Shown here piece by piece: positions 1-64,000 of a stretch of DNA of 64,000 bases. The position numbers and the translations under genes were made by a program. The notes beneath the pieces were generated by a model, which was given only the letters and a program-made list of their open reading frames with translations, was not told where the DNA came from and did not search any database. Source of the DNA: Escherichia phage allfine; sequence record MN850633.1; one strand, written 5' to 3'. Numbering within the stretch: the stretch's first letter is position 1; every line of letters begins with the position of its first letter.

Positions 1-323
1 TGAGCATTCTTTGCAAATGCTTCTAAGGTATTTGAAGGGTCTGTGTTGAGACTGCTAAGTTGCTTATATAGATTCTTCTTAGTCTGCTCTAACAAGGTCT
101 GTTTGTTTAGCATCATAGTGATTTCAAACAACCTACGATATACTTTACCAGAAGCTGAAGGAACCCCAATAACTTCTTGTAAATACATTAAAGCAGGATA
201 AGAAAAACCAGAGCTATGTTGACCTTGTTCTTGAAAATACCCAACTTGAGCATTAGCCGTTTGCAAGTTCTTCATAGCCCCGACTAATTTTGCTCTAGCG
301 GGGTGAATAACCCTTTTAACCAT
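1..323 (-). CDS. hypothetical protein, partial (N-terminal part only; gene runs off the window start)
   Basis: Minus-strand ORF starting at 323 (ATG overlaps stop of upstream gene, TAATG) and open to position 1; N-terminus MVKRVIHPARAKLVGAMKNLQ; lies downstream of capsid gene in head module. Confidence 0.4.
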   Translation of the reverse strand, partial: MVKRVIHPARAKLVGAMKNLQTANAQVGYFQEQGQHSSGFSYPALMYLQEVIGVPSASGKVYRRLFEITMMLNKQTLLEQTKKNLYKQLSSLNTDPSNTLEAFAKNA

Positions 324-772
324 TATTCATCTCGCTCGATAATAAATACGCCATTAACACGGTTGCAGTAATCTCTGCCTTCGTATCTGGCAGCATCACC
401 ATATTCTGTGTATTTCTTGACAGAGCAAGGATTCTGACGACGCATGTCAATATCACACTGATTAATACCACCTGCATAGGGTAGTCCTGAAACAGAGCTT
501 TTAACAAGGTCATCATAAACAGCTTTCAGAGATTTGAATCTGGAAGAGTTACGTAAATAAACACCACCAACCTTCTCATCTCCCATCTTGGCTACTTGAA
601 AGAGTAAATATTTAAGAGCTTTGATGGCTGCTTTCTTTTCATCCTTTCCAGATTCTAGATAGAACCACTCTAGCACAGACTGCTCAATAAGAATTTCATC
701 GTTATTGGTGTCTGTGCAGAGGATTCTTACTCTATCAAGAGGGTTATTGGCTGGGTCGCCTGTATAACACAT
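323..772 (-). CDS. hypothetical head-module protein (149 aa)
   Basis: ORF immediately downstream of putative major capsid gene, same strand; no recognisable motif. Confidence 0.5.
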   Translation of the reverse strand: MCYTGDPANNPLDRVRILCTDTNNDEILIEQSVLEWFYLESGKDEKKAAIKALKYLLFQVAKMGDEKVGGVYLRNSSRFKSLKAVYDDLVKSSVSGLPYAGGINQCDIDMRRQNPCSVKKYTEYGDAARYEGRDYCNRVNGVFIIERDE

Positions 773-793
773 TCATAACCCTCCTTAAGAATA

Positions 794-1900
794 TTAGTCA
801 GCTTTAGCGTCAGCGCGAACATCTACCAGCAACTGAGGACGGGTGCAGTATGGCAGCATGTAAGAGTGAGCTTCGAAGTCAATACCTTCGTCACGGTCTT
901 TTTCGTATTCGAATACGTACAGTTCCTGACCAAGTGTATTTGCATAACCCATCTTAGGACATGGACCATATGCAACTTCGAAGATGTTGTTTGCTTCACC
1001 CAGCATAGAAACGTTAGGGAAAGCATGACCAACACCAACAGTGTCTGCTACGCTATCAATGCTCACCAGAGTGTGAACCTTACCACGCTTGTCTTTGAAC
1101 TTACCGTTGTACTGGACAAACTTAACACCACCGTAGTAGAAAGTGTTCATATGAGCCTGAACGCCGTCAGTACCACCAGTTCTCAGAGAACCAGTAATCT
1201 GTTGCCAAGCCAGTGGAGTCTGCTGTGCAAGATAAGCGTCACGAATCTTAGGGTGTTTAGTCAGCTTGCTGAAGAACACACGGTCAACAACTACGTGAAT
1301 TTCTTCACCGTTGATTACAGTGCCAGTCTTAGCTTCATCTTCCATGTGCATACGCAGTTCTTCGATAGAAGCGTCGATGTCAGCATTAGGGTTGTCAAGG
1401 TCGAAGTAGATAGTCTTCTTAGTTACATCGAACTGTTTGTACAGGTCTGCGTACAGCGTACCACGAGCATCAACAACTTTACCCTTCAGAGCTTGCATAA
1501 ATAGGAACTCACGAGTAATATCGAACTTGGTACGAATCTTCATCAGCTTCTTAGCACGTACTACAGCTTCAGTAGTCAGTTCGTTTGCAGTGCCTGGCTG
1601 ACGTACACCCTGAATTTCATCAGGAGTGATGCTTTCAACTTCTTTGAAGTACATCATTGGGAAGCTGATTTGACGAACACGCTCAGGTGCGCTAGTCTCT
1701 GCTTTACGGCTATCACGGTCTACCGCATCAAGCAAGCTAACATCCCAATCAGTCAAGTCCATAAGGAAAGTAGTTTGGGTGATTGGTGCTGAACGGAACA
1801 GACCTAAGTTGGAAATATACCCATAAGTATTTGGGATAGACTGGACTTCACCAGTCAGGTCAGCAAGGAAAAATCTGCTTTTTTCAGAATTAGTCAACAT
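794..1900 (-). CDS. putative major capsid protein (368 aa)
   Basis: Size and position: follows terminase-portal-protease/scaffold-small head protein in canonical head-module order; no motif confirmation possible without search. Confidence 0.6.
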   Translation of the reverse strand: MLTNSEKSRFFLADLTGEVQSIPNTYGYISNLGLFRSAPITQTTFLMDLTDWDVSLLDAVDRDSRKAETSAPERVRQISFPMMYFKEVESITPDEIQGVRQPGTANELTTEAVVRAKKLMKIRTKFDITREFLFMQALKGKVVDARGTLYADLYKQFDVTKKTIYFDLDNPNADIDASIEELRMHMEDEAKTGTVINGEEIHVVVDRVFFSKLTKHPKIRDAYLAQQTPLAWQQITGSLRTGGTDGVQAHMNTFYYGGVKFVQYNGKFKDKRGKVHTLVSIDSVADTVGVGHAFPNVSMLGEANNIFEVAYGPCPKMGYANTLGQELYVFEYEKDRDEGIDFEAHSYMLPYCTRPQLLVDVRADAKAD

Positions 1901-1933
1901 TGTAAAATTCTCCAGAATGTCTTATTATTGTTA

Positions 1934-2311
1934 TTACAGGCCAGTTGGTACGAAATCAATACCTTTAGCAGCCAGAGCTTTCTTGACTTCATCAGCATTA
2001 ACGCTTGATTCAAGAGTTAGCATGTCTTTCAGTTCTGCGTCACGGTAAATACCAACAACTTTCAACTGACCGTGGTAAGACAGTTGCAGGTCTGCATAAA
2101 AGTTAACGATACATACAGAATCAGCCTGAGCTTCTTCCCCTGCTGCAACTTTAGTACCATCTGCTTTCAGAACTTCACCTACACGATATTCTGTGGATGC
2201 CTGTGGAGTGTACTCTTTACGAGAGTGGCCTGTTGGGGTAACCTGTTCCCAAAGAATGATATCATTCAGAGGTTCTCTTTTACCTAACTTAGTAAAACCT
2301 TGATATGCCAT
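1934..2311 (-). CDS. small head protein, possible decoration protein (125 aa)
   Basis: Small ORF between protease/scaffold and capsid genes. Confidence 0.4.
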   Translation of the reverse strand: MAYQGFTKLGKREPLNDIILWEQVTPTGHSRKEYTPQASTEYRVGEVLKADGTKVAAGEEAQADSVCIVNFYADLQLSYHGQLKVVGIYRDAELKDMLTLESSVNADEVKKALAAKGIDFVPTGL

Positions 2312-2322
2312 TATTGTGTTCC

Positions 2323-3669
2323 TTATTTGATAAGAGATTTTAGAGCATTCTGGAGAGCCAGTTTGCGTTGTTCAGCGGTGTCTTCGGAAGCATTCTTAGC
2401 TGGTTCTTTTTCTTCTTCAACCAAATCAGCTTCGCCGTCATTACCCACTTCTTCCATAGCGTTGGAGTGTTCAAGAACAGCACCAGCAGTTTCTTTCAGC
2501 TTGGTAATTTCTGATTCTTTTTCTTCCATTGCAGAAGCGTGGGATGCGATAGTTTCATTAAGTTTCTGGTTAGCACCTTCCATAGCATTCATAAACAGAA
2601 CACTCAGAGGGTTATCAAGACCAGCACCTAAAATAGTCGTTGCAGCTTCTTTTGCATCAAATCCAAAAGCTTCAGCAGAAGCAGAAATCTTATTAGTCAA
2701 ATCTGACAAAGCAGCTTCCTGTTCTTTAGCTTTCATTTGAGCAACCTGAAGACGCAAAGCTTCTAGTTCTTGCTTTTCTTGTTCAGTCATTTCTTCACCT
2801 GAATTGTTAACGTTTAAACTTACAGGAGCCTCTTCAGAACCTTGTAAGTAATTTAAGAAATCATCTTGAGACATGATTGAGTTAATTAAACCAAGTTCAA
2901 GAGCTTCCTGAGCAGAATAAACATTCGCCTCAGTATTCTTTACAGCTTCTTCAGAGAGATTACGAGATTCGGCTACAAAACCTGTAAAGGTTGCGTAGGT
3001 ATCATTAATTCTCTTTTGAAGTCTTTCTTTGCTTTCTTCTGAAAGTGCTTGGAATGGTGAACCCATACCTTTAAACTCACCAGCTTTAATGACGTTAATT
3101 GTTACGCCATTCTTTTCAAATGCCTTAGTTAATTCCTGATGAACCATGATTACACCAATAGAACCAACATCTGCATCTGGTGATGCAATAATTTCTTCAG
3201 CAGAAGATGCAAGAGCGTATGCAGCGGAACAAGCGAACTCATCTACATAAGCAATAATTTTCTTTTGGCCTCTTGAAGCCATAATGTGACGTGCTAATTC
3301 AAAGCAACCTGAAGCTTCACCACCACCAGAATCAATGTGCAGAACAATAGTCTTAATTGACTCATCTGCTAAAGCTTCGTCAAAGCCTCTACGCAAACCT
3401 TCATAAGAGCTTAAACCACCTGTACACATTGCATCAATGAATGTCATACGATGGGTTAAACCACCCATAATAGGGATAATAGCAATGTCATCTTTCACTT
3501 TTAAAAGACTTCTTGCTTCACCTTTGGGTTTATCAAAGTTTACTGCTGCTTGGACATCACCCAGCAATCTGTTATTCACATAAGTTGCTGCTGAGTGAGC
3601 TAATGATTCAGTGGCTAGTAAAGGTTGGTTGAACAATCTATCAGCAAGTCTGAAGATATTCGAACTCAT
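2323..3669 (-). CDS. prohead protease (S49/ClpP-like) fused to scaffold-like coiled-coil domain (448 aa)
   Basis: N-terminal region resembles signal-peptide-peptidase/ClpP fold (IPIMGGL...HIDSGGGEASG); C-terminal half is Glu/Lys/Ala-rich coiled coil typical of scaffolds; located between portal and capsid. Confidence 0.7.
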   Translation of the reverse strand: MSSNIFRLADRLFNQPLLATESLAHSAATYVNNRLLGDVQAAVNFDKPKGEARSLLKVKDDIAIIPIMGGLTHRMTFIDAMCTGGLSSYEGLRRGFDEALADESIKTIVLHIDSGGGEASGCFELARHIMASRGQKKIIAYVDEFACSAAYALASSAEEIIASPDADVGSIGVIMVHQELTKAFEKNGVTINVIKAGEFKGMGSPFQALSEESKERLQKRINDTYATFTGFVAESRNLSEEAVKNTEANVYSAQEALELGLINSIMSQDDFLNYLQGSEEAPVSLNVNNSGEEMTEQEKQELEALRLQVAQMKAKEQEAALSDLTNKISASAEAFGFDAKEAATTILGAGLDNPLSVLFMNAMEGANQKLNETIASHASAMEEKESEITKLKETAGAVLEHSNAMEEVGNDGEADLVEEEKEPAKNASEDTAEQRKLALQNALKSLIK

Positions 3670-3680
3670 TTTTACTCACC

Positions 3681-4013
3681 CTATTTGTTTAAATCTACAG
3701 AGACTGAAGAGATAACATAGATACCTTCTTCAGCGAAGAATTGAGGTTTGCTAAGAGCACCAGTTGCCACGCATTTATCGTTAGCATCCCACAAGCTATA
3801 GTGTGAGACCGTTGCAGAAGCTGGAACAGTAATATTAACTGTGTCTTCTGAGGCAATTAAGCCATTATCCGGTTCAGAAAAATAAATAGCCACTGGCTGA
3901 GTAACCTTATTTGCTGTAGGGTCTGCCGTTGGGTCTACATTGTGTAAAATAATAGTCGTTGGGGTTAGCGTGGCGAGGATTTTATTCTTACCATCAATAG
4001 TTAATGTTCCCAT
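3681..4013 (-). CDS. hypothetical protein (110 aa)
   Basis: ORF in head module, stop/start abutting neighbours. Confidence 0.45.
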   Translation of the reverse strand: MGTLTIDGKNKILATLTPTTIILHNVDPTADPTANKVTQPVAIYFSEPDNGLIASEDTVNITVPASATVSHYSLWDANDKCVATGALSKPQFFAEEGIYVISSVSVDLNK

Positions 4014-4513
4014 TAATTAAACCTTACTTTTTGTTTAAGGACTGTTGAATGGTTACCAGATTCATCTACCACATTTACAATCATATCATATACTTTGCCT
4101 TTGACAAGTACTTTGTAATCATTTTGTGAAAAAATGTATTCAAGTCTGTTTGTTTCTTTATTAACCGTCATTGGAGATTGAAATGCAGTGTCGAGGGTAA
4201 TGAAAGCGGCTTCAATGCTATTAACATTGATACGTTTATTCTCGCAGTTATATAACTTTACACCCAAAAGGCATGAACTGTCAAATGGAATTTTAACAAT
4301 TTCACTACAATTTCCTGAAATAAACGGTTTTCCACTCATTGGTGCATCAAGTAACCTGCAAATAGTGAAAACGTCAGAGGTTCCACCATCACTTACATAA
4401 CCTGAAAGGCTGACCCTTGAGCCAGCCTCTACAGATAACTTGTCAGTAATGATAAGAACACCTCTATACGAATGCACTCGTGTAGCATTTGAAATAGAGA
4501 TAACTTCAGCCAT
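4013..4513 (-). CDS. hypothetical protein (166 aa)
   Basis: ORF between portal and protease genes. Confidence 0.45.
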   Translation of the reverse strand: MAEVISISNATRVHSYRGVLIITDKLSVEAGSRVSLSGYVSDGGTSDVFTICRLLDAPMSGKPFISGNCSEIVKIPFDSSCLLGVKLYNCENKRINVNSIEAAFITLDTAFQSPMTVNKETNRLEYIFSQNDYKVLVKGKVYDMIVNVVDESGNHSTVLKQKVRFN

Positions 4514-5988
4514 TATTTATTTGCCTTATTTGCTGTGCTTGGGTCTTTCGCTGAAGGTGTCTTTGCAGTACCTTCTCCAGCGGTCTTATAACCATCTCCT
4601 GAACGGCTTTGGCTATTCGGAGAAAGCTTTTCAGATACTGGTTGAGACTCATCAGCAGGAGGAAGACCAATATGCTCTCTAAGCTTGTTAGATAGCTCTT
4701 TGTCAACTTCCAAAGCACCTACTGCAACGGTCTTCTGAATATAAGAACCAATTGCTTCAAGGTCTGGAGTTTCGATATCATCATAAGTGATTTGTACATG
4801 TTCTTCATCGTCCCACATATTAAGAGCATAAGTCTGTGCAACTAAATCACGGTTAATTACGTTCTTAATTTGCTTCAGCAGAATATCTACTGACATTGCT
4901 AGTAAGCTTGTCTTAGAATCTGCAAGAGAGAATGAACCATATTTTGACTGACCCATAGCAAGAACATCTGACATAAATGCCATCATAATCTGCTTGGAAT
5001 ATCTGTCAATAATAGAACCTGTATCGTATGCTTTAGCACCCTGTCTAGAAACTAATGAGAACTCAAAAATATCCTCTTTAGTATCTGGGTCGATATATCT
5101 AGGCCAGATTAAACCTGCTCTGTCGTTAGCAATCATATCATTAACAACAGTTTTGCAGTATTGTACGAAAGCTTTCTTTTCAGGTTCTGCATTTTCATCC
5201 AGATAGTCTGGTGGTAAACCAATCTTTGGCATACCTACCAAGTCTCTTGAAACACCAACAGCTTCATACTCTTCAATCTGTACTTTATACTTCCACGGTA
5301 CATAAGCGTTAAGTAATGGTGAACGACCTTCTGGGTTACCATACTCATCATCATACTTAAACAGCATGAATTTAGCTCGTGGAAGTTTTCTTGTTAGTGG
5401 TCTTTCTCCAAGATTAATTGCTCCAGCAATATGTGAAACATTTCTCAGATTCTGTCTAACACCAGTAACTTTTCTAAAGTCTTCGTCAAAATACCACTTA
5501 TCAAGTGTTGATTGGTTTCTGATTGGTAATTTAGCCCACCCAATTAGACCATCATCAAATTTTGACTGGTACTTTCCTTTTTTACCCTGACGTTTCTTAT
5601 AAACCTTTTCGTTAACACAGAACCCATAAGTGCAGAATGACATTACAGAGTTAATAAAATCTGCCCAATCATGCTCCATGTCATCCATTAAAGAATTAAA
5701 GAAGTCTGCTCTTTCAAGCATTTTAGGGTCTTGCTCTTTTCCCTTTGGAGGTACGAATCTCCAGTTGACTTTTCTGACAAACATCTTAATAATATTTACA
5801 GATGCTGCTACAGCAGGGTCACGCATCATTAATTGGAAAGTTTTAATACTTTCAGGGAACCTTAGTGCCTGACGAGGTTCTTCATAGATTCTTCCATTCT
5901 TAACCTTCAGACCCAAAGAACCTACTTCACCCATTCTAAATGGTGGTAAGCTTTCTTGTGTTTCTGTAATATCTGCCATTCTTCTCAC
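4513..5988 (-). CDS. putative portal protein (491 aa)
   Basis: Large ORF immediately downstream of large terminase on same strand; size typical of portal; no motif verification. Confidence 0.6.
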   Translation of the reverse strand: MRRMADITETQESLPPFRMGEVGSLGLKVKNGRIYEEPRQALRFPESIKTFQLMMRDPAVAASVNIIKMFVRKVNWRFVPPKGKEQDPKMLERADFFNSLMDDMEHDWADFINSVMSFCTYGFCVNEKVYKKRQGKKGKYQSKFDDGLIGWAKLPIRNQSTLDKWYFDEDFRKVTGVRQNLRNVSHIAGAINLGERPLTRKLPRAKFMLFKYDDEYGNPEGRSPLLNAYVPWKYKVQIEEYEAVGVSRDLVGMPKIGLPPDYLDENAEPEKKAFVQYCKTVVNDMIANDRAGLIWPRYIDPDTKEDIFEFSLVSRQGAKAYDTGSIIDRYSKQIMMAFMSDVLAMGQSKYGSFSLADSKTSLLAMSVDILLKQIKNVINRDLVAQTYALNMWDDEEHVQITYDDIETPDLEAIGSYIQKTVAVGALEVDKELSNKLREHIGLPPADESQPVSEKLSPNSQSRSGDGYKTAGEGTAKTPSAKDPSTANKANK

Positions 5989-5995
5989 CTAGCTA

Positions 5996-7612
5996 TCAAC
6001 GTCTAAGCCCCTCATATGGGTTTCCTCTCACTAAGTCTGTGTGAGCACCCATTGATGGTGGCTTGAATAATTTAACTTCGTTAAGACTGTTGAAAGCATC
6101 ACTGGTAGCGTCCACTTGGTCATCTTTAGTTTTACCATCACCACAAAAGCCTTCAAGCTCTTGAAAGTAAGCTTCATTCCAACTACCTCTCAAGACTTTT
6201 ACAAGTCCAGCTTCAGAAGCAGCAGAAAACCCCGCAAATCGGGTAACTTTATCTTTATTTGTTGGTTTGGCTCTTGCTCGATAACCTTTCTCGGCAAGTT
6301 TCCTGATGAGGGATGTTGCGTAGGATTTACCAGCAGCGCCTGGGTCTTGAGGGATAAAAATACCAGTTCGCTTACCGTCACTTTCAGCAGTCAAATTAAT
6401 TTGTGTTTCGACTCCAGAGGGTCTATCTCTAAATCTTACTACATCAATGATATAATAGCAACCGTCTTTTTTAGATTTACCCATCTTAACACCTGCTGTC
6501 CAGTCTGGATTAGGGTTAATCTCAGATGGTAAAGTTGCTGCTAAGTCCCATGCTCTAACATCGAATACATCTTCTGGGAGTGAATCAACAATTTCACACC
6601 ATTGTCTTTGCCAATAGTTTGAACCTTCTGCACGAGCCTTCCAGTTACCGAAACGAAGTCTTGCAACGTTTACAGGGGTGTTATTTTCCAACTTACCGCG
6701 ATACTTTGGTTCTAAAAAGTCAAGAATTGGGTTATCATCAATCGTACCAGAGATGAAGGTGTATGTTTGAGGAATCTCAAGAGGGAACATTTCAAGAATC
6801 TTGTCTCTCTCCCAATCAGAAACCATCACACCATCATTCATAACATACCAACGAATACGACCACACTTTTCAGGGTCTGGATAACCTTCTTCATCTAAGA
6901 ATGGTTCTACCCAATCATAAATAAAGTGGTCTCTGTCTGGGTTCATGGAAATCTTCATGTATGAATCACCTTCAGCACCAGAACGTAGACGGGTTTGTAG
7001 GTATGAAATCTGTGAAGCAGAGAAGTGTGTACCTTCGTCAAAGTAAATAGCTGAGTATTCAATACCCTGATGGCCTTCAGCGTGCTTTTCAAGTTCTAGG
7101 TAGGTAAACTTGATAGTTGCCCCAGAAGGGAATGTGATAGTCATTTTCTGCTCGTGAGGAATCCCACCAAACTTACCAAATAGTTTCTTTGCAGCAGGCC
7201 ATAAACCACCTTGCAACTGTGTTGTATTTCGACGGAAATATACAGCATTATAGTTAGGGTCTTCAATAAATCTTAAAGAGTCCATTAACAATGCGGCAGT
7301 CTTACCAGCACCAGCAGCACCACCATAGAGAACCAAGTCAGCATTAGTATTTAAAAAGACCTCTTGAGAACCCGGCTGAGGGGCTACATAGTTCTTATCA
7401 GTCATCAATTTAAAGATGAGGCGAACTTGGTCTGGTGTGTATCTTAATAAAGTCAGAATTTGAGTTGGAAGGAATTTAGAGGGGTCTTTACCGAATGATT
7501 TGATAATTTCTTTTACTTCATCAGAAAGCCCCAACTCTCCAGCTAGGACTTTCCTAACATCTTCCACTCGCTTCTGCTTAACAGCATTTAAGTCCATTAA
7601 GCGCCTCCGCAA
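5996..7612 (-). CDS. terminase large subunit (538 aa)
   Basis: Walker A P-loop LYGGAAGAGKTAAL near N-terminus, nuclease-type C-terminal half, position at start of head module. Confidence 0.85.
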   Translation of the reverse strand: MRRRLMDLNAVKQKRVEDVRKVLAGELGLSDEVKEIIKSFGKDPSKFLPTQILTLLRYTPDQVRLIFKLMTDKNYVAPQPGSQEVFLNTNADLVLYGGAAGAGKTAALLMDSLRFIEDPNYNAVYFRRNTTQLQGGLWPAAKKLFGKFGGIPHEQKMTITFPSGATIKFTYLELEKHAEGHQGIEYSAIYFDEGTHFSASQISYLQTRLRSGAEGDSYMKISMNPDRDHFIYDWVEPFLDEEGYPDPEKCGRIRWYVMNDGVMVSDWERDKILEMFPLEIPQTYTFISGTIDDNPILDFLEPKYRGKLENNTPVNVARLRFGNWKARAEGSNYWQRQWCEIVDSLPEDVFDVRAWDLAATLPSEINPNPDWTAGVKMGKSKKDGCYYIIDVVRFRDRPSGVETQINLTAESDGKRTGIFIPQDPGAAGKSYATSLIRKLAEKGYRARAKPTNKDKVTRFAGFSAASEAGLVKVLRGSWNEAYFQELEGFCGDGKTKDDQVDATSDAFNSLNEVKLFKPPSMGAHTDLVRGNPYEGLRR

Positions 7613-7618
7613 ATAGAA

Positions 7619-7819
7619 TTATTCAGAGTCTGTAGCAGTCTCTTCTTTTTTAACTTCGAACTTTTCATCAACAGCATCAAGAAGTGCATCCATAGATGCT
7701 TCTTTAATATCAATACCTGTTGCTACAGACAATCTGTCTGCAATTGCCATGATAGTATTCTGCATAAATTCTAGCTTCTTATTAGCTTCATAAAGTTCTT
7801 TATAAACGGTCTCGCTCAT
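7619..7819 (-). CDS. hypothetical small protein (66 aa)
   Basis: ORF with GGAG Shine-Dalgarno about 10 nt upstream of ATG; directly upstream of large terminase. Confidence 0.45.
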   Translation of the reverse strand: MSETVYKELYEANKKLEFMQNTIMAIADRLSVATGIDIKEASMDALLDAVDEKFEVKKEETATDSE

Positions 7820-7854
7820 TATGTTTTCTCCAAATAGTTAACCATGTTTCCCCT

Positions 7855-7879
7855 TAAAAAAGACGGCACAGAGACCGTC
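7855..7879 (-). terminator. rho-independent terminator (minus strand)
   Basis: On minus strand GACGGUCUCUGUGCCGUC hairpin followed by UUUUUU; sits between tRNA array and head module. Confidence 0.5.
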
Positions 7880-7944
7880 AAGGAGAAACCACAATGTACG
7901 TCAGAGACATACTGTATAAGTCTTCTTATAAAGTATAACTCTGT

Positions 7945-8018
7945 AAAAAAGCCCTGTCTAAAAATACTCTTCGGTAGCGAAAGGAAGAATACTTATAGCA
8001 GGGCATTATTATTATTTT
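7945..8018. terminator. long hairpin with flanking A/T tracts, possible bidirectional terminator after tRNA array
   Basis: GCCCUG ... CAGGGC closing stem around an internally paired region, A6 tract on one side and ATTATTATTATTTT on the other. Confidence 0.4.
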
Positions 8019-8041
8019 AATTGAGAGAGAGTAAAATAACT

Positions 8042-8117
8042 TGGAGAATCCGAAGGGACTCGAACCCTTATAAACCTGTTTTGCAGACAGGCACATAGCC
8101 ATTTCTGTCACGGATTC
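8042..8117 (-). tRNA. tRNA-Cys (GCA)
   Basis: Hand fold: acceptor GAAUCCG/CGGAUUC, anticodon stem CCUGU/ACAGG with loop CUGCAAA, T-loop UUCGAGU, encoded CCA. Confidence 0.7.
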
Positions 8118-8121
8118 AAAT

Positions 8122-8214
8122 TGGAGGAAGATACCAGACTTGAACTGGTACACCGATTTCTCAGCTACTGGCAGTTTAGCAAACTGCTCCCTTACCTTTT
8201 AGGGTTAATCTTCC
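8122..8214 (-). tRNA. tRNA-Ser (GCU), type II with long variable arm
   Basis: Acceptor GGAAGAU/AUCUUCC, anticodon loop UUGCUAA, T-arm ACCAG-UUCAAGU-CUGGU, 93 nt. Confidence 0.6.
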
Positions 8215-8215
8215 A

Positions 8216-8950
8216 TTATTTCTGTAATGCGCTCTTCATTTCTGGTGTTGCAATAGTGTCAATTACACCAGTTTTACAGGCATCATCAAACCAGTCTGGT
8301 AAGATACCTGCTAAGAACCCATTGATATTCGTTTTAAGGTACTCTGCAATAAGGGCAGCTTCTTCTTCAATCATCTGCACAACTTCATCTGCATAAGCTG
8401 TAATCTTTGAGATACCTTCATTAATCTTACTGACAGCTTGGTTAGCTAAATCAGAAACAGTATCAAGACCCTTGTCAATAGCGTCTTGTAAGTCACTTAA
8501 TACATCGTTAACACTCTCTAGTGTACTGTTAATCGTATCAATAGCTTTTTGACCATATTCTGTAGCAACACCCATAATACCACTGAACGGTGTACAACCA
8601 ACTTGTTCTCCTGCTGCACCCATAACATTGGAATATCCCTTTGCTACCTGCATACGTGATGAAAACTCATCAATAGACTTTTGACCGTAGTCTGTTAGGG
8701 TCTTAGTAGTTGCTGTAGTGCTTGTAAGGCTTGTTGTAAAGCTGTTTAGAAGGACTGTTGTAAGTCCAGCAGCAACAAGTTTCTCCTGCATTGTAGGGTC
8801 TGTTACAGAACTAATAGAGCTTACAAGTGATGTAGAAGCAGCTACGGTTCCACCGAGAACTGCTGCACCAGTAATAAGTGGGTTAGAAAACCCTTTACCG
8901 GTTTTTAAGAGATTAAAAATCTCCTTACCTTGTTCTGTCATCTCTTTCAT
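8216..8950 (-). CDS. hypothetical Ser/Thr-rich protein (about 244 aa from internal Met)
   Basis: ORF 8216-9013 in track; upstream 60 nt overlaps a tRNA, so start placed at Met 22 (8950); embedded inside tRNA array. Confidence 0.45.
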   Translation of the reverse strand: MKEMTEQGKEIFNLLKTGKGFSNPLITGAAVLGGTVAASTSLVSSISSVTDPTMQEKLVAAGLTTVLLNSFTTSLTSTTATTKTLTDYGQKSIDEFSSRMQVAKGYSNVMGAAGEQVGCTPFSGIMGVATEYGQKAIDTINSTLESVNDVLSDLQDAIDKGLDTVSDLANQAVSKINEGISKITAYADEVVQMIEEEAALIAEYLKTNINGFLAGILPDWFDDACKTGVIDTIATPEMKSALQK

Positions 8951-8969
8951 TAAGCACCTTTGAAATTGG

Positions 8970-9043
8970 TAGTCCAGTGGGATTTGAACCCTCTTCTCAT
9001 GTTTTTCAGACACGCGCTTTAACCATATAAGCTACTTGGACTA
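8970..9043 (-). tRNA. tRNA-Phe (GAA), imperfect fold
   Basis: T-arm GAGGG-UUCAAAU-CCCAC, acceptor UAGUCCA/UGGACUA, anticodon stem CGUGU/ACAUG loop CUGAAAA; D-arm register ambiguous. Confidence 0.5.
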
Positions 9044-9048
9044 TAAAT

Positions 9049-9124
9049 TGGGGTGACCTACGGGATTTGAACCCGTATAGACCATGTTCACAGCATGGGT
9101 CATTACCATTTATGATAAGGCCAC
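9049..9124 (-). tRNA. tRNA-His (GUG)
   Basis: Acceptor GUGGCCU/AGGUCAC, D-stem UCAU/AUGA, anticodon stem CCAUG/CAUGG loop CUGUGAA, T-arm ACGGG-UUCAAAU-CCCGU, CCA encoded. Confidence 0.8.
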
Positions 9125-9155
9125 ATTTAAGGACTCTCGTAAGAATCCTTAGAAG

Positions 9156-9231
9156 TGGCAGCGGCATAAGGATTTGAACCTTAATAAGACAGCTTCAGAG
9201 ACTGCTGCATTGCCAGTTATGCTATACCGCT
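9156..9231 (-). tRNA. tRNA-Gln (CUG)
   Basis: Acceptor AGCGGUA/UGCCGCU, D-stem GCAU/AUGC, anticodon loop CUCUGAA, T-arm UAAGG-UUCAAAU-CCUUA. Confidence 0.7.
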
Positions 9232-9236
9232 AAATT

Positions 9237-9315
9237 TGGTACTCCATATCGGATTCGAACCGATACATAACACAGATTTTAAGTCTGGCCTCTCTGCCAA
9301 TTGGAGTAATGGAGC
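9237..9315 (-). tRNA. tRNA-Leu (UAA)?, Leu-like D-loop AAUUGGCAGAG but short variable region
   Basis: T-arm AUCGG-UUCGAAU-CCGAU, acceptor GCUCCAU/AUGGAGU, anticodon loop CUUAAAA; atypical for a type II tRNA. Confidence 0.45.
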
Positions 9316-9317
9316 AT

Positions 9318-9392
9318 TGGCGGGGGATGTTGGAATTGAACCAACTTCTTCGATTTCAAAGACCGAGGTTTTAACCTTGTAAACTAATCCCC
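9318..9392 (-). tRNA. tRNA-Gln (UUG)
   Basis: Anticodon stem UCGGU/AUCGA loop CUUUGAA, T-arm GUUGG-UUCAAUU-CCAAC; acceptor pairing imperfect. Confidence 0.55.
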
Positions 9393-9401
9393 TTTAAATC
9401 T

Positions 9402-9959
9402 TTACTTTCTCAGTGGATGAATAAAGAATGCCAACATAACTCTTTCCCTTGAGAATGCTCTTTCTTCTGGGACAACACTTTTTAGTTTCCATCCAATATA
9501 AATTCTCCAGTAAAATTGTTTACCAAAGATTTTAATTGATGGGATAAAAGCGAATAATCCCCAAGCATTCCTGTTCCACATTAGGAGATAACCAGTCTGA
9601 TTATCTTCAGGGTTAGAACTTACGTTGATATTACCTTTCCACTTAGTAACATCTTTTACATCTCTTCCTAACACATGGTAAGAGAAGTTATAAGCTTTGT
9701 TTCTCCAGAGCCATCCAACTCTTTGCATGTAGACACCTAGTTTACCAATCCATCTAATATTAGCCCATCTTTTAACGTGACCTTCATCACCATCAATTGG
9801 GTTGTCATAGGTCTCCATCCATCTGAATCCAAAAGGTAGATGTCCTTTCTTCTCACTGTAGAATGGAACTACAAAAGGTGCTAAGATAACTGCTAAGATT
9901 GCTGCAAATGGCTCTAACAAAGCTAAGAAAATCCATGAAGCATACTTCAAATATCTCAT
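9402..9959 (-). CDS. hypothetical membrane protein (185 aa)
   Basis: ORF with strongly hydrophobic N-terminus (two predicted TM helices), Trp-rich; embedded in tRNA array. Confidence 0.45.
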   Translation of the reverse strand: MRYLKYASWIFLALLEPFAAILAVILAPFVVPFYSEKKGHLPFGFRWMETYDNPIDGDEGHVKRWANIRWIGKLGVYMQRVGWLWRNKAYNFSYHVLGRDVKDVTKWKGNINVSSNPEDNQTGYLLMWNRNAWGLFAFIPSIKIFGKQFYWRIYIGWKLKSVVPEERAFSRERVMLAFFIHPLRK

Positions 9960-9978
9960 CTAAATAGCCTCTTTAAAT

Positions 9979-10054
9979 TGGCGCAGGATAAGGGATTCGA
10001 ACCCCTATTAACAGCTTCGTAGACTGTTGCTCTATCCATTTGAACTAATCCTGC
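9979..10054 (-). tRNA. tRNA-Arg (ACG)
   Basis: Acceptor GCAGGAU/AUCCUGC, D-stem GUUC/GAGC, anticodon stem ACAGU/GCUGU loop CUACGAA, T-arm AGGGG-UUCGAAU-CCCUU, CCA. Confidence 0.8.
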
Positions 10055-10059
10055 AAAAT

Positions 10060-10137
10060 TGGTGTTCCAAGACGGATTCGAACCGTCACTAGTACAAGGT
10101 TTGAGCTTGCATCCTCTGCCAATTGGGATACTGGAAC
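10060..10137 (-). tRNA. tRNA-Leu (CAA)?, Leu-like D-loop, short variable region
   Basis: Acceptor GUUCCAG/UUGGAAC, anticodon stem GCAAG/CUUGU loop CUCAAAC, T-arm GACGG-UUCGAAU-CCGUC. Confidence 0.5.
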
Positions 10138-10138
10138 A

Positions 10139-10213
10139 TGGTACTCACTAAAGGACTTGAACCTTTTTCTTCATCTTGTAAGGGTGATGTTTTACCATAT
10201 AAACTAAGCGAGT
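10139..10213 (-). tRNA. tRNA-Val (UAC)
   Basis: Acceptor ACUCGCU/AGUGAGU, D-stem GUUU/AAAC, anticodon loop CUUACAA, T-arm AAAGG-UUCAAGU-CCUUU. Confidence 0.65.
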
Positions 10214-10306
10214 ATGAAAGAGGTCTGGAGTTGTGCCGCTAACTCAACTCCGTGGAATTTGTTACGGTCTTCAGTTGACTCAAAGCGGTCTTTCACTTGA
10301 CCTCTG
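10214..10306. ncRNA. structured non-tRNA element inside tRNA array (candidate small RNA)
   Basis: Terminal 7-bp pairing AGAGGUC/GACCUCU enclosing hairpin GGAGUUG...CAACUCC; no T-arm consensus; fills gap between tRNA-Val and tRNA-Thr. Confidence 0.3.
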
Positions 10307-10309
10307 AAT

Positions 10310-10386
10310 TGGTGCTGCTCACAGGACTCGAACCTGCATTTCCATCCTTACAAGGGATGTGTAATAGCCAATTATACGAAAGCAGC
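10310..10386 (-). tRNA. tRNA-Thr (UGU)
   Basis: Acceptor GCUGCUU/GAGCAGC, anticodon stem CAUCC/GGAUG loop CUUGUAA, T-arm GCAGG-UUCGAGU-CCUGU. Confidence 0.8.
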
Positions 10387-10392
10387 ATTGTT

Positions 10393-10467
10393 TGGAGCAT
10401 CCAGAGGGAATCGAACCCTCAACCTCAGTTTGGAAGACTGTAATTTTCCCGTTTAAACTATGGATGC
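10393..10467 (-). tRNA. tRNA-Gly (UCC)
   Basis: Acceptor GCAUCCA/UGGAUGC, D-stem GUUU/AAAU, anticodon loop CUUCCAA, T-arm GAGGG-UUCGAUU-CCCUC. Confidence 0.75.
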
Positions 10468-10473
10468 ACTAAT

Positions 10474-10549
10474 TGGTGGAGAAGCAGGGAATTGAACCCT
10501 GTACTTAAGTTTGCAAAACTTATGTTTTAACCATGTAAACTACATCCCC
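10474..10549 (-). tRNA. tRNA-Ala (UGC)
   Basis: Anticodon stem UAAGU/ACUUA loop UUUGCAA; acceptor carries the G3-U70 wobble pair characteristic of tRNA-Ala; T-arm CAGGG-UUCAAUU-CCCUG. Confidence 0.8.
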
Positions 10550-10555
10550 ATTGTT

Positions 10556-10631
10556 TGGTACAGGTGGAGGGAATTGAACCCATCGTCTTACTGATTAAGA
10601 GTCAGCCGCATAACCATTTTGCTACACCTGC
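10556..10631 (-). tRNA. tRNA-Lys (CUU)
   Basis: Acceptor GCAGGUG/CACCUGU, anticodon stem GCUGA/UCAGU loop CUCUUAA; paralogous to the tRNA at 11790-11865. Confidence 0.6.
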
Positions 10632-10638
10632 ATTAATT

Positions 10639-10716
10639 TGGTAGGAGACAAGGGATTCGAACCCTCAAACATCTCGTTCTAAGCGAGATAGGTTTACCAA
10701 TTACCGTCAATCTCCC
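10639..10716 (-). tRNA. tRNA-Leu (UAG)?, atypical
   Basis: Acceptor GGGAGAU/GUCUCCU, anticodon stem UCUCG/CGAGA loop CUUAGAA, T-arm GAGGG-UUCGAAU-CCCUU; D-arm irregular. Confidence 0.5.
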
Positions 10717-10975
10717 ATTAAATCTTTTTAGAGAACTTCTAAGAACCTAAGCAACAAGGTTCCACAACAAGCTGTAATAACCTTAGAAGCCCTCTAAAAA
10801 GACCTAAAAAGGTCTTTGCATAGTCTTGTTTAATCCGGTGACTAGAACCTTTGGAGAGCTTGATATTATCTCTTCTCCGTGACACCTACTAGGTGCTTTA
10901 CTGTGCGTGTACGACAATACACTAGGGATACCAAAGCAACATCCGAATGAAGCTTGGCTTTAAATCTTATTAGGC

Positions 10976-11061
10976 GGTAAGTAAAGGAGTCGAACCCTCA
11001 CCGTATCTCTACAGTGGCAACTGTTTTCAAGACAGTTTGGCTACCATTAGCCGCTACCTAC
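10976..11061 (-). tRNA. tRNA-Ser (UGA), type II
   Basis: Anticodon stem ACUGU/ACAGU loop CUUGAAA, long variable arm, acceptor GUAGGUA/UACUUAC; boundaries approximate. Confidence 0.6.
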
Positions 11062-11075
11062 CCCTAATAAGACTT

Positions 11076-11158
11076 TGGCATGGGACGGAGGAGTTGAACC
11101 ACTTTGAAACGGTTTTGGAGGCCGTTGCTCATGCCTTAGAGTCTTAACATCGTCCCAC
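11076..11158 (-). tRNA. tRNA-like, possible tRNA-Trp (CCA), atypical 5-prime half
   Basis: Acceptor GUGGGAC/GUCCCAU with encoded CCA, anticodon-like arm ACGGC-CUCCAAA-ACCGU, about 7 extra nt in D region. Confidence 0.4.
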
Positions 11159-11301
11159 ACTATAATTCGAAGCTTACCGTATTTTCACAACACTGTAAAG
11201 CCCCTTCTCAGATTATTTACATGTTCTGGAAAACATGAGATACAGACCACCTCCTTACACGGAGACCCGATAAGGTCGTCTAAGTAATCTGCTAACTAAA
11301 T

Positions 11302-11383
11302 TGGTCGAGGCGGCAGGACTCGAACCCGCATACTCCACTTACTCGGTTAACGGCGGTTTAGAAGACCGCTGAGATACGCCCCG
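11302..11383 (-). tRNA. tRNA-like, possible tRNA-Arg (UCU), lacks canonical D-arm
   Basis: Good T-arm GCGGG-UUCGAGU-CCUGC and acceptor CGGGGCG/CGCCUCG plus CCA; anticodon arm GCGGU-CUUCUAA-ACCGC directly after acceptor; 23-nt extra segment. Confidence 0.4.
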
Positions 11384-11631
11384 TAATTATCTTTAAAGAC
11401 TCTCTTAGAAAGCCCTTAAAGATGCCCACCTTATTAATCATACCGTGGGCTAGTACGCCAAATTCTTTGATGAGGGATTGGAAGACCTCACTGGTGTTTA
11501 GCCTATCAAGCTACTGCCAGAAAAACATTGTCGTTTGCATTTATTTTAAATTTGCAAAATAGACGCTACGCAACGAAAACTAAGGTTACTATAAAGTAGT
11601 CACATCTCAATGTCAACAACTTTATTGAAAT

Positions 11632-11707
11632 TGGTACTGGTAGGTGGAATCGAACCACCGATGTTCCCTTATCAGGGGAGTGTTATAACCTTCTTAACTA
11701 TACCAGC
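11632..11707 (-). tRNA. tRNA-Ile (GAU)
   Basis: Acceptor GCUGGUA/UACCAGU, D-stem GUUA/UAAC, anticodon loop CUGAUAA, T-arm GGUGG-UUCGAUU-CCACC. Confidence 0.75.
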
Positions 11708-11708
11708 T

Positions 11709-11785
11709 TGGAGGTTCAGATGGGAATCGAACCCACATTCATAGGGCTTATGAGACCCTTGCATTACCTTATCTGCGACTGAACC
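11709..11785 (-). tRNA. tRNA-Met (CAU), elongator-type acceptor
   Basis: Acceptor GGUUCAG/CUGAACC, anticodon stem AGGGU/GCCCU loop CUCAUAA, T-arm GUGGG-UUCGAUU-CCCAU. Confidence 0.75.
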
Positions 11786-11789
11786 ATAT

Positions 11790-11865
11790 TGGTAGAAGTG
11801 GAGGGATTCGAACCCATCGCCTGTCAGATTAAAAGTCTGCCGCATAACCATTTTGCTACACTTCC
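11790..11865 (-). tRNA. tRNA-Lys (UUU)
   Basis: Acceptor GGAAGUG/CACUUCU, anticodon loop CUUUUAA, D region identical to tRNA-Lys(CUU) paralog. Confidence 0.65.
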
Positions 11866-12122
11866 ATTAAATTACCTTTGTAGATAAGCTACCCAGACTT
11901 GCTTAAGGTCTGTAGCGATGTGCCTTGTTGGGTTTAAATCTAGAATTTACCCTTTCACCCTTTGTGGTCGCATACTCACAGGTAAGCTTAATAACTTATC
12001 TACAAAGATAATTACCAGACCGTTGTTTATCATCTTAAGTGCTACCATTACACCAACTCGACATCTGCCGAGTGAAGGAATCGAACCTTCGCCTTTTCTT
12101 TACCGGAGAAATAGATTGTTTA

Positions 12123-12152
12123 AGTTTTGCTGTAAACGGTCTTCTGTAAATT
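12123..12152. repeat. repeat motif TTGCTGTAA-N2-GGTCTTCTGTAAA, copy 1 of 4 in tRNA array
   Basis: Near-identical copies at about 12205-12232, 12596-12629 and 12763-12790; CCAGACC partner forms long-range inverted repeat with GGTCTTCTG. Confidence 0.5.
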
Positions 12153-12204
12153 TGTTGAGCCAGACCAAGTTTTAAATTTTCAAAATTAAATTGGCTTGAA
12201 ATTT

Positions 12205-12232
12205 CATACATTCTTGCTGTATTTGGTCTTCT
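12205..12232. repeat. repeat motif copy 2 (TTGCTGTATTTGGTCTTCTG)
   Basis: Shares core with copies at 12123, 12596, 12763; upstream partner CCAGACCAAG at about 12163. Confidence 0.45.
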
Positions 12233-12294
12233 GCTCCTTTAAAGAATACTCGTAAGAACTCTTTAAGGGAGGGGCTAAATAGCCCTCTCAAAAT

Positions 12295-12371
12295 TGGCGG
12301 CTACGATGAGACTTGAACTCACATCATCTCCCGTGACAGGGGAGTATTTTCTCCAGTTAAACTACATAGCC
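12295..12371 (-). tRNA. tRNA-Asp (GUC)
   Basis: Acceptor GGCUAUG/CGUAGCC, anticodon stem CUCCC/GGGAG loop CUGUCAC, T-arm GUGAG-UUCAAGU-CUCAU, CCA encoded. Confidence 0.85.
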
Positions 12372-12376
12372 TTTAT

Positions 12377-12464
12377 TGGTGTGCCGTGTAGGAGTCGAAC
12401 CTACCGAGTCTCAATGACAAGGGATTTACAGTCCCCACCGCTACCATCTACGGGATAACGACAC
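12377..12464 (-). tRNA. tRNA-Tyr (GUA), type II
   Basis: Acceptor GUGUCGU/ACGGCAC, anticodon stem GGGGA/UCCCU loop CUGUAAA, long variable arm, T-arm GUAGG-UUCGACU-CCUAC. Confidence 0.75.
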
Positions 12465-12476
12465 ATTTAAATTTTG

Positions 12477-12550
12477 CGGTTAGTCAGGGATTCGAACCCT
12501 GTGCCATTCGCTTAACAGGCGACCGCACATACCTTATGTGCTTCCTAACC
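12477..12550 (-). tRNA. tRNA-Asn (GUU)
   Basis: D-stem GCAC/GUGC, anticodon loop CUGUUAA, T-arm CAGGG-UUCGAAU-CCCUG; CCA not encoded. Confidence 0.75.
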
Positions 12551-12595
12551 TTAATACATTGCCAGACCGTGTTTTTCTTTTATCCGCAAAAAGTA

Positions 12596-12629
12596 GTTTG
12601 TTGCTGAATACGGTCTTCTGTAAATTTGG
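12596..12629. repeat. repeat motif copy 3 (TTGTTGCTGAATACGGTCTTCTGTAAATTTGG) with upstream CCAGACCG partner at about 12571
   Basis: Same core as 12123 and 12763 copies. Confidence 0.5.
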
Positions 12630-12703
12630 AGGCGGGTGCAGGAGTCGAACCTGCCGATACCATGCTAATGAGACATGTGAGACGCCCTTTCTCTATACCC
12701 GCA
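12627..12703 (-). tRNA. tRNA-Met or Ile2 (CAU)
   Basis: Anticodon stem CAUGU/GCAUG loop CUCAUUA, D-stem GAGA/UCUC, T-arm GCAGG-UUCGACU-CCUGC; position 1-72 mismatch in one register. Confidence 0.6.
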
Positions 12704-12762
12704 ATTCTTAATGACCAGACCAAATATCTTCTTTGTCCGATTTCGTGTCAGATGAGTAGATT

Positions 12763-12790
12763 AAGTTTGCTGTAATTGGTCTTCTGTCAA
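12763..12790. repeat. repeat motif copy 4 (TTGCTGTAATTGGTCTTCTGTCAAAA) with upstream CCAGACCAA partner at about 12714
   Basis: Same core as other copies; on minus strand reads TTGACAGAAGACC. Confidence 0.5.
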
Positions 12791-12793
12791 AAC

Positions 12794-12871
12794 TGGCGTT
12801 CCAGAAGGGATTTGAACCCTCAAATATCCACTTTGAAAGAGTGGTGACTTTACCATTTTGTCTACTGGAAC
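12794..12871 (-). tRNA. tRNA-Glu (UUC)
   Basis: Acceptor GUUCCAG/CUGGAAC, anticodon stem CCACU/AGUGG loop CUUUCAA, T-arm GAGGG-UUCAAAU-CCCUU, CCA. Confidence 0.8.
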
Positions 12872-12878
12872 ATTAATT

Positions 12879-12955
12879 TGGTCTCTGTTGGAGGACTTGA
12901 ACCTCCGGCCTTACCGCCCCAAACGGAACGCTCTACCAAGCTGAGCTAAACAGAG
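12879..12955 (-). tRNA. tRNA-Pro (UGG)
   Basis: Acceptor CUCUGUU/AACAGAG with C1-G72 typical of bacterial tRNA-Pro, D-stem GCUC/GAGC, anticodon loop UUUGGGG, T-arm GGAGG-UUCAAGU-CCUCC. Confidence 0.8.
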
Positions 12956-13072
12956 ATAAATTTTTCAAACTCTATGTAACCACTTTAACATTATTTTTTA
13001 GTGATTGTCAAGAACTTTTTTAAAATATCTTTCAGTATCTTAGAAAAGCTCTCGTTTCGTTTCTATGTAGAA

Positions 13073-13101
13073 CATATTAAAGGGTATTAAACACATTGTC
13101 A
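13073..13101 (-). promoter_or_regulatory. sigma70-like promoter TTGACA-N17-TAATAT with hairpin in spacer, facing tRNA array
   Basis: Minus strand reads GTATTGACAatgtgtttaatacccttTAATATG; 9-bp inverted repeat AAGGGTATT/AATACCCTT overlaps spacer; about 110 nt upstream of first tRNA. Confidence 0.5.
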
Positions 13102-13120
13102 ATACCCTTTTTAAAACTTT

Positions 13121-14536
13121 TTACCAGATGTAACGGTCAATCATTACTGCTTTGAGCATTACGCTGATTGGGTCAAACTTCTCACCACCAAGCAGAGCTT
13201 TTAAAGTGGCTGGAGAGAACCCTGATACCATTGCTACACCGTTATCCTTAACAGATACTTCGCAAGTACCATTACGGTTTGCTAAGTACCAGAATACCAG
13301 TTGTGGCATCTCATATCCAGCTTTTTTGTACTTACTCTGAATTGCTTCAAAGTTTGTACGACCGTTAGCTCCATCAACCTGATTGAACTCCATATCGGAG
13401 AAGATGATAAGCTTACTTGGCATATCTTTCTGAGTCAAGTTGTTTCTTTTACCTGTTTCAAGAATGCGGTCAAAAGCTGCTTGTAAGTTAGTTGAGCCAT
13501 ATTCAACGTGTCGCATCACCTGACGATGACGGTTTCGTAAATCACCACTCAGTTCGATGAAGTGAGGGTTTGTTGAGTAAACCATTAACTCATTCTTAAA
13601 GCAACCAGTATTGCGTTCTGCTACATACAAGGCAAGTGATACACCAATATCAAGGGCAGTGATTGAACCAAGATTCACCCAAGACATTGAGCTTGAAACA
13701 TCGGTCATACACAAGATGTTCTCACCTTCTGCCATCCAGTTTGGTAGTGCTTTCCACTGCTCATTGGCAACATCTGCATTACCATGCTTGATAGACTTAA
13801 TCACATCGTATGGGTAAACAGCACCAGCGTTAATCTTAGCCTCACCCTTTGAGAGTGATTCGATGTAAGCTTTGTAACGTTCTCCATCTTTACGGTTAAA
13901 GAGCTTTTGGTAACGTGCAGCAGCGAGTGAAGGAATCTTGCTGTAGTCAATCTTACCAAACTCATTAGCAGAGATTTTTTGCTCAACTGTATCAGATAGT
14001 GCAGACAACAGTGTGCGGTACTCTTTCTCACTCAAGTTGGCAAACTTGCAGAAACGTTTTATAAACTGCTTATGACGTGGTTTGACTCGTGGTAACCACT
14101 TAGCCGCCAAACCTGCTGTTGCAGGGTCTAGTAATGCTGCTTCTAGATGTTTGAAGGCATCTGTCTCGAAACGAGTACCTACGAAGATTTTGAAGTCATC
14201 AAAACGACCAAGTTCTGCAATCTTATCCATAATGCGAAGAACCTGCGTAGGCTCTAAAACTTTGTCTTCAATCGCTTGAAGTAAAACAGTTCTGAAGGCT
14301 TTACGCTCACCCATACCTTCTCGTACATCTCGCATATGAAGCAAAATACGAACTGCAACATCAACATCCTCACGCAAAGCTTTGTAGAACAGGTCTGGTA
14401 AGATTTCTACGTTGCTACGGCTTGAACCAGCAGCTTTGTAAAAGTCTACAAGAGCAGACATTGATGAAGTATGGTTTACAGCACCATTTTCAGTTCGACC
14501 TGCATGAAGGTGCGCATGTTTAAATAATTCGCTCAT
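13121..14536 (-). CDS. vWA-domain protein, possibly TROVE/Ro60-like (471 aa)
   Basis: MIDAS-type motif MTDVSSSM followed about 100 aa later by LIIFSDMEF beta strand (vWA fold) in C-terminal third; N-terminal 270 aa helical; co-directional and immediately upstream of tRNA/tRNA-like array. Confidence 0.5.
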   Translation of the reverse strand: MSELFKHAHLHAGRTENGAVNHTSSMSALVDFYKAAGSSRSNVEILPDLFYKALREDVDVAVRILLHMRDVREGMGERKAFRTVLLQAIEDKVLEPTQVLRIMDKIAELGRFDDFKIFVGTRFETDAFKHLEAALLDPATAGLAAKWLPRVKPRHKQFIKRFCKFANLSEKEYRTLLSALSDTVEQKISANEFGKIDYSKIPSLAAARYQKLFNRKDGERYKAYIESLSKGEAKINAGAVYPYDVIKSIKHGNADVANEQWKALPNWMAEGENILCMTDVSSSMSWVNLGSITALDIGVSLALYVAERNTGCFKNELMVYSTNPHFIELSGDLRNRHRQVMRHVEYGSTNLQAAFDRILETGKRNNLTQKDMPSKLIIFSDMEFNQVDGANGRTNFEAIQSKYKKAGYEMPQLVFWYLANRNGTCEVSVKDNGVAMVSGFSPATLKALLGGEKFDPISVMLKAVMIDRYIW

Positions 14537-14617
14537 ATTTTACTCTCTTCTCTCATTTGTTTGTTGATGTGACAGACTTTAGAGCAACTTTGTAGAGTCT
14601 GTCAACACCTTTTAAAA

Positions 14618-14989
14618 TTATTTTTTGAGAGTCGCTACAGCAGAGAACGTTGGTTTGTTATCTGTCTGAGACTGACCACCATTATCAGGGGTCTTCTTAG
14701 TGTCTGCTGCAATCGCTTTCATCTCACCTGCTGAGTGAGTCATGATGGTTTTACCAGCCTCCATCATCGACTTCAGGTTTACATCGTCAGTCGTCAAACC
14801 GAACTCTGCAAGCTTAGCAGCATCCCTTGTAACAACCGCCTCAAACAACTTTGCAGCAAACTCAGCAGAATTATCAATGGTCAGTTGAGCTTTTACAAGT
14901 GAGCTTTTGTTACGAGAGCCTTTTGGTCTTCCAGATGGGTTTCCAGACTGGCCTTTTTTAAACTGGCCTTTGTTTGTTCTGTTTTTCAT
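14618..14989 (-). CDS. hypothetical basic protein with GNPSGRPKG motif (123 aa)
   Basis: N-terminal KGQSGNPSGRPKGS motif seen in small phage DNA-binding proteins; first gene of minus-strand unit. Confidence 0.5.
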   Translation of the reverse strand: MKNRTNKGQFKKGQSGNPSGRPKGSRNKSSLVKAQLTIDNSAEFAAKLFEAVVTRDAAKLAEFGLTTDDVNLKSMMEAGKTIMTHSAGEMKAIAADTKKTPDNGGQSQTDNKPTFSAVATLKK

Positions 14990-15116
14990 TGGTATGCCTC
15001 TTATAAGACCTCTTAAAAGGCTTTTAAGATAAAAGATAGATATCCAGAAAGATATCTGTTTAAATAGCCTTTTTAGAGGAACCTTTTAAGTTATCTTCTA
15101 AGTATTTATAAGCCTA

Positions 15117-15138
15117 CACCTTGTCAAGTACTTTGTCA
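15117..15138. promoter_or_regulatory. conserved 22-bp motif CCTTGTCAAGTACTTTGTCAAC at strand-switch region
   Basis: Near-identical copy at 60186-60207 in the other divergent region; contains two TTGTCAA half-sites around AGTAC; related shorter variants in array cassettes. Confidence 0.45.
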
Positions 15139-15160
15139 ACAACTTTTTTAACTTGCAATA

Positions 15161-15189
15161 GTTCTTGACTTGTTGTATGGATTACTGTA
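15161..15189 (+). promoter_or_regulatory. candidate promoter TTGACT-N17-TACCAT for plus-strand small-gene block
   Basis: -35-like TTGACT and weak -10 about 50 nt upstream of first plus-strand ORF. Confidence 0.3.
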
Positions 15190-15238
15190 CCATCTTACTT
15201 AAAGCTGTAGGTCTGCCTTGTTCTACAAAGGAGACTTA

Positions 15239-15400
15239 ATGAGAAAATCAAACAACCCGAAGAAAGGTAAAAATACCAATCACTGTAAGGAATCAAAAAG
15301 GGTAGAGTTACTCTACTATTCATCCTCTGAAATTGGTCTGTACCTGTTCTTTCAAAATTACAGAAGACAAGAGGATTATCTATGTGTAGTTCCCAATTAG
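15239..15400 (+). CDS. hypothetical small basic protein (53 aa)
   Basis: ATG at 15239 preceded by AAGGAGA Shine-Dalgarno; track ORF 15218 used an upstream alternative start. Confidence 0.4.
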   Translation: MRKSNNPKKGKNTNHCKESKRVELLYYSSSEIGLYLFFQNYRRQEDYLCVVPN

Positions 15401-15615
15401 AAATCGCAGATATTATAGATTTATATCAAACTGCAAAGAGTCATGGCTATATAACCTCAATTGGAAAGAATAGTCACTATGATGCTTTGACTGGAATGTA
15501 TTTCAGGGCAATGGCTCAATCTAGTGAACAACACTTAATGGTTTCTTCCAGTGAGTTTACTTCGTTTCTCTATTGCAGCAAAATTATAAATCGCAGGAGA
15601 ACTGAAAAATGTTAA
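15382..15615 (+). CDS. hypothetical protein (77 aa)
   Basis: ORF in tightly packed plus-strand block. Confidence 0.4.
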   Translation: MCSSQLEIADIIDLYQTAKSHGYITSIGKNSHYDALTGMYFRAMAQSSEQHLMVSSSEFTSFLYCSKIINRRRTEKC

Positions 15616-16199
15616 CAGTAAGTTTTAATTACAATAGTGATGGCTCTGTATCAATTAACTCACCTTATGCAAATGACCTACTTAAAGAGCTAGTCAATCA
15701 GTGTGAGAGGGGTCTTCACTATGTTCAAAATTCTTTTAAACAGAAGACTATTGCTAATAACTTGATGCGTGTAACAGTGACGGCATCGAATCCAAATTAT
15801 GACTTTGATAGCGAAAGTCCGTACTCATTAGTTGCGCTTGGAGAGAGCAGCCAATTCAAACTTGTTTGCCACGACTCAGAAACATTTCTTAAGGTATTTT
15901 CCAACCTTATCCATAATAATAAGTACAGCTACGTTGATGGTAGTGTAAACTTCTATCCAGCAAACTATACATGTTTGTTGGTTGATAATATGAGAAAAAG
16001 TAAGCAAGAGCCTACAGAAATTTCATTTGATGTGAACTCTAGTCCAGACGCAGAAACAAGTAAGAACTTTGATATGAGTTACGCATTGTCACTCAGTAAG
16101 AAATCCGAGTTCATTGATTATGTCAATGGATTTGGTTTTAAGTTTGATGAGAGTATGAATCTTAAAAAACTTAAGAACCTACTTAAGACCAAAGCTTAA
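15609..16199 (+). CDS. hypothetical protein (196 aa)
   Basis: ORF overlapping upstream stop; no known motif. Confidence 0.5.
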   Translation: MLTVSFNYNSDGSVSINSPYANDLLKELVNQCERGLHYVQNSFKQKTIANNLMRVTVTASNPNYDFDSESPYSLVALGESSQFKLVCHDSETFLKVFSNLIHNNKYSYVDGSVNFYPANYTCLLVDNMRKSKQEPTEISFDVNSSPDAETSKNFDMSYALSLSKKSEFIDYVNGFGFKFDESMNLKKLKNLLKTKA

Positions 16200-16246
16200 G
16201 TGTGAATAGGGGCTGATGCCCCTTTAACTATTTATAAGGATATTTA

Positions 16247-16618
16247 ATGAAAGCTAAGAGTGCAAAAGACTTTTATTGCTTCCTACAATCCTATATCAAT
16301 TCCGTGCAAAATGGTGAAAGGTACAACCTTAATGATGTTATCCCAACACCTTTGACATGGAGACTCAGTAAATGGCCTGAAGAAGATATTACACCAACAA
16401 GCGAACAGCGTACCTACAAACCTGAAATCAATATTCCAGATTCTGAGAATCTATTATATCCAATGTTCCATATCGTTGGTCTTGGAAGATTCCTTATGGA
16501 TATCCAGTATGTAATTGGTAAAGGTTATAAGGTTAAAGTTATTGTTGTTGGTGATGTATCTCCGCATCACAAAGGTTATTTTAGACTAAACGCACATTTA
16601 GAGGCTAAAAAGAAATGA
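16247..16618 (+). CDS. hypothetical protein, paralog of N-terminal domain of next gene (123 aa)
   Basis: Shares Y..F..I..V..G.RY...........W/LSKWPE.DI....E...YKP.......LLY with N-terminus of 16615-17499. Confidence 0.5.
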   Translation: MKAKSAKDFYCFLQSYINSVQNGERYNLNDVIPTPLTWRLSKWPEEDITPTSEQRTYKPEINIPDSENLLYPMFHIVGLGRFLMDIQYVIGKGYKVKVIVVGDVSPHHKGYFRLNAHLEAKKK

Positions 16619-17499
16619 TTAAAGCAAAGACTTACCCAGACTTCAAAGAGTTTGTGAAGGGTTTCATTGCAAATGTAAAGGCTGGTAAGAGATATGATTT
16701 TAGAACATATCAAGAGGCTATTTTACCACTTACCTATAGTTCATATTGGCCTGAAGCTGATATTGCAGAAGTTGAGAAGTTTGACTACAAACCAGACTAC
16801 AAAGTTCCATTTAGTGATGAATTGCTTTACAGTGTTGGTGCACAGATGAGAACTGCTGATTTCTTCATGGATTTGCAGTATGCAATCATCAATGGTAAAG
16901 ATGTTGACACAATTTACTGTGAATGGTTGGCAAGAGTTAAGCCGTTCTCAATGTTGAATGCTAAGTTGAAGGATGCTATTAAGCCACCATCAATTACTCA
17001 GCAACCAACAGGTCAAACAGTCAATGAGGGTGGCACACTTACTCTAAGCATTCTAGCAACTAACGCCACTGGATATCAATGGAAAAAGGATGGTGAGGAC
17101 ATCCCTAGTGCCAATTCTGCAACTTACACAAAACAGTCAGTAGCACCTTCTGACGCTGGTTCATACACTTGTGTTGTATCTGGAGAGGGTGGAACAAGTG
17201 TTACCTCAGATGCAGCAACAGTTACTGTGAATGCACTTCCAGTAATCACTCAACAGCCAACCAATCAAGAAATCACTGAAGGTGATACCTTAACGCTGAA
17301 TGTTGTGGCAACAGGTGCAACAAGTTACCAGTGGAAGAAAGGTGAGGAAGACATCCTCGATGCAACTACTGCAACTTACACCAAAGAAGGTGCAACCGCT
17401 GCTGATTCAGGAAGCTACACCTGTGTAGTTACTGGTGCAGGTGGCTCTGTAACATCTAACGCAGCAACAGTTACAGTTAATCCAGCAGGGGAGGCATAA
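16615..17499 (+). CDS. protein with two tandem Ig-like domains (294 aa)
   Basis: Two about 80-aa repeats ITQQPT.Q...EG.TLTL...ATGA.SYQWKK.GEDI...TSATYTK......DSGSYTCVV.G.GG...S.AATVTVN typical of Ig-like domains; N-terminal domain paralogous to previous ORF. Confidence 0.6.
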   Translation: MIKAKTYPDFKEFVKGFIANVKAGKRYDFRTYQEAILPLTYSSYWPEADIAEVEKFDYKPDYKVPFSDELLYSVGAQMRTADFFMDLQYAIINGKDVDTIYCEWLARVKPFSMLNAKLKDAIKPPSITQQPTGQTVNEGGTLTLSILATNATGYQWKKDGEDIPSANSATYTKQSVAPSDAGSYTCVVSGEGGTSVTSDAATVTVNALPVITQQPTNQEITEGDTLTLNVVATGATSYQWKKGEEDILDATTATYTKEGATAADSGSYTCVVTGAGGSVTSNAATVTVNPAGEA

Positions 17500-17963
17500 T
17501 GCAACTCTCAAGAAAAGGTTTAGAGGCTATTAAGTTCTTTGAAGGTCTGAAGTTAGAGGCTTACGAAGACTCTGCCGGAATCCCAACAATCGGTTATGGA
17601 ACAATCCGTATTGGTGGGAAGCCTGTTAAGATGGGTATGAAAATTACGGCTGAACAAGCTGAACAGTATCTTCTTGCAGATGTTGAAAAATTCGTTGCAG
17701 CAGTTAACAAAGCTATCAAGGTTCCAACTTCTCAGAATGAGTTTGATGCACTTGTAAGTGAAACATACAACATTGGTATCACGGCTATGCAGGACTCCAC
17801 ATTTATCAAGCGCCACAATGCTGGTAATAAGGTTGGTTGTGCAGAAGCTATGCAGTGGTGGAACAAGGTCACAGTCAAAGGTAAGAAGGTCACTTCAAAC
17901 GGCCTGAAAAACAGACGTAGAATGGAAGCTGACATTTATCTTGACAGTGTATATCCAAAGTAA
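17499..17963 (+). CDS. lysozyme/endolysin, T4-lysozyme-like GH24 (154 aa)
   Basis: N-terminal catalytic pattern LEAYEDSAGIPTIGYG aligns with T4 lysozyme E11/D20/T26 region. Confidence 0.85.
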   Translation: MQLSRKGLEAIKFFEGLKLEAYEDSAGIPTIGYGTIRIGGKPVKMGMKITAEQAEQYLLADVEKFVAAVNKAIKVPTSQNEFDALVSETYNIGITAMQDSTFIKRHNAGNKVGCAEAMQWWNKVTVKGKKVTSNGLKNRRRMEADIYLDSVYPK

Positions 17964-17973
17964 TATCTTCATA

Positions 17974-17997
17974 GGCTCCTTCGGGAGCCTTTTTTAT
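17974..17997 (+). terminator. rho-independent terminator
   Basis: GGCUCC-UUCG-GGAGCC hairpin followed by UUUUUU immediately after lysozyme stop. Confidence 0.8.
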
Positions 17998-18014
17998 TTT
18001 CTAAGGAGAAAACT

Positions 18015-18413
18015 ATGAAGCTTTGGGCTAGTGACTTTGGGACTTTTAAGTACACTCGTGATGGTTCAATGGTGAGAATTATTGGCAGCCAGATTGTAGT
18101 AATGGGTGATGAGGTTTGTACAAAGTTCACTGTAGAGTTAGCTGAACTATCACCTATTACCCGTGCTAAGAATGGGTTTTTCAGGTTCGAGACTTACAAA
18201 GTAGATGAGTACGGGAGGTTCAACCCTCTTGGAGAGAGTGGATTAGATATTATTTCTGAACACCCATTGACAGCAGAGCAATTGTCAGGTTATTATAAAA
18301 CTCTACTTGAAAGAGAGTTAGCAACCCATGAGTGTGAAGCAAAATACCACATAGAGCGTTGTGAAACTCTCAAAGAAAAGATAAAACTAGCAGAGAGAGG
18401 TTTTTATGAATAA
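18015..18413 (+). CDS. hypothetical protein (132 aa)
   Basis: ORF with GGAGAA Shine-Dalgarno, after terminator. Confidence 0.5.
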   Translation: MKLWASDFGTFKYTRDGSMVRIIGSQIVVMGDEVCTKFTVELAELSPITRAKNGFFRFETYKVDEYGRFNPLGESGLDIISEHPLTAEQLSGYYKTLLERELATHECEAKYHIERCETLKEKIKLAERGFYE

Positions 18414-18801
18414 TAACAGTCATATCCATGTTAAAGTTGATGTCAGTCGTTACAGCGAAAATGAGGAACTAGACCTGCAAGATGCTCTTCTCTTTGAGAA
18501 GAATGGCAATCTTCATTTGCATTTTGAAGGTACGAATACATATCTCCACAGATGCCGAGATGATGCAGACGGTTGTCCTGTTTTTGCTTGGTATAATTTA
18601 GAGTTTCCTCTTTATGCAATCCACTATCCAGATGGTGGAGAAGACTGGACAACTCAATCAATCTTTGATGAGCTTAATGGTGTTCCCGTTGAGCAAGAAG
18701 AGCAAGAACCTGTTGAACTTACATTCACTTTTATCAAAGAAGAGAAAGTAGGTGACTTGTCAGTAACTGAAGCAATTCAAGTCTCACAGGTTATTCGTTA
18801 A
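18406..18801 (+). CDS. hypothetical protein (131 aa)
   Basis: ORF overlapping neighbours by a few nt. Confidence 0.5.
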   Translation: MNNNSHIHVKVDVSRYSENEELDLQDALLFEKNGNLHLHFEGTNTYLHRCRDDADGCPVFAWYNLEFPLYAIHYPDGGEDWTTQSIFDELNGVPVEQEEQEPVELTFTFIKEEKVGDLSVTEAIQVSQVIR

Positions 18802-19094
18802 TGAGTAAATTACAGGTTGTTTTCCCTATTTGTGACTTCTCACTAGAGCGTGAACTTGACCTGTACGAAGAAATTACTGACGAAATTATCTGGTCTGTTG
18901 TAGAAGAGGCTATCAAGAAGCTGTATGGTGGCCTCTTAAATCCATCAAGTAAGAAGTTAAGCACTAAGCAAGTAGCTGACCCATATATTTCATACGATGC
19001 CTACAACAAACCTTTTGAAAATACCTGCTTTGACCTTATGGTAGGTAATAACAAAGTCAACTATTTCTTCGTCAGAGAGTTTAACGATGAGTAA
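18801..19094 (+). CDS. hypothetical protein (97 aa)
   Basis: ORF, start overlaps upstream stop. Confidence 0.5.
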   Translation: MSKLQVVFPICDFSLERELDLYEEITDEIIWSVVEEAIKKLYGGLLNPSSKKLSTKQVADPYISYDAYNKPFENTCFDLMVGNNKVNYFFVREFNDE

Positions 19095-19431
19095 GCTCCA
19101 TGTCACAGTGTACAAAAACTTCTCAGATATTAAAGAGTCTTTAACAAATAAGCTTGACTTACAACGTAAAAGACTCTTTTTAATGTACGATATAGACAAC
19201 TACAACCATCCTAAAGAGTTTAACTACAAAGATGGTACAAAGGTTGTTGAGTTTGAAGATTCTGTGACGGTATATGTCAAGCATGACTTACCAGCAAAGT
19301 ACATAGGGATGCTAGAGTACTACATATTCAAACATACTGGTATGCGTGGTGAATCTGTCAAGATATCTTCTATAGAAGTTTTTGAGAAACCTAACACACA
19401 ACTTAAAAAGTATTTAATGAGGAAACTGTAA
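19087..19431 (+). CDS. hypothetical protein (114 aa)
   Basis: ORF in plus-strand block. Confidence 0.5.
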   Translation: MSKLHVTVYKNFSDIKESLTNKLDLQRKRLFLMYDIDNYNHPKEFNYKDGTKVVEFEDSVTVYVKHDLPAKYIGMLEYYIFKHTGMRGESVKISSIEVFEKPNTQLKKYLMRKL

Positions 19432-20012
19432 TGTCCGAAGAGCAACAGGATATCATTCCACAAGTAACACTTGTACAACACTTTGGAAATATTGAAGGGT
19501 GTGTTGCACTTTTTCAACCAAGCATCAACTCTCCTGCAAAAGTTTGCAAGCTGACTATGAATGTTAACAACATCAGTGTTTGCCTTGTGGAAGAAGTTCA
19601 ATATTTCAAGTTTAATGACAGAGAGGTTGATGCTGCACTCTTGAAGTATCGAGCAAACCTCGAAAAAGATATTGACCACAAAGAACTTGTAACATTGTTT
19701 GGTGACCTTCACAAGCTTCTTGAAAAGGTTATTAAGCGCACATATTACATGAACAATGGTTCAATCATCACCACTTTGATTTCACCATGTATTTCAGAGC
19801 CAATTTTAACTGATGACGGTGGATACTACGTGGTAGCATCAGCAGACTCTGATTGGTGGATGAAGAACACAGCACTTAAAACAGTGATTGAGGCTATCCG
19901 CGAACATATCCCTTCATTCAGCCCGTGGAAAGGTAAAAGTGATGATTTCATTGCACTATTGAGTGAAGAGAGTAACAAGCGCAGTGCATTGCTGCCTAAA
20001 AAATACTCTTGA
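19431..20012 (+). CDS. hypothetical protein (193 aa)
   Basis: ORF in plus-strand block. Confidence 0.5.
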   Translation: MSEEQQDIIPQVTLVQHFGNIEGCVALFQPSINSPAKVCKLTMNVNNISVCLVEEVQYFKFNDREVDAALLKYRANLEKDIDHKELVTLFGDLHKLLEKVIKRTYYMNNGSIITTLISPCISEPILTDDGGYYVVASADSDWWMKNTALKTVIEAIREHIPSFSPWKGKSDDFIALLSEESNKRSALLPKKYS

Positions 20013-20095
20013 CCGAGTATACAATATTGACTATGATGGGAGCTATCGAGAGGTAGTTCCCTTTTTAGTTTCTAGATAAGAGACATGGTAAAAGA

Positions 20096-20314
20096 ATGAA
20101 AAAGTTAACTACAGTTGAAGATTACTACAAACTTTCCCTGTTAGAACAGTATCGTAGAAGCCAGAATATCAGAAAATGCTACGGTAAACACGCTGAAGGT
20201 GACTTTTACCGTTGCTATGATGCAGATTTAAAAGGCGTAACACCTAGAGGGAAAGTCCTGCAAAGACTTGTTGACCTTGAGTGGAACAAACGATTGAGAG
20301 GGGTTGGAAAATGA
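20096..20314 (+). CDS. hypothetical protein (72 aa)
   Basis: ORF with upstream AAGA-rich RBS. Confidence 0.45.
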   Translation: MKKLTTVEDYYKLSLLEQYRRSQNIRKCYGKHAEGDFYRCYDADLKGVTPRGKVLQRLVDLEWNKRLRGVGK

Positions 20315-20814
20315 TTTACGAAGAAAGATACAAGATAGATTTTCAAGATACTTGCCATCATACTTCTTTAAGAGTGACGAAACCAAATGGAGAGGTTGGT
20401 ATCATAGCACATTTTGGTGGTGATTATTGGTATGGTACAGGTTGCTTTGAAGGCTACACTCAAGAATACCTGAAAGCTTTCTACAGAGACTTTGCAAATG
20501 ACTACAACAGAGTTGTTGACGAAAAGAATAAGTGCATTAAGCATGAACACCATGCCAGAGGCTGCCTAAGTATTGTTATGGTACTGGCGTTCTTCTTAGC
20601 AATGCTACTGGCAGTATCAGCAATTAGCTGCATAGCTCAAGATTTGACAATTACACAGATTACTACAAAGATACACGATATCTGGTACTTGTATGCTGTT
20701 CCTTTAGCTGGTATCATCATCTCACTAATAAGGTTCAGAGTTCATAAGAAACGCCTTAAGGACTCTGAGGTTAAACTTGAAGAGGTAAGTAAAGAATGCA
20801 ACCTACAATTATAG
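20281..20814 (+). CDS. hypothetical membrane-anchored protein (177 aa)
   Basis: Two hydrophobic helices in C-terminal half (LSIVMVLAFFLAMLLAV, LYAVPLAGIIISLI). Confidence 0.5.
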   Translation: MEQTIERGWKMIYEERYKIDFQDTCHHTSLRVTKPNGEVGIIAHFGGDYWYGTGCFEGYTQEYLKAFYRDFANDYNRVVDEKNKCIKHEHHARGCLSIVMVLAFFLAMLLAVSAISCIAQDLTITQITTKIHDIWYLYAVPLAGIIISLIRFRVHKKRLKDSEVKLEEVSKECNLQL

Positions 20815-20890
20815 CTGTATGTGTTCGTTTTGCAATCGCTGAAATGATTAACAAGGCAATCTTAAAAGATGCCTATGGAGAGACTAAGTA

Positions 20891-21115
20891 ATGATTAAAA
20901 CACCTGTACCAATTTTTGGATTTCCTTCTATAGAAGAGTTTAAAGTTTATCTTGACAAAAACTTCTACAACGAGCAGCCTGTTACTTTGCTGAAGAGTGA
21001 CTTATCAGAGCTTCTTGATATGGTTATCAAGGCAACTCCTGAGAAGGAGCCTGAACAGAAAGCTGAGAAGAAGACTAGTAAGAAATCCGATAAGAAGACT
21101 GAAAAGTCTGAGTAG
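20891..21115 (+). CDS. hypothetical protein with Lys/Glu-rich tail (74 aa)
   Basis: ORF in plus-strand block. Confidence 0.45.
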   Translation: MIKTPVPIFGFPSIEEFKVYLDKNFYNEQPVTLLKSDLSELLDMVIKATPEKEPEQKAEKKTSKKSDKKTEKSE

Positions 21116-21169
21116 TAACTTGAGGGGTTACTTGATAGCCCCTTTGTAGAAACTTAGAAGGTAGCGAAT

Positions 21170-21721
21170 ATGCAAGTTTTTAAAGATGTAAAAGAGGTTG
21201 AAGGTAACTACCTAGTACTTGATTGGAATGATATTCGGGAAGCACTCTCCGAAGAAAATCTTGACTGGTTTGAACAAATTATCTTTGCAGTACGGCATAA
21301 CAGAGAAGTTGAAAATGGTAAAGAGCCATTAGAAGGAATCTTTGTAGAGAAGTCTTATCAGTTCTATGAAGACACTTTACAGAAAGTTAAAATGTACTTC
21401 AGACAGAAGAACCGTAAAGTGGTCACTATGGTGTCTCTTGGTGGACAGAGTATGTCTATTATGGAAGATATCAACCCTAAGAGGCCGAGTAAAGGTGTCT
21501 GTATAAAAATCACAGGCCATGAAGAGTATATCTCAGCAAGTGATTTTAGTGTATTCTGTAATGGTTCTGCTGTATTTAATGGGTTTCATTATGATATCCG
21601 AGTGTACCCAATTAAGGGAGATGATATCATGATGCAGGTATTCGATAACAACAATGGGTTCACTCATTTTTACCAGACAACTAAGTCATCCTTGAAGACA
21701 GTTTTAGAAAGCCTGATTTAA
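21170..21721 (+). CDS. hypothetical protein (183 aa)
   Basis: Last ORF of plus-strand block, AGGTAGCGAATATG RBS. Confidence 0.5.
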   Translation: MQVFKDVKEVEGNYLVLDWNDIREALSEENLDWFEQIIFAVRHNREVENGKEPLEGIFVEKSYQFYEDTLQKVKMYFRQKNRKVVTMVSLGGQSMSIMEDINPKRPSKGVCIKITGHEEYISASDFSVFCNGSAVFNGFHYDIRVYPIKGDDIMMQVFDNNNGFTHFYQTTKSSLKTVLESLI

Positions 21722-22936
21722 AATATCTTAAGAGCCTCCTTAATTGGGGGTTTTTTAATTTTTTATAAAATTTTATCGGTTGTCCCAACCTCTGGGTCAC
21801 CATCATATGTGAATAAAGTATCTATCCTTTTTAACAACCTTCTTAATCTTACTCTCTATATAGTTATATAGTACTATATAGTATCTTAGTATCTATCTAG
21901 TGGTCTTAATAGCCCCTCTGTATAACCCTTCTAACAAGCCCTCTAACAAGCCATCTAAACACTCTTCTAACAAGCCTTCTAAACAACCTATACAATCATC
22001 TTAACCATCTCTCTATATCCTCTTAGAAGCTCCTATACACCTCTTAATCTCTAGGTTAGCTATGTTACCCTCTATAGGTGTTCACTAGGTACTACTAAGC
22101 CTCTATATAGACTGTTTTAACAAACTTAACAGGAATATCTTCACAGACCTTATCTCACAAGGTCTAACACGGTACTAACAAGGTATCTTATAAGCCTGTT
22201 ATTACCTGTATTTTTAAAAGACTGTCTAGGTAATTATTCAGAATCTTAAAATTTTTATAAAATAGGACTATCAAGTCATTTTTTAGGGTCTTTGAAGGAA
22301 CTGAAAAATATCTGATTAGGATGTATATCTGCTTGGTAGCCCTTAACAGCTCCCTTACAAGTACTTTGCAAAATTTTAAAATATCCTTAACAATTTCTTA
22401 ACAACTCTCTCAAGCTCTTAACAAATCTTCAAAGGTCTTAACAGATTCTTAACAGAACTAACAAGGATGTAACAGTTTCTTAACAGTTGATACATAGTCT
22501 TTACAGAGTCTTAACAGATGACTAACAAGAGTTAATTAGTTAATTTTAAAGAGTTATTTTGTTAAGATAATTAACAAGTTCCTAACAAGTGTTTAATCTT
22601 TTTAACAAGCTATTAACATGGTCACTATCTCTTGGTCTATAGTTCCCTTTCCTTCTTAGTGATTCTTTAAACATACCTCTTAAAAGCTCTCTATAGCTCT
22701 TCATAGGCTCTTTTAAGTCTCTTCCTAGTAGTTACACCCCAACTGTACAGACACCTCTTTATAGGGCTTTACAGGAGCTTTTAAGGCTATGTCAAAGACT
22801 CTTACAAGGCTTTTACGTGGTCTTAACAGAGATTTAACAAGGGGCTAACAAGTTGCTAACAAGTGCCTTAAAAGCATAACTATGTAGGGATTGTTAAGAA
22901 ATTGTTAAGAAAATGTTAAGGGGGCTAGCATTTACG

Positions 22937-22990
22937 TAACTTTTAAACTACTTCAAAATAACTTTTAAACTACTTCAAAATAACTTTATA
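22937..22990. repeat. tandem direct repeat, 22-bp unit TAACTTTTAAACTACTTCAAAA x2 plus partial third
   Basis: Perfect tandem duplication read directly in sequence. Confidence 0.85.
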
Positions 22991-23309
22991 GCCCCCTTCT
23001 TAGATATTCACAAGATAGCTAACGAGATAATAAAGCTTACACCCTTATAAGATTCTTTTAAGTCTCTGGGAAGCTTTATAAAGGGCTTTTTAGGGTGAGT
23101 TAATGCAATCCCTTAAGTTAGGTTGATAAGGCTGTTATAGAGCTTTATAGAGCGTTTAAACGGTTGCCCTTCCCTTTCGGGTTATGGGCTTATATTTAAG
23201 TTGATTTGATAAAAGGCTATAGAGTAGACTATAGAGTTATTGCTTTTTAAGGTCTGATAAGATTCTGGAAAGGAAAGGGAAAGGGTTGTATAAGGGATTT
23301 GATAAGACG

Positions 23310-23336
23310 TAAAAAAGCCCCTATGGGAAAGGGGCT
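23310..23336 (-). terminator. rho-independent terminator at end of small-ORF array
   Basis: Minus strand AGCCCCUUUCCCAUAGGGGCU hairpin followed by UUUUUU, just downstream of stop at 23375. Confidence 0.7.
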
Positions 23337-23374
23337 GTAAAGGTATCTGGGGCTATTTAGCCCCGTTGCGGCGT

Positions 23375-23623
23375 TTAGTTAGTGCCTTTTTTGTCGTAGT
23401 ACAGGGAGACAATTTTTTCACCCCAGTAGTGGTATGTATAACCCTCTTTGAGAACTTCCTGTTTTGTTTCTTTCCAGAATTCATCAGAGGGGTTGTAGTC
23501 ACTGATGGTCTGGCTGATAAGGCCTTTCACCATTTCAAAGGTGTTATCAGTACCTACAAGGTCAAATTTAACGTCCAGAGAGTAGAAGCCGAATTCGTTA
23601 ACAGTTGCGCGGATAGTAGCCAT
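23375..23623 (-). CDS. hypothetical protein (82 aa), array gene 15
   Basis: ORF preceded by conserved cassette (GGAG RBS plus stem-loop). Confidence 0.55.
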   Translation of the reverse strand: MATIRATVNEFGFYSLDVKFDLVGTDNTFEMVKGLISQTISDYNPSDEFWKETKQEVLKEGYTYHYWGEKIVSLYYDKKGTN

Positions 23624-23700
23624 TTTAGAATCTCCAGTTTAGGAAGTTGATTAAGGGTTTTATTTAGTGGGGAAGGTCATTCCCTCCCCGTTGATTGACA
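23624..23700 (-). repeat. intergenic cassette type A: RBS CTAAACTGGAGATTCTAAAATG plus hairpin GGGGAGGGAAUGACCUUCCCC
   Basis: Near-identical copies at 24234-24300, 24796-24870, 26020-26090, 26884-26960. Confidence 0.7.
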
Positions 23701-23702
23701 AT

Positions 23703-24233
23703 TTACAGACTTTTGATTGTCTCGTCAATATCTTTTTCAATATCTTTTAAAGTTTTTTCTAAGTTCTTGATATTGAAAGATAAGCCCTCTCCTAGTGTCT
23801 TAGAGTAACCGCTAGGACGTGAGTTATATAGTTCGATTTCTTCCACTTCGAAGAGACTAACCAACTCACCGCTTACACTGTAAGCCATTGAAACAGTATT
23901 TACAGGGGCTTTATAAAACTTGTTTAAGGACTTGATAGAACGTTCATAAGCCATTTTATAACCGTTTAAAAGGTTTTTAACGTGGTTACGAACGTTTTTG
24001 CACTCATCTAAGTAAATCTCTAAGAATAACGGTAATAATTCCGCTACAGCTTGCATAAAGTGAGAGACTACAACAGTAGAAACATTACGGCGATGAATGT
24101 AATAAGCCCCGTTTTCTGACTTAGTGATGGTTGCAAAGTGTACCCCATTGCAGCGAAATTCGTATGTGTCTTTTACAGGTTTTGACATTACAGCATTTGA
24201 ACGAATGAAGTTGATAGCTTTAAACTTGTTCAT
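23703..24233 (-). CDS. hypothetical protein (176 aa), array gene 14
   Basis: ORF preceded by type A cassette. Confidence 0.55.
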   Translation of the reverse strand: MNKFKAINFIRSNAVMSKPVKDTYEFRCNGVHFATITKSENGAYYIHRRNVSTVVVSHFMQAVAELLPLFLEIYLDECKNVRNHVKNLLNGYKMAYERSIKSLNKFYKAPVNTVSMAYSVSGELVSLFEVEEIELYNSRPSGYSKTLGEGLSFNIKNLEKTLKDIEKDIDETIKSL

Positions 24234-24300
24234 TTTGACTCTCCTAGTTTAAGGATTTTATTTAGTGAGGAAGGTCATCCCTCCCGTTGATTAGTAATTT
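24234..24300 (-). repeat. intergenic cassette type A
   Basis: CATTTTGACTCTCCTAGTTTAAGG...GAGGAAGGTCATCCCTCCC copy. Confidence 0.65.
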
Positions 24301-24453
24301 ACTTGTTTTGATAGCTGATTGCAAGCAATTTTTTAAGCTTATCTATAAAGAATCTTTTAAGTGAATCCCTTTTAGATAAACCCCCTCGAACAAAGTTACC
24401 AATGTCAAGGGGTATTGTCAACACTTTTTTAAAAGTTTTTTGTAAGTTATTGA

Positions 24454-24795
24454 TTAACTGATGAATATTTTTTCAGGCTTTACATAGCTGATACGTTGAC
24501 TTTTTAGAAGGTCATCCCAGATTATCGCGGCAATGTGACCATATCCGGCCTCACGTAAGAGCTTCATTGCTTTACTTCTCGTTTCAAAACGGCTTGCGTA
24601 GTACTCACTATTCAGAGTTGTTTTCTTCCCTTCATTGTCTACATGAATAATCTGCATTACGTGAAAGGGGCTTGTGTCCTCGCCTTTGTTCCACTGTTCA
24701 AAGTATTTTAGGCACTGCATAGGCGACATCTTATCACTAACCTGAGTTGACCAAGATGCGCCAGCTTTATCGGTAATTACGGTTACATAAGCCAT
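24454..24795 (-). CDS. hypothetical protein (113 aa), array gene 13
   Basis: ORF preceded by type A cassette. Confidence 0.55.
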   Translation of the reverse strand: MAYVTVITDKAGASWSTQVSDKMSPMQCLKYFEQWNKGEDTSPFHVMQIIHVDNEGKKTTLNSEYYASRFETRSKAMKLLREAGYGHIAAIIWDDLLKSQRISYVKPEKIFIS

Positions 24796-24870
24796 TTTTA
24801 GAATCTCCAGTTTAGGACTTCATTTAGTGGGGAAGGTCATTCCCTCCCCGTTGATTGACAATTTACAGAC
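24796..24870 (-). repeat. intergenic cassette type A
   Basis: Conserved RBS block and hairpin GGGGAAGGTCATTCCCTCCCC. Confidence 0.7.
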
Positions 24871-24885
24871 TTTTATCAGGCTTGT

Positions 24886-25119
24886 CTAGTCTTTTTCAAT
24901 GATAATTTCATATTGACCGTCAACGCTGTCAAAATAGATGCCGTCTTTATCTTCTGTCTTAAAGTAGCATTGTATATCATCACTTGCGGGATAGTCTTGC
25001 CGTGCTATCTGGCAAACTTGAATAGCATTTTCTTTACTTCCTGTAAACTCTTCAAGCCCTTTAAAATCGCATGAATGACCATTACAGATGGAAAGGATGA
25101 GGTAAACGGTTGTAAGCAT
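24886..25119 (-). CDS. hypothetical protein with hydrophobic N-terminus (77 aa), array gene 12
   Basis: ORF; N-terminus MLTTVYLILSICNG may be signal or lipoprotein-like. Confidence 0.45.
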   Translation of the reverse strand: MLTTVYLILSICNGHSCDFKGLEEFTGSKENAIQVCQIARQDYPASDDIQCYFKTEDKDGIYFDSVDGQYEIIIEKD

Positions 25120-25162
25120 GATTTAAGCCCCCTAAAAGCCCCTACAAGGGGCTGATTAGTGT

Positions 25163-25729
25163 TTATAAGGTGATTGCATAGGTTTTTAAAAAAAAGCTCT
25201 TTAAATCCTCTTCTGCGATGTTTCCTGCCAGTGTATCCATGATGTCACAAAAAACCTGAATGCTGTCCGACTGTTGAACGCTTTTAGCAAGAAGCTCCAG
25301 AGACTCATCAAGATAGTTTAAATTTGGGTTATCCAATGAAGGAAGACAAAAAGGCGAAAACATCGCATTAAACTCGGTTACGTAAACCTTTTTAATCCAA
25401 TTTAAATCGAAGTATTCTGTAAAACTTGCTACGCCAGACATATTATCACAAGAATAATCATCATTTAATTCGTCCTCTGGAATATCAAGTTCCAAGATAA
25501 CAATGTTTTGGGTTTTCATCTGGAAAGCTGCCGTGATAGTGGCATTTCCTAACGCCTGTTGAATACCTTCGGATACTATCTCTTCCTCATCGTCACCATA
25601 GATTTTATTTTCTGGGTATACGTAAAAATTGCCATCCATATCCGAACAATTCCATGCACCTGATGGCTTATCACCATTATTAATCAGGTTGATAAAGTTT
25701 TCTTGAGTAGTACCGTGAAAGCATTTCAT
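25163..25729 (-). CDS. hypothetical acidic protein (188 aa), array gene 11
   Basis: ORF preceded by type B cassette. Confidence 0.55.
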   Translation of the reverse strand: MKCFHGTTQENFINLINNGDKPSGAWNCSDMDGNFYVYPENKIYGDDEEEIVSEGIQQALGNATITAAFQMKTQNIVILELDIPEDELNDDYSCDNMSGVASFTEYFDLNWIKKVYVTEFNAMFSPFCLPSLDNPNLNYLDESLELLAKSVQQSDSIQVFCDIMDTLAGNIAEEDLKSFFLKTYAITL

Positions 25730-25815
25730 TTTTTGAATCTCCAGTTTAGGATTTAGTGGTAAAGCTCTTTATCTGGGGCTTACTTTATCGAACTATAAGC
25801 CCCTTGTAAAGTACT
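25730..25815 (-). repeat. intergenic cassette type B: RBS CTAAACTGGAGATTCAAAAAATG plus hairpin GGGGCTTATAGTTCGATAAAGTAAGCCCC and upstream AAAGTACTTTACAAGG motif
   Basis: Copies at 26525-26610, 27594-27685, 28199-28286, 28545-28633, 29015-29102. Confidence 0.7.
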
Positions 25816-26019
25816 TTATTTGTTATTTTTGACAACTTTTAAGACTGCAAGATACCCTAAGCAATAAGAATCACCGAAGAGAGTCCTACCCATGAAAGAA
25901 TCCTCTTTGATATCCTTTGTAGTGACAGTTTTTTCTACGCCGTGGGAAAGGACTATATCGCCAACTTTGATATCTTTGATGTGTGTAGTTTCAATGTTTA
26001 AGCCGTTAATAATAGCCAT
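25816..26019 (-). CDS. hypothetical protein (67 aa), array gene 10
   Basis: ORF preceded by type A cassette. Confidence 0.5.
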   Translation of the reverse strand: MAIINGLNIETTHIKDIKVGDIVLSHGVEKTVTTKDIKEDSFMGRTLFGDSYCLGYLAVLKVVKNNK

Positions 26020-26090
26020 TTTAGAATCTCCAGTTTAGGACTTTACTTAGTGGGGAAGGTCATTCCCTCCCCGTTGATGTGTAATTTAAT
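26020..26090 (-). repeat. intergenic cassette type A
   Basis: Conserved RBS block and hairpin. Confidence 0.7.
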
Positions 26091-26119
26091 CTATCTAAAA
26101 ACCGGTGTCAACAAAATTT

Positions 26120-26524
26120 TTAGAGTTCTGCATAAATTGCATCACAGACATCACGAAAATCGTGATTTGTCAAATTACGTTGTAACCAAGTGGCAAAGAA
26201 ATCAGCGATTGCAAAATTAGCGTCATACTCGACGGATAGCCATACTTTAACAGCAAATCGAAACATTTTTAAATCAAGCTCTTTATTCATTATCTTTGAT
26301 TTGCCTAACATGTCAGCCATTTCATATTGTGCGCCGTCTAGCGTGATACCTGATGCAACGTCAGCCAATGATTTTTTTACGTTTTCAACGTCTAAGATAA
26401 CGCTTTGAATCTTCCCGATAATGTTGTGCAATGTCTCATCAGGCGCTGATGACGTGATAACATTAATCCGGTTAACGGTCAAACGTGCTTTTAAGATTGA
26501 TAATTCACGGTTATTAATAGCCAT
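26120..26524 (-). CDS. hypothetical protein (134 aa), array gene 9
   Basis: ORF preceded by type B cassette. Confidence 0.55.
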   Translation of the reverse strand: MAINNRELSILKARLTVNRINVITSSAPDETLHNIIGKIQSVILDVENVKKSLADVASGITLDGAQYEMADMLGKSKIMNKELDLKMFRFAVKVWLSVEYDANFAIADFFATWLQRNLTNHDFRDVCDAIYAEL

Positions 26525-26610
26525 TTTTAAGTTCTCCAGTTTAGGATTTAGTGGTAAAGCTCTTTATCTGGGGCTTACTTTATCGAACTATAAGCCCCCT
26601 GTAAAGTACT
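26525..26610 (-). repeat. intergenic cassette type B
   Basis: Conserved RBS block and hairpin. Confidence 0.7.
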
Positions 26611-26883
26611 TTACACTAAATGCAGCTTTTTACCTTTTACTATGATGTAACTCGATGCGCTATTGCTTTGCACATCCTGATAAATTCTGCGCAAACGGCC
26701 TTCGTAGTATACTTTCCAACTGGTTGGAATCTTTTTCCCGTATCCTGTAGCAGTTTTTTGTAGTCCTGCAAGTTGCCAATCTAAGATATGTTGTTCGGCT
26801 TGTAAATCTTCGAAGTGCATTACACCGTTCACATAGTGACGAATGGTTACGTTTAAGGTGCGACCGTTGTTAGTAGTGTACAT
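26611..26883 (-). CDS. hypothetical protein (90 aa), array gene 8
   Basis: ORF preceded by type A cassette. Confidence 0.55.
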   Translation of the reverse strand: MYTTNNGRTLNVTIRHYVNGVMHFEDLQAEQHILDWQLAGLQKTATGYGKKIPTSWKVYYEGRLRRIYQDVQSNSASSYIIVKGKKLHLV

Positions 26884-26960
26884 TTTGAATCTCCTAGTTT
26901 AAGGACTTTACTTAGTGGGGAGGTTATTACCTCCCGTTGATTAGTAATTTACTTGTTTTA
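26884..26960 (-). repeat. intergenic cassette type A variant
   Basis: CATTTTGAATCTCCTAGTTTAAGG...GGGGAGGTTATTACCTCCC. Confidence 0.65.
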
Positions 26961-26970
26961 AAAACCAAAA

Positions 26971-27303
26971 TCAAGAGGAATTTTTTCGTTTGCTCAATTC
27001 TTGAACAATTACAGCGTAGTAGTCTTTTAAGTCACTGACATTTAAAGCATTTATCAGAGAATTATAATCATCGACTAACTGAAAATCATCTTTGAAAATG
27101 TCGCTGATTTGATAAGTTTTTGATTGAAATCTGAAGCTCATTTCTAACCGTTTTATTTGTTCATCACTTAAACGCTCCAGAAAGCTCATTACAAGGCTAT
27201 TATTGACCTGTTGCGTGATTGCCTTATTTGCTAGATTATAGGCTTTATATGCCTTATATAGCGCGAAAATGGCAAGGATTGCGGTGATGCCAGTCATTAA
27301 CAT
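26971..27303 (-). CDS. hypothetical membrane-anchored protein (110 aa), array gene 7
   Basis: N-terminal TM helix MLMTGITAILAIFALYKAY. Confidence 0.5.
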   Translation of the reverse strand: MLMTGITAILAIFALYKAYKAYNLANKAITQQVNNSLVMSFLERLSDEQIKRLEMSFRFQSKTYQISDIFKDDFQLVDDYNSLINALNVSDLKDYYAVIVQELSKRKNSS

Positions 27304-27593
27304 GGTGTTTCCTCTTTACGTGATACTTTGCCATTTACAGTTATCTCATAGGATTCTAATAAGTCACTTTTAGACTTTACTGGACTTTTAAAAGTATCAT
27401 CATAAATATTTACTTGCAATACAGGTTTTTTATACTCCCTGCAACTATTCCATAAGCAAATCACTACGCGACGGCCTTTTATTTTGCCGTGCAACCATTC
27501 CATAACATCATGATTATTTCTTGATGTCTCGATAAAATCAATTTTGTTGAGTAATTTGCTCAGATTTTCACGCACTTGATTTGATAATTTCAT
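27297..27593 (-). CDS. hypothetical protein (98 aa), array gene 6
   Basis: ORF preceded by type B cassette; overlaps downstream gene start by 7 nt. Confidence 0.55.
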   Translation of the reverse strand: MKLSNQVRENLSKLLNKIDFIETSRNNHDVMEWLHGKIKGRRVVICLWNSCREYKKPVLQVNIYDDTFKSPVKSKSDLLESYEITVNGKVSRKEETPC

Positions 27594-27685
27594 TTTAGAA
27601 TCTCCTAGTTTAAGGGCTTTATTTGATAAATCTCTTTATCTGGGGCTATCTTACCAGCTTGATAACCCCGTGTAAAGAAATCTAT
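27594..27685 (-). repeat. intergenic cassette type B variant
   Basis: Conserved RBS block; hairpin GGGGCTATCTTACCAGCTTGATAACCCC. Confidence 0.6.
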
Positions 27686-28198
27686 TTAGTTCTTAAAGAT
27701 ATTCATCACTGAGTCTTTCAACGATTCCAAACGTTCTAATACTTCAGTTTCTGCGTCTGAATTGTTCACCTCTTCTTTTAGTCTATCTTCTAAATCCTCA
27801 CCGTCACTATAGCACCAATCGAAAGCGTAACCAATATAAAAGCTGTCTAAAACCGTTTTACCGTTTGCATCTACAACTTTCGCGGCAATGTTATACTCTG
27901 AAGCTTCTAAATCTCTTTCTAGTTCTTTTTGTAAGCTGATGTAAGCCTCTTTTGATGGATTTTCCCGGCCTTGTTTTGCATAGTCACTTGAAAGCTGTTT
28001 AAGGCTGTAATGCAAAGGGATTGCATATTTAAATGCATTATGCTGATAGTTAGGATTTTTAACAGTCACGCCGCCTTGATGGTCATCTGTAAACTTCCAA
28101 TTATCAAGGTTATGGCTTGCTTCGTAGCAATTTACCGCTTCATAGATAATGGTGAATTTTTCTTTTACAACTTCAAAAGTAGCGTCTACAGTTTTCAT
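27686..28198 (-). CDS. hypothetical acidic protein (170 aa), array gene 5
   Basis: ORF preceded by type B cassette. Confidence 0.55.
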   Translation of the reverse strand: MKTVDATFEVVKEKFTIIYEAVNCYEASHNLDNWKFTDDHQGGVTVKNPNYQHNAFKYAIPLHYSLKQLSSDYAKQGRENPSKEAYISLQKELERDLEASEYNIAAKVVDANGKTVLDSFYIGYAFDWCYSDGEDLEDRLKEEVNNSDAETEVLERLESLKDSVMNIFKN

Positions 28199-28286
28199 TT
28201 TTGAATCTCCAGTTTAGGATTTAGTGGTAAAGCTCTTTATCTGGGGCTTAAGATATCAACTTTTAAGCCCCTTGTAAAGTACTTTA
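28199..28286 (-). repeat. intergenic cassette type B
   Basis: Conserved RBS block and hairpin. Confidence 0.7.
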
Positions 28287-28544
28287 TCAGATTAAATTGC
28301 CAGTTAATGATAAGTGCATTTTATAGCCTTTTTTGGTAAAGACGTTCACTTTACCGAGTGATTTTACACCTTTAAAAAGGTTGTTTGAACTGCGTTTTAA
28401 GGTTAGTTGTTTATCAGCCTTTACTCCCCATCTTACAGCGGATTGTTTTCCGTTGTCAACCACTTTCCCGCATAACTTTTTAGCCATAACGCGAGCGTCA
28501 TCACGAGTTTTTGCAGCAATTACAACGTTTTTGATAATAGCCAT
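28287..28544 (-). CDS. hypothetical basic protein (85 aa), array gene 4
   Basis: Start placed at Met 6 of track ORF because conserved cassette RBS is positioned for ATG at 28544. Confidence 0.5.
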   Translation of the reverse strand: MAIIKNVVIAAKTRDDARVMAKKLCGKVVDNGKQSAVRWGVKADKQLTLKRSSNNLFKGVKSLGKVNVFTKKGYKMHLSLTGNLI

Positions 28545-28633
28545 TTTTAAGTTCTCCAATTTAGGATTTAGTGGTAAAGCTCTTTATCTGGGGCTTACTT
28601 TATCGAACTATAAGCCCCTTGTAAAGTACTTTA
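28545..28633 (-). repeat. intergenic cassette type B
   Basis: Conserved RBS block and hairpin. Confidence 0.7.
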
Positions 28634-29014
28634 TCAGTTAATTTTGAAAATTGTCACATAGCCGTCACTGCCGATTATTTGAGACACTCCAGCTTTTTCC
28701 ACTGAATAGCCCATATTTTCAAGATGATAAACAGCATCATCATAACCATATGCGCCACCCTGATAACGTCTCTTATCGCATCTTATCAGGTTTTTACCAC
28801 GTCCTGCAAGTGCATTCAGTACAGCTTTTTCACTTGATAGCGTACCATCTAACATGGTTGCCGTGTAATGGTTGATTTTATTCCCGTTAATATCATACTT
28901 AAAATTGAATGCGTGAATAACAATCAATTTGCCGTTAAATTTTTCATCAAGTGACTTCTCCAGTGCGTTGCGGAAGTTGTCTTTGTTGATGAATTTCGGT
29001 GCACGATAAGCCAT
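28634..29014 (-). CDS. hypothetical protein (126 aa), array gene 3
   Basis: ORF preceded by type B cassette. Confidence 0.55.
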   Translation of the reverse strand: MAYRAPKFINKDNFRNALEKSLDEKFNGKLIVIHAFNFKYDINGNKINHYTATMLDGTLSSEKAVLNALAGRGKNLIRCDKRRYQGGAYGYDDAVYHLENMGYSVEKAGVSQIIGSDGYVTIFKIN

Positions 29015-29102
29015 TTTTGAATCTCCTAGTTTAAGGTTAATGTAGTAAAGCTCTTTATCTGGGGCTTACTTTATCGAACTATAAGCCCCTTGTAAAGTAC
29101 TT
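29015..29102 (-). repeat. intergenic cassette type B
   Basis: Conserved RBS block and hairpin. Confidence 0.7.
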
Positions 29103-29309
29103 TTATCTATCGTAATAGTAAACCGCTGTCTGTTTTATATGTCGCTTTGTATTCTTCGTAAGGTAGCAATTAGAGTTGATTGCCGTTTCTACATAGTTGC
29201 AATAATCAGCTTCTGATATTCTACGCCATGCGCCGCACACTTGCATGTAAAAACGTTTTACCTTTGTATTAACGTTGGTTGTAACCATCAATTCACGGCT
29301 GTAAATCAT
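29103..29309 (-). CDS. hypothetical protein (68 aa), array gene 2
   Basis: Start taken at ATG overlapping upstream stop (TAATG) rather than track start 29324. Confidence 0.45.
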   Translation of the reverse strand: MIYSRELMVTTNVNTKVKRFYMQVCGAWRRISEADYCNYVETAINSNCYLTKNTKRHIKQTAVYYYDR

Positions 29310-29497
29310 TATTTCGCGCTCCATTTCTCAAAGAGTTCAGCAGGGAAACGTTCGCTATAACCTTTTAAGGAAAAAGTGTTATCTTTGTGGATAGCTTCCA
29401 CCTGATAAACCTTATAAGAACGTATAGTTAGCATTTTGTAAGAGTATTCGTGCTTAATGTTAACCTCATCGCCAACTTTAATTTTTCTTGATGCCAT
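29309..29497 (-). CDS. hypothetical protein (62 aa), array gene 1
   Basis: First ORF of array, preceded by GGAGAATCTAAGAAATG RBS and candidate promoter. Confidence 0.5.
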   Translation of the reverse strand: MASRKIKVGDEVNIKHEYSYKMLTIRSYKVYQVEAIHKDNTFSLKGYSERFPAELFEKWSAK

Positions 29498-29548
29498 TTC
29501 TTAGATTCTCCAGTTTAGGAAGTGGGCTTGATTGCCCGTCTGATGCAG

Positions 29549-29577
29549 ATATTAGATAACCATACTCAAAGAGTCAA
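29549..29577 (-). promoter_or_regulatory. sigma70-like promoter TTGACT-N17-TAATAT driving small-ORF array
   Basis: Minus strand reads TATTGACTctttgagtatggttatcTAATAT, about 45 nt upstream of first array ATG; same -10 as tRNA-array promoter. Confidence 0.5.
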
Positions 29578-29754
29578 TAGGAATTTTAAAAATATTTTTT
29601 TTTGCAAAGATTGTAATGAAACGGGTGCGCGCGACTACCATAAAACAGAACTACAATCAAGAATTATTTTTCAATCCGCTACAAATTTTTCTGTTGACTT
29701 TTATTTCCAGATGTGGTAGCCTTGTGAGAAATGGCGACATCCCTACCTGCACCC

Positions 29755-29945
29755 ACCTACCTGCACAATTCTAAAATGATTTTTCTTGCCCGACCTGATT
29801 TTTCTCTGCACGTTTTGAAAATGAAAAAGCTCTTTGGAGATTACCTGCACAGTTTGAAAATGAATTTTCCCTTTGGAGTTCAAAATTTTCTCTACAGATT
29901 TCTCTACAGAACTCTACCTGCACAATCCTGAAATGAAAAAGCCCC
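29755..29945. repeat. four direct repeats CTGCACA(A/G)T(T/C)(C/T)TGAAAATGA in non-coding leader region
   Basis: Copies at about 29762, 29806, 29852, 29922; region 29498-30009 has no convincing ORF. Confidence 0.6.
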
Positions 29946-30009
29946 CCTTACCTGAAAAATTTACCAGATAAGAAAGGCTTAGTCTATTGTGAATACTATA
30001 CAGAATTTC

Positions 30010-30795
30010 TTAGTTCTTTGCGTCTAAGAAGGTTACTTCCGGTGAAGAGAAAACCGTCTCGATATCCTCATCATTTCTTGCATAGATGTAAGCATCTGCA
30101 TCACTGCCAAATGTTACTGCAATTCTGTGATTGCTCTTCGACAGGTGGGTAACTAGAGCGTTACTTAGAGACATCTTCTCAACCGGAGGGTTACTTTGAT
30201 GTATCTTACCTTTTCTTCGTCTGAAGAGGGTAACTGTATCATCTGTGAACATTACTACACCTGCAAAGTATTCTGGTTCACAGTAGTTATTCCAACCTGA
30301 GCGTAACTTGTGGTACATCTCTCCTTCGTAGACATACAGATAAACATCTACACTCTTCATCACCTGATTAATGATAACTGTGACGGCTTGAGGGTCTAGC
30401 CCACCGATACCTGCACCAATCATAGGTAGACCAACTTTCTTCAACTGATTGACTTCACAGTATCTGTTAAGCTGTTTCAAAGATGATTCTAAAGCACTGT
30501 ATCGGGCATCTTTACCAGTCTTAAGCTGAGTGTAAAGGTTAGCTATTCGACCTTGTTTTAAACGTGCTACAGAGAAATTACCCAGTAAATTTTCACAGGG
30601 TTTGTGTCCTATACCACCTGCATATAGATAAACTTCTGTATCGGTCTCATATGCTTTTGGGTAAAGTTTAGAAATCTTGTCAGCGATACCTGCACCCATT
30701 AAATTCATACAGTTGCAACCGTGACCGATGATGTCAAACTTACCTTTATCAAATGCGGCAAAGATATCACCATTGATTATTTTTACAATACCCAT
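30010..30795 (-). CDS. macro-domain protein (ADP-ribose binding/hydrolase family) with about 100-aa C-terminal extension (261 aa)
   Basis: Macro-domain signatures IINGDIF...DIIGHGCNCMNLMGAGIA and VGLPMIGAGIGGLDPQAV. Confidence 0.7.
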   Translation of the reverse strand: MGIVKIINGDIFAAFDKGKFDIIGHGCNCMNLMGAGIADKISKLYPKAYETDTEVYLYAGGIGHKPCENLLGNFSVARLKQGRIANLYTQLKTGKDARYSALESSLKQLNRYCEVNQLKKVGLPMIGAGIGGLDPQAVTVIINQVMKSVDVYLYVYEGEMYHKLRSGWNNYCEPEYFAGVVMFTDDTVTLFRRRKGKIHQSNPPVEKMSLSNALVTHLSKSNHRIAVTFGSDADAYIYARNDEDIETVFSSPEVTFLDAKN

Positions 30796-30996
30796 TTAAC
30801 ATCTCTCCCAAGATTCTTTATCTTCTGAAGGTTTTACACGTTGTCCTTCGTGGTCTACCCAGATACATCCACAACCTTCACAGATTACTGGCATTGCATA
30901 GCCAGCTTTAAAGTCATCTTCAGTGATAAGACCTTTTAAGTCACCTGTATCACGTCCGAACATTTCGATAGAACAGTCTTTGCAGAAGTCAGCCAT
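30796..30996 (-). CDS. small Cys-rich zinc-ribbon-like protein (66 aa)
   Basis: CKDC ... CEGCGC pattern; start placed at internal Met MADFCKDC; stop/start coupling with macro-domain gene. Confidence 0.45.
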   Translation of the reverse strand: MADFCKDCSIEMFGRDTGDLKGLITEDDFKAGYAMPVICEGCGCIWVDHEGQRVKPSEDKESWERC

Positions 30997-31216
30997 GAAT
31001 AATTGCCTCTTGAATGATGATGCCTTTACCACAACGACTTTTAAAGTCTTCCAACGGTTGGGAGATGAAGCCGCGCAAGCAATCACTAAATACTAAGTTT
31101 TTCCTGTAAGCTATCACAAAGTTTGTTGTAAACGGGATGACTTCATTTCTTCCAATGAATACTGCTGACCGGATGAGTTTCCGTGTCTTTTTATCTCTGG
31201 CTAGAATTACTCTCAT
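30989..31216 (-). CDS. hypothetical protein (75 aa)
   Basis: ORF in operon-like run. Confidence 0.4.
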   Translation of the reverse strand: MRVILARDKKTRKLIRSAVFIGRNEVIPFTTNFVIAYRKNLVFSDCLRGFISQPLEDFKSRCGKGIIIQEAIIHG

Positions 31217-31517
31217 AATTTACCTTCTCAGTTAGCTCATATAAATCAACATGCTCAATACTATCAATGTTGATATCAATCTTTTTGAAACGTTCCATCA
31301 CTTCATTGTCAGTCATCCATATCAGACACCAATGATTGTGGATGGATTCTTCAAGAAGGTCAACACAATCTTTAAAAGTTTTTGTATCACTTCTTGTTCC
31401 TACTACTGCGATTGTTCCATATAGCCACTTACCATTGCCATAGGTTACCTGTGCTACACCAACTTCTTTATTGTTATCATAGTAAACGGCTACAAAGTCT
31501 CTTCCATTAATCTGCAT
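31191..31517 (-). CDS. hypothetical protein (108 aa)
   Basis: ORF in operon-like run. Confidence 0.5.
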   Translation of the reverse strand: MQINGRDFVAVYYDNNKEVGVAQVTYGNGKWLYGTIAVVGTRSDTKTFKDCVDLLEESIHNHWCLIWMTDNEVMERFKKIDINIDSIEHVDLYELTEKVNYESNSSQR

Positions 31518-31519
31518 AG

Positions 31520-31789
31520 CTACTTCCTCGTTTTAAGAACTGCTAAGATTTCTTTAGAATCTGGTAAGAACCATGTGTAGTGATTCTCTTTGATTTCTGG
31601 ATGAGTGTCAACCTTTATTTTGCACTCTTTGCCAACATGCTTAAGTTGTGCTGTGACACCTTGCATAAAGATATGACACATCACGTTATCCATAATGGTT
31701 GGTGAGAAATCAATTCGCATATAAGTCTCTTTTGGTCGTGGTAGCAGTAAGTACCCTTCTACGTAAAAAGTATCTTGATTCTCTGTCAT
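31520..31789 (-). CDS. hypothetical protein (89 aa)
   Basis: ORF in operon-like run. Confidence 0.5.
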   Translation of the reverse strand: MTENQDTFYVEGYLLLPRPKETYMRIDFSPTIMDNVMCHIFMQGVTAQLKHVGKECKIKVDTHPEIKENHYTWFLPDSKEILAVLKTRK

Positions 31790-32055
31790 TGCTGCTTATT
31801 CCCTAATAAAATCATGTCAATAAGGTTATTAGCTTTGATTGTACACTGGTAAAATCCGTCACGGTAGAACTCAAGTGCTGCTGCTACATCACTACCTGTG
31901 TTGCCTTTGATGATATACCGTGATTCTTCTTGAGTGTACTTATCACTCTCACTTACTTGGGAGTTTTTGAATGTACTGCTCACTTTGTTCGTTGAACACC
32001 CTGACATAATTATCAGTAACACAAACATTATAAAACTCTGGCTTAGTCTTTTCAT
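31786..32055 (-). CDS. lipoprotein, o-spanin-like (89 aa)
   Basis: Signal peptide with lipobox IMSGC; start embedded in 3-prime end of upstream membrane-anchored gene in another frame (Rz/Rz1-like overlap). Confidence 0.5.
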   Translation of the reverse strand: MKRLSQSFIMFVLLIIMSGCSTNKVSSTFKNSQVSESDKYTQEESRYIIKGNTGSDVAAALEFYRDGFYQCTIKANNLIDMILLGNKQQ

Positions 32056-32296
32056 ACGTTAGTACCTCTTTTGTATGCTTATTCTTAGCAAGCACATCTT
32101 TCAAATCATTTTTGTAATTGGTGCTCAGTGTGGCTAAACCTTCCTGATAAGCATCTTTGGCAACACTTATTAGTTTCTCATTATTTAGCTCAGTTTCAGC
32201 AACTTGATAGTCTCTGTAAGAGTATCCTCCCCAGACACCTGCACCAACTAAGAAAACAATTATGAAAGTAGCTTGACAGAACTCTTTAAATGTCAT
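31949..32296 (-). CDS. type II membrane protein, i-spanin-like (115 aa)
   Basis: N-terminal TM helix FIIVFLVGAGVWGGY followed by helical periplasmic domain; overlaps lipoprotein gene. Confidence 0.5.
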   Translation of the reverse strand: MTFKEFCQATFIIVFLVGAGVWGGYSYRDYQVAETELNNEKLISVAKDAYQEGLATLSTNYKNDLKDVLAKNKHTKEVLTYEKTKPEFYNVCVTDNYVRVFNEQSEQYIQKLPSK

Positions 32297-32315
32297 TTAA
32301 CAATCTCCTAAAATG

Positions 32316-32336
32316 AAAAAGGCTCCCGAAGGAGCC
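32316..32336 (-). terminator. rho-independent terminator
   Basis: Minus strand GGCUCCUUCGGGAGCC hairpin plus UUUUU after stop at 32349. Confidence 0.75.
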
Positions 32337-32348
32337 TGTATCTTAACC

Positions 32349-32813
32349 TTAACCGAGGACTTTAGCAAGGATATTCGCAGCCATCGAAGAAGCTTTTGCA
32401 GCAGCAACTACGCCAGCTTTGACAGTGCTATCCTTAATAGCAGATACCGTTGCAGCATCAGTAAAGAGATAAGTGATTGTTTTAGAACCACTTGTAAAGG
32501 AAAGCATAAGAGTAGTTTCCAGATTGAAAGAGCGATACGGAGCACCTTCTTTAACGATACCTTCAGCACCTAACTCTGAAGCCTTGCCCATATCATAGAT
32601 AGTCATCAGGTTTTCTTTGTGTGCAGTCGTTGAACCAGCACCTTTGACGTGTTTCTTAACATTTAAAAGAGCACGATACTCCCGAATGTTACCGTCTGCT
32701 TTTACATTGACAGCACGGAAGATTTTACCCTCAAAGTTGCTCTTGATAATGTTACGAACTACTTCAGATTTGTTTGCTGTAACGTCCAGTGCTACCGTGA
32801 TAATGTTGTTCAT
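32349..32813 (-). CDS. hypothetical protein (154 aa)
   Basis: ORF followed by strong terminator; Ala/Val-rich C-terminus. Confidence 0.5.
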   Translation of the reverse strand: MNNIITVALDVTANKSEVVRNIIKSNFEGKIFRAVNVKADGNIREYRALLNVKKHVKGAGSTTAHKENLMTIYDMGKASELGAEGIVKEGAPYRSFNLETTLMLSFTSGSKTITYLFTDAATVSAIKDSTVKAGVVAAAKASSMAANILAKVLG

Positions 32814-32823
32814 AAGTTTTCTC

Positions 32824-33519
32824 TCAATGTTTAACTAACATGGTTTTGATGTGTGGAAGGATTCTATTCACCTTCTGCACATTCTTCTCTGTATCTTCTA
32901 TAAAACATACTATATTAAAGTAAGGCAGAATGCAAGACTGAATCATCCTCACTTTCAAACTTTCTGCACTTATAGAGTTAGTCCCAAAACCACGCATAAA
33001 AAGCATGTAGTCATGCTCTGTGTTATGCCTTAAAAACATCTCAGTAGGTATTCTCTGAGATTCGCCTCTCGCTGTCAAGAGTCCAACGGCAGCATGATTA
33101 GCAATTGCATCAATGATATTGAAAACATACGTTGGTTTTGCTCTTACAGAGTCAAGAAGATTAGTGTACTGTGAAAATGAACCATCAGTCAGTTCCGTTG
33201 AACAATCTTCGTGATTAAAATTTGTAAGAACACCATCAATATCTGCTAAGATGAGATTCCCTTTTTCTATAAGGTCTTTATTGACTATGACTAAACTATC
33301 ACGTTTTACACCTATGGATTGTCCAGTCTTTTTGTCCACAACGTTCACAATTGGTTCTGACGTGTGGAACTCTTCAAGTGAACATACAACTTCTCTTGCG
33401 GTGTCTTCAAAGTCTCTACACTGTTCTGGAGTCCATACACAGGAATCAAGACCTAACTCATGAGGATGTAAGTCATAAGCATGACACAGTACTTCATCAG
33501 ACTTTTTTAATTTTTTCAT
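32824..33519 (-). CDS. HAD-superfamily hydrolase, possible 5-prime nucleotidase (231 aa)
   Basis: HAD motif I LADIDGVLTNF in central region. Confidence 0.5.
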   Translation of the reverse strand: MKKLKKSDEVLCHAYDLHPHELGLDSCVWTPEQCRDFEDTAREVVCSLEEFHTSEPIVNVVDKKTGQSIGVKRDSLVIVNKDLIEKGNLILADIDGVLTNFNHEDCSTELTDGSFSQYTNLLDSVRAKPTYVFNIIDAIANHAAVGLLTARGESQRIPTEMFLRHNTEHDYMLFMRGFGTNSISAESLKVRMIQSCILPYFNIVCFIEDTEKNVQKVNRILPHIKTMLVKH

Positions 33520-34045
33520 GGTTTACCTTAGAAATGTTTGTTGCAAATTCACATTGAGCAATAACTTTCATGTTGTTATAGACATCTTGAGAATATTTCT
33601 TAGCTTTAGGGATTTTGTACGAATACCCAGCATTATATGATGCTAAAACTTTTTGTAAAGTCTTCTTTGACTTTGGCTGACCATGCACCTTTGTCCAAAA
33701 CTCAAGCTCTTTGTGAGTTTCCTTCGCAGCATAATCAAAGTCTCTTAAGAGTTTCTTTTTAGCCACATTAGGACTAATTTTGTTACGCTTTACAACAGTC
33801 TTCAAGTGATTCTGGAAGATACCATAATCATGTGTCTTTTTATTCTCTACCTTCAGACCTAACTCTGACTCTTGTAAGGCTATAGCAGCTAGAGTGATAC
33901 CCCAACCTTTACCCATGTTATTCTCACCATACTGGTAAGCTTTTAACATGTTTACTTTTTGGCTAATTGATAGCTCTGGGCAGTCAACTGCATAAGATAA
34001 GTGTGCTGTAAACATTAAGCACAAACCTAGAATCAATTTCTTCAT
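33497..34045 (-). CDS. secreted lytic transglycosylase-like protein (182 aa)
   Basis: N-terminal signal peptide MKKLILGLCLMFTAHLSYA; QESELG ... YGIFQ resembles SLT catalytic ES and GLMQ motifs. Confidence 0.45.
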   Translation of the reverse strand: MKKLILGLCLMFTAHLSYAVDCPELSISQKVNMLKAYQYGENNMGKGWGITLAAIALQESELGLKVENKKTHDYGIFQNHLKTVVKRNKISPNVAKKKLLRDFDYAAKETHKELEFWTKVHGQPKSKKTLQKVLASYNAGYSYKIPKAKKYSQDVYNNMKVIAQCEFATNISKVNHEKIKKV

Positions 34046-34103
34046 TGGTTCTCCTGTTTAGTTTATCGTGACAACAATTATACAGCACTCTGCACAAAAT
34101 ACA

Positions 34104-34128
34104 AATAAAAAAGGCCGCCGAAGCAGCC
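34104..34128 (-). terminator. rho-independent terminator
   Basis: Minus strand GGCUGCUUCGGCGGCC hairpin followed by UUUUUUUAUUU after stop at 34146. Confidence 0.6.
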
Positions 34129-34145
34129 TTTTAAGAAATTACTTA

Positions 34146-35255
34146 TTAGATTTCACGTTTACGTTGGGAGATTAGTTCACCAGCAGTGCCAACGATGACA
34201 TGCAAAGCTTCAGTCTTGCCATCCCATTCTTTCAGCACTTTACGTTGATTATCAACGATTGCTGCAACTTCATAACGAGACGAACGCATCTTCATATCGT
34301 TGTAATCAGTTGGAACAGATACAACATCTCGTGGATGGACACGAACCTTCAGGATTGTATCACCTGAGAAGCAACGAACATAATCCCAAGCACCAACGTG
34401 AAGACCCTGAGAGCAAGTCACGTTACGGTTATTATCAACCATCCAACGTGGCATTTCTACAATGTTACCCAAATCATTAGGTACTCTGTAGGTGTGGGAG
34501 TCAACCAGCTTGCCTTCATGAGTAGAGACTTTCTTCCAACCAATGATGTAGCCTTCTTCATCAATTTCAACATCAAGGTGAGATACGAATCCCCAAAGTT
34601 GTTCTACAGAGTCTTTAGATGGGTTTTCCATCAGTTTTTCGAAGAACATCACAAGGCGTTCAAAACCCTTATCTCCAGTCTTCATCATGTGAAGAATACG
34701 GTCAACCAGAGTAGAACGCATCTCAACAGCACCGTAGAATAACTTGTCACCTTTGATGGTGATAGCACCCTGAGTGAAGTTTTCGATAGACTTACGAATG
34801 TTCATCAGTTCGAAAGCTTTCTTATACTCACCGGATACAACAGCCATCACGATTTCTTTGTAGTTCGGATGGGTAGATTCAACGATTTCAGAATCTGCAC
34901 CGAAAGTCATGATAACAGAGTCGCCAGTAATCATGTACTCAATCTGGTTGCCATTCTGCATAGCTTCATGCAGTTTATTTACCGGAGCTTTCTGTACATC
35001 CTCGTTAACAGCCTTTTTAACTGGCTTGTCAGCTTTCTTTTTAACTGATTTAGCAACTTGCTTCAAAGTCTTCGTAGCTGGTTTAGAAGCTACCTTTTTC
35101 TTACCTTTTAAGGTTGCTTCATGACGCTCTACAGCACGACCAACTGAACGGGTTGAGGTGTTAAATTTCTGTGCAATAGCTGTTTTAGTCAGCTTACCCT
35201 CTTTAACCAGTTTGTAAATTTCTGCGTCAATCTGTGCTTTAGTTTTAGTAGTCAT
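34146..35255 (-). CDS. rIIB-like protein (369 aa), tentative
   Basis: Immediately downstream of rIIA-like gene; N-terminal HTH-like segment and Lys-rich linker; assignment by synteny only. Confidence 0.35.
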   Translation of the reverse strand: MTTKTKAQIDAEIYKLVKEGKLTKTAIAQKFNTSTRSVGRAVERHEATLKGKKKVASKPATKTLKQVAKSVKKKADKPVKKAVNEDVQKAPVNKLHEAMQNGNQIEYMITGDSVIMTFGADSEIVESTHPNYKEIVMAVVSGEYKKAFELMNIRKSIENFTQGAITIKGDKLFYGAVEMRSTLVDRILHMMKTGDKGFERLVMFFEKLMENPSKDSVEQLWGFVSHLDVEIDEEGYIIGWKKVSTHEGKLVDSHTYRVPNDLGNIVEMPRWMVDNNRNVTCSQGLHVGAWDYVRCFSGDTILKVRVHPRDVVSVPTDYNDMKMRSSRYEVAAIVDNQRKVLKEWDGKTEALHVIVGTAGELISQRKREI

Positions 35256-35299
35256 CTTATTACTCTCTCTTGTTAGTTAATAAATCATTTTGTGAGACT

Positions 35300-35329
35300 A
35301 TTCTAAGGGGCTTCAAAGCCCCTTGTCAA
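35300..35329 (-). promoter_or_regulatory. sigma70-like promoter TTGACA-N18-TAGAAT with GGGGCUUUGAAGCCCC hairpin in spacer
   Basis: Minus strand GTTTGACAaggggctttgaagccccTTAGAAT about 45 nt upstream of ATG at 35255. Confidence 0.5.
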
Positions 35330-35334
35330 ACACT

Positions 35335-37701
35335 TTAATCGTAAATTGTAGTCCCTTCTGGAACACACTTCACATCAAAGCCCAAGAACTTACTCACTTC
35401 GATGGGTGACACTTTATTCCAATCTAAATGAGAAAGCAAGAAGTTTTCTTGTTTCCTTTTTGAGAAGTAGTTTGTCACCTTAATAAACATACGGTCACCA
35501 GCTTTCTTAATTTTCTTGTAAAGCTTTGTATCATTATCAAGACACCTTTTCAAATCTTGCAACACACTAATAGTGTAAGTGTATGCAAATTGTGCAGCAA
35601 TGTATTGGATTTTACCGAACATTGCCTCAACAGCATCTTCATTACCTTCTAGGAAGATAGTTTTGTTTGTATCCCGTGAATAGCAATAACCATCAGAAAT
35701 CTTCCTGTTATTGAACGTAAAGTTTCTGGTAATAATCCAACAGCTTGTAAGGTCTAGGACACCACGCATACAGACGCGTGTCATATACCTGTTATGATTA
35801 ATCCAATGAACATCAGTTAAGCTGTCGTTCAAGAGCTTCTCATCTACTTCAATCCAGTCTTCTGGTATCTTTTTCCAATTTGCTTTTCGGAAAACATAGA
35901 CTGTCTTTCCAATGACATTGGCAACTGACTTAGCTACATCATCTGGAGATGAGCAAAAACATTCGCCATCAACTGTGTCACCTACTGCCTTAATATAAAG
36001 CTGAGGCTCTTCAATCGTGTCTAAGTCTTCTGACACCTCTGTGTATGAGGCTACACCTTCTGCTGGAACAGCTTTCCAGAGTTTTACAACACCTCTTACA
36101 GCTTCTTTACGCTGATAGTGATGTTCCTTATCAGACATCTTCACAATCTTTAACAAGCTTTTATCAAGTTTGTGTAGGTTGATTAAGTCATCTAGCTCTT
36201 TTTCAGTCGAGAATACAAACACAATACCATTATATCTGTGAAACAGACTTGACTCACTGGCGTAATCTCGACATGCACCACGCAGAATCTGATTGCGGCC
36301 TACAGTCTTCTCAGTGCCATTTTTATTACGACGGTCATTAATCACGAACAAAAACTGTTCAATTTGGCTTTTACGCATTGCACCAAAGATATTGAACATA
36401 CTTGCCTCTTGAGTGTAGGAAAGTGCTGTTGCACGAATCTTACTCTCTAAAGAGTTGAACTTGACATAAGCAACTGGATTATAAAGATAATCCACTTTAG
36501 GGATATTGTTCCCGTTCCTATCAACCTTGATATTACCTTTACCGTCACGTTCATAAATGACTGAGCCGTCTTCTGCGTAGATAATCCCACGACGGATGTT
36601 TAGTAATTCTACTTCCAGAGAATCAAGCTTAACGCCTCCCCACTCTAGCTTTGGACACACAACATTAAACATCTCTCGTGAGTTCAAACGTAACTCAGCA
36701 TAAGCCTGTGCAGCATCCATGAGTGTAGGTTGGCTGTTAACTTTCTTGATAACATCCTTTGTAATGGCTTCAGTTATCTTTTTAGTAGCCTCAATGATAA
36801 CATTTTTTGTCGTATCATTCATCTGCAATGCTTCACGAGAAGCTGCAATAGCAACTGAACCAATAGGCATGTAAATGTTTACAAGGTCTACGCTCCTACG
36901 GAAAAACTCTGGCAAGACTTTGAAGAAATCATCACCAAGTAATGCTTCCATATTAACTGGATAGGCAATATTACCCATCACCACATTAAACTCTGTCCTG
37001 TTACCACTAGAACGCCAGCTTTGCTTATGAATCATAGCGTCATAAACACCTTCTTCACGAGCAATGACATTCATGTCTGCTAACACGTCATCATATACAA
37101 TATTACTTTCTGGTTTTACAGCAAAGTATGAGTATACGTGACCAGCCTCTTCAAAGAACTTTGAAATACGGTGGTCAGCAACTGCCACACGTACAGCTAA
37201 ACCATTAGGTTCTTTTGTTGGGTTAGTGGTCAGCTTAGTTACTTGAGGGATACCATTCTCAAGGTAAACAGAGTACTTATTAACAACACCATCAACATAG
37301 CTAGATACTGTGAATGACTGAGCAATTGCAAATGGAGATTTTGAACCGATACCCATTGCACCAATGTAATCATTAGAGTCATTCTTCGTAGAAGCCCCGT
37401 AGTTTAGGTACAAACTCATAACTTTATCATGAGTCAATCCAGTTCCAAAATCACGGACTTCAAAGTAAGGCTCAAAACGAGTAGGTAAATGCACATGGAA
37501 CGGGATATTCTCTTTTCCAGCTTCTTTCTGAGCATCTACTGCGTTACATGACAGTTCACGAATCACTGCCCTTTCTTTAAAGGTATATACACCAGAACTC
37601 AAAAGGCTGAACATTTCAGGTGTCATTGTAATCTGTGCTTGAGATGTCTCCAAAGAAGTTGAACTCTTAATCACTTCTGCGTGGTCATTTACCATGCGCA
37701 T
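35335..37701 (-). CDS. rIIA: rIIA-like protein with N-terminal GHKL-type ATPase fold (788 aa)
   Basis: Bergerat-fold N box RELSCNAVDA and G1 box RDFGTGL near N-terminus; size and pairing with downstream gene as in T4 rIIA-rIIB. Confidence 0.55.
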   Translation of the reverse strand: MRMVNDHAEVIKSSTSLETSQAQITMTPEMFSLLSSGVYTFKERAVIRELSCNAVDAQKEAGKENIPFHVHLPTRFEPYFEVRDFGTGLTHDKVMSLYLNYGASTKNDSNDYIGAMGIGSKSPFAIAQSFTVSSYVDGVVNKYSVYLENGIPQVTKLTTNPTKEPNGLAVRVAVADHRISKFFEEAGHVYSYFAVKPESNIVYDDVLADMNVIAREEGVYDAMIHKQSWRSSGNRTEFNVVMGNIAYPVNMEALLGDDFFKVLPEFFRRSVDLVNIYMPIGSVAIAASREALQMNDTTKNVIIEATKKITEAITKDVIKKVNSQPTLMDAAQAYAELRLNSREMFNVVCPKLEWGGVKLDSLEVELLNIRRGIIYAEDGSVIYERDGKGNIKVDRNGNNIPKVDYLYNPVAYVKFNSLESKIRATALSYTQEASMFNIFGAMRKSQIEQFLFVINDRRNKNGTEKTVGRNQILRGACRDYASESSLFHRYNGIVFVFSTEKELDDLINLHKLDKSLLKIVKMSDKEHHYQRKEAVRGVVKLWKAVPAEGVASYTEVSEDLDTIEEPQLYIKAVGDTVDGECFCSSPDDVAKSVANVIGKTVYVFRKANWKKIPEDWIEVDEKLLNDSLTDVHWINHNRYMTRVCMRGVLDLTSCWIITRNFTFNNRKISDGYCYSRDTNKTIFLEGNEDAVEAMFGKIQYIAAQFAYTYTISVLQDLKRCLDNDTKLYKKIKKAGDRMFIKVTNYFSKRKQENFLLSHLDWNKVSPIEVSKFLGFDVKCVPEGTTIYD

Positions 37702-37729
37702 AATACTTTCCTCTTAGTTTACTGTTAAA

Positions 37730-37906
37730 TTACTTATTAAACATTTTACCAGAACCACCACACATAGGGCAACAACCTGCTCTTGTATACCCTTCCCCAT
37801 TGCAGTAATCACACTTCTTGTACTCTGCATAGTACTTGCAAAGAAGGTAAACAAAAACTGCTACACTACTAAGTGACAGTAAAATTTCTATCCAATATGC
37901 TTGCAT
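37730..37906 (-). CDS. small membrane-anchored protein with two DnaJ-type CxxCxGxG zinc-finger repeats (58 aa); absent from ORF track
   Basis: Hand translation MQAYWIEILLSLSSVAVFVYLLCKYYAEYKKCDYCNGEGYTRAGCCPMCGGSGKMFNK; start overlaps upstream stop. Confidence 0.4.
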   Translation of the reverse strand: MQAYWIEILLSLSSVAVFVYLLCKYYAEYKKCDYCNGEGYTRAGCCPMCGGSGKMFNK

Positions 37907-38223
37907 GACTCACCTCTCATATTTTTGTAAAGGATAAAGCTTCTGTCATGGACGATACTTGTAGATACTGCAAAGTTACTTTCAAGCATCTGTTTGTTTG
38001 GATTGTAGAAGCTTTCTTTAAACTCGTCAAGCGCAAATTGGTGATGTTGTGGAAGACCTTTTACACATATTTTTATTGTGATTGCTGCTGCAATCTTGCC
38101 AGTCAGTTCTTCTTTAGCTGCTACTAGAATTTTGCTAAGGAACTTTTTACCATCTTCAGGTTTCTTAATGTTCTCCCAACGTTCTTCTAAGACAATGTTG
38201 ATATTCATCTCTTTGATTTTCAT
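37888..38223 (-). CDS. hypothetical protein (111 aa)
   Basis: ORF after terminator, GGAGAAAACTATG RBS. Confidence 0.5.
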   Translation of the reverse strand: MKIKEMNINIVLEERWENIKKPEDGKKFLSKILVAAKEELTGKIAAAITIKICVKGLPQHHQFALDEFKESFYNPNKQMLESNFAVSTSIVHDRSFILYKNMRGESCKHIG

Positions 38224-38240
38224 AGTTTTCTCCAGAAATT

Positions 38241-38261
38241 AAAAAGGCTCCCGTAGGAGCC
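38241..38261 (-). terminator. rho-independent terminator
   Basis: Minus strand GGCUCCUACGGGAGCC hairpin plus UUUUU after NAMPT-family gene stop. Confidence 0.75.
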
Positions 38262-38276
38262 TCTTATCATATACTT

Positions 38277-40058
38277 TTAAAGCTGCTTGTCAATATTATT
38301 TCGAATATCACCAAGAGTTGTGTAACCGAACTGTTCAGAGTCACTAAAAATTAAGCGTAGAGCACAAGCTGGGTGGTCAAGTGCATCTGCAAAGCTCTGG
38401 AATCCATAGCCATCTACAGCTTTCAGCTTCTCACCATCCCACATAGGTGCTACACCACCAAAGGCAGATTTCTTAACACCACTATCTGTTTTAGGGTCTT
38501 TTGCAAGCATAATCTCTTTACCACCAATGCTTGCAAGAGTTGCTTTGACAGCAAATGCAAAGGTGTCACGAGTCATGTACTGGTAAGTGTAAGAACCTAC
38601 GCCAAACACTACGTTAGAGCTTGCAAAACCCATTTCATACAGACGCTTCAGGATTTCGTTTGCACGTTCCAGCGTGATAGAGTCACCATAGATAAGTCCG
38701 ATATGCTCATCCAGTACCTTAAACCCTTTAGAGTTAATAGTTCCCCCAAAGATGTTGTACAGTGTCTTAATAGCTCCATCAATCTCAGCTACAGGACGTG
38801 TTACAACGTTTGCAGAACCAACCATATAAGCATTTTTCAACAGCACTGTATCAGCAACTTCAAAGTCTTCTCTGTCAACAACCATTTCGTAGCCTTCTGA
38901 CAGTAGCCATCCAGCAATACCATAATTGATGTTTTCAAGCTTCATGTTCAGGACAGAGTTCAGCATTGTGTCACTTGCCTCTAGCTTGCTTAGGTGCTCG
39001 TAATAAGCCTTCTTAGCACACTCTAAGTGGATTGCTTTATAGCCTGTGACAATATGTACAGGGTCTCCAGAGTCAGGACGAATTACCAGTTTGCCATCAC
39101 GTTCCATAATTTCTTTACGGAGTGCTGGTAAGATTTCTGACACAGTTCTCCAGAAGTTATAAGTATCTGAAACAATACTTACAATACCAGTTGGGTAAGT
39201 TTCTGTTAAGAAACGACGGAAGGTTTGTAACTCACCTTTAAAGCGTCTTTCTTCTTCAATCAGTTCATTACCACCTTCCCAAGCAATGTTTGCACACATT
39301 ACAGAGTGTTCAGTGGCTGGTACAGAACTACCAATATCAGAAATTGGGTAAGACTGTCCATAGATGCGTTTAGCCGTGTATACAGCAGGGAAACTATCAG
39401 TTCCTTTAAAGCTGGTTAAGTGACCTACAGCATTAAATGCGTCATCGGTAAAGCCGGACATACCACGCATAGCAAAGTCATGGCACTGATAAGGTAAATG
39501 TAAGTCGTTATCGCAAGTAAGGTCAGCCCACTTCTTACAGATACGTTTGTAGTGCAATGCGATAGTTGCAATGGTGCAAGCCTTCCAAATCTCAGCAGAG
39601 AAAGCATCTTCCAGATAACCTGCTACCCAATGGAAACCTGAAACAGTGTTCTGGAAGACAATCATTGGGACACGCATCGGGACAACTGTGCCTTCTTCTA
39701 CAGCGTATACTTCAACTGGCAGATAACCTAAGTCGTGAAGTGCTTCCCAATGCTCTCGACCGATAGCATCTTTACCCAGAACACCATTCATGACTTCTAA
39801 GATTTCGTCAATTGCTTCTTTTTTATCACGTTCAAAGAAAGTGGCGTTCCAGTGGTCTATCAAGTAATCTTTAACAAAACGTTGAATACCAAAAGCCACT
39901 ACACCATCAATTGCTAAAGGGCTGTTAAACCATTTGTCGCTACGTGGTGTCAGGTTGAACATCAAGTACTCTGTTGCACTAGGATACTGGTAAACATGAC
40001 CAGATTTGTAAGCATCTGCGTTTAAACCTGCTGGTACTGCATAAAGCGATTTAGTCAT
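38277..40058 (-). CDS. nicotinamide phosphoribosyltransferase family protein (NAMPT/NadV or Namat-like, 593 aa)
   Basis: N-terminal DAYKSGHVYQYP matches NAMPT DSYKVTHYKQYP; C-terminal GDSITLE...FGVGSYTYQ matches NAMPT core. Confidence 0.85.
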   Translation of the reverse strand: MTKSLYAVPAGLNADAYKSGHVYQYPSATEYLMFNLTPRSDKWFNSPLAIDGVVAFGIQRFVKDYLIDHWNATFFERDKKEAIDEILEVMNGVLGKDAIGREHWEALHDLGYLPVEVYAVEEGTVVPMRVPMIVFQNTVSGFHWVAGYLEDAFSAEIWKACTIATIALHYKRICKKWADLTCDNDLHLPYQCHDFAMRGMSGFTDDAFNAVGHLTSFKGTDSFPAVYTAKRIYGQSYPISDIGSSVPATEHSVMCANIAWEGGNELIEEERRFKGELQTFRRFLTETYPTGIVSIVSDTYNFWRTVSEILPALRKEIMERDGKLVIRPDSGDPVHIVTGYKAIHLECAKKAYYEHLSKLEASDTMLNSVLNMKLENINYGIAGWLLSEGYEMVVDREDFEVADTVLLKNAYMVGSANVVTRPVAEIDGAIKTLYNIFGGTINSKGFKVLDEHIGLIYGDSITLERANEILKRLYEMGFASSNVVFGVGSYTYQYMTRDTFAFAVKATLASIGGKEIMLAKDPKTDSGVKKSAFGGVAPMWDGEKLKAVDGYGFQSFADALDHPACALRLIFSDSEQFGYTTLGDIRNNIDKQL

Positions 40059-40104
40059 CTTTTAATCTCTCTCAAAATGGGGCTTAAAAGCCCCCTATAA
40101 AGTT

Positions 40105-41004
40105 TTAATCAAGGTTTGCTACAGTAACTTGACCATAATGTGTTAAGCCACGGTCTTTAGCTTCCCCTAAAGAGTTTGTAGTGTAAATGTGGTCAATACC
40201 ATTGTCAAGAAGGTTTTCAACACCTTTAGAGAAGATACCATGTGTTACATAGAGTTCCACACGTTTTGCACCTGCTTCACGAAGATGTTTAGCTGCTTCT
40301 ATGAATGTTCGACCACCATCACAGATATCGTCGAGAATCATAACAGTTTTATCGGTCAAATCAACATCATCAAGGATTCGCATACCAGTAATTTCACCAG
40401 TCTTAAGGTTACGTACTTTAGACATTGTGATGTATGGTTTATCCACCTCTTTAGCAGTCTCTGCAATCTTCTTAGAAGCACCTGCATCTGGGGCTACTAA
40501 GTAATCAACCAGAGGGTCATTCGCATAGTGAACTGCGACTTCCTTTTGAGGAATGCTTTGGAAGCAGTTAAATAGGTTGTCTGGTACATAACTGTGAGGG
40601 TCAACTGCACAGACTGCACCAAACCCCATTGCATTAACCTGTTTAGCAAAAACCTTCAAAGCTGCTGCATCACCTTTAAACATGTGACGGTCATATCGTG
40701 CATTTGGTAAGTAGTAAAAAATGACAGTCTTTAAGGCATATTCATGAGGAACTAAATCATCAATTGCTTCTTTAGCAAGTGCCACAGCAAACAATGTGTC
40801 TTTATCATAACCTTTTACAATCATAATCACATTGTTGATGGATGATGCTGCGTGAGCAGTAAAGTCAACAAGCTCTTGTGAAAAGTGTCCACCAATCTCA
40901 CCAGAAGGGAACTGGATGAGGTTAAACTCTTCTTCATGAGACCCTTTTGTCGGTGAATGAATTATAACACGGATAGATGTTTTCATAGTTTTACTCTCAA
41001 TCAA
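40105..41004 (-). CDS. ribose-phosphate pyrophosphokinase (Prs) family protein, possible ADP-ribose pyrophosphokinase (299 aa)
   Basis: Type I PRTase/Prs motif MILDDICDGGRTF; size and N-terminal domain like Prs; adjacent to NAMPT-family gene. Confidence 0.7.
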   Translation of the reverse strand: MIESKTMKTSIRVIIHSPTKGSHEEEFNLIQFPSGEIGGHFSQELVDFTAHAASSINNVIMIVKGYDKDTLFAVALAKEAIDDLVPHEYALKTVIFYYLPNARYDRHMFKGDAAALKVFAKQVNAMGFGAVCAVDPHSYVPDNLFNCFQSIPQKEVAVHYANDPLVDYLVAPDAGASKKIAETAKEVDKPYITMSKVRNLKTGEITGMRILDDVDLTDKTVMILDDICDGGRTFIEAAKHLREAGAKRVELYVTHGIFSKGVENLLDNGIDHIYTTNSLGEAKDRGLTHYGQVTVANLD

Positions 41005-41275
41005 AAGTCACGAATGTCACAGCCATAGCTGTTTTGCATTTTTGTGGATTCACAATGTGATAGATTACTGAACAGTTACCTGTGCTATCTGGTACTGGTT
41101 TTGTCCAAGTGCGTTCAACATTTGGTTCACCTAGTTCTTTGTAGAATCCGTTTGTGTGACGGTCAATCATCTCAAGAGCTAATGGGTCTGGTATATGGCC
41201 ACGAAGCATATACATCTCACAACCATTTCCAGCATCACTTATTAGGTCTTTTATTTCCCAATCTGCTTTAGCCAT
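40997..41275 (-). CDS. hypothetical protein (92 aa)
   Basis: ORF overlapping neighbours by 8 nt each side. Confidence 0.45.
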   Translation of the reverse strand: MAKADWEIKDLISDAGNGCEMYMLRGHIPDPLALEMIDRHTNGFYKELGEPNVERTWTKPVPDSTGNCSVIYHIVNPQKCKTAMAVTFVTFD

Positions 41276-41783
41276 TGTAAGTTGCCCTATAAACTGTCTC
41301 GAACTTCAACAGGAGAGATATTGCCAAATCTGTATAGCTGTTGTCAAGCACATCTGGCATATTGTTTTTGATATATTTCTCTTGCTCTTCATAGGTCATC
41401 TTAGAGGTGCTTAAAAGTCTATCTCCTTGCTTCTGATTATCAGCTTTAGTCTGGATAAACCAGTTTGCACAGTGATGTTCACCACCTTTTGTAACAGGCT
41501 TGTGGTGGCCTAATGTGAAGGACTGGTTACCTGTGTATCTGCAAAGCTTATTGAGTACTGTAATGGTGTTCTTCACAACAAAACATTCATACAGGTTATC
41601 TATGGTGTAATGTGGGTAATAGTGGAATAGTGCTCTTTCACGAGTACTCTCACGATTCCAGAGAATCATGTGATTGGAGTTGGAAGGGTCATATTGGTGG
41701 GAGTCAATGAACTCTTGACGTTCCTCAAAGCTGAGCCTTAACACTGACATTGCAGCCGAACGTTTCAGGTTTGACAGGTACAT
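41268..41783 (-). CDS. hypothetical protein with HNH-like motif (171 aa)
   Basis: GHHKPVTKGGEHHCANW resembles HNH nuclease core. Confidence 0.4.
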   Translation of the reverse strand: MYLSNLKRSAAMSVLRLSFEERQEFIDSHQYDPSNSNHMILWNRESTRERALFHYYPHYTIDNLYECFVVKNTITVLNKLCRYTGNQSFTLGHHKPVTKGGEHHCANWFIQTKADNQKQGDRLLSTSKMTYEEQEKYIKNNMPDVLDNSYTDLAISLLLKFETVYRATYNG

Positions 41784-41834
41784 ATTATCTCCAAAATAAA
41801 AAGGGAACCTTTACAGTTCCCTAATCATAGACTC

Positions 41835-42146
41835 TTACTGAACTAATTTCAATACTTTGAAGAAACCTTCTTCACCAATTGCATCATAGACCTTTTCAGT
41901 TGGCTTGATAAGGTTGTTCAAGCAGATTATTTTCTTACGTTTCTTATCATAAGAAAGTTTAAGCTGCTTCAGCTCTTTATCATCTTCAGGGTGCTCATTG
42001 TACATCTTTACAGCCTCTTTGAAGCTAATGTAACCGCCGCCAAGAGTAAGGAAACCTGTGCCACAATAATGTGAATTGTGCTTATCAGCCATAAACTGAC
42101 ACAGAATAGAAATCTGAATTTTACGGGTGTTATAAATCTTTTCCAT
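41835..42146 (-). CDS. hypothetical protein (103 aa)
   Basis: ORF. Confidence 0.45.
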   Translation of the reverse strand: MEKIYNTRKIQISILCQFMADKHNSHYCGTGFLTLGGGYISFKEAVKMYNEHPEDDKELKQLKLSYDKKRKKIICLNNLIKPTEKVYDAIGEEGFFKVLKLVQ

Positions 42147-42157
42147 TTTGGTTATCC

Positions 42158-42415
42158 TTACTTGTTGCGTTTACGGTTACGAGCTTTCTTAGCTGCTCGT
42201 TTAATAGCTGCTGCACCAGACGGACGGTGGGCTTGCTTCTTACCACCTTTACCACGTCCAACATGAATGTAAGGCTGCTGTTCAATCTGGCTTGCAAGAA
42301 CCTGTGCAACTGCTGAAGCATCTACACCGACCTGCTTACCCGTCATAGAAACAATTGCTGCTGCTTTTGCCAGTGCAGCTAAGAAACCAGCTTTCATATT
42401 ACCTAAAATTCCCAT
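42158..42415 (-). CDS. hypothetical protein with basic C-terminus (85 aa)
   Basis: ORF; C-terminal KRAAKKARNRKRNK. Confidence 0.45.
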   Translation of the reverse strand: MGILGNMKAGFLAALAKAAAIVSMTGKQVGVDASAVAQVLASQIEQQPYIHVGRGKGGKKQAHRPSGAAAIKRAAKKARNRKRNK

Positions 42416-42430
42416 TTTTAGCCTCTCTCA

Positions 42431-42712
42431 TTAAAGTTTAATACAGAACTGGTCTAGTTCTTCTTTTTCAATACCAACTTGAACATCTCCGTATGCTACG
42501 TCAGTGAAAAATGTCTGTCCATCATTAAATGCGCTTTCTGAATCAACGTGGAAAGTAACACGTTTAACAATCTCTGCTAGAGCTACTAACCCACTTTTCC
42601 CAAACTTCTCATGGGTCTTTACCATCCACTCATCAAGTGAGTTAATATTATAAGTCCACTTACCGGAGTAGCTACTCTGCTCTCCACTGACAGTCACCTT
42701 GCCACCCATATT
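42431..42712 (-). CDS. hypothetical protein (about 93 aa)
   Basis: Track ORF 42431-42790 trimmed to internal Met to limit overlap with nrdG. Confidence 0.4.
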   Translation of the reverse strand, partial: NMGGKVTVSGEQSSYSGKWTYNINSLDEWMVKTHEKFGKSGLVALAEIVKRVTFHVDSESAFNDGQTFFTDVAYGDVQVGIEKEELDQFCIKL

Positions 42713-43157
42713 CTTTTCTCCACAAGTTTTGGTTGTCTGAACCACGATATGGTTTGTTCGTTGGTTTAGAAGAATCATACTTACCATCAATTACAACGTC
42801 AACATATTTCATCACTTCATGGTGGATTTTTTCGTGTAACTGAAAACCTGTCCAAAGCCATATAGATTTTTCTGGGTAAACAGTTTTAATACGTTTGCAT
42901 ATGTTGGTGACCTCTTGAATGTTTCTGTCATCCAGAGGCTCTCCACCAAGTATTGACAACCCACTAATGGCCTTATCATCCATTAACTTAATGATGCCGT
43001 AGAGGTTTGCATAAGTAAACTCTTTACCAGCATTAAACTTCCAAGACTCCCTGTTAAAGCAGCCTTCACAGTGATGTTTACAGCCAGCTACGAAGAGGCT
43101 TACCCGAACCCCTTCACCATTAGCTGTGTCAAATGGTCGAATCTCCATGTAATTCAT
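42672..43157 (-). CDS. nrdG: anaerobic ribonucleotide reductase activating protein (radical SAM)
   Basis: Radical-SAM CxxxCxxC motif CKHHCEGC near N-terminus; size and proximity to nrdD. Confidence 0.8.
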   Translation of the reverse strand: MNYMEIRPFDTANGEGVRVSLFVAGCKHHCEGCFNRESWKFNAGKEFTYANLYGIIKLMDDKAISGLSILGGEPLDDRNIQEVTNICKRIKTVYPEKSIWLWTGFQLHEKIHHEVMKYVDVVIDGKYDSSKPTNKPYRGSDNQNLWRKEYGWQGDCQWRAE

Positions 43158-43192
43158 CTAGTTACCTCACCAATACTATTTAATTGTTTTAC

Positions 43193-43588
43193 TCATTCAA
43201 ACACTACCTGACAAGGAACCTGTTTAGTAATAAACTCTTCACAGTGCTCTTTAATGAAGTTTTGTAATGGAACACAGTCTTGTGCACAAGTCATTAGCAT
43301 AATGTACTCTGGGTTCATGATGTTTTCAAGGGTGTAGAAGACAACATCGTCAGATAGTTCGTGACCATCTTCTTCAGACCAAGTTCCAGAGACTACAGCC
43401 AGTTTATCAAGTAATTCATTAGGCAATACTACACCATCTTCTACAGAATCACTTAGAACATTTTCACCGATATACAATGTGAAGACCGTGTGGAATGTTG
43501 AGTACCTTACGTGATTCTTTTCACAAGAGCCACACTCTGAGGCGTAATCCTTAATCCACTCTAACTGTTTTTGGCTCAACTTAATCAT
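43193..43588 (-). CDS. hypothetical protein (131 aa)
   Basis: ORF. Confidence 0.5.
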   Translation of the reverse strand: MIKLSQKQLEWIKDYASECGSCEKNHVRYSTFHTVFTLYIGENVLSDSVEDGVVLPNELLDKLAVVSGTWSEEDGHELSDDVVFYTLENIMNPEYIMLMTCAQDCVPLQNFIKEHCEEFITKQVPCQVVFE

Positions 43589-43800
43589 AATTTCACCTTA
43601 GTTGGTAATGCACTGAATGCTATAGCTAACCCTAAAAATGGTTTGAAACATGACCATAAATCCATCTGACCATGATATGAGAGACTCCATTGTGGGTCTG
43701 AAAAACCCCATACCATGACACTAACCCCAAAGAAGAAGATTAGTATGTGGAGTATGGGTATCAATACTTTTAAGAGTGTTGTCATTGTTAATTCCACCAT
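43585..43800 (-). CDS. hypothetical small membrane protein (71 aa)
   Basis: Two hydrophobic segments. Confidence 0.4.
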   Translation of the reverse strand: MVELTMTTLLKVLIPILHILIFFFGVSVMVWGFSDPQWSLSYHGQMDLWSCFKPFLGLAIAFSALPTKVKL

Positions 43801-44174
43801 ATAGTTTTACCATTATCACATGTGTAAAGATACTCTACAGAAGTTTGTGGTACAAGTATAGTGGTGCTACCACTAAGTACACTCACAAAATGAGTAACCT
43901 CACGATGCTGATGAGTTTTTACACAATTGTTTGCCTCCATCCATATCACAGTTTTGTATGAATAGAACACTGCCAAGACACAAAGGACAATAACCCCAAC
44001 TATCATGGCAAACTCAGGCAAAAAATCTGACTGTATGATGTCTCTAAATCGCATTACTCCAAGAATAAATAAGATTATCAGACATACAATCCCACAAACT
44101 GCTACATAAAGCCACAAGTCCATAATGTAACTCCAAATAAAAAGGTGATGTAAGCCTATCAAGACCCACACCAC
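43788..44174 (-). CDS. hypothetical membrane protein (128 aa)
   Basis: Multiple hydrophobic helices. Confidence 0.45.
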   Translation of the reverse strand: MVWVLIGLHHLFIWSYIMDLWLYVAVCGIVCLIILFILGVMRFRDIIQSDFLPEFAMIVGVIVLCVLAVFYSYKTVIWMEANNCVKTHQHREVTHFVSVLSGSTTILVPQTSVEYLYTCDNGKTIWWN

Positions 44175-44185
44175 CTTGTCAAGTT

Positions 44186-45133
44186 TTACATAGAGACTCT
44201 ATCACGAATCTCAGCGATTTTTGCATCATTCATTCGAGACTGACCTTTAATTTTTGTGAATGACAAGTACCCGCACACCCTGTTAATCACAGAAATATCA
44301 TGTGAATGACAAACCTCACATTCTTCAACATCAGCCTTTGGTCTGTCACCACAATGTTCACAGATTGCTAAGTCAAAGTTAAGTCCCTGATAGAAACCTT
44401 TCAACATCCCTCTTGTAATACAACTCTTAAGTGCTGATAAGTTTTCTGGATTAGCTACCCTTACATACTGGATTCTGCCGCCTCTACAGATATGGAAGAA
44501 GGGTTCTTCTAAGTCCTGCTTCTCAAATGGTGTAATATCTGCTGCAACATTCATATGGAAACTATTTGTAAAGTATTCTTTATCAGAAACACCTTTGATA
44601 ACGCCAAACATATCTCTGAACTGTTTTAACTGAGTTCCACAAAGTGATTCTGCTGGAGTGCCATATACCGCATACAAGAAGCCATCTTCGTTCTTAAACT
44701 CTTCAGTTTTCATGTTAATGTATGCCAGAACATCGTATGTAAAACTACAGCTTCCAACTTCATGAAGCCGTTTACCTTCAGCAAGAACAGATAGCTCATC
44801 AAGCGCAGTAACCCCAAAAGAAGCTGTGAAGGACTTCACAATATCCCAACCAACCTTGTCAGTAGGCTTCTTAGTTCCTTTGTACAGACCACCTTGTGTA
44901 AATGCAAGAGGGTTAGAACTTGCTGGCATATTGGCAATCATTTCATAGCGTTTCTTGTGGAAACTACGAATCATCTCTAGGTACTTATCAAGCTCTTTCC
45001 AGAAATCTAAACCATTCTCTTTAGAATACTGGTAAATCATTGGTAAGTTCAAAGATACAGCACCAATGTTAGCACGACCAACATAGAACTCTTCCCCATT
45101 ATCGTTAAGATATGGTGATAAGAACGCTCTACA
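44186..45133 (-). CDS. nrdD: anaerobic ribonucleoside-triphosphate reductase, exon 2 (C-terminal part)
   Basis: Begins CRAFLSPYL directly after predicted 3-prime splice site; C-terminal CEHCG...CEVC zinc site and glycyl-radical motif RVCGYL. Confidence 0.8.
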   Translation of the reverse strand, partial: CRAFLSPYLNDNGEEFYVGRANIGAVSLNLPMIYQYSKENGLDFWKELDKYLEMIRSFHKKRYEMIANMPASSNPLAFTQGGLYKGTKKPTDKVGWDIVKSFTASFGVTALDELSVLAEGKRLHEVGSCSFTYDVLAYINMKTEEFKNEDGFLYAVYGTPAESLCGTQLKQFRDMFGVIKGVSDKEYFTNSFHMNVAADITPFEKQDLEEPFFHICRGGRIQYVRVANPENLSALKSCITRGMLKGFYQGLNFDLAICEHCGDRPKADVEECEVCHSHDISVINRVCGYLSFTKIKGQSRMNDAKIAEIRDRVSM

Positions 45134-45875
45134 CTTGTTGTTCAGGTAAGTTCGCTAAGCTTACCCCGCTTTATTCAAGCTGCTTACTGTCGCCAGTAAG
45201 TCCAGACTATATCTTCTACTTATTTCTAAGTAGCGTACCATTTCGAGTCGCTTGACCCTACACCGCTACATTCATCACGGTTAGTCGTTCGGCATTTAGA
45301 TGTATTCAAACTCATATTCGAAGTTATTATGCTCTTTTACACCCTTCAATATTGAAGAGATGGTCTTGCGATTGTGTCCAAGTATATTGGATAACTCTCG
45401 TATTGACTTAGTAACAATAACTTCCTTTGTCACTTTGTGTGTGGCTTTCACGGCATATGAACGCTTGTGGAACTTGTAACATCCGTTCTCATAACCCTCT
45501 TTAGCATTCTCAGAATGAGTACCCCATTCTAAGTTAGATGCGTGGTTATTTAGTTTGTTATCGTCCTTATGTTTTACAATTGGAAGATTATTCGGGTTAG
45601 GTACATATTTCTCAGCAACTAACCTGTGGACATACATGTCACGATTCTTCTTACCGTAAAACCTCACTTTCATATACCCAGTGTTGGATTTCCACTGCGT
45701 AAGCTCTACACCATTTTCCCTAAAGACTTTTCCATCTTCAGTGACGTGATAGTTTGGCATGTAAGACTCCTATGTTGTATAGTTTCTTACATCGTACATC
45801 ATTTAGCACAGGATTGTCTACATCTGTAGAGTTTCCCTGTTTAGGCACGTTTTAGATGAGCTATAGAGCTTGTTA
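45134..45875 (-). mobile_element. putative group I intron in nrdD carrying HNH homing endonuclease ORF
   Basis: Exon 1 ends ...ISPMG then stop; exon 2 resumes CRAFLS in frame, reconstituting conserved PMGCR motif; upstream exon ends in U, intron ends in G; P7-like pairing CGACUAA / UAUAGUC. Confidence 0.65.
45296..45760 (-). CDS. HNH homing endonuclease (intron-encoded, 154 aa)
   Basis: HNH core HRLVAEKYVPNPNNLPIVKHKDDNKLNNHASNLEWGTHSEN; own AGGAG RBS. Confidence 0.8.
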   Translation of the reverse strand: MPNYHVTEDGKVFRENGVELTQWKSNTGYMKVRFYGKKNRDMYVHRLVAEKYVPNPNNLPIVKHKDDNKLNNHASNLEWGTHSENAKEGYENGCYKFHKRSYAVKATHKVTKEVIVTKSIRELSNILGHNRKTISSILKGVKEHNNFEYEFEYI

Positions 45876-47072
45876 ACCCATCGGTGAAATTACCTTGCCA
45901 GAACGCTCAAAAGCTTCTGCTACAGCACCATGACCAGATACACTTAAGAAATCTGGATACATTGCTTTAGAGCAGCACTCAATAGCTTTACTGTACAGGT
46001 GGCCTTGACAGATATTCTCATTATGTCTCTTCTGGTCATAAATATAAACCAGTTTAGGGAATACAACAGGCTTCTTGCTCTTACCTTGTCCATTCATACG
46101 AACATCTAGGAGAGTACTTGCAATTATATATTGCAGTCGGTTATCTTCATTGGACATATCTGAGTCAAGTAACCCGAATGTCAAAGTTGTGAATGCAAAA
46201 TCCCCACGACTACAAGGTACAGTATTTAGTTTCATTTCAAGTGACTGGAAACCTTGAGTTAGCTCAATCTGTAGCTGCTCCATGACATAATTGTGGTAAT
46301 GCTCTTTAGGAATACCATAAGATGCTGCTTTCTCAGCATGATAGCGTAGAGACTTCTTAGCATACGGTACAAGTACCTTATCAATCTCTGCTAAAGTAAA
46401 GCCACCAAATTGCTGTGCAGTTGCTGAAAGAACTACATCGCCAATAACCTGTAATGCTGACAGTACAGACTTCGGTTCACAATATTCAATGCCAGACATT
46501 TCAAAGCCACCTTTCAGCACTTTACCAATGTCAAACAGGCAACAGTTGATACCACCAAAAATTAGGTCTCTTAAATCATGGATATAGATAAACCCTTTTT
46601 CAATGGCTTCAAGTTCCTCTGGTGTTAAATGGTACTGCTTAAAGATTTCTTTAGTCAGGTAACCACGAATAATTGAACCTTTTGTAGAAATTAAACTGCT
46701 GTCAAAGTTAGCATTCTCCCTGTCACCTAAGAAGAGTGTATCTTTGGTCTTCTGGTAAAGTTCATCCCAATTTTGAGCAACCTCTTTACGGTAATTTCTA
46801 TATGTTGAGTAAGACTCATAAATCTCGTGATTGACTTCTGCCAAAGCACCCTCAACAATACTGTGAATATCATTTACAGAAATTAGCAAATTATTCTGTT
46901 TAGTAGATTTTACCAGAATCCTCATAAATGCTGACTCAAGAGCTTGGGTAACATCTGGTGGGAGTTCTTTATATCCAACCCTATTAGCTGACTTTGTGAC
47001 TGCTGCTAAAACTTTTTTGATATCAGGTTCTTCGAGTGAGCCATTCTTTTTAATAATCTGTACTTTGTTCAT
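45876..47072 (-). CDS. nrdD: anaerobic ribonucleoside-triphosphate reductase, exon 1 (N-terminal part)
   Basis: N-terminal ATP-cone-like start MNKVQIIKKNGSLEEPDIKKV; ends SPMG at predicted 5-prime splice site. Confidence 0.8.
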
Positions 47073-47090
47073 TATTGCCCCTTTACATGC

Positions 47091-47111
47091 TAAAAAGGTC
47101 TCCGAAGAGAC
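47091..47111 (-). terminator. rho-independent terminator
   Basis: Minus strand GGUCUCUUCGGAGACC hairpin plus UUUUU. Confidence 0.7.
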
Positions 47112-47120
47112 CCTTTCATT

Positions 47121-47327
47121 TTAAATCTTTTTAGAAAACTTCGCAAAGAGTTCTCTTAGTTTTTCAGTGATACCTAGCTGTATCTCTAATATTTCAAAGA
47201 TAACCCATAGTAACATGGCTCCAAACAATGAACCTTGTTCAAAATCAGTAAATAGGTTAACAACAAGCATACCAATCACAATAGCTGGTGCATCAACAAC
47301 CAAACCTTCCCAAAGGCGTTTAAGCAT
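47121..47327 (-). CDS. hypothetical small membrane protein (68 aa)
   Basis: Two hydrophobic helices. Confidence 0.4.
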   Translation of the reverse strand: MLKRLWEGLVVDAPAIVIGMLVVNLFTDFEQGSLFGAMLLWVIFEILEIQLGITEKLRELFAKFSKKI

Positions 47328-47562
47328 TATTCACCTCTGCCATAAAATTCTGTAGCGTTCCAACAGGTTTTAGGTTTTGACCGTCAGTTTTCATGATGAA
47401 TGGCATCTGACGAACTGGCATCTGTGCAATATCCATCAGGTCTGGCAGTTCATAATCCTGCCCTAACATTCTCACAACATGGTCAATACCACGAGCTTTC
47501 GCAAAATTCTTTGCAGTCTCACACTGAGGGCATCCAGTTTTGGAGTAAATTACATAAGTCAT
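47320..47562 (-). CDS. glutaredoxin/NrdH-like redoxin (80 aa)
   Basis: CPQC active-site motif near N-terminus; sits between RNR genes. Confidence 0.7.
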   Translation of the reverse strand: MTYVIYSKTGCPQCETAKNFAKARGIDHVVRMLGQDYELPDLMDIAQMPVRQMPFIMKTDGQNLKPVGTLQNFMAEVNNA

Positions 47563-48635
47563 TAAGGAACCTCTAAAAATCCACTATTCAAATCATCTAC
47601 AACAGTATTCAATAAATACGCACCGTTCTGTTGCTCCTGATTAGCATTCTGCTCTTTATCAATTTCCATCTTCTTAATCATATACTTCAAAGGTGGTTCT
47701 TTAGGAGCTACAAAATCTCTGGGAATGCCAAACATGTCATACAGTGGGGCAGCATTATAGTAAACCCACTCATGAAGAAGCTTTGTATTTAACCCAACTA
47801 CAGCACGTCCTTCGGAGAAGATATAATACGACCATTTCTCTTCACTTTCAACCACTTCATCTAAGATTACTTTAATCTCTGGAAGAATTTGTTGGAAAGC
47901 TTTTTGCCACTCATCATCTCTTAAAGTTTCTTTTAAAACTTCAATATCAATTTTAGTGTGAAGGATTTCGTCAAGCATAATTTTCTGGACAGCTTGAGCA
48001 ATACCCTGAAATTTATCTTGAGCATCAAGTGCAAAAGTACATGCAAAGGATGCCATAAAAGATATACCTTCCAGTGCAGTCACTGCAAATAGACCTTTCA
48101 GAATCACTTTATGGAAGTGCAAAGGGTCTTTGTCCAGAAGTGAGTCACGCACATAACTCAGACGATAGTTTATACCTTCATCCAGTAATTCTTCAAGAAC
48201 ACGATTCACAGTTTTTAATCGGTCTTGCACAGCAACATTCTGGTTAATCTCATCTAAGATTGTTTCAGGGTTTTTAATACATTGCCTTACAATCTCTGAG
48301 TAAGTAAGGGCATGTAGGTTTTCAATCTCAGACTGCTTCATAATTGCAGTTGCATAGATGTCATCAGAGATAAAGGGTGCAAAGGCAAATGCCAAGCTCT
48401 TAGCAACTTGAGTATCTGCTTCCCATTGCCACTTAAGAATCTCAAGCATTACACCTGACATTGATGCTGGAACACTCTCAAAATCAAGACGTGATTGTTC
48501 AAAAGGGAACTCATCTTCTGACCAGTCTTGTGCTTTTTGTTGTTTATAAAGTTCAAAGATTTTTGGGTAGTGCTTATTAAGTGAGTCAAAAGTTTTTCTC
48601 TCACCACCTAAAAAGATTGGGTGCTGGTTAATCAT
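47562..48635 (-). CDS. nrdB: ribonucleotide reductase small subunit
   Basis: Ferritin-like di-iron protein directly downstream of nrdA; start set at MINQHPIF with AGGAG RBS. Confidence 0.8.
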   Translation of the reverse strand: MINQHPIFLGGERKTFDSLNKHYPKIFELYKQQKAQDWSEDEFPFEQSRLDFESVPASMSGVMLEILKWQWEADTQVAKSLAFAFAPFISDDIYATAIMKQSEIENLHALTYSEIVRQCIKNPETILDEINQNVAVQDRLKTVNRVLEELLDEGINYRLSYVRDSLLDKDPLHFHKVILKGLFAVTALEGISFMASFACTFALDAQDKFQGIAQAVQKIMLDEILHTKIDIEVLKETLRDDEWQKAFQQILPEIKVILDEVVESEEKWSYYIFSEGRAVVGLNTKLLHEWVYYNAAPLYDMFGIPRDFVAPKEPPLKYMIKKMEIDKEQNANQEQQNGAYLLNTVVDDLNSGFLEVP

Positions 48636-48889
48636 AGCGTGATTTCTCCTTTCTTTATCATTTCTAAGGCTTGTTTTCTGTCTAAAACTTCCCAATTTTC
48701 TTTGTTGAACATCTCATAAGGTCTTGCGTAGATTTTACCATCTGCTGTAGAGATGTAAGAGATACCAGCAACCCATGAGTCATCCTTTTGTTTTATCATC
48801 ATGTCTGTGCTACTCACATAGTACATCGTTTTCCGAGGCTTGTGGAGCAAGTATATAGGTCGCTTATGTTTTTCTATTAAATCTTTCAT
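48632..48889 (-). CDS. hypothetical protein between nrdA and nrdB (85 aa)
   Basis: Start at internal Met MKDLIEKHK with GGAGAGAC RBS. Confidence 0.45.
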   Translation of the reverse strand: MKDLIEKHKRPIYLLHKPRKTMYYVSSTDMMIKQKDDSWVAGISYISTADGKIYARPYEMFNKENWEVLDRKQALEMIKKGEITL

Positions 48890-48944
48890 GGTCTCTCCAA
48901 AGTTATTTTTAGAGGGTCTTTTACGACCCTCATAGTTGTTAAAA

Positions 48945-51179
48945 CTAAACACCACAACCCTCGCAATAAGCATCTTGCAGTGCGGATTTACCTACACCAA
49001 TGCGGCTGTTAAGGTAGTACATGGTTTTCATACCTACCGAGTTGGCATAAATCATGTACTTCAAAGCTTGAGCCAATGATACCTTCTTAGACTTTGCATA
49101 GTCAACATAGAAGTCTGAAGAGATAGCTTGACCAGTGAACTTTTGAACAATTGCATAACAGTCAATCATATCAAAGGTGTCGATATCCCAAGCAATTTCA
49201 TAGACATACTTCAACTCTTCATAATCTGGAACAATAAACAGCACGTTACCAGTTGCAGACTTTTTAGTTAAAATAAAGTCACGAATTGGGTACAAGCCAT
49301 TTGTCGTATTAGTTGCTAGTGAAGAACTCTCATTAGGCATGTAAGCTTCTAATACAGAGTTTCGGATGCCACCGTTTTCTTTGATACGTTGTGCTAAGTC
49401 ATCCCAATCATATCTTAGTTTTGCATCATGCTTCTCATCAATCTTCTTGTTAGCTGTCTTTGGAGGAACCCAGCCTTCAGGGTACTTAGTGAACTTCATG
49501 TACTCTGGAACACCACGCTCTTTAGCAAGTCTCAGAGAGGCTTCATGCAGATAGTAAGAGTGCATCTCTGCAAGTTCATGAAGTTTCGTTTTACCTGCTC
49601 GTGAAGAGTAGTTCACGTAGTTCTTCGCAAGGTAATGAGCCACATTTGTAAGGCCAATCCCAACAGAACGACGCTTCTGAACATGGTTACGCATCGACGG
49701 ATACGGATAATCCATAAGGTCAATAACGGAGTCAACCATTGCAAGAGCATAATAAGCAACGTCAGCGTATTCATCTTCTGAAATTCTCCCTGCAACCAAA
49801 CTAGCTAGGAAGCAAAGAGCCACCTCACCATCCTCTTTCACAGCATCATCTCTGTAAAGGTCTGTCTCTTTCTCAAAACCATACACTGGCAACACAATTT
49901 CCATACAAAGATTTGACATCTTCAATGGTTCTTTAAATGGTGTATGTGTGTTCGCATTGTTAGTGAAGAATGGATACACACGACCTGTAGCATAACGCTG
50001 TTGAATAAACAGCTTAGCAATTTCACGAGCCTTGACTCGTCTATGTTTAACACCTGAATGTACTGCATGACCAACTGCCATAGCAAACTCATCAGCAGAT
50101 GCTGTGTAGAACATGTCATAGAGTTTTGGTGCATCTTTGTAAGAGAATAGCAACCAATCTGTATCATACTGAACACACTGCCAGAAATAATCGTTTGTGC
50201 CGAATGAGTAGTCCATCTCGTTAATGCGTTTAGAAGGAACCGTTGTAGGGTGCTTCAAACGCAGTAAATCTTCAATCTGCGGGTCTAGAGCAGTGTAGAA
50301 GTTATTAGCTGAACCACCACGACTCTTCTGTTTATTTGCCTCTACAGATGAACGTACAAGCTTGTAATAAGGTAGCTTACCCATGTGCTCAATAGTATTT
50401 TGACGGATACCATCACCAATAGTGCGAGTCTCCATCAGCATACCAATACCAGCTTGCTTTGTAGTCATATCATAAGCAACCTTTGCAGCAATACCAAGTG
50501 ATTCAGCAGTATCATTTGCCTTAATCAAACAGCATGACGCATAACCTGATTTAGTAGCTCTTAAACTATTTAAATAAGGTGTAGGAGCGTTAATCTTCAG
50601 GTCAGATAGGTAAGTGTACAGCTTGATAACATCTTGCAGTCTACGGTGCTTTGGTTGCTTCTCAAAGGCTTTCATAGCCATACCCATAAACATAAATTGT
50701 GGTGACTCAAAAAGTCTTCCCGTTTTAATATCACGGATACCATACTTGTCTCTGAACTGTTTCAAGACTGCATAACCGTAAGAGATATCTTTTGAGTGCA
50801 CGATGTAACCTTGCAGGTATTCAAGCTCTTCCTGTGAGTAATCCATCTTCTCCCAAAGTCCTGCTCTCTCCATATTTTTAACGAAGGTAATCAGCGTAGG
50901 AACCTTAGTAAAGCCTCCAAAGGCTTCTTTGTAGATAATCCCCAGAAGTAGCCGTCCAGCCATATCTGAGTACTCTTGAGTTTGTTTATCAACACAAACA
51001 TCAATCATGGCTTGGTGCATCTCTTTTGTAGTGCAACCCTCATAGACACGTTTCATAGCTTCCATAGTGACTTCTGACCAGATAATTCCACGCTTATCTG
51101 CCCATGATGCCCACTTATTCAGTCTTTCTGGGTCAAAGTTTACTACTGTACCATTTGATTTTTTAATTGTCTTAATCAT
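48945..51179 (-). CDS. nrdA: ribonucleotide reductase large subunit
   Basis: N-terminal ATP cone; class I active-site motif KMSNLCMEIVLP; 744 aa. Confidence 0.9.
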   Translation of the reverse strand: MIKTIKKSNGTVVNFDPERLNKWASWADKRGIIWSEVTMEAMKRVYEGCTTKEMHQAMIDVCVDKQTQEYSDMAGRLLLGIIYKEAFGGFTKVPTLITFVKNMERAGLWEKMDYSQEELEYLQGYIVHSKDISYGYAVLKQFRDKYGIRDIKTGRLFESPQFMFMGMAMKAFEKQPKHRRLQDVIKLYTYLSDLKINAPTPYLNSLRATKSGYASCCLIKANDTAESLGIAAKVAYDMTTKQAGIGMLMETRTIGDGIRQNTIEHMGKLPYYKLVRSSVEANKQKSRGGSANNFYTALDPQIEDLLRLKHPTTVPSKRINEMDYSFGTNDYFWQCVQYDTDWLLFSYKDAPKLYDMFYTASADEFAMAVGHAVHSGVKHRRVKAREIAKLFIQQRYATGRVYPFFTNNANTHTPFKEPLKMSNLCMEIVLPVYGFEKETDLYRDDAVKEDGEVALCFLASLVAGRISEDEYADVAYYALAMVDSVIDLMDYPYPSMRNHVQKRRSVGIGLTNVAHYLAKNYVNYSSRAGKTKLHELAEMHSYYLHEASLRLAKERGVPEYMKFTKYPEGWVPPKTANKKIDEKHDAKLRYDWDDLAQRIKENGGIRNSVLEAYMPNESSSLATNTTNGLYPIRDFILTKKSATGNVLFIVPDYEELKYVYEIAWDIDTFDMIDCYAIVQKFTGQAISSDFYVDYAKSKKVSLAQALKYMIYANSVGMKTMYYLNSRIGVGKSALQDAYCEGCGV

Positions 51180-51196
51180 TTTTGAATCCTACAGAT

Positions 51197-51218
51197 GAAA
51201 AGAGCCTCCGAAGAGGCT
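51197..51218 (-). terminator. rho-independent terminator
   Basis: Minus strand GAGCCUCUUCGGAGGCUC hairpin followed by UUUUC. Confidence 0.6.
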
Positions 51219-51225
51219 CCCTAGT

Positions 51226-51564
51226 TTAAATCTTGAAAATTTGCTCATTCTGCCACATATCGTAAAACTTATCACTTACTTTTGTGACTGAAGAAGTGTG
51301 CATACAATTCAGGGAGAACCATGATGATGTATTATCATCCATAAGTGTTTCAAGTTTTTGTGTAACATTCACACCCATGTCTGCAACAACGTAATTGCCT
51401 CGCATCTTGCAAACAATTCTTCCAAACAAGATTGCACTTCTCCCTCTTTGGTCATCACAGTACATAACTGTGTCTCCGTGCTTAACATCTTGTCCGATAC
51501 TATCAACACCTAATTTAGCACCTAAGATAATGTCATCATAAGATAGCTTTTTTGCTTTAGACAC
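51226..51564 (-). CDS. hypothetical protein (112 aa)
   Basis: ORF. Confidence 0.5.
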   Translation of the reverse strand: MSKAKKLSYDDIILGAKLGVDSIGQDVKHGDTVMYCDDQRGRSAILFGRIVCKMRGNYVVADMGVNVTQKLETLMDDNTSSWFSLNCMHTSSVTKVSDKFYDMWQNEQIFKI

Positions 51565-51889
51565 GGTATTTCTCCAAGTTTCTTTTTAGATACAACCAAC
51601 CATCGTCAGTTCTTTCTACACCCATAAAGAGGGGAGCCATCACGACTTTACCGAAAGTATTTCTGTGTTGGCAGATTTCAAAAGAATATTCTTTCTCAAT
51701 ATCAATCCCGTATTTGTACAGGACTGCTTTTAAAACTTGTTCATTGTCCAGAAGTGTATCTGGAGTCTCACCATACTTTTCAAGTAACGGGTCATTCATA
51801 AACACCGTCATAGAAATATTGTAGTTTGAGAAGTGGCTCTTCTGAGCCACACCCTCTTTATTAATGTTCTGTGAATCCATTATAACCAA
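51557..51889 (-). CDS. hypothetical protein (110 aa)
   Basis: ORF. Confidence 0.5.
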   Translation of the reverse strand: MVIMDSQNINKEGVAQKSHFSNYNISMTVFMNDPLLEKYGETPDTLLDNEQVLKAVLYKYGIDIEKEYSFEICQHRNTFGKVVMAPLFMGVERTDDGWLYLKRNLEKYRV

Positions 51890-52616
51890 CCCCTTTTAAC
51901 CAGCACTTCAGGTTATTAGCATCATAATTCAGTTTCGGGTATGAGGTTACATGGAACTGCTCACCATCATAGTAGACAATATCTGCAATCCATAGTCCAT
52001 TCTCTTTACAGAAGTCTTTATCTGCTTTAGAGGTAATTGGATTAACTTCTACAAAACCATCTACACCCAAATCCTTTAAGCTACCTACAAGACCTTTGCA
52101 GATAACGCATGTCTCAGATACTACCACAAAAAGTTCTTGGCTTTCAAGTTCTACAATGTATTCACCAAGCTGTACTTTAGGGAGATTCGATTGCTTCATA
52201 ATCTTCCCATCTGCTGCACGAACAATTGCATACCACTCTTTACCATCAACTACTGACATTCTGATAATACACTCTTGACCAGTACGCTTTTCAATGTCTG
52301 CAAGACGCTTTAAAGCTTCTTCATAGTCATCTGTGTACTTCAGGTCATTATTATGGCAAACAGCTTTCATAGCACCGTTATGGTCATGTTGTGACAGGTA
52401 AATCAAGCCGTCAAGAACATATTGTAAATCTGCCTGAGCATCCAGTGTCTCAATGGGGTCTTTCTCTTCAATTGCTTTTACAAGCTCTTTTGCTTCTTCA
52501 AGCATACACAGAGATTGAGATTTTAAAGATTCCCAATACTCATCACTGTAAGGTTGCTTTTGAGTGTTTCCACAACGAAGGTTCCAGTTTTTTACTGATT
52601 CTCTTGAGTTAAACAT
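51861..52616 (-). CDS. hypothetical protein (251 aa)
   Basis: ORF; acidic helical N-terminal region, CxxC (CVIC) in C-terminal half. Confidence 0.5.
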   Translation of the reverse strand: MFNSRESVKNWNLRCGNTQKQPYSDEYWESLKSQSLCMLEEAKELVKAIEEKDPIETLDAQADLQYVLDGLIYLSQHDHNGAMKAVCHNNDLKYTDDYEEALKRLADIEKRTGQECIIRMSVVDGKEWYAIVRAADGKIMKQSNLPKVQLGEYIVELESQELFVVVSETCVICKGLVGSLKDLGVDGFVEVNPITSKADKDFCKENGLWIADIVYYDGEQFHVTSYPKLNYDANNLKCWLKGVGYNGFTEH

Positions 52617-52855
52617 TCGGACTCCTTAAAATATTTGTTAACCTTTAGCTCTCGTGTTTCAATATATTCTAGATGTTCACGTAGCTCTTGACGTTTAAGC
52701 ATTAGGTGCTGCATTTGAGATTCAACAGCTTCAACTTCTTTAATTATTGACTCTTTAGCATTTGCAAGAATGCGCTCAAGTTCTTCAATCTTGCTGTCAA
52801 CTTTTGCTACATGGCTTACAGCTTTACTTTTGTTAAACATTTTATTCTCTCTCAA
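52592..52855 (-). CDS. hypothetical coiled-coil protein (87 aa)
   Basis: ORF, Glu/Lys-rich helical. Confidence 0.45.
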   Translation of the reverse strand: MRENKMFNKSKAVSHVAKVDSKIEELERILANAKESIIKEVEAVESQMQHLMLKRQELREHLEYIETRELKVNKYFKESECLTQENQ

Positions 52856-52861
52856 TAGTTA

Positions 52862-53359
52862 TCAAGCACAATTTGCTTTCATTACCTTATGGATTCTTTT
52901 TTCAGCATCTTCATAAGTTTCTTTAGTAATAAACTTAATTGCTGCAATATTGGCATTGTAGAAGAGTCTGAGCTTCGAGTCAATCCTTTTTGTCATTACA
53001 TCGAACTTATGTTGAAGGTTTGCTTCACCATAAACTAGACCACCTTTTGTGCAGTAGGTTTGGATAATGTAAAAGTCAAAAAATTCTTTTCCAAAGCTCT
53101 CAATATCTTTTTTAATATACTCAGAAGAAGTCTCGTAAGTCATCCAATCACTCTCCTTAGTGACTACCTTCTTCCGAGTCTTCCCAGCAACTTTTCTTTT
53201 GGTCACACTGTTAAACTGTTTCTTTCCTATATAATATTGTCCAGTCTTCTTACAATGTACTAAATAGACAAAGCCAAAATGTTTAGTTGGGTCAACTTCC
53301 CCACATAAAGATACCCAATGACCATAGGTGGGGCAATTGCCAAATCCTTTAATCTTCAT
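52862..53359 (-). CDS. GIY-YIG family nuclease, possible free-standing homing endonuclease (165 aa)
   Basis: N-terminal FGFVYLVHCKKTGQYYIGKK matches GIY-(10)-YIG motif. Confidence 0.6.
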   Translation of the reverse strand: MKIKGFGNCPTYGHWVSLCGEVDPTKHFGFVYLVHCKKTGQYYIGKKQFNSVTKRKVAGKTRKKVVTKESDWMTYETSSEYIKKDIESFGKEFFDFYIIQTYCTKGGLVYGEANLQHKFDVMTKRIDSKLRLFYNANIAAIKFITKETYEDAEKRIHKVMKANCA

Positions 53360-54389
53360 TCATACAAGGCTCCCAATTATATTTCTTAAAAGTAAAATCG
53401 TCTTTCTTGTTTCTTTCCTGATAAGCTAAGAAAAAGTGTTGCTGCATTAACTCTAAAGGTGTTCTGGTAATTGTTTGACCATCCCACGAGACATAAGTGT
53501 ATGACTCTTTCTTAGCATAAAGTTCATAGATAGCATCAAGACACTCTTTGTAAGTGGTTTTACCTTCAAGGGCTTTCATTATAGTAGCCTTACCAACACC
53601 CTTTAAACCAAAATAATTATCCGCATTATCACCAGCCACAGCTTGGTAACAAAGGAATTTAAAACCTACCCCAACTGTCTTCTTAGCTTTTGGTGTCGAT
53701 TTTATTGGACAATCCCAAATTTCACCAACGTTGTTATCAGCAATGAAAATCAAAGGTGACTTTTCATAGGTCATATCAATACAGTAAGTCCCTTCAGCTT
53801 GGCGAAGGTCTTTATCAATACTCATTAAGGCAGCCTTTTTTCCCATCTTTTCAGCTTTAGCAATAACGATAGAGTCAGCTTCAAATCCATCAAGAATCAA
53901 TTTGAACTCTGGTCTTGACAGAAGATATTCACGACAAGCAACTAAGTGTGTTGGTGTGACAGCATCTTTACGGTTACCTTGGTATTGGTGCTCAAGACCT
54001 TTAATGTCTTTGTGTTTATGCACACCTTTCTCTGTTAAATAACCTACCCAAGTTCTCTCTTTACCAACAACCTTAAGCCATTCCTGAAGCACCTGTTGAG
54101 TAGCCATGATAGCTTCTTTTTCACTCTTAGCTTCTTTCCAAGTCTGTCTTTCCCATTCATCTTCATCAAATGTCAGGCCAAGTTCTTCCACAAGGATTCT
54201 CTGGTCTGCTAACCATCTTGCAGCATCTTTTGCATTATCAAATGGTTCAGATTCTTCTGCTGTGAGTTTATTGACATATTTATATTTTGCTTTCTCAACT
54301 ACACAAGCACCTTTATAGGCAATGCTGTCAGAGTCAATAAAAACATGTGTAACTGAATCGGGAAGTTTTGTTAATGTGTACTTCTCCAT
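53349..54389 (-). CDS. 5-prime-3-prime exonuclease / flap endonuclease (346 aa)
   Basis: PIN-like N-terminus HVFIDSDSIAYKG, acidic cluster LILDGFEADS, H3TH motif GLKGVGKATIMKAL. Confidence 0.8.
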   Translation of the reverse strand: MEKYTLTKLPDSVTHVFIDSDSIAYKGACVVEKAKYKYVNKLTAEESEPFDNAKDAARWLADQRILVEELGLTFDEDEWERQTWKEAKSEKEAIMATQQVLQEWLKVVGKERTWVGYLTEKGVHKHKDIKGLEHQYQGNRKDAVTPTHLVACREYLLSRPEFKLILDGFEADSIVIAKAEKMGKKAALMSIDKDLRQAEGTYCIDMTYEKSPLIFIADNNVGEIWDCPIKSTPKAKKTVGVGFKFLCYQAVAGDNADNYFGLKGVGKATIMKALEGKTTYKECLDAIYELYAKKESYTYVSWDGQTITRTPLELMQQHFFLAYQERNKKDDFTFKKYNWEPCMNED

Positions 54390-54451
54390 TATGGCTCTCC
54401 ATATGAAAAAGCCCCATACTAAGTACAGGGCTTTAAAGTAACTTTTAGAGA

Positions 54452-55318
54452 TTAGTCTTCTGTATCGAAGTCTTCATCTTCTTCGTCATCTGGGTCTGGC
54501 AAATCTTCATCATCACCGTCATCAGAATCATCAGAATCATTCGAAGGTTTGTGGTCTGTTGCGTCTTCTTCAGTGATTTCACCGTTATCTTCAACACCAT
54601 CAAGACCAAGCATAGCCAGTTCATCTTCATCCAGTTCAGGTTCACCATTAGCACCGTTACCACCAGTGTAAGGTACAAGAGTATCAATGATAAACTGTTC
54701 CTGAATAGGTTTTGTCAGAACATTGTTCTCAAAAGTGTAGAAGTGAGTAGAAAGAATCACACTACCAAAAGAACCGTTACCAACTGCAATATCTGGATGA
54801 ATTACATCATAGTTCTTGTCATCTTCATGTTTATCAGATGCTTGAGCTTTAATTTTCTTCATCGGCTGTTTAACAGCTACACGCTTACCATTTACTTCTT
54901 CAATAAGCATAACAGGGAATGACTGTTTAGCTGTCCATACAGCACCATCTTTATAAGCTGCTGCACGACTTACTTTCAAGATGTAGTAAGTGTCTGCTTC
55001 AAATGGTGGTTTGCAGCCAAACTTCTCTTCGAAGTCATCTGCATCAACTGCTTCAGTAGTAACTTTATCCCAACCTTCTGGGTTCTTCTTAGACTTAGTA
55101 AACTCTTTAAAGAGCTTGTTACCATCTTCTGCCAGAATTGAAACACTGTAGTTGCAGTCTTTTCCTGGGAATTTCTTATCAATGGATTTACCTTTACCCG
55201 GACGTGGTGAAGTGTTCAGGTAATAAAACCAGACATCTTTCAGCAGGTAACGCAGAGTTTGACGTTCAGTACCGTTGTACTTCTCTACCGGAGCTTTCAT
55301 TTTAACAACTTTAGACAT
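54452..55318 (-). CDS. single-stranded DNA-binding protein-like, acidic C-terminal tail (288 aa)
   Basis: Position between primase-helicase and exonuclease; extremely acidic C-terminal tail ending DEEDEDFDTED. Confidence 0.5.
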   Translation of the reverse strand: MSKVVKMKAPVEKYNGTERQTLRYLLKDVWFYYLNTSPRPGKGKSIDKKFPGKDCNYSVSILAEDGNKLFKEFTKSKKNPEGWDKVTTEAVDADDFEEKFGCKPPFEADTYYILKVSRAAAYKDGAVWTAKQSFPVMLIEEVNGKRVAVKQPMKKIKAQASDKHEDDKNYDVIHPDIAVGNGSFGSVILSTHFYTFENNVLTKPIQEQFIIDTLVPYTGGNGANGEPELDEDELAMLGLDGVEDNGEITEEDATDHKPSNDSDDSDDGDDEDLPDPDDEEDEDFDTED

Positions 55319-55390
55319 TATTTAAACCTCTATCTCAATTTATGAAGAGTACCAATTCTAATTTGTTGATACTCTATTGTCAAACATTAA

Positions 55391-55540
55391 TTACTGGAAG
55401 TTGTGCTTATCTTTAGAAGCTGCTTTACGTGCGGTTTTTCCAGTTCTTACACGCTTCTCTTCATAGTATTTTGCTGGTTTTCCAGCAGTGGCTTTTAAGG
55501 AATCCCCAAAAACTTTTTCAAATGCTTTAGAGTGTTTCAT
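55391..55540 (-). CDS. small basic protein (49 aa); absent from ORF track
   Basis: Hand translation MKHSKAFEKVFGDSLKATAGKPAKYYEEKRVRTGKTARKAASKDKHNFQ; ATGA overlap with upstream ORF and GGAG RBS. Confidence 0.35.
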   Translation of the reverse strand: MKHSKAFEKVFGDSLKATAGKPAKYYEEKRVRTGKTARKAASKDKHNFQ

Positions 55541-55824
55541 GATATTCTCCGATATACTTGATATTCAAACACATTTTCTTTAATTATAAACAGCCAACTG
55601 ATATTATGCTTAGGCAGTGCAACGATGACTGTAATCGTGCTTTGGTAGAAATCTTCTTTTATCTCAACCTCCCCATTGCATTTCATGAGGAGCATTCTAT
55701 AGAACCTATCAATCTTTGTCAAACACTCTTCCTGAAATTCATTTAAACTTTTTTCTTCAAAGAAGGGTATAAACCCCTCTCTTTTATAACTATCACTCAG
55801 TTTCGAACGGGCAGTCATCTGCAT
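55537..55824 (-). CDS. hypothetical protein (up to 95 aa)
   Basis: ORF overlapping 3-prime end of primase-helicase gene; true start may be an internal Met. Confidence 0.35.
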   Translation of the reverse strand: MQMTARSKLSDSYKREGFIPFFEEKSLNEFQEECLTKIDRFYRMLLMKCNGEVEIKEDFYQSTITVIVALPKHNISWLFIIKENVFEYQVYRRIS

Positions 55825-57784
55825 CCTCGCTTAATACAGGTGGAATTGTTGAACTTTGACGCTGTTCTTCAGTATAGACTTCACCAGTCTCACGGTCAAA
55901 CACTTCATCCTCATAATGAGGTAAAGAGTCATCGTAATGGTCTTCAGCTTCACCAATGCCAAACTGTTGACGAATATTTTCTGCTGCACCATCAATGTCA
56001 ACACCACATCCAGAAGCTTTGATAAGGCGGCCTGTATCTGGATTGTACCAAGTATGACCAGCAATACCTGTTGACTTACCATGACGACGACACTTAGTTA
56101 ACTTGATTTTTGTCAAGTTTTTCTTAACAGGGTCTGGGTCAACCTTGTTACGCATTAACAGAATGTTGTTCATGGAAATCTGGAAATACGCACCAGAACC
56201 TTTAATGTCCTCTTCAGAGATATCTCCACCTTCAGAGTTAGCTTTCTGACCACCTGCACTCTTACGAACGTGACAGACGTTCACCTGTGCGTACTGGTAG
56301 CGTTTGCAACGACGCAATAGCTCAGACAAAACTTCCTCTTCATCCGTATCTGAACGTGACAGAGCCAACGTAATAGGGTCAAGAATGATAATCTTACAGT
56401 CTAAACTATTAACAAGATAGTCAACAAACTCCAGCAGGTTATCTTGGTCAATTGCCCCTTGATGGTCAACGATATGGATGCGACGACCTTTTGAAAGCTC
56501 GGCGTGTGCTCCCTTTAGTTCATCCCAATCTCGTTCATCATAAGGAATCTCAGAAATCTGCTTGCTTAGGTGGATTGCACAGAGCATCTCCATCAACTCT
56601 TCATAGGTATCTTCTACAGGAATTACACCGATATTATAATCAGTTTCTTTCCAAGCTGAATAAATCATCTCACGAGTGTAAGCTGATTTACCTACTGAAG
56701 ACGGTGCTGCAATAGTCGTAATCTCACCTAAACCGTAACCACCATAAGTCAACCTGTTCAAATCTCCGAAAGATTCTGGGAAGGGAATCAATGGAATCTG
56801 ACCACGATTCTTCATTGCCTCAAAACCATCTGCGAAGTTCTTGATACCAGCAGGGCAGTAACGAGGTGCGTTGTAGATACGCTGTTTAAATCCTTCCAGA
56901 ACTGTGTCTTTCTCTTTATAGAACTTTGTCCACCATTCGTTAAGGTCTTTTACACCTTCTGGATACTGGAATAAACGAACCTTCTCAATAGGTAGGATAC
57001 CAGCAGCTTCTTTGGTAGCTTTAGCACCTGCTTCATCGTTATCAAAGCACAAGTAAATCTCATCAAATGATGTAATGTACTGATAGTTGTCTTTGATAGA
57101 CTTAATGTTTGCACCTGATGGAACAGATACGTGACAGTAATTCTTACGACGAGACTTGTCCTTAATCGCCAAAGAAGTCATGTAGATAGCTGTCGCACAT
57201 TCCATCTCACCTTCCCAGATGAATAGACGGTTACCACCTTCTGGAGCAATCCATGAACCGAACATTGCTAGTTCACCTTTAATGTCTCCAACACCACCAG
57301 AAAAGTCTTTTAGCTTACCACGTAGGTGCTCTTTTGGATGGTCTTCTGGGTAACGGTGACGAACACGGTAGCCAACATGTTCTAGCTTACCATCTTCATT
57401 ACGTTTGTAAGTTGGATAGAAGTGCGCATCAATTTCACCGTCACTGTCAATGTCAACCTTGATACCTAAGCGTTCAAGGACTTTTGCAGGAATCTTCCTA
57501 TCCTTTAAGTCCATTGCTTCAAGGTTTTCTTTCACATCGTCTAAATCCATTCCACGGAAAGTACGGTTTTTATTGTCTGAACCAGTAGAATAAGTGCTCA
57601 CGATTTGTCCTTTATCAAAATCCCACTCTGGGAAACCTTTGTTACAACTAAAGCAAGTCATTGAATAAGAATCATTGTCATGATGATAGATTGAACCAGC
57701 ATCTGATGAACCACAACGTGGACATGCACAATGACCAATAAACTGACCAGCCTCTTTCAATTTACGACCTTTAGACATTAGCAC
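55793..57784 (-). CDS. DNA primase-helicase, T7 gp4-like (663 aa)
   Basis: N-terminal zinc ribbon CPRCGSSD...CFSCNKG, central TOPRIM-like region, C-terminal helicase Walker A APSSVGKSAYTREM. Confidence 0.85.
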   Translation of the reverse strand: MLMSKGRKLKEAGQFIGHCACPRCGSSDAGSIYHHDNDSYSMTCFSCNKGFPEWDFDKGQIVSTYSTGSDNKNRTFRGMDLDDVKENLEAMDLKDRKIPAKVLERLGIKVDIDSDGEIDAHFYPTYKRNEDGKLEHVGYRVRHRYPEDHPKEHLRGKLKDFSGGVGDIKGELAMFGSWIAPEGGNRLFIWEGEMECATAIYMTSLAIKDKSRRKNYCHVSVPSGANIKSIKDNYQYITSFDEIYLCFDNDEAGAKATKEAAGILPIEKVRLFQYPEGVKDLNEWWTKFYKEKDTVLEGFKQRIYNAPRYCPAGIKNFADGFEAMKNRGQIPLIPFPESFGDLNRLTYGGYGLGEITTIAAPSSVGKSAYTREMIYSAWKETDYNIGVIPVEDTYEELMEMLCAIHLSKQISEIPYDERDWDELKGAHAELSKGRRIHIVDHQGAIDQDNLLEFVDYLVNSLDCKIIILDPITLALSRSDTDEEEVLSELLRRCKRYQYAQVNVCHVRKSAGGQKANSEGGDISEEDIKGSGAYFQISMNNILLMRNKVDPDPVKKNLTKIKLTKCRRHGKSTGIAGHTWYNPDTGRLIKASGCGVDIDGAAENIRQQFGIGEAEDHYDDSLPHYEDEVFDRETGEVYTEEQRQSSTIPPVLSEDADDCPFETE

Positions 57785-57971
57785 CTCTTCGTTGTAGTTC
57801 TGCCTTCAATCCGTTTTCAATCTTGTCCAGTTCATGAATTTCATCTGCAATCTCTTTCCTTCGTGATTCAACTCTCTTAAGACGTTCAATCATTACCTCA
57901 TTGGAAAGAGATGAGAGTTCCACTAAACGGTGGTCAATAACTTTAAAATTGTCTTTTACTCTCATCTTCAT
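57771..57971 (-). CDS. hypothetical protein (66 aa)
   Basis: ORF, coiled-coil-like. Confidence 0.45.
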   Translation of the reverse strand: MKMRVKDNFKVIDHRLVELSSLSNEVMIERLKRVESRRKEIADEIHELDKIENGLKAELQRRGANV

Positions 57972-57979
57972 TCTCTCTT

Positions 57980-58723
57980 TTAAACTTTAATGATGGCTCT
58001 TAGCTTGTTCTCAAGGTCTGCAAGAGTACCATTATTATGAATAATGTCACGCTCATATTTTGTAGAAATCCCATTTTCTGAAACATGTGATGAAACTTTG
58101 TCCACATTGTCTCTTTTTACTTCAATAGTTTGGTGTGCAAATCTACTCAGCCATTCAGCTTCAGAGTCAAATCTTAAATCACTGATTAAGACAAAACCAT
58201 ATTGGTTTCTAAGTGAGCACATTTCATGGAATCTAACCATTCGTTTTTCGAGGTCTTTAGCCCAGAACTTGTCACCCATAACTTTACGGATGACTTCAGT
58301 GCCCCAAATCTGTTGGATTTGTCTTGATGAGAATTTATACTTCTTGCTAAATCCCAGACGTGTTAATAGAGTCGGTTTAGCAACCTTCTTAAGCTCCATA
58401 ATTAATCGCCCGGTTAGTTCTGACATAAGCTTAAAATCCATATGGTAACGCTCACCTTTGAAGGTAAACTCCATAGCTTCTGTAACTTTGAACATCAGTT
58501 CAGGATATGATAAGTCAAAAACCTGTGGAGTCTCTTTAGTTTCACCATACAGGTCATTCCAAGTTAGGTCAAATATCTTTGATGCAGATAGCTTAAGGTT
58601 GTCTGCATAAGCCATTACTGCAACATTGTAGCCGTACTCATCCTCTAAGATGTTCTTCACAATAGAACATGATGTGTCTTTTCCAGAACGTGCCTTTCCA
58701 GTAAATGCAATAATATTACTCAT
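57980..58723 (-). CDS. deoxynucleoside monophosphate kinase, T4 gp1-like (247 aa)
   Basis: P-loop AFTGKARSGKDT matches T4 dNMP kinase LSGVKRSGKDT. Confidence 0.75.
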   Translation of the reverse strand: MSNIIAFTGKARSGKDTSCSIVKNILEDEYGYNVAVMAYADNLKLSASKIFDLTWNDLYGETKETPQVFDLSYPELMFKVTEAMEFTFKGERYHMDFKLMSELTGRLIMELKKVAKPTLLTRLGFSKKYKFSSRQIQQIWGTEVIRKVMGDKFWAKDLEKRMVRFHEMCSLRNQYGFVLISDLRFDSEAEWLSRFAHQTIEVKRDNVDKVSSHVSENGISTKYERDIIHNNGTLADLENKLRAIIKV

Positions 58724-58784
58724 TTTATCTCCCTTAATTACTAAAAAGCCCCCAACTAAGGAGGCTTGTAAAATTTATAAAGAC

Positions 58785-59585
58785 TTAGTGCAGTTGCTCA
58801 GCATACTCTTTTTCAGCCATAGCTGAGATTTGCTTCACAAAATCATCACCGAAGTTAATGCGTAGTTTCTCTTCAATGATTGAAGCACCAATGTTCACCA
58901 AAACATCATTGATTGCTTGCATACTGACGCCACCAGTCATCTCTTCAATGAACTCAATACTCACACCCATCATCTGTGAAAGTTGGATTAGTGCAACAAT
59001 ATTCATCATCGTAGAGATAGCTGGAATCATCAGTGCAACTTTCACCTGAAGTGGTTCTATATCAGCTACAGAGTCATTTTCAACAGCTTCTTCCAAAGAC
59101 TCTTTAGTTTGCTGTATAATCTCTTTGATTCGTGGGTTTAATTCTTCTACGCCCCAATCAAGTTTTTCATATCGTGAAAGTTTCTCTTCCATACGCTTCT
59201 CAAGAACAGCCATAATAGCACTCGTTGATGAGATAAGCATATCAATAATGAAATCAGTGTCCTTAGTCAGCAACAGTTCCTTATCTTCGTCTGACATCCT
59301 GATATAGTCATTCTTTTGCATTTCATAAAAAATGAACTCAGCAAGTGCATCAACACCAACCGCAATAGATGCCAGAGCAAGTGTAGTGTCTGTCAACATC
59401 ATATTAACCTGTTCTGCAAAAGCACCGTTATCAGACTTGTCTTCAGGCAAGTTATAGCTTGCAGGCATAAACTGTTCTGTGTAGTTGTTGCCACGAAGAA
59501 TCATAGCCATGCTTTCTACGGCATTGATTAAGAACGCTTCGTCAATACCTTTTTCTTCAAGCATCTTTTCTACATCGATATTCAT
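58785..59585 (-). CDS. hypothetical protein (266 aa)
   Basis: ORF. Confidence 0.5.
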   Translation of the reverse strand: MNIDVEKMLEEKGIDEAFLINAVESMAMILRGNNYTEQFMPASYNLPEDKSDNGAFAEQVNMMLTDTTLALASIAVGVDALAEFIFYEMQKNDYIRMSDEDKELLLTKDTDFIIDMLISSTSAIMAVLEKRMEEKLSRYEKLDWGVEELNPRIKEIIQQTKESLEEAVENDSVADIEPLQVKVALMIPAISTMMNIVALIQLSQMMGVSIEFIEEMTGGVSMQAINDVLVNIGASIIEEKLRINFGDDFVKQISAMAEKEYAEQLH

Positions 59586-59586
59586 A

Positions 59587-60009
59587 TTATTTCTCTCTCA
59601 GTTGGTTAAGTTTCTTTCTAGAACATTTTAAGTTTTCGGATGAAGAAAAGTCAAGTGTCTTTTCAGAACGTGGATAATAGTGTCTATCCCAAGAAGTTTC
59701 AACATCGTTAATCAGTGACGCTAGATTACACAGGTCTGTACCACTTTGCAACCTCTTTTTAAGAGAATCTAGTAAAGCAACTGTGTCTTTAGCTTTACGT
59801 CTTGCTGTAGCAACATCTTTCATATGCTCAAATACAGAGCATTTTAAGTCATCTTCATAGTTTTCAGACAACTCTATTTCATGTTGTATATCAACCATTC
59901 TCCTGTGATGGTGAGCATATTCCCGTTGAGCAGCAATGTCAAGTTCTTCCAACTTCTGCAAAGCTCTAACAAAGTCAGCTATGTCTGGGTGAACAAACAT
60001 TTTCTGCAT
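59587..60009 (-). CDS. hypothetical protein (140 aa)
   Basis: First ORF of minus-strand unit next to divergent region. Confidence 0.5.
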   Translation of the reverse strand: MQKMFVHPDIADFVRALQKLEELDIAAQREYAHHHRRMVDIQHEIELSENYEDDLKCSVFEHMKDVATARRKAKDTVALLDSLKKRLQSGTDLCNLASLINDVETSWDRHYYPRSEKTLDFSSSENLKCSRKKLNQLREK

Positions 60010-60185
60010 GTAAGCCTCTTTTAAGTAACTATTAAGTTTTAATCTTTTATCTTAACGTATTCTATACGTTATACTTTAAAGCTTTTTAAAAGCTATTAAA
60101 TAATCTTTTAAGAGTTTTAAAGTATCTGTATAGTTAAACTGTTAAGTAACCTTTTAAGTAAAAACCCACTTCGCAAAGATTAACA

Positions 60186-60207
60186 CCTTGTCAAGTACAT
60201 TGTCAAC
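60186..60207. promoter_or_regulatory. conserved 22-bp motif CCTTGTCAAGTACATTGTCAAC in divergent region upstream of DNA polymerase
   Basis: 21 of 22 identical to motif at 15117-15138; surrounded by repeated CTTTTAAG motifs in AT-rich 258-bp spacer. Confidence 0.45.
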
Positions 60208-60267
60208 TTGCTTTTTATAATTTTTTGCAGTAATGTATGAGGTTAATGGTTTTAGAGGGAGTAAAAA

Positions 60268-62410
60268 ATGGAAAACGTAGATTTTAAAAACTTACATTTG
60301 GTTGGTGATACAGAGACTGATGGTTTACTCCTTGAGTTCACTAAAGTTCACGTAATGGCTTTTGCAGACTATAAATCTGACGATGAAGAGCCTCCTGTAT
60401 GGGTCTTTACAGATGAGCCTATCCTCGGTCACAAGTACACTAAGTACATCAAGGGTGGTTTACGTGAAGGTGTTGAATTTGTGTTAAAGGCAAAACGTCT
60501 TTGCATCCATAATGGTCTCGGTTATGACTGGTGGGTTTTCAATCACATTGCACCTGATTTATGGAACTTTGATAATCCAAAATGTAAGCCGTGGAGTAAT
60601 TTCTTTCAGGATTCTCTTATCCAGTCTCGTGTTCAGTGGATGGATAGACCAACTCCAAAGGGTTATAAAGGTGCTCATGGCTTGGCTGCATGGGGTGCTC
60701 GTGTTGGTGTCCGTAAACCAGAGATTGAGCATTGGGGTGTGTGGAATGCAGAAATCTTCACTCGTGTTGTAGAAGATATCCGTATTAACGCCAAAACTAA
60801 ACGGGCACTTGATAACGAGTATCTCAAGCTTAAGAAGTGTGGCATAGACACTTATGAAACCTACATGCGAGCTAAAGAAACATCTTTCTGGATGAGTCAA
60901 CAAGCTATCAATGGTTGGAAAGCTGATAAAGAGCTTATGGAGTTCCATGTAAAGGAACTTGACAAGTTGACTAATGAGCTTGCTTCAGAGGTTGAACCAC
61001 ATCTACCTCCAACTATTAAGACCAAAGGTAAAGTCACTGGAGAAGAGTTTGCAAAAGCTTGGAATGAGTATGTTGAAGCATTTGGTCATGCAGATGGACT
61101 GAAAAGAATTACCAAGTACCCTAAGACAAAGTATCGTCAGCAGGTACGTAATGGTGAGATGCAGACATACGAAATCAAACCATTTGGTAAGCCAACTACA
61201 AAGATTTTTAACATTGAAAAGAGAAATTGCTATACACCAACCAACTCTGTAACTGGTGAAGAGTACAAGGAAGGCTTTGTAGCAATGAAGGATGCTCGTG
61301 CAATTTGCAATGAGTTGAATGCAAAGATTGGTAAGAAATGCAAAGACTGGAAGCCAGTAAAAACAGTCAAAACTGTGAAGTACTATAACAGCCACGTTGT
61401 TAACCACTTTGAACTTGAGTCAAGTCGCTACACAGGTTTGATTGATGCACCATATACACCAATTGAGTTTGAAGTTTCTCGTATGACTCAGGTAGCAGTT
61501 GTTAAAGACTACTTGAAATCAGTTGGTTGGATTCCAGATGACTGGAACTACAAGAAAGACTCAGACGGTCGCCCTGTAAAAGTTTGTCGTTTCAAAGACA
61601 ATAAAAAGATGATTACAAAACATCCTAAGTGGCAGGAAATGGTTGAGCGGTGTGGTTTGAGTTATGTTGAACATGAAGGTGTGCAGTACATTGAGCATAA
61701 CTGGTCCGTGAAGAAATACACAGACTTGCTTGAGCCTTGCTTAATCCGTACTTCACCAAAACTTACTGAATCATCTTATGATACGATTGAAGGTGAACTT
61801 GGACAGAAGATTGCTAAGTACTATACTTTGATGCACAGACGCAGAACTATTGAGAACTCAAAGGATGATGAAAAAGGTTGGTTGAACCAGATTCGTCCTG
61901 ATGGTCGCCTTAGTGCTGGTGCGATGGTGTTCGGTACTTCAACTGGACGTATGACACAATATGGTATTGTAAACGTACCGTCTGGTGCTGCTGTCTATGG
62001 AGCACCTATGAGGGAGGTGTGGATTTGTGAAGAGGGGACTAACATTGTTTCTGTTGACCAGAACTCAGCTCAGCTTGTTTTACTGTGTAACTTTATGGGT
62101 GATAAAGATTTCACCAAAGCGGTAACTGAAGGTAAAGAGTTTGTAGAGTTCACTAAACAGGATGATGGACGATACTACTGCAAGCATCTTGATAAGTACC
62201 TAAATCCAGAGGCTGATAAATATTGTCGTTACGATGCTGATAACGATTTGTATGAAGTCTATACAGGTACTGATGCGCATACACTTAACAGTATCTATTT
62301 TGCATTGAACAAAGAAGAAGATATTATCCGTTGTAGAGAGACACAGGATGAGGAACTTCTTCACGAGATAACTAAAGGCCGTAAGAAGGCTAAGAATGGT
62401 ATCTATGCGT
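60268..62410 (+). CDS. DNA polymerase, family A (Pol I/T7-like), exon 1
   Basis: Exo I motif DTETDG at N-terminus, motif A VDQNSAQL, O-helix start RKKAKNGIYA truncated at predicted splice site. Confidence 0.85.
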
Positions 62411-63215
62411 CAGTGGCGCATGTAAAACGTTGTGAATTGCTGGAAGCCTAAGTCTGTAAAGATATGGTAATCAGCAGCGAAGTCTCTGTTAGGACTCCTA
62501 TAGTAGAAATGGGAGAGAGACAATGGCAGGTTATAAAGAAAGAGTTTGTTCCAGATGTGGCGAAGAGTTTAAGCCATATCAGTACAATCAAAAACGTTGT
62601 AGAAACTGCGTTCTTGAAGTAGACAGAAGAGCAGCAAGTCGTGTCATAGAAAAGGTATGTCCAAGCTGCAATAACCAATTCACACCTAGAACAGCAAGAC
62701 AGACATATTGCAGTTCTACATGTGGAGAAAAGGGAAGGGTAAAGAACTACTACTTAAGGACTTACGGCCTAGAAAGAGAAGAGGTTGAAGAGTTGTTAAG
62801 TAAATGTGGCCATAAGTGCCAAATCTGTGGCGGTGAAGGTTTCATCATGAATGGCTCAAGACATAAAGCTAAACTTGTTGTTGACCATGACCACAAAACA
62901 GGTAAGGTGAGAGGGATGTTGTGCCACAACTGTAACAGAGGTCTTGGCTTGTTCTCAGACAGTGTAGATAATATGCAGAGAGCAATTGCATACCTTAGTA
63001 AACAATAGTATTTTAGAGTTCCTAACAGAGAAACGTTCAGAGACTATCGAAAAGCATACTTAATGTGTGAACTGAGTAGAGTAGGATGGTAAGCTAATGA
63101 CCATTCCCAAGTGCAACGGTAGTATTACTACTACGTGATATAGTCCGACACTCCGTAGAAATGCGGAGAAGTTCATAAGAGAACTGGTACACCTTGCGAG
63201 TGTATTGACCAGATG
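62411..63215 (+). mobile_element. putative group I intron in DNA polymerase gene carrying endonuclease VII-type HNH ORF
   Basis: Splicing 62410 to 63216 gives in-frame ...KNGIYALLFGAGDEK..., matching T7 O-helix IYGFLYGAGDEK; exon ends in U, intron ends in G; P7-like pairing AGACUAU / AUAUAGUCC. Confidence 0.65.
62523..63008 (+). CDS. HNH endonuclease, endonuclease VII-type (intron-encoded, 161 aa)
   Basis: Multiple CxxC zinc knuckles plus LVVDHDHKTGKVRGMLCHNCNRGLG His-Me finger motif; own RBS. Confidence 0.8.
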   Translation: MAGYKERVCSRCGEEFKPYQYNQKRCRNCVLEVDRRAASRVIEKVCPSCNNQFTPRTARQTYCSSTCGEKGRVKNYYLRTYGLEREEVEELLSKCGHKCQICGGEGFIMNGSRHKAKLVVDHDHKTGKVRGMLCHNCNRGLGLFSDSVDNMQRAIAYLSKQ

Positions 63216-63772
63216 TATTGTTCGGTGCAGGTGATGAGAAGTTTGCCAAAACCATTAAGGCAGCTTCTACAGAGGAAGGTGCATTGACTAAGCAGACCTA
63301 CTATATGCGTCTACCAAAGATTAAGAAGCTACTTGACAGGTTAGAGGAAGACTTCAAAGCAACTAAGAAGGCACTTGAAGAGGTTTTTGGAAAAACTTCT
63401 GCAATTGCCAAAGGTGGTTATATCAAAGTCGCTGGAGCGTGGTTATGGTGTAAATCTCCACATAAGTTATTGAATTTCACACTCATGGGTAGTGAGGCGC
63501 AGGTTCAGAATGAAGCAATCAACCTTGCTTGCAGAAGAATGATTGATGAAGGTTTGATGAAGTTGAACGGTCGTAAACCAGCTATAGGTGCTCGTTTATT
63601 GTGCTCCTATCACGACGAGACGAGTTGGGAATGCCCAGAAAGTATGACGGCAGAAGTGAAAGCAGTTACTGACTGGTATTATGGACAAGCTTCTAAGAAC
63701 TTAGGTCTTAAGAAAGAAACACTTGTTACAGGTACTGGTAAGGTTGGTAAATCGTGGTATGAGGTACACTAA
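63216..63772 (+). CDS. DNA polymerase, family A, exon 2 (C-terminal part)
   Basis: Begins (L)LFGAGDEK completing O-helix; contains motif C LCSYHDE. Confidence 0.8.
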
Positions 63773-63828
63773 TTAGTATTGACAAGGTGCTCAGGGAAGA
63801 GTACCTTATACTATATCTTGTATAGGAG

Positions 63829-64000
63829 GACTTATGAGCCACCGTGGAAGAACCCATGCAGCAATGATGAAAGGTGCTTCAAAGGAAACTATCAAGAATC
63901 GTAAACAGAAGTTGTTTGAGAGAATGAACAGGTTAATTGAAAATTCATCTCTTTCAGGTTCTGAAAAGGTTTTCTTGAAAGGTAATCTGAAAAGTATTGC
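63829..64000 (+). CDS. hypothetical protein, partial (runs off window end)
   Basis: ATG at 63829 preceded by AGGAGGA RBS; N-terminus MSHRGRTHAAMMKGASKETIKNRKQKL; open to window end. Confidence 0.45.

Follow-up and report, generated by a model that had tools for sequence, protein, structure and literature searches.

A fibre-less paralog of the capsid-binding domain beside the Hex-Dec decoration gene of a Felix O1-like phage

The closest described relatives of the proteins treated here are the capsid decoration proteins Hex-Dec of phage Bas63 and gp20 of phage Sf14, both of which have been seen on the capsid by cryo-EM (9NCF_S, PMC12609058; 9C2D_S, PMC11821841). They are monomeric, Hoc-like proteins whose capsid-binding domain at the N-terminus (CapBD, ~120 aa) sits as a plug in the middle of the 60 edge hexamers of the T=9 capsid (PMC12609058, PMC11821841). 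The Sf14 structure assigned the anchoring to Arg79 and Arg107, which act on Asp221 of the major capsid protein (MCP) (PMC11821841). Orthologs were detected by virion mass spectrometry (MS) in Sf14 (PMC11821841) and in Felix O1, where gp36 reached 44% coverage (PMC3185647). The Bas63 paper places the Hex-Dec gene over 10 kb away from the structural module and calls its annotation as 'tail protein' incorrect (PMC12609058). Variation in the number of Ig domains has already been described for Hex-Dec and gp20 (PMC12609058, PMC11821841).

The window analysed here is a stretch of 64,000 nucleotides from Escherichia phage allfine (MN850633.1). A first-pass annotation had noted in it two open reading frames, ORF A (16247-16618, plus strand, 123 aa) and ORF B (16615-17499, plus strand, 294 aa), with a common N-terminal domain of about 110 aa, two tandem Ig-like repeats in the second frame and a lysozyme as the next gene; all of these observations held, with the coordinates unchanged. 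ORF B is very probably the ortholog of Hex-Dec and gp20, that is, a Hoc-like hexamer decoration protein, and ORF A a paralog of its CapBD; the same high confidence extends to the anatomy of the locus as described below. In phmmer searches of the PDB, residues 1-289 of ORF B aligned with Bas63 Hex-Dec 9ncf_S (E=8.8e-245) and Sf14 gp20 9c2d_S was likewise matched (E=1.4e-166); the protein belongs to phrog_3995 (E=6e-171). Its CapBD (residues 1-122, 16615-16980, plus strand) aligns nearly unchanged with the modelled part of 9ncf_S and contains Arg79 and Arg107, both invariant across the Hex-Dec alignment. Their partner residue is encoded within the window as well. The MCP gene (794-1900, minus strand, 368 aa), whose product is the Hex-Dec docking partner, shows 100% identity to the N-terminus of the Felix O1 MCP (tblastn), and residue 221 is the D in 'KIRDAYL' (codon 1238-1240). 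The window is that of a Felixounavirus; its 98% identity to genomes of this genus was also counted toward the Hex-Dec identity, and the position of ORF B is that of a Hex-Dec gene: upstream of the lysin and >10 kb from the head genes, with ~14.7 kb and a tRNA array between it and the MCP gene.

The Ig-like domains of ORF B comprise residues 124-207 (16984-17235, plus strand; Ig_3/I-set in Pfam) and 208-290 (17236-17484, plus strand). Their sequences share 66% identity (E=3e-35), and two stretches were matched by each of the Pfam families Ig_3 (E=1.4e-23) and Ig_2 (E=1.6e-18). AlphaFold2 (AF2) modelling of the full protein yielded two beta-sandwiches for residues 124-290 (pLDDT ~95); the CapBD was modelled poorly from a shallow alignment (pLDDT 34-69), and its structure was therefore taken from the solved orthologs. 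Identification as a major tail or tail tube protein was considered and rejected, as the corresponding PHROG matches (phrog_158, 853, 3575) are confined to residues 96-208, which are the Ig domains. By homology to the solved structures, the CapBD, as a monomer, would occupy the middle of the 60 edge (quasi-3-fold) hexamers in a T=9 capsid, where salt bridges of Arg79 and Arg107 to MCP Asp221 would hold it. ORF B would then project a flexible string of two Ig-like domains, which by analogy with T4 Hoc probably serve weak adhesion or aggregation. The earlier statement that such Ig domains decorate virions is borne out by the orthologs, which occur on the capsid in cryo-EM and in virions in MS (PMC12609058, PMC11821841, PMC3185647); the findings that would have spoken against it, absence from virions and a housekeeping fold, do not describe ORF B, whose orthologs are present in virions and whose N-terminal fold is that of a capsid-binding domain. 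Both the location outside the structural module and the mis-annotation as a tail protein are already published. ORF B itself offers little beyond confirming that most Felix O1-like genomes mislabel as 'tail protein' what is a capsid decoration protein.

The last 4 nt of ORF A, ATGA, are shared with the start of ORF B, and the stop codon of ORF B overlaps by 1 nt (TAATG) with the start of the endolysin gene (17499-17963, plus strand), which encodes a T4-type lysozyme of family GH24 (PF00959, Phage_lysozyme, E=6.7e-41; phrog_7 endolysin). A Shine-Dalgarno sequence for ORF A, AAGGA, can be read at 16236-16240. Further upstream, a terminator-like hairpin, GGGGC-TGAT-GCCCC followed by TTT (16209-16225, plus strand), separates ORF A from the preceding gene of 196 aa. 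The same hairpin sequence appears in Table 2 of the Felix O1 study as a rho-independent terminator (PMC3185647). It is kept in phages REP11 and Z31 and was missed by a simple terminator scan because its T-run is short. On the other side, an intrinsic-terminator-like hairpin (7 bp, 5 of them GC) with a T-run (17973-17990, plus strand) closes the unit. Searches for promoters gave no signal in the window: the sigma-70 scan scored below the shuffle mean, and CTATTTATAAGG, a motif upstream of ORF A considered as a shared late-promoter motif, occurred 9 times against 7.45 expected. ORF A, Hex-Dec and the endolysin very probably make up one closely coupled late unit of three genes in a Felix O1-like myovirus.

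The proximity of the endolysin had been taken in the first-pass annotation as a hint of a cell-wall-targeting function. It is very unlikely that the protein with the Ig domains, alone or together with ORF A, targets the host cell wall in concert with the adjacent endolysin. In favour of such a role are the adjacency to and 1-nt overlap with the lysozyme gene, the persistence of the adjacency of CapBD gene and lysozyme in distant relatives, and the Bas63 g124 knockout, whose fitness drops on E. coli S17-1 alone, an effect that the authors speculatively link to adherence to the cell surface. However, the orthologs are physically located on the capsid (9NCF_S, 9C2D_S; PMC12609058, PMC11821841), where the shared domain docks on Asp221 of the MCP and not on peptidoglycan. 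Moreover, scans with Pfam and NCBIfam found neither LysM, SH3 or PG_binding nor any further wall-binding family in ORF A or ORF B, the lysozyme is a complete single-domain enzyme (Pfam), and RT-PCR placed lysin 35 of Felix O1 in a different temporal class from ORFs 36 and 37 (PMC3185647). Ig domains that adhere to a surface would do so as part of the virion, outside the cell, like those of Hoc. The adjacency of the endolysin is best explained by conserved synteny in a three-gene, overlap-coupled unit with hairpins on either side. The earlier interpretation of the locus is partly supported.

A further reading is a programmed -1 frameshift at the A-run before ATGA, by which ORF A and ORF B would be joined to a CapBD-CapBD-Ig protein. 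Seen from ORF A, ORF B does occupy the -1 frame, and the junction in the window reads CTAAAAAGAAATGA. Nevertheless, the heptamer is not canonical, a TAA stands in the ORF B frame 9 nt upstream of the ATG, the cryo-EM models begin at Met1 of Hex-Dec, and in phage ESCO49 a 1-nt deletion at the junction has a shifted stop as its only consequence. The A-run is not kept in relatives: the junction reads GCTAAGAAATGA in Moogle, GCTAATAAAAATGA in mistaenkt and TAATG in the metagenomic contig L015. Because the junction sequence is not conserved, the fusion was rejected; a frameshift at this site is hardly conceivable.

The sole new point of the locus is ORF A, a conserved, fibre-less copy of the CapBD that is apparently undescribed; a literature search for this paralog found no description of it. 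The protein consists of the CapBD without Ig domains and belongs to phrog_4463 ('unknown function'). Its relation to ORF B is evident from BLASTP (38% identity over 101 aa, E=2e-16) and from a MAFFT alignment of both families, in which ~120 residues align and 30 columns are invariant in both. Each protein matches the PHROG family of the other (ORF A to phrog_3995, E=5e-15), and phmmer aligns residues 2-118 of ORF A with 9ncf_S (E=8.6e-12). Prediction of the structure of the shared domain, which had been recommended as a check, was carried out on ORF A: the AF2 model, of moderate confidence and built from a 17-sequence alignment (pLDDT 75, pTM 0.75), retrieved with Foldseek from the PDB only the solved CapBDs 9c2d_S and 9ncf_S (TM 0.69, probability 1.0, ~124 columns), the next match having E>1.

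ORF A is full-length in 232 of the 252 related phage records, which span three genera, and its overlap with Hex-Dec is identical in Felix O1, Bas63, Sf14, Sf13, Moogle, mistaenkt and JH2. The pair of ORF A and Hex-Dec also occurs on the distant 87-kb contig L015. ORF A is under purifying selection, with a dN/dS of 0.117 compared with 0.036 for the Hex-Dec CapBD and 0.045-0.169 for neighbouring genes (dS up to 1.4). At the same time the gene is dispensable and accessory: one clade (REP11, Z31, EcF-vB) retains only a remnant of ORF A beside an intact Hex-Dec, and knock-down of the ortholog in SUSP1 was scored 'Not Fit', i.e. had no effect. Among other sources on essentiality, PhageMaP of Bas63 names g123 and g124 but leaves g125, the counterpart of ORF A, unmentioned, and Ounavirinae do not figure in the HIDEN-SEQ and transposon preprints. 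Dispensability, together with an evolutionary rate ~3 times that of the paralog, could suggest that ORF A is what is left of a tandem duplication, without function and in decay. This is most improbable and already refuted by the selection analysis, since the dN/dS value resembles that of neighbouring genes, 44 positions are fixed within the ORF A family, and length, start, Shine-Dalgarno sequence and overlap are conserved along with the intact frame.

Sequence comparison indicates that ORF A is the derived copy. Arg79 of Hex-Dec corresponds to Gly78 in ORF A, a residue that does not vary among 48 sequences of the ORF A type, the distant P0098 among them. The hairpin loop reads SPHHKGYF instead of LARVKPF, with a 1-aa insertion; at the Arg107 loop a basic His (Arg in P0098) and an invariant Lys109 are kept and the Pro is gone. 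All single-copy outgroup CapBDs (P0100-P0104) keep K-P-[FY], and P0100-P0103 score better with the Hex-Dec HMM than with the ORF A HMM, whereas P0104 scores slightly better with the latter. Family-specific positions make up 13 of the 18 sites within +-4 aa of R79/R107 and 31 of the 104 elsewhere (Fisher p=8.5e-4); this concentration of differences at the two capsid-contact elements indicates changed specificity rather than decay. ORF A is very probably a duplicated CapBD alone, dating from before the split of Felixounavirus, Mooglevirus, Suspvirus and a further, more distant lineage; it lost its Ig domains or never had them, and has since been kept by purifying selection as a non-essential gene.

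Our best guess, which we infer only tentatively, is that ORF A may be a fibre-less ligand of MCP hexamer centres that uses a site or a capsid state not used by Hex-Dec. Candidate sites would be the 20 facet-centre hexamers or, transiently, the hexamers of the prohead only. A narrower version, in which the two proteins divide the T=9 hexamers such that Hex-Dec takes the 60 edge hexamers via Arg79/Arg107 and ORF A the 20 facet-centre hexamers on the icosahedral 3-fold axes, is unlikely. In the capsid maps of Bas63 and Sf14 at 3.1-3.2 A, ORF A was not modelled and the facet-centre hexamers are without density (PMC12609058, PMC11821841), and both phages encode ORF A; a monomer on a 3-fold axis would, however, be smeared by symmetry averaging. 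The ortholog is likewise absent from the virion MS list of Felix O1, although proteins of 9.7-13.7 kDa were detected (PMC3185647), and ORF A is not listed among the Sf14 particle proteins (PMC11821841). The Felix O1 list was subject to a 25% coverage cut-off by which known structural proteins were dropped too (PMC3185647), and 20 copies of the 14-kDa ORF A could fall below such cut-offs. By end-point RT-PCR, ORFs 36 and 37 of Felix O1 are both maximal at 60 min, together with the tail genes (PMC3185647), gp37 being equated with ORF A by gene order. The net charge of ORF A, +3.8 in this phage, is no guide to binding at acidic hexamer centres because the Mooglevirus and Suspvirus orthologs have charges of ~ -2.

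The missing MS signals and the missing density in both maps, along with the loss of Arg79 and the rebuilt hairpin loop, could also mean that ORF A is not a capsid ligand. It may instead act in the cytoplasm as a helper, for example a chaperone that keeps the CapBD of Hex-Dec soluble or unbound until heads mature, or it may be neofunctionalised toward another partner and never enter virions. This is a real possibility, though it falls short of being probable. A dedicated helper would fit the tight coupling of its translation to that of Hex-Dec; yet Hex-Dec is intact in the clade that has lost ORF A, and ORF A is therefore not an obligate chaperone. Nothing positive points to a different partner, and the MS cut-off weakens the argument from absence. 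In addition, the related lineage P0104 has a single Ig-less CapBD protein in the slot, which shows that 'bald' CapBD proteins can stand alone.

Neither the two recent virion structures, solved to near-atomic detail, nor several fitness screens of these therapeutic-candidate phages assigned this conserved, selected paralog of a structural domain. Should ORF A bind capsids, current capsid models would be incomplete, and the pair would illustrate how a few loop changes can re-tune the specificity of a decoration protein for one hexamer class, which would be useful for T=9 display and vaccine engineering. If the division of edge and facet-centre hexamers were true, the paralog pair would read quasi-equivalence and the published capsid models would miss a component. 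If ORF A does not bind capsids, a structural domain has been recruited to a non-structural role.

Compared with the known systems, ORF B is nearly identical to Bas63 Hex-Dec and Sf14 gp20 (9C2D/9C3A chain S) in residues 1-122, including Arg79 and Arg107, and in MCP Asp221, and Bas63 and Sf14 share with this phage the gene order ORF A, Hex-Dec, lysin at a site far from the structural module. The sole difference of ORF B is the number of Ig-like domains, two here, four in Bas63, three in Sf14 and one in JH2 and mistaenkt. ORF A has the fold in common with Hex-Dec and gp20 and differs by the lack of Ig domains, the lack of Arg79 and the rebuilt hairpin loop. In T4 Hoc the anchor is C-terminal (domain 4), in contrast to the N-terminal anchor of ORF B, and the Hex-Dec anchor is topologically distinct from that of Hoc, larger and pseudo-C2 symmetric (PMC12609058). 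The PHROG families of 'Hoc-like head decoration' match ORF B at residues 120-292 only, the Ig region, and ORF B is therefore an analogue of Hoc and not a member of its family. To our knowledge, T4 encodes no second, freestanding version of the anchor domain of Hoc. For T5 pb10 the similarity is restricted to an Ig domain (5lxk_A and 8zvi_a, 'decoration protein', residues 127-207); its anchor domain bears no similarity to ORF B, and no paralog pair has been reported.

The comparison extends to distant relatives. A word-indexed homolog search with the CapBD found only close relatives, whereas an exhaustive profile search reached seven distant members. The distant Ounavirinae-like metagenomic phages P0100-P0104 encode CapBDs of this family, which the joint profile matched at E 2e-9 to 6.5e-5. 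In P0100, P0103 and P0104 the CapBD gene occupies the same slot, after a homolog of the 196-aa upstream gene, and in P0104 it precedes the lysozyme. Unlike the phage studied here, they possess one copy of the CapBD, to which Big_2-like or Ig domains are joined or, in the case of P0104, a K/S/E-rich tail without Ig domains, and they represent the state before the duplication that gave rise to ORF A.

The two reading frames lie on the plus strand at 16247-16618 (ORF A, 123 aa) and 16615-17499 (ORF B, 294 aa), exactly as in the first-pass annotation, and overlap in the tetranucleotide ATGA. The N-terminal domain that they were said to share was recovered by BLASTP (38% identity over 101 residues, E=2e-16) and in a 17-sequence alignment, in which about 120 residues can be aligned between both families with 30 invariant columns. 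The C-terminal half of ORF B contains the two expected tandem Ig-like domains, which share 66% identity (E=3e-35), match the Pfam families Ig_3, Ig_2 and I-set, and are modeled by AF2 as two beta-sandwiches with a pLDDT of about 95. A frameshift fusion of ORF A and ORF B was considered and rejected. In ESCO49 (L009 2301-2675) and mistaenkt (L008 2301-2675), a 1-nt change in an A-run at the junction shifts the stop of ORF A by 4 nt in the downstream direction, so that the protein is 124 aa long and the overlap is 8 nt; an overlap is retained, in a form that is free to vary.

Many Felixounavirus genomes, e.g. LinBro, momo and ASO1A, match the locus region at 95-98% identity. A 98% identical copy occurs in GU169904.1 'Staphylococcus phage SA1' (147 kb), although this is an Enterobacteria-phage locus, and the over-long record MG969406.1 (109 kb) matches at 3 places; chimerism or contamination in assembly probably accounts for both. 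An array of 25 tRNA genes (8042-12955, -), typical of Felix O1-like phages, separates the head genes from the ORF A/ORF B block. Just upstream of the block and divergently transcribed are genes for a 471-aa DUF2828/DUF7788 protein (13121-14536, -), labeled vWFA or RNA-binding protein in some records, and a nearby DUF5681 protein (14618-14989, -). This pair also adjoins the slot of the block in the remotest relatives, L017 and L023. In the distant Ounavirinae-like contigs L015 (11510-12369) and L016 (8967-9826), a Gad1-family (anti-Gabija) gene is found ~4 kb downstream of the lysozyme; the equivalent position in the window (21.7-25.5 kb) contains no Gad1-sized ORF.

ORF B is an already known protein. 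A PDB sequence search identified it as the ortholog of two solved chains, 9ncf_S (E=8.8e-245) from the capsid reconstruction of Escherichia phage Bas63 (PMC12609058) and 9c2d_S/9c3a (E=1.4e-166) from that of Shigella phage Sf14 (PMC11821841). These proteins, Hex-Dec and gp20, are capsid decoration proteins, so the idea of virion decoration was right. They are monomeric and Hoc-like, and ~118-122 residues at their N-terminus fold into a capsid-binding domain (CapBD) of two pseudo-C2 lobes that occupies the centre of the 60 edge hexamers (quasi-3-fold, pentamer-proximal) of the T=9 shell. The 20 facet-centre hexamers carry no CapBD, and the outward-pointing Ig-like domains are disordered (PMC12609058, PMC11821841). 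In Sf14, Arg79 and Arg107 form salt bridges to Asp221 of three major capsid protein (MCP) subunits, and gp20 skips the facet-centre hexamers because the Asp221 side chains are displaced there (PMC11821841). ORF B carries both anchor arginines, and the Felix O1-type MCP of the window (794-1900, minus strand) carries Asp221.

The Ig-like domains number one in JH2 and mistaenkt, two in the window, Felix O1 and Sf13, three in ESCO49 and Sf14, and four in Bas63. Their number thus shifts between very close relatives (window 16984-17484 and orthologs) with the CapBD nearly invariant, pointing to unequal recombination as a frequent event among the tandem Ig-coding repeats. The Felix O1 ortholog gp36 (31.6 kDa) was detected with 44% coverage in CsCl-purified virions (PMC3185647). 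It had originally been annotated as 'HK97 major tail subunit' because of Ig-domain similarity only, and the 'tail' label that ORF B carries in most deposited records ('putative tail protein', next to a 'hypothetical protein' for ORF A) probably stems from that annotation. PHROG tail-protein matches to ORF B are limited to residues 96-208.

The position of the pair next to the lysin had been taken as a hint of cell-wall targeting. The next gene downstream of ORF B, at 17499-17963, does encode a T4-type lysozyme (PF00959, E=6.7e-41), the endolysin, whose start overlaps the ORF B stop as TAATG. However, no wall-binding family was detected in either ORF by Pfam and NCBIfam scans and the shared domain anchors to the capsid, so that a wall-targeting role was rejected. 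Operon structure accounts for the adjacency: ORF A is preceded by a G+C hairpin at 16209-16225 that is given as a terminator in Felix O1 (PMC3185647), the three genes overlap, and downstream of the lysin, at 17973-17990, there is a clear terminator. In the PhageMaP study (PMC11482910), Bas63 g123, by its numbering the endolysin adjoining Hex-Dec, was more dispensable in several defence-system strains and was assayed as a candidate for triggering the Ec67 retron.

With the main element explained by the 2025 cryo-EM work, the interest left over is the conserved fibre-less paralog, ORF A. Across the whole PDB, its AF2 model (pLDDT 75, pTM 0.75) has only two matching chains, the CapBDs of 9c2d_S and 9ncf_S (TM 0.69, probability 1.0, about 124 aligned columns), all other matches being noise; from the model, ORF A is predicted to be a complete CapBD and nothing else. 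Of 252 phage records that match by tblastn, 232 contain it in full length (72-99% identity), in the genera Felixounavirus, Mooglevirus and Suspvirus, and it is intact, with the identical 4-nt overlap, in Bas63 (bas63_0125) and Sf14 (Sf14_gp21). An exhaustive profile search of 1.84 billion representatives yielded just 13 family members. One of them, P0098 (122 aa), is a standalone copy with 45% identity to ORF A; its gene, on an 87-kb metagenomic contig, again lies immediately upstream of the genes for a 298-aa CapBD+2Ig protein and a lysozyme. The remoter P0100, P0103 and P0104 are each encoded by a single CapBD gene in the same slot, with no second copy, and are fused to Big_2-like domains or a charged tail. 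Thus, the duplication is old but specific to one clade. The upstream gene goes unmentioned in both papers on the capsid structures: the words 'paralog' and 'duplication' are absent from the main text on Bas63 (PMC12609058), as are 'gp19' and 'gp21' from that on Sf14 (PMC11821841). No description or interpretation of ORF A was found in the literature searched. Some records and UniRef label it 'tail protein', the database pipelines having implicitly picked up the similarity. ORF A represents a new and so far undescribed subfamily of the Hex-Dec CapBD.

The median dN/dS of ORF A (Nei-Gojobori, 9 diverged genomes) was 0.117, compared with 0.036 in the Hex-Dec CapBD, 0.045 in the lysin and 0.151 in Ig domain 1; the flanking unknown genes had values of 0.097 and 0.169. 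It is a working gene under weaker constraint than its paralog, and its value led to rejection of a decaying duplicate. In the group of REP11, Z31 and EcF-vB (19 records, matching through Hex-Dec only), ORF A has a common lesion: the start codon is lost, frameshifts are present and ~220 bp are deleted internally. Hex-Dec and lysin are intact there, except that the Z31 record shows Hex-Dec split into ORFs of 134 and 55 aa (L002 2498-3070); this isolate may be without any Ig fibres, or its record may be affected by a sequencing error. When the ORF A ortholog of SUSP1, AVU07_agp126, was knocked down by CRISPRi-ART, it was scored 'Not Fit' (fitness -0.91), in a screen that has false negatives, since the lysozyme was likewise Not Fit (PMC11879866). 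In Felix O1, lysin gp35 and 'tail protein' gp36 are followed by a 372-nt ortholog of ORF A, by sequential numbering gp37. End-point RT-PCR grouped ORFs 36 and 37 with tail genes 72, 73, 76 and 77 as late (60 min), and placed ORFs 35 and 38 in the preceding row, whose uncertain column mark reads as 25 min (PMC3185647). ORF A is coupled to Hex-Dec by the overlap and apparently expressed late alongside it.

At 44 aligned positions, residues are at least 90% conserved inside each family but differ between the ORF A and Hex-Dec families. They make up 13 of the 18 positions within +-4 residues of Hex-Dec Arg79/Arg107, compared with 31 of 104 elsewhere (Fisher p=8.5e-4; p=0.005 for +-3, p=0.0008 for +-5). 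Where Hex-Dec has Arg79, all 48 distinct ORF A-type sequences, P0098 among them, have Gly (Gly78 of ORF A). In Hex-Dec the hairpin loop reads LARVKPF, and in ORF A it reads SP[HQ]HKGYF, with one residue extra and only Lys109 kept. The outgroups P0100-P0103 score 36-55 bits on the Hex-Dec-family HMM versus 18-28 bits on that of ORF A, whereas P0104 slightly prefers the latter (30 versus 24 bits); the K-P-[FY] motif, lost from ORF A, is present in all of P0100-P0104. By the scores and the retained motif, ORF A is the derived copy, which diverged most at the capsid-touching elements and was then frozen. This pattern fits a change in specificity rather than decay.

ORF A has the CapBD fold, is selected and dispensable, and carries remodelled contact loops. 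It may still be a hexamer-centre ligand, at a site or in a maturation state unused by Hex-Dec, a tentative reading with a conjectural binding partner; within it, specific binding to the facet-centre hexamers is unlikely. Alternatively, and with as much reserve, ORF A could be a non-virion helper or a neofunctionalised protein. The Felix O1 virion list does not contain its ortholog, though proteins of 9.7-13.7 kDa were detected (PMC3185647), the SUSP1 re-annotation assigns a 'FelixO1 MS' flag to the Hex-Dec ortholog and none to that of ORF A (PMC11879866), in the VpaE1 text the virion proteins said to be missing from the Felix O1 list are just gp54, gp58 and gp68, and both capsid maps report empty facet-centre hexamers (PMC12609058, PMC11821841). 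These negatives speak against a stoichiometric virion role but they are not decisive, because the Felix O1 list had a cut-off of 25% coverage, which also removed a tail fibre and a baseplate protein (PMC3185647), and because a monomer on an icosahedral 3-fold axis is blurred by imposed symmetry. The hexamer-centre reading is therefore retained at its tentative strength; the share left by the two readings is unassigned.

Knock-down of the Hex-Dec ortholog in SUSP1 was 'Not Fit' (PMC11879866), and Bas63 g124 (Hex-Dec) was non-essential on three hosts and more important on E. coli S17-1. Proteins of the ORF B type resemble T4 Hoc in function and are dispensable under laboratory conditions. The likeness to Hoc lies in the function as a decoration protein; ORF B falls outside the Hoc family, since its anchor sits at the opposite end and has a distinct topology. 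T5 pb10 works similarly, without homology in the anchor. From the solved Bas63 and Sf14 chains, ORF B differs solely in the number of Ig-like domains, a variation that has already been published.

Follow-up and report, generated by a model that had tools for sequence, protein, structure and literature searches.

In the genome of Escherichia phage allfine, the 591-bp segment at 22335-22925 can be assigned by homology as the direct terminal repeat (DTR) of the virion DNA. The window analysed is a stretch of 64,000 nucleotides (MN850633.1) which, judged by its sequence matches, is the genome of a Felixounavirus, i.e. of a Felix O1-like myophage. The repeat is embedded in a gene-free zone of 1653 bp at 21722-23374 and is bordered by non-coding flanks of 613 bp on the left and 449 bp on the right. 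Most probably, this zone serves as terminus, or concatemer junction, for a Felixounavirus myophage that packages its DNA by the exact short-DTR (T7-type) route. The location itself adds little that is new, since the DTR had been mapped in close relatives before. Modestly new are the heptamer arrays inside the repeat, which are phased, mirror-oriented and deeply conserved.

Results

The gene-free zone and its relatives

The features of the zone are as follows:

21722-22334, no strand: left non-coding flank; its plus strand is C-rich and G-poor and carries seven YTAACAR heptamers
21730-21760, plus strand: intrinsic terminator at the end of the rightward unit, a stem-loop followed by a T-run (−12.8 kcal/mol, z = −2.6)
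22320-22334, no strand: box GATGTATATCTGCTT immediately beyond the left DTR boundary, identical in 10 of 10 aligned Felixounavirus, Mooglevirus and Suspvirus sequences
22335-22925, no strand: DTR assigned by homology, 591 bp; a single copy in the collapsed assembly, presumably at both ends of the virion DNA
22343-22608, plus strand: main (T)CTTAACAR array with 13 heptamers and one inverted copy at 22559
22365-22405, no strand: most widely conserved box TTTGCAAAATTTTAAAATATCCTTAACAATTTCTTAACAAC
22823-22862, plus strand: second heptamer array, four heptamers with an exact 11-bp spacing
22891-22920, minus strand: inverted triplet TTGTTAAG, TTGTTAAG, ATGTTAAG with 11-bp spacing, abutting the right DTR end
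22926-23374, no strand: right non-coding flank; its plus strand is G-rich and it holds the 22-bp tandem duplication (22937-22987)
23336-23316, minus strand: intrinsic terminator at the end of the leftward unit (−24.8 kcal/mol, z = −3.2)

With the zone as query, 256 records of the phage collection were matched, nearly all of them from Felixounavirus genomes whose hosts are Escherichia, Salmonella, Shigella and Citrobacter. The matches span at least 80% of the 1653-bp query at 80–95% identity in 192 of these 256 records, and with a more sensitive search (blastn) the number of records with at least 80% coverage of the zone was at least 209. Short blastn matches reach Erwinia (Kolesnikvirus) and Pectobacterium phages, which also belong to the Ounavirinae. 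Where relatives have been annotated, the homologous stretch is devoid of genes; its features are limited to "repeat_region" or "terminator" entries made automatically, or to very small hypothetical ORFs. Between genera, the non-coding zone is 74–79% identical, on par with the adjacent genes.

An initial annotation of this DNA had described the zone as lacking any ORF of 60 aa or more and as lying where two transcription units converge, and both descriptions hold. The longest internal ORFs within 21722-23374 comprise only 31–41 aa and none reaches 60 aa; a 94-aa ORF at 23366-23650 lies almost wholly outside the zone and is antisense to the gene at 23375-23623. ORFs on the plus strand stop at 21721 and those on the minus strand begin at 23375, so that converging units surround the zone, and both intrinsic terminators point inward, into it. 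A second hairpin at 23350-23365 precedes the terminator of the leftward unit (23316-23336, minus strand). The records of AYO145A and Mordin annotate terminators at places homologous to both terminators of the zone.

The repeats that had been noted earlier were likewise recovered. YTAACAR occurs 27 times in the 1653 bp of the zone (24 on the plus and 3 on the minus strand), in agreement with the more than 20 heptamer copies claimed, compared to 65 times in the remaining 62.3 kb. This corresponds to about 16 per kb in the zone versus about 1 per kb elsewhere, a 16-fold enrichment. Related words behave similarly: CTAACAAG is present 9 times in the zone and 5 times in the rest of the 64-kb stretch, and CTTAACA 14 versus 19 times. 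A second word, CTCTATA, is found 9 versus 4 times. The further motifs listed at the outset also recur, CTATAGAG with four copies in the zone and one elsewhere, and CTTTTAAG with five copies in the zone and 22 elsewhere, which is an approximately 8-fold enrichment per kb. The 22-bp unit TAACTTTTAAACTACTTCAAAA is perfectly doubled (22937-22958 and 22959-22980), as had been stated for 22937-22980; Tandem Repeats Finder reports 2.3 copies of this unit with 100% matches at 22937-22987 and, in addition, arrays with a period of 10–12 bp all through the zone.

Assignment of the terminal repeat

For the Felixounavirus UAB_Phi87, time-limited Bal31 digestion and run-off sequencing located the genome ends and yielded a 608-bp DTR, whose sequence is printed in the supplement (Bardina et al. 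2016, Fig. S1, PMC4837284). On the reverse strand, this printed sequence can be aligned over its entire length to 22333-22917, with 86% identity; the text extracted from the PDF amounts to 590 nt, all of which aligned, at a published length of 608 (PMC4837284). For Ro111lw, PhageTerm gave a DTR of 613 bp (PMC6454146), and the DTR of vB_EcoM_D4 (D4) also comes from PhageTerm (PMC11737134). The records of both phages have identical ends, 613 bp in Ro111lw and 581 bp in D4 (both 100%), which map to 22925 and 22335, and Pr103Blw has repeats of 581 bp. In the record of Salmonella phage UAB_69, which stems from the same laboratory as UAB_Phi87, the corresponding position bears the annotation of a 618-bp DTR. 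Several relatives' records begin or end within the zone, and at least six other Felixounavirus records contain the segment twice and have it at a record end. In the Erwinia Kolesnikvirus vEam_S_24, the record ends are 99.3% identical over 442–444 bp and bear the same heptamers, and Erwinia phages related to it have been classified as short-DTR phages by PhageTerm.

Because the ends of UAB_Phi87, Ro111lw, D4 and other relatives map there, we place the allfine DTR at 22335-22925. The boundary estimates from UAB_Phi87 on the one hand and from Ro111lw and D4 on the other disagree by 2 bp at the left and by 8 bp at the right end. The TerL of allfine (5996-7612, minus strand) matches Terminase_6N/6C and phrog_979, and a 4-kb segment of UAB_Phi87 with the TerL gene is 97.5% identical to the 64-kb stretch. 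The ends of the UAB_Phi87 record JN225449, which are identical over 542 bp, were also considered as physical ends and rejected. They map to the tRNA cluster at 9193-9734, away from the site of the published UAB_Phi87 repeat at 22333-22917, and represent an assembly overlap, since 87,603 − 542 + 608 gives 87,669, the genome size stated in the paper.

The initial annotation had offered three candidate functions for the zone without ranking them, namely a replication origin, a packaging (pac/cos) or genome-terminus region and a binding array for a phage DNA-binding protein. As a set these are partly supported, the terminus being the supported one: the mapped DTR of UAB_Phi87 and the PhageTerm ends of Ro111lw and D4 fall at 22335-22925. 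The packaging and terminus part of the second candidate thus stands, but its specification as cos or as headful pac does not: the region is an exact short DTR, and in the relatives Bal31 digestion with run-off sequencing (PMC4837284) and PhageTerm (PMC6454146) gave exact, non-permuted repeats.

Boundaries and heptamer arrays

We aligned the boundaries in 10 sequences from Felixounavirus, Mooglevirus and Suspvirus. At the left boundary GATGTATATCTGCTT is followed by GGTAGCCC (in a longer form, GATGTATATCTGCTT by GGTAGCCCTTAACA), at the right boundary AAGGGGGC is followed by TA (also given as ATGTTAAGGGGGC followed by TA), and both junctions are invariant in all 10 sequences of the three genera. 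The box at 22320-22334 is a candidate cleavage or recognition element; TGTATATCT adjoins the DTR end of the Erwinia phage vEam_S_24, too. The box TTTGCAAAATTTTAAAATATCCTTAACAATTTCTTAACAAC at 22365-22405 is the sole part of the zone with blastn hits in Erwinia and Pectobacterium phages and is visible in the sequences of Arno18 and vEam_S_24. In the Erwinia phage the repeats are filled with the same heptamer, as is the homologous zone in the Pectobacterium phage Arno18.

Twenty strict YTAACAR heptamers lie inside the DTR, compared to seven in the left flank. In the main array they are spaced by 9, 11, 20, 22 or 31 bp with a few wider gaps of 44–49 bp, and the positions of the copies are kept in Felix O1, Mordin, Sf19 and SUSP1. 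The inverted triplet consists of two strict heptamers and one variant (ATGTTAAG); it is 95% conserved and nearly invariant across the three genera, although in Mooglevirus and Suspvirus the last heptamer is changed to ATGTAAAG and the spacers vary. Because these last three heptamer copies are inverted, both DTR boundaries look alike when read inward: the right tip GCCCCC-TTAACA mirrors the left tip GGTAGCCC-TTAACA. The resulting inverted repeat of the tips, TAGCCC(CC)TTAACA, is present in Felixounavirus, Mooglevirus and Suspvirus and weakly so in the Erwinia phage, for which reason we do not claim the inward symmetry as a feature of the whole subfamily.

Distances between heptamers group at multiples of approximately 10.3 bp (resultant length R = 0.70–0.74), a value that was reached by 0 of 2000 random placements. 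Consequently, the heptamers lie on one face of the helix. They are also selectively conserved. Within the DTR, identity in a 10-phage alignment is 94.7% at heptamer positions versus 81.5% in the spacers, and against the three most distant genomes it is 90.9% versus 70.6%; none of the 590 circular shifts of the heptamer mask reached the observed conservation. The positions of the copies are preserved across genera, from Felix O1 to SUSP1. The seven heptamers of the left flank, on the other hand, are conserved no better than their surroundings.

We infer that the heptamer arrays are protein-binding arrays for terminus recognition or processing, perhaps comparable to the CCTAAAG arrays of T7. The earlier proposal of a binding array for a phage DNA-binding protein is therefore plausible in view of the helical phasing and the selective conservation of the heptamers, but no binder emerged among the proteins searched. 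A search for a small terminase or a DNA-binding neighbour with PHROGs and Pfam, covering nine proteins near the zone and TerL, returned only families of unknown function and DUFs. The 66-aa protein encoded just upstream of TerL, the classical position of TerS, is acidic and predicted to form a two-helix hairpin. That no small terminase is recognisable had already been noted for Felix O1 (PMC3185647).

Instead of a phage-specific protein, the arrays could bind a conserved nucleoid protein of the host, similar to IHF, HU or Fis, which would bend the DNA of the junction or wrap it. The heptamer is common to phages of Escherichia, Salmonella, Citrobacter, Erwinia and Pectobacterium. Such a spread over five genera of enterobacterial hosts is compatible with a conserved protein of the host as well, and the helical phasing suits a bending protein. 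Moreover, the 11-bp tandem register reads TAACAAnnnnTTA, which is one mismatch away from the IHF consensus WATCAANNNNTTR, and IHF sites with one mismatch are 3-fold enriched in the zone. This enrichment, however, is a by-product of the enrichment of the heptamer, the mismatch sits in the conserved ATC of the consensus, and the number of perfect IHF sites in the zone is zero. We consider it unlikely that a host protein of this type is what the arrays serve.

The arrangement of the heptamers also bears on the remaining initial candidate, the replication origin. The zone could be or contain an iteron-type origin: with a phage initiator on the heptamers, the DNA would be melted either in the AT-rich stretch around 22530-22560 or in the 22-bp duplication. 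Direct repeats in phase, with AT-rich stretches beside them (GC 0.26–0.30 within 22400-22624), resemble iteron origins, but they are explained equally well by a terminus role, and the conservation and the sharply kept boundaries are already explained by the assignment as terminus. A precedent for a combination of both functions is found in T7, whose record annotates the promoters phiOL and phiOR in end-proximal non-coding regions. Since secondary replication origins are linked to these promoters, a terminus and an origin can occupy the same region. In allfine, there is no cluster of DnaA boxes, the single relaxed match at 21808 lying outside the arrays, and the adjacent genes match no Pfam family, be it for an initiator, a helicase loader or a DNA-binding domain, and are assigned to PHROGs without known function. 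The GC skew, which had been suggested as a check, tracks gene orientation across the 64-kb stretch; it gives no origin signal and is uninformative in this respect. With neither a DnaA-box cluster nor an adjacent initiator gene, the proposed origin gained no positive support and is improbable.

Flanks of the repeat

The left flank contains a 12-bp array of CCTTCTAACAAG with 4.7 copies at 21927-21982, which harbours most of the left-flank heptamers; its copy number varies. The identity of this flank to Mooglevirus and Suspvirus is 73–76% and does not fall below that of the adjoining genes. In the right flank, the 22-bp duplication differs in copy number and form between relatives. CTCTATA is found in mirror arrangement, with four copies on the plus strand of the left flank (21854, 22011, 22070, 22101) and four on the minus strand of the right flank (23136, 23146, 23218, 23230). 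This arrangement is kept in three genera and absent from the Erwinia and Pectobacterium phages. The GC skew is mirrored as well, ranging from −0.45 to −0.63 in the left flank (21800-22100) and from +0.35 to +0.46 in the right flank, so that transcription running into the zone from the left or the right would yield RNA rich in C and poor in G.

The right flank also contains a hairpin at 23162-23191 that is 99% conserved. Together with the length of the conserved non-coding stretch, this hairpin could speak for a zone that is transcribed into a functional non-coding RNA with the repeats as RNA elements. An Rfam search of 21000-24000 on both strands with E values up to 1 gave no match, though, and sigma-70-like promoter matches number 10 compared to a shuffled expectation of 10.9. 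Furthermore, the terminators point into the zone from both sides, and the conserved units are short phased DNA words in both orientations rather than paired helices. A functional RNA is thus a very improbable explanation for this zone.

Discussion

Proposed mechanism

In phages of the short-DTR class, replicating DNA is concatemeric and each junction holds a single repeat, the second copy being synthesised while the DNA is packaged (PMC10438801). For allfine, homology shows the DTR boundaries to be the cut sites of the terminase. The approximately 20 phased CTTAACAR heptamers may constitute binding sites for a protein, or for an oligomer on one helix face, and the bound protein could mark the repeat and position the cuts. 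One enzyme or complex might then nick opposite strands 591 bp apart; a single complex could act at both boundaries because the inverted triplet makes them equivalent. Strand-displacement synthesis would subsequently duplicate the repeat. In the flanks, CTCTATA probably provides accessory binding sites, and the inward terminators together with C-rich, rut-like transcripts probably keep transcription out of the junction, both roles being suggested more weakly by the data than those of the heptamers.

A more specific version of this scheme is that the heptamer arrays dock a putative terminus-recognition protein which is the functional small terminase, that the inverted triplet equalises the boundaries, and that opposite-strand nicks 591 bp apart followed by strand displacement duplicate the repeat. 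We put this forward as a tentative possibility. If true, it would offer a concrete mechanism for the making of exact DTRs in a myophage. If, on the other hand, the arrays prove dispensable, the zone would merely be a known DTR with decorative repeats.

The recognition, cutting and duplication of exact terminal repeats are poorly understood outside T7, and the heptamer arrays make the step of terminus recognition experimentally approachable. In the Ounavirinae, a subfamily without a recognised small terminase, the arrays could serve as defined DNA probes for the recognition protein. In addition, the assignment by homology fixes the genome ends. In many records of Felix O1-like phages the starting point is arbitrary (rIIA, or a break left by the assembler) and the repeat carries no annotation. 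Having the correct ends is important for rebooting and engineering genomes and for annotating the therapeutic and biocontrol phages of this group.

Comparison with known systems

The closest counterparts of the allfine repeat are the DTRs of other Felixounavirus phages (UAB_Phi87, Ro111lw, Pr103Blw, D4 and UAB_69). They are orthologous, with the same boundaries and the same flanking genes in a gene-free zone, and the repeat of UAB_Phi87 is 86% identical end to end. Owing to small indels, the relatives' DTRs vary in length from 581 to 618 bp, and the 591 bp of allfine are set by ends assigned through homology. The searched passages on Felix O1-like DTRs give length or sequence only and make no mention of an internal organisation of heptamers. 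Similarly, the searched parts of the Felix O1 genome paper, of the Bas63 PhageMaP and cryo-EM papers and of several genome announcements do not discuss the zone.

Iteron origins such as lambda ori and P1 oriR share helix-phased direct repeats next to AT-rich DNA with the allfine zone. Iterons, however, usually measure 17–22 bp, are few in number and lie beside an initiator gene, whereas the allfine word has 7–8 bp and about 27 copies. The allfine zone also differs in having neither an adjacent initiator gene nor DnaA boxes, apart from one relaxed match.

Clusters of short words are familiar from other packaging sites. The pac hexamers of P1, the R sites of lambda cosB and the pac boxes of SPP1 flank the cleavage position and bind the recognition subunit. 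The allfine arrays may be likened to these sites in that a short word is repeated at the cleavage position, without similarity in sequence. P1, lambda and SPP1 have headful or cohesive ends rather than exact DTRs, and their binding proteins are known.

Like allfine, T7 has a short DTR that is exact and not permuted, and the repeats of both phages lie within non-coding DNA at the ends of the genome. Both phages also have numerous copies of a 7-bp word (CCTAAAG in T7) within the repeat and next to it, in a single orientation. To our knowledge, the role of the T7 CCTAAAG arrays is not settled, and for this reason the analogy does not fix the function of the heptamers. The T7 record contains three copies of CCTAAAG in bp 1–160, about 12 at 175–340 with 13-bp spacing and more before the right repeat. 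Unlike in T7, where most copies are located beside the 160-bp repeat, 20 copies fill the 591-bp repeat of allfine at a spacing of approximately 10.3–11 bp. The words of the two phages are unrelated in sequence, and allfine possesses an inverted triplet at one end. T7 encodes the recognisable small terminase gp18, whereas none is recognisable in allfine among the nine proteins compared with PHROGs and Pfam, in line with what was noted for Felix O1 (PMC3185647). Finally, allfine is a myophage, and its flanking genes are transcribed toward the ends.

Flanks of the direct terminal repeat

In the right flank of the direct terminal repeat (DTR), the 30-nt segment GGTTGCCCTTCCCTTTCGGGTTATGGGCTT (23162-23191) is 99% identical over nine relatives from three genera, a conservation that greatly exceeds that of the surrounding sequence, and its minus strand is predicted to form a GAAA-loop hairpin (z = -2.4). 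GC skew in the two flanks is strong and mirrored, with values of -0.63 at 21800-22100 and +0.46 at 23075-23374, so that any RNA reading through from one or the other of the converging units would be rich in C and poor in G. Rho-utilisation sites have this same composition. Such RNA may offer a back-up means of shielding the junction against transcription.

In some phages only, the flanks carry insertions of about 24-30 bp whose ends are inverted repeats, at alignment columns beside positions 22315 and 22985:

Immediately left of the DTR, in SP116: insertion with GGTAGAATCTACC
Right flank of the DTR, in UAB_69 and Sf19: insertion ATAGGATTCGATAGATTCCTAT

Its presence in both a Felixounavirus and a Mooglevirus may indicate a small mobile hairpin element.

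Database records of relatives

The record of UAB_Phi87 (JN225449.1) has identical ends of 542 bp (1-542 and 87062-87603), whose counterpart in the window is 9193-9734 and which fall within the tRNA cluster. We considered and rejected that these ends are the published DTR: the UAB_Phi87 paper gives a DTR of 608 bp and a genome size of 87,669 (PMC4837284). As 87,603 - 542 + 608 equals exactly this size, the repeated ends look like an assembly overlap, and the record is therefore not opened at the physical ends. For vB_EcoM_I14.1 (PP892526.1), the taxonomy line reads Demerecviridae; Tequintavirus, at odds with a sequence that is collinear with the allfine Felixounavirus window. Its paper classes I14.1 as a Felixounavirus; the label is probably wrong or was exchanged with that of phage I14.

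Features outside the repeat-dense zone

Two features lie beside the large terminase gene and beyond it:

7619-7819, minus strand: 66-aa acidic protein of the unknown-function family phrog_4397, its gene 6 nt upstream of that for the large terminase
8042-12955, minus strand: cluster of 25 tRNA genes with a few small ORFs interspersed

The first gene occupies the place expected of a small terminase gene. AlphaFold2 predicts a two-helix hairpin for its product (mean pLDDT 84), and this model gives no sign of a DNA-binding fold. The tRNA cluster separates the terminase region from the rightward gene block.

Downstream of the zone, multiple blastn matches of one intergenic segment of the relative D4 revealed a family of repeats of about 30-100 bp each, between small leftward genes:

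24233-24333
24791-24866
26009-26088
26883-26953
27591-27624
29010-29036

These are probably the 57- and 39-bp repeats described in the Felix O1 genome paper for the intergenic spaces of its early genes, the 39-bp one of which begins with TTGACA.

Follow-up and report, generated by a model that had tools for sequence, protein, structure and literature searches.

Promoter-early stem-loops (PeSLs) are repeated units described in the T4-type phages RB49/phi1, T4/PST and KVP40/nt-1 (Arbiol et al. 2010, PMC2839356; Comeau et al. 2014, PMC4122927). They lie in several hyperplastic regions, gene gain and loss at the units has been described, and promoter and terminator activity as well as mini-circles have been demonstrated for them. 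In phage T7, the RNase III processing sites between early genes are promoterless, nor do they form long direct DNA repeats linked to gene shuffling. The 5' UTR of ompA carries a 5'-terminal stem-loop that stabilizes the mRNA, a geometry that keeps RNase E from attacking E. coli mRNAs. The Felix O1 genome paper listed 'direct repeats' between genes 15/16, 19/20, 18/19 and 20/21, which were left without interpretation and are absent from its predicted promoters (Whichard et al. 2010, PMC3185647).

We analyzed a 64,000-nucleotide stretch of Escherichia phage allfine (MN850633.1; hereafter the window), a Felix O1-like Felixounavirus of the subfamily Ounavirinae that is 99.9% identical to Escherichia phage momo. 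Positions 23375-29577 hold 15 minus-strand ORFs of 62-188 aa (g1-g15, spanning 23375-29497), which we grouped as 12 mini-units. An earlier note had described two families of repeated cassettes, each a ribosome-binding site plus a hairpin, between these ORFs. We confirmed both families, whose units measure 80-100 bp: 11 of the 12 mini-units are preceded by a repeated cassette (6 type A and 5 type B), and the first has a type-B-like leader. The features, in gene order, are as follows (SD, Shine-Dalgarno).

29935..29980, minus strand: intrinsic terminator past the macro-domain gene, corresponding to Felix O1 t13; bounds the transcription unit on its upstream side
29498..29577, minus strand: type-B-like leader cassette before g15; -35 TTGACT 29572-29577, -10 TAATAT 29549-29554, small hairpin GGGCAATCAAGCCC 29524-29537, SD block 29508-29519
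29309..29497, minus strand: g15, 62 aa; PHROG of unknown function, found in only 4/15 relatives
29103..29324, minus strand: g14, 73 aa; start overlaps the g15 end by 16 nt
29015..29105, minus strand: type A before g13; -35 TTTACA 29091-29096, -10 TAAAGT 29068-29073, long hairpin 29045-29105, SD block 29023-29036
28634..29014, minus strand: g13, 126 aa; missing in Felix O1 and tootiki
28545..28634, minus strand: type A before g12; -35 28620-28625, -10 TAAAGT 28597-28602, long hairpin 28574-28634, SD block 28554-28565
28287..28544, minus strand: g12, 85 aa counted from ATG; very basic (pI 10.6), missing in Felix O1
28199..28287, minus strand: type A before g11; -35 28273-28278, -10 TATCTT 28250-28255 with TGn in front, long hairpin 28227-28287, SD block 28207-28218
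27594..27685, minus strand: diverged type A before g10; -35 27671-27676, -10 TAAGAT 27648-27653, long hairpin 27626-27685 whose 13-bp lower stem is perfect, SD block 27602-27615
27297..27593, minus strand: g10, 98 aa; in all relatives
26971..27303, minus strand: g9, 110 aa; start overlaps the g10 end
26884..26974, minus strand: type B before g8; -35 TTGATT 26969-26974, -10 TAAATT 26946-26951, hairpin 26917-26935, SD block 26891-26904
26611..26883, minus strand: g8, 90 aa; in all relatives
26525..26614, minus strand: type A before g7; -35 26600-26605, -10 TAAAGT 26577-26582, long hairpin 26554-26614, SD block 26534-26545
26120..26524, minus strand: g7, 134 aa; in all relatives
26020..26111, minus strand: type B before g6; -35 TTGACA 26106-26111, -10 TAAATT 26083-26088, hairpin GGGGAGGGAATGACCTTCCCC 26052-26072, SD block 26028-26039
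25816..26019, minus strand: g6, 67 aa; missing in Felix O1, replaced by family f28 in Silverhawkium and phiSUSP1
25730..25819, minus strand: type A before g5; -35 25805-25810, -10 TAAAGT 25782-25787, long hairpin 25759-25819, SD block 25739-25750
25163..25729, minus strand: g5, 188 aa; very acidic
25134..25153, minus strand: terminator-like hairpin AGCCCCTTGTAGGGGCT then TTTT, in the g5/g4 gap; stem changes compensatory across relatives
24886..25119, minus strand: g4, 77 aa; acidic, no promoter of its own
24796..24888, minus strand: type B before g3; -35 TAGACA 24883-24888 (g4 stop codon within), -10 TAAATT 24860-24865, hairpin 24829-24849, SD block 24805-24816
24454..24795, minus strand: g3, 113 aa; in all relatives
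24234..24324, minus strand: type B variant before g2; -35 TTGCAA 24319-24324, -10 TAAATT 24296-24301, hairpin 24267-24285, SD block 24241-24254
23703..24233, minus strand: g2, 176 aa; in all relatives
23624..23728, minus strand: type B before g1; -35 TTGACG 23723-23728 (within the g2 coding sequence), -10 TAAATT 23700-23705, hairpin 23669-23689, SD block 23632-23643
23375..23623, minus strand: g1, 82 aa; last gene of the array
23311..23336, minus strand: intrinsic terminator past g1, corresponding to Felix O1 t23; bounds the array on its downstream side

Two ORF pairs overlap (g10/g9 at 27297-27303 and g15/g14 at 29309-29324), and there are 12 real gaps, holding type A in six cases (86-92 nt; before g5, g7, g10, g11, g12 and g13) and type B in five (before g1, g2, g3, g6 and g8). 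The sole deviating gap, between g5 and g4 (43 nt), has the terminator-like hairpin and its own SD; lacking its own promoter, g4 probably relies on read-through from g5. Cassettes and coding sequences interlock: the first five bases of the g8 cassette -35 are supplied by the final sense codon of g9 (TTG) and its TGA stop, and the TAA of the g1 cassette -10 is the g2 stop codon. The g2 cassette fills the 3' part of a 220-nt gap, and position 29577, where the earlier note ended the array, is the first base of the leader -35 hexamer. As for the products, the note's description of several as acidic applies to g1, g4, g5 (net -23), g11 (170 aa, net -13) and, mildly, g7 (pI 5.3), but a clear N-terminal hydrophobic segment, expected from its mention of some membrane-anchored proteins, was present in g9 only. 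Its statement that no domains are recognizable held for Pfam and PHROGs; g5, however, is predicted to adopt an ADP-ribosyltransferase-like fold with conserved H5-G-T, Y36/Y38 and E80. The note also put the ORFs forward as candidate factors for host takeover or anti-defence.

The cassette architecture is of the PeSL kind, here in Ounavirinae with genomes of about 88 kb. PeSLs and array cassettes alike are intergenic repeats of about 70-100 bp that extend from the stop codon of one gene to the ATG of the following one, with sigma-70-like -35/-10 hexamers, a GGGG...CCCC stem-loop between the hexamers or just past the -10, and a 3' SD; in both cases the units cluster in a variable region, ahead of small genes whose function is unknown, with gain/loss breakpoints inside the units. 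By blastn, there was no sequence similarity to any T4-like phage. The array further differs in having only two families with one fixed SD block common to both, in the second, lower stem of type A (12-13 bp), which pairs the stop codon/-35 region with the 5' leader, in the lack of a U-tract and in its confinement to a single locus; whereas activities have been demonstrated for PeSLs, the array cassettes are known from sequence. Two of the Felix O1 repeats fall within the same scheme, the 57-bp repeat (CTTTACATGGGGCTTAAAAG...AGAGCTTTACCACT) being the type A core and the 39-bp repeat (TTGACACTGGTTTTTAGATAGATTAAATTACACATCAAC) the type B promoter half (PMC3185647). Like T7 RNase III sites, the array has, between the cistrons of an early unit read by host RNA polymerase, a hairpin spanning about two helical turns and broken by an internal loop; unlike them, its cassettes contain predicted promoters and are long direct repeats, with cleavage here putative. 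We consider it likely that the array consists of 12 self-contained early expression units, each cassette providing a promoter for host sigma-70 together with a hairpin conserved in the RNA and, in a fixed 5' leader, a Shine-Dalgarno sequence, and that whole genes are exchanged by recombination between cassettes.

The description as a ribosome-binding site plus a stem-loop was correct but incomplete, as each cassette also carries sigma-70-type -35/-10 hexamers in invariant register (TTTACA-17-TAnnnT in type A and TTGnnn/TAGACA-17-TAAATT in type B). TTTACA was present in 84 of 85 type A copies from 15 phages, and TAnnnT lay at exactly 17 nt in 31/31 distinct type A cores, represented by 10 different hexamers and almost absent at other offsets (1/31 at one offset); position 6 T of the -10 hexamer is also under stem base-pairing constraint. 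In a wider set of 162 type A variants, TAnnnT was found at 17 nt in 154 and at 18 nt in 7 more. The type A -10 hexamers are weak (4/6 matches) and followed by a GC-rich discriminator, and many of the weaker ones have an extended -10 TGn (for example, TATCTT, 36/40). Upstream of type B TAAATT/TAAAGT, the sequence at 17 nt was always TTGACA, TTGCAA, TTGACG, TAGACA or TTGATT, a spacing kept in >7 unrelated contexts, some within coding sequence, and the undisputed leader promoter has the type B anatomy. An independent consensus scan called promoters at 6/6 type A and 3/5 type B cassettes and at the leader. We infer promoter activity from conservation only, because no transcript 5'-end or reporter data for Felix O1-like phages were found in the literature searched. 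By RT-PCR in Felix O1, transcripts of ORFs 16, 20, 21 and 22 were maximal 5 min after infection, and four array genes peaked at 25 min, not 5 min (PMC3185647).

The core patterns far exceeded chance (type A, 5 matches versus 0.00 expected; type B, 3 versus 0.00), and all 12 copies of the SD block C[CT]TAAA[CT]T[AG]?GGAG fell within the array, with none elsewhere in the 85.6 kb covered of the 88-kb genome. Predicted folding energies of the hairpins ranged from -16 to -28 kcal/mol (z = -2.6 to -4.4 versus dinucleotide shuffles), with type A at -25 to -28 kcal/mol (z about -4). The type A hairpin, within the promoter spacer, is an interrupted helix of ~21 bp (9-bp upper stem, 3x3 internal loop, 12-13 bp lower stem); the type B hairpin is at the predicted transcript 5' end. 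Among 162 unique type A copies, pairing was intact in 90.7% of cells compared with 35-52% when the partner was slid, and compensatory switches were frequent (U7 TA 126 / AT 35; U8 AT 122 / TA 26; L8 GC 126 / TA 21; Fisher p <1e-19); an Erwinia phage has GGTG/CACC in place of the stem GGGG/CCCC. These changes, together with G.T wobbles found on the sense (mRNA) strand only, indicate that the type A hairpin is an RNA structure. In type B, a 6-8 bp stem was kept in nearly all of 45 variants.

Comparison with related genomes placed gene gain and loss exactly at cassettes, in agreement with the note's proposal of an accessory region changed by recombination between regulatory cassettes. Eleven different gene sets were found among 15 relatives; at all five gene losses checked base by base, one cassette of normal length was left, and two of these junctions were exact chimeras of the parental cassettes. 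The same locus bears cassettes in four genera. The term 'hyperplastic' applies in a relative sense: content varies, but gene order is fixed, only 19 gene families follow the roughly 431 cassettes found across about 45 genomes, and indels also occur in the cassette-free flank, so gene gain or loss does not require cassettes. The array resembles integron gene cassettes and phage 'morons' in that small accessory genes are exchanged as discrete, autonomously expressed units at defined boundaries, but there is no attC-like site or sign of an integrase acting, as in integrons, and, unlike in morons, the repeats mediating exchange are the flanking regulatory sequences themselves.

It is unlikely that the array has no internal promoters and is read exclusively from the leader promoter, as a single polycistronic early RNA, with cassettes acting as processing or stability elements and ribosome-binding sites. 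The ~21-bp type A hairpin would then be an RNase III site, as between T7 early genes, and the hexamers by-products of AT-rich arms; consistent with this, the stem covaries on the sense strand and is exactly intercistronic, the leader promoter is strong, terminators bound the array, and the -35 TTTA pairs in the lower stem, so its conservation could be partly structural. However, the 'TA' of the -10 lies in an otherwise freely varying loop yet keeps an invariant register, weaker hexamers are accompanied by TGn, the type B -35 recurs at 17 nt in unrelated coding contexts with no RNA structure needing it, and the type B hairpin (8 bp) is below RNase III length. An RNA processing or stability role alongside promoters can also be true. 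We find it highly improbable that each hairpin is an ordinary rho-independent terminator with a ribosome-binding site behind it, even though the stems are G+C-rich and intergenic, the GenBank record of KhF2 labels the type B hairpins as such, and PeSL stem-loops lowered read-through in a reporter (PMC2839356). Neither hairpin is followed by a U-tract (CCCCAGATAAAG and CCCCACTAAAT), leaving the terminator role claimed for PeSL stem-loops without sequence support in the array; a terminator scan misses both while calling the true terminators at both array ends, the genes lie on one strand and the KhF2 features on the other, and the genes downstream would have no promoter.

The 27-nt imperfect inverted arms and the highly conserved block CCCCAGATAAAGAG could also suggest double-stranded DNA operators through which a dimeric phage or host regulator switches the whole array, or targets of a dedicated site-specific recombinase, and the PeSL authors speculated about a protein recognizing GGGG...CCCC (PMC2839356). 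We give this little credence: sense-strand G.T pairs are frequent (U5 TG 58; L7 TG 148; U9 TG 51) and would leave A.C mismatches in the complementary strand, which places the symmetry at the RNA rather than the DNA level. Moreover, crossover points vary by event (g11 was lost twice, with different crossovers) and fall within stretches common to both parents (21 nt in one, 62 nt in another), which fits homologous exchange and not a site-specific recombinase. That the cassettes are selfish MITE- or REP-like repeats spread in intergenic DNA, with no role in expression, is extremely unlikely; copies are many and near-identical and sequence variants shift between positions, but all share one orientation, are set in exact register between the stop codon upstream and the ATG downstream, provide the only SD of the downstream gene and are confined to one genomic locus.

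Under the preferred reading of self-contained units, the upper stem of type A occupies the 17-nt spacer from TTTACA to TAnnnT, and in the lower stem block AGATAAAGAGCTTTA pairs with the -35 region and the stop codon upstream, so that the hairpin can form only on read-through RNA from the upstream gene. There, it would probably act as an insulator (3' stabilizer, attenuator or RNase III-type processing site). With the predicted +1 at the A of CCCCAGA, transcripts from the type A promoter itself would lack the 5' arm and could not form it. Type B transcripts would start 7-8 nt past TAAATT, as judged from the -10 position only, with the hairpin beginning about 3 nt (2-3 nt) from the 5' end; promoter-initiated mRNAs would thus bear a 5'-terminal stem-loop like that of ompA, a kind known to shield E. 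coli mRNAs from 5'-end-dependent decay. As direct-orientation repeats of 60-100 bp of near-identical DNA, the cassettes would allow homologous recombination to delete, insert or swap gene units precisely, and after each exchange a single cassette would remain, chimeric yet functional.

The earlier note described an array of small ORFs split by two families of repeated cassettes, and repeat finding combined with reading of the gaps confirmed this layout. Fifteen ORFs of 62-188 aa, numbered g15 to g1 in the direction of transcription, lie on the minus strand between 23375 and 29497, with six type A cassettes, five type B cassettes and a type-B-like leader ahead of g15. Overlap of two gene pairs (g15/g14 and g10/g9) leaves 12 expression units, and the only deviating gap is g5>g4, which carries a terminator-like hairpin, AGCCCCTTGTAGGGGCT, followed by TTTT and an SD of its own. 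The 11 cassettes and the leader are each 79-100 nt long and in register with the stop codon and ATG; the chance expectation for the cassette core patterns is 0 matches.

Features of the array
29935-29980, minus strand: intrinsic terminator at the upstream array boundary, counterpart of Felix O1 t13
29498-29577, minus strand: leader before g15, type-B-like variant (repeat finding and reading of gaps)
Before g13, g12, g11, g10, g7 and g5, minus strand: type A cassettes (repeat finding and reading of gaps)
Before g8, g6, g3, g2 and g1, minus strand: type B cassettes (repeat finding and reading of gaps)
23311-23336, minus strand: intrinsic terminator at the downstream array boundary, counterpart of Felix O1 t23

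Using a profile scan of 85.6 kb of the 88-kb genome, we found all 11 cassettes confined to 23.6-29.6 kb, together with 12 copies of a conserved SD block, one per unit and none outside the array locus. Rfam contained no known RNA family for the cassettes: across the whole window the only matches were 24 tRNAs, whose genes are clustered at 8045-12955 (minus strand). The window is that of a Felix O1-like myovirus; its array (23375-29577) is 99.9% identical to that of Escherichia phage momo (MN850580), and matches to the region occur in 255 related phage records.

The cassettes had been taken for a ribosome-binding site plus a stem-loop; both are present, but the sigma-70-type hexamers in each cassette had been missed. 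A type A copy reads, in order, stop codon, AAAGTAC, TTTACA, N, GGGGCTTA, loop, TAAGCCCC, AGATAAAGAGCTTTAC, ~10 nt, CCTAAACTGGAGATTC, ~5 nt and ATG. Across 15 phages, the -35 hexamer is TTTACA in 84 of 85 type A copies. Although the 31 distinct type A cores contain ten different -10 hexamers, TAnnnT stands exactly 17 nt past TTTACA in all 31, compared with a single core, at one offset only, for other offsets. In a wider set of 162 distinct copies, TAnnnT was found at 17 nt in 154 and at 18 nt in seven more, and many of the weaker hexamers are accompanied by an extended -10 TGn (for example, 36 of 40 copies with TATCTT). This invariance is not accounted for by structure, because the 'TA' sits in the hairpin loop, where it would otherwise be free to vary. 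Every type B copy has TTGnnn/TAGACA-17-TAAATT. Judged by sequence, sigma-70-like -35 and -10 elements at 16-18 nt spacing are thus present in the cassettes as predicted promoters. Ahead of the type B -35 there is a candidate AT-rich tract: 5-6 of the 7 nt are A/T, in a background of 62% A+T, and tootiki and fjerdesal have A13-A15 runs upstream of the -35.

If transcription started 7-8 nt past the -10, type A transcripts would begin at the A of CCCCAGA and would lack the 5' arm of their own hairpin, so the type A structure would form only on read-through RNA from the upstream unit. Type B transcripts would begin 2-3 nt ahead of their hairpin and carry a 5'-terminal stem-loop, a geometry that, from work on ompA, shields Escherichia coli mRNA from RNase E. 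In Felix O1, RT-PCR placed maximal expression of ORFs 16, 20, 21 and 22 (g11, g7, g3 and g2) at 5 min and of ORFs 14, 17, 19 and 23 at 25 min (PMC3185647), which is compatible with early transcription by host polymerase but not decisive. We also considered a T4-style middle promoter in type A, with a MotA box (AGCTTTA, 11 nt, TAAACT), and rejected it: the start would lie past the SD, and no factors of the MotA/AsiA kind are described in the Felix O1 genome paper (PMC3185647). Elsewhere in the window, at 35290-35329 (minus strand), a predicted promoter of other sequence has a hairpin in its spacer (TTGACA-aGGGGCTTTGAAGCCCCt-TAGAAT), and the hairpin-in-promoter design therefore extends beyond the array.

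The stem-loop lies between the hexamers in type A and begins 10 nt past the -10 in type B, and in both families it is backed by folding and covariation. In type A, folding gives an upper stem of 9 bp, separated by a 3x3 internal loop from a lower stem of 12-13 bp (-25 to -28 kcal/mol, z ~ -4). In the lower stem, AGATAAAGAGCTTTA is the partner of the upstream stop codon and the -35 region, and this pairing explains the strong conservation of AGATAAAGAGCTTTA. To follow covariation we pooled the window with 15 annotated phages and 46 IMG/VR stretches, which together gave 162 distinct type A copies; 90.7% of their pair cells were standard, compared to 35-52% when the 3' partner was slid by 1-3 nt. 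Compensatory switches were found at three pairs of the upper stem, U7 (T-A 126, A-T 35, mismatch 1), U8 (A-T 122, T-A 26) and U9 (four pair types), and at L8 of the lower stem (G-C 126, T-A 21), with Fisher p <1e-19 for each of the four; the copies are related by descent, so these values overstate independence, although that relatedness is broken up by recombination, which shuffles variants between positions. G.T pairs on the mRNA-sense strand are frequent (U5 58, L7 148, U9 51, L10 19) and also occur in the dominant type B stem. As a sense-strand G.T is an A.C mismatch on the opposite strand, these pairs point to a structure formed by RNA and away from a DNA palindrome. The Erwinia phage phiEa21-4 has GGTG/CACC in place of the otherwise invariant GGGG/CCCC, with TTTACA-17-TAGTAT or TAATCT retained, and a 6-8 bp type B stem is retained in nearly all of 45 variants.

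Rho-independent termination at these hairpins is improbable: a U-tract is missing, with the type A hairpin followed by AGATAAAG and the type B hairpin by ACTAAAT, and a terminator scan skipped the cassette hairpins yet called terminators at both array ends, at 23316-23336 and 29939-29980. In the KhF2 record (KT184314), the type B hairpins are labelled rho-independent terminators and placed on the opposite strand from the genes. Type A, and only type A, has the geometry of an RNase III site, namely an interrupted RNA duplex of ~20 bp or more between cistrons, and resembles the early RNase III sites of T7 in size and internal loop. Candidate roles for the type A hairpin are 3' stabilisation, attenuation and RNase III-type processing.

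The SD block (for example, at 25739-25750 and 26891-26904) has two alleles: 314 copies read CC-TAAAYT-GG and 168 read CCT-TAAAYT-AGG, and none of the 482 copies has only one of the two extra bases. This pattern fits a small stem that would partly cover the SD, with which the Erwinia version, CCTT-ATA-AAGG, is also compatible; tight physical linkage could also produce it. The loop of the type B hairpin, GGGAATGACC, holds an in-frame ATG at which several GenBank records, that of warpig among them, start g1, g2 or g3. The resulting products begin inside the cassette and are 15-16 residues too long (97 versus 82 aa for warpig_68 and 128 versus 113 aa for adrianh_77).

To follow the genes themselves, we compared the locus in 14 relatives from Felixounavirus, Mooglevirus and Suspvirus, clustering the ORFs and mapping the cassettes with profiles. 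Gene order is conserved, and the 15 phages display 11 gene contents. Felix O1 lacks g15, g13, g12, g6, g5 and g4, and tootiki lacks g13; seven phages have an additional 87-aa gene (family f19) between g2 and g1, and another family, f28, is an addition in KhF2 and a substitute for g6 in two genera. Five gene losses were read base by base, and one normal-length cassette remains at each. Two of the five junctions are exact chimeras, with crossover zones of 21 and 62 nt; at the other three, point changes relative to the chosen parents meant that exact-match parents were not assignable, and chimerism was judged by eye from the sequences. In the g12>g10 cassette of fjerdesal, the 62 nt from the 5' end are those of the left parent and the 56 nt from the 3' end those of the right parent, overlapping in the 21-nt zone agccccagataaagagcttta. 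The 62-nt zone belongs to tootiki, and the g14>g11 and g7>g3 cassettes of Felix O1 are likewise chimeric. Gene gain and loss at cassette boundaries, for which the earlier note had proposed comparison with relatives, is thus borne out by single remaining cassettes and chimeric junctions. Unlike the losses, an insertion in skuden (f42) is separated from g8 by 25 nt with the SD block alone. NBEco005 has a duplicate of the leader promoter, along with a truncated g14 start, ~600 nt upstream of g14, in what looks like a scar of unequal recombination.

The same hairpin variants occur at different positions in different phages, so variants move between positions, but a simple test for concerted evolution was not clear-cut (identical hairpin variants 0.21 within a genome versus 0.31 at the same position across genomes) and we do not claim strong homogenisation. 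The 431 cassettes of ~45 genomes stand ahead of only 19 gene families. Five of these families, g13, g5, g6 and g3 among them, have a type A or a type B cassette according to their upstream neighbour, as expected if crossovers also fall in the shared 3' block. Coverage of the array to 80% or more was seen in only 9% of related records, compared to 34% for an equally sized control region. The phiEa21-4 (Kolesnikvirus) counterpart of the locus, which follows directly on the macro/Tk.4 gene, again consists of promoter-hairpin-RBS units with homologous type A copies; its cargo is mostly unrelated and the common genes are in another order. The records GU169904 ('Staphylococcus phage SA1', 147 kb) and MG065664 ('Campylobacter phage A132') contain a Felix O1-like locus at ~90% identity and are probably chimeric or contaminated assemblies, or have misassigned hosts.

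This combination has a precedent in the promoter-early stem-loops (PeSLs) of T4-type phages, which consist of a sigma-70 promoter, a GGGG...CCCC stem-loop between the hexamers or just past the -10 and a 3' SD, and which cluster before ORFans with indel breakpoints within the motif (PMC2839356). The two systems are alike in their repeated units, hexamers, stem-loop position, and SD and start codon at the 3' end, and likewise in their clustering in variable regions before small genes of no known function, with breakpoints inside the units. They differ in that promoter and terminator activity and mini-circles were demonstrated for T4-type PeSLs, whereas the allfine cassettes are predicted promoters. 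Apart from the AT-rich tract upstream of the -35, which is a candidate feature here, the cassettes match the architectural features of PeSLs in both anatomy and behaviour. Shared descent is not supported by the sequences: with each cassette, blastn (word size 11) matched 251-288 records, none of them T4-like and all either Ounavirinae or misassigned, and every contig with an IMG/VR match was 51-94 kb long. The Felix O1 genome paper lists the type A core and the promoter half of type B as uninterpreted 'direct repeats' of 57 and 39 bp and leaves them out of its promoter list (PMC3185647). Our searches found nothing on Felix O1-like phages in the PeSL literature, and nothing relevant on Felix O1 promoters or stem-loops or on Felixounavirus transcriptomes.

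We therefore consider it likely that PeSL-like cassettes, each a predicted promoter, hairpin and RBS, both express and shuffle the small early genes. The interpretation in the earlier note, an accessory region built by recombination between regulatory cassettes, was right at its core and incomplete in cassette anatomy.

The cargo had been described as free of recognisable domains, and this stands for sequence families: none of the 15 array proteins matched Pfam above threshold, and all were assigned to PHROGs of unknown function. It does not stand for g5, which has a predicted ADP-ribosyltransferase (ART) fold. The g5 model resembles known ARTs, and H5-G6-T7, Y36/Y38 and E80, candidates for the catalytic H-Y-E (or R-S-E) triad, are conserved with few or no exceptions in 17 homologues. 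In curated sequence families g5 had no Pfam match at threshold, and searches of the PDB with the single sequence and a profile gave no match below E = 0.1, so only fold comparison was informative. The predicted fold is the sole concrete support for the proposal that the cargo serves host takeover, and is a lead rather than a demonstration. Immediately upstream of the array, and in all genera examined, is a macro-domain gene (30010-30795; PF01661, 32 bits), annotated as 'phosphatase' or Tk.4. The two proteins could be a writer/eraser pair for ADP-ribosylation.

Several non-coding features flank or interrupt the array. Between the upstream terminator and the leader promoter, at 29758-29935 (minus strand), CATTTnnnnnnTGTGCAGGTA occurs in three perfect copies and one degenerate copy; exact copies were absent from the rest of the 64 kb, where loose matches with three mismatches were at chance level only. 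The motif is also in the leaders of phiSUSP1 and Silverhawkium, and its copies may be regulator sites for the array. Just downstream of the array, at a convergent junction, the ORF-poor ~1.3 kb at 21855-23160 is filled with repeats that have a period of ~11 bp (TRF periods 11, 12, 20 and 22), consist of CTTAACA/TAACAAG in either orientation and include inverted pairs 370-520 nt apart; it appears iteron-like, with an origin, a packaging site and a protein-binding array as candidate functions. The 5' part of the 220-nt g3>g2 gap (24325-24453) is a non-coding block that includes TTGACAataccccTTGACA...GAGGGGGTTTATCT, is conserved across three genera and has no credible ORF, in which TTGACA-17-TAACTT could be an extra promoter.

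A broader reading joins these observations, and we regard it as doubtful in its full form. The locus would be a lineage-wide, integrase-free platform for accessory-gene exchange in Ounavirinae that arose independently of T4-type PeSLs. One element would serve as an early promoter, as a bipartite hairpin on read-through RNA that is cut or blocked, probably by RNase III, to insulate neighbours, and as a homology patch for precise swapping; the cargo would include a previously unrecognised family of small acidic H-Y-E-type ARTs beside the macro-domain gene.

With more than 250 sequenced relatives, some of them candidates for therapy or biocontrol, the locus is a convenient natural experiment, and it indicates where accessory genes can be added or removed without upsetting expression. 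The cassettes also predict transcription starts in otherwise unannotated genomes and correct start-codon and 'terminator' annotations of public records, and the predicted g5 fold provides one concrete, testable candidate for host takeover. In the literature we searched, PeSL-mediated shuffling has so far been documented in T4-like phages only. That this three-part design recurs in a separate, unrelated subfamily of myoviruses, and in sequences that are themselves unrelated, suggests that repeats combining promoter, hairpin and RBS are a general and convergent means by which virulent phages keep and exchange small early genes.
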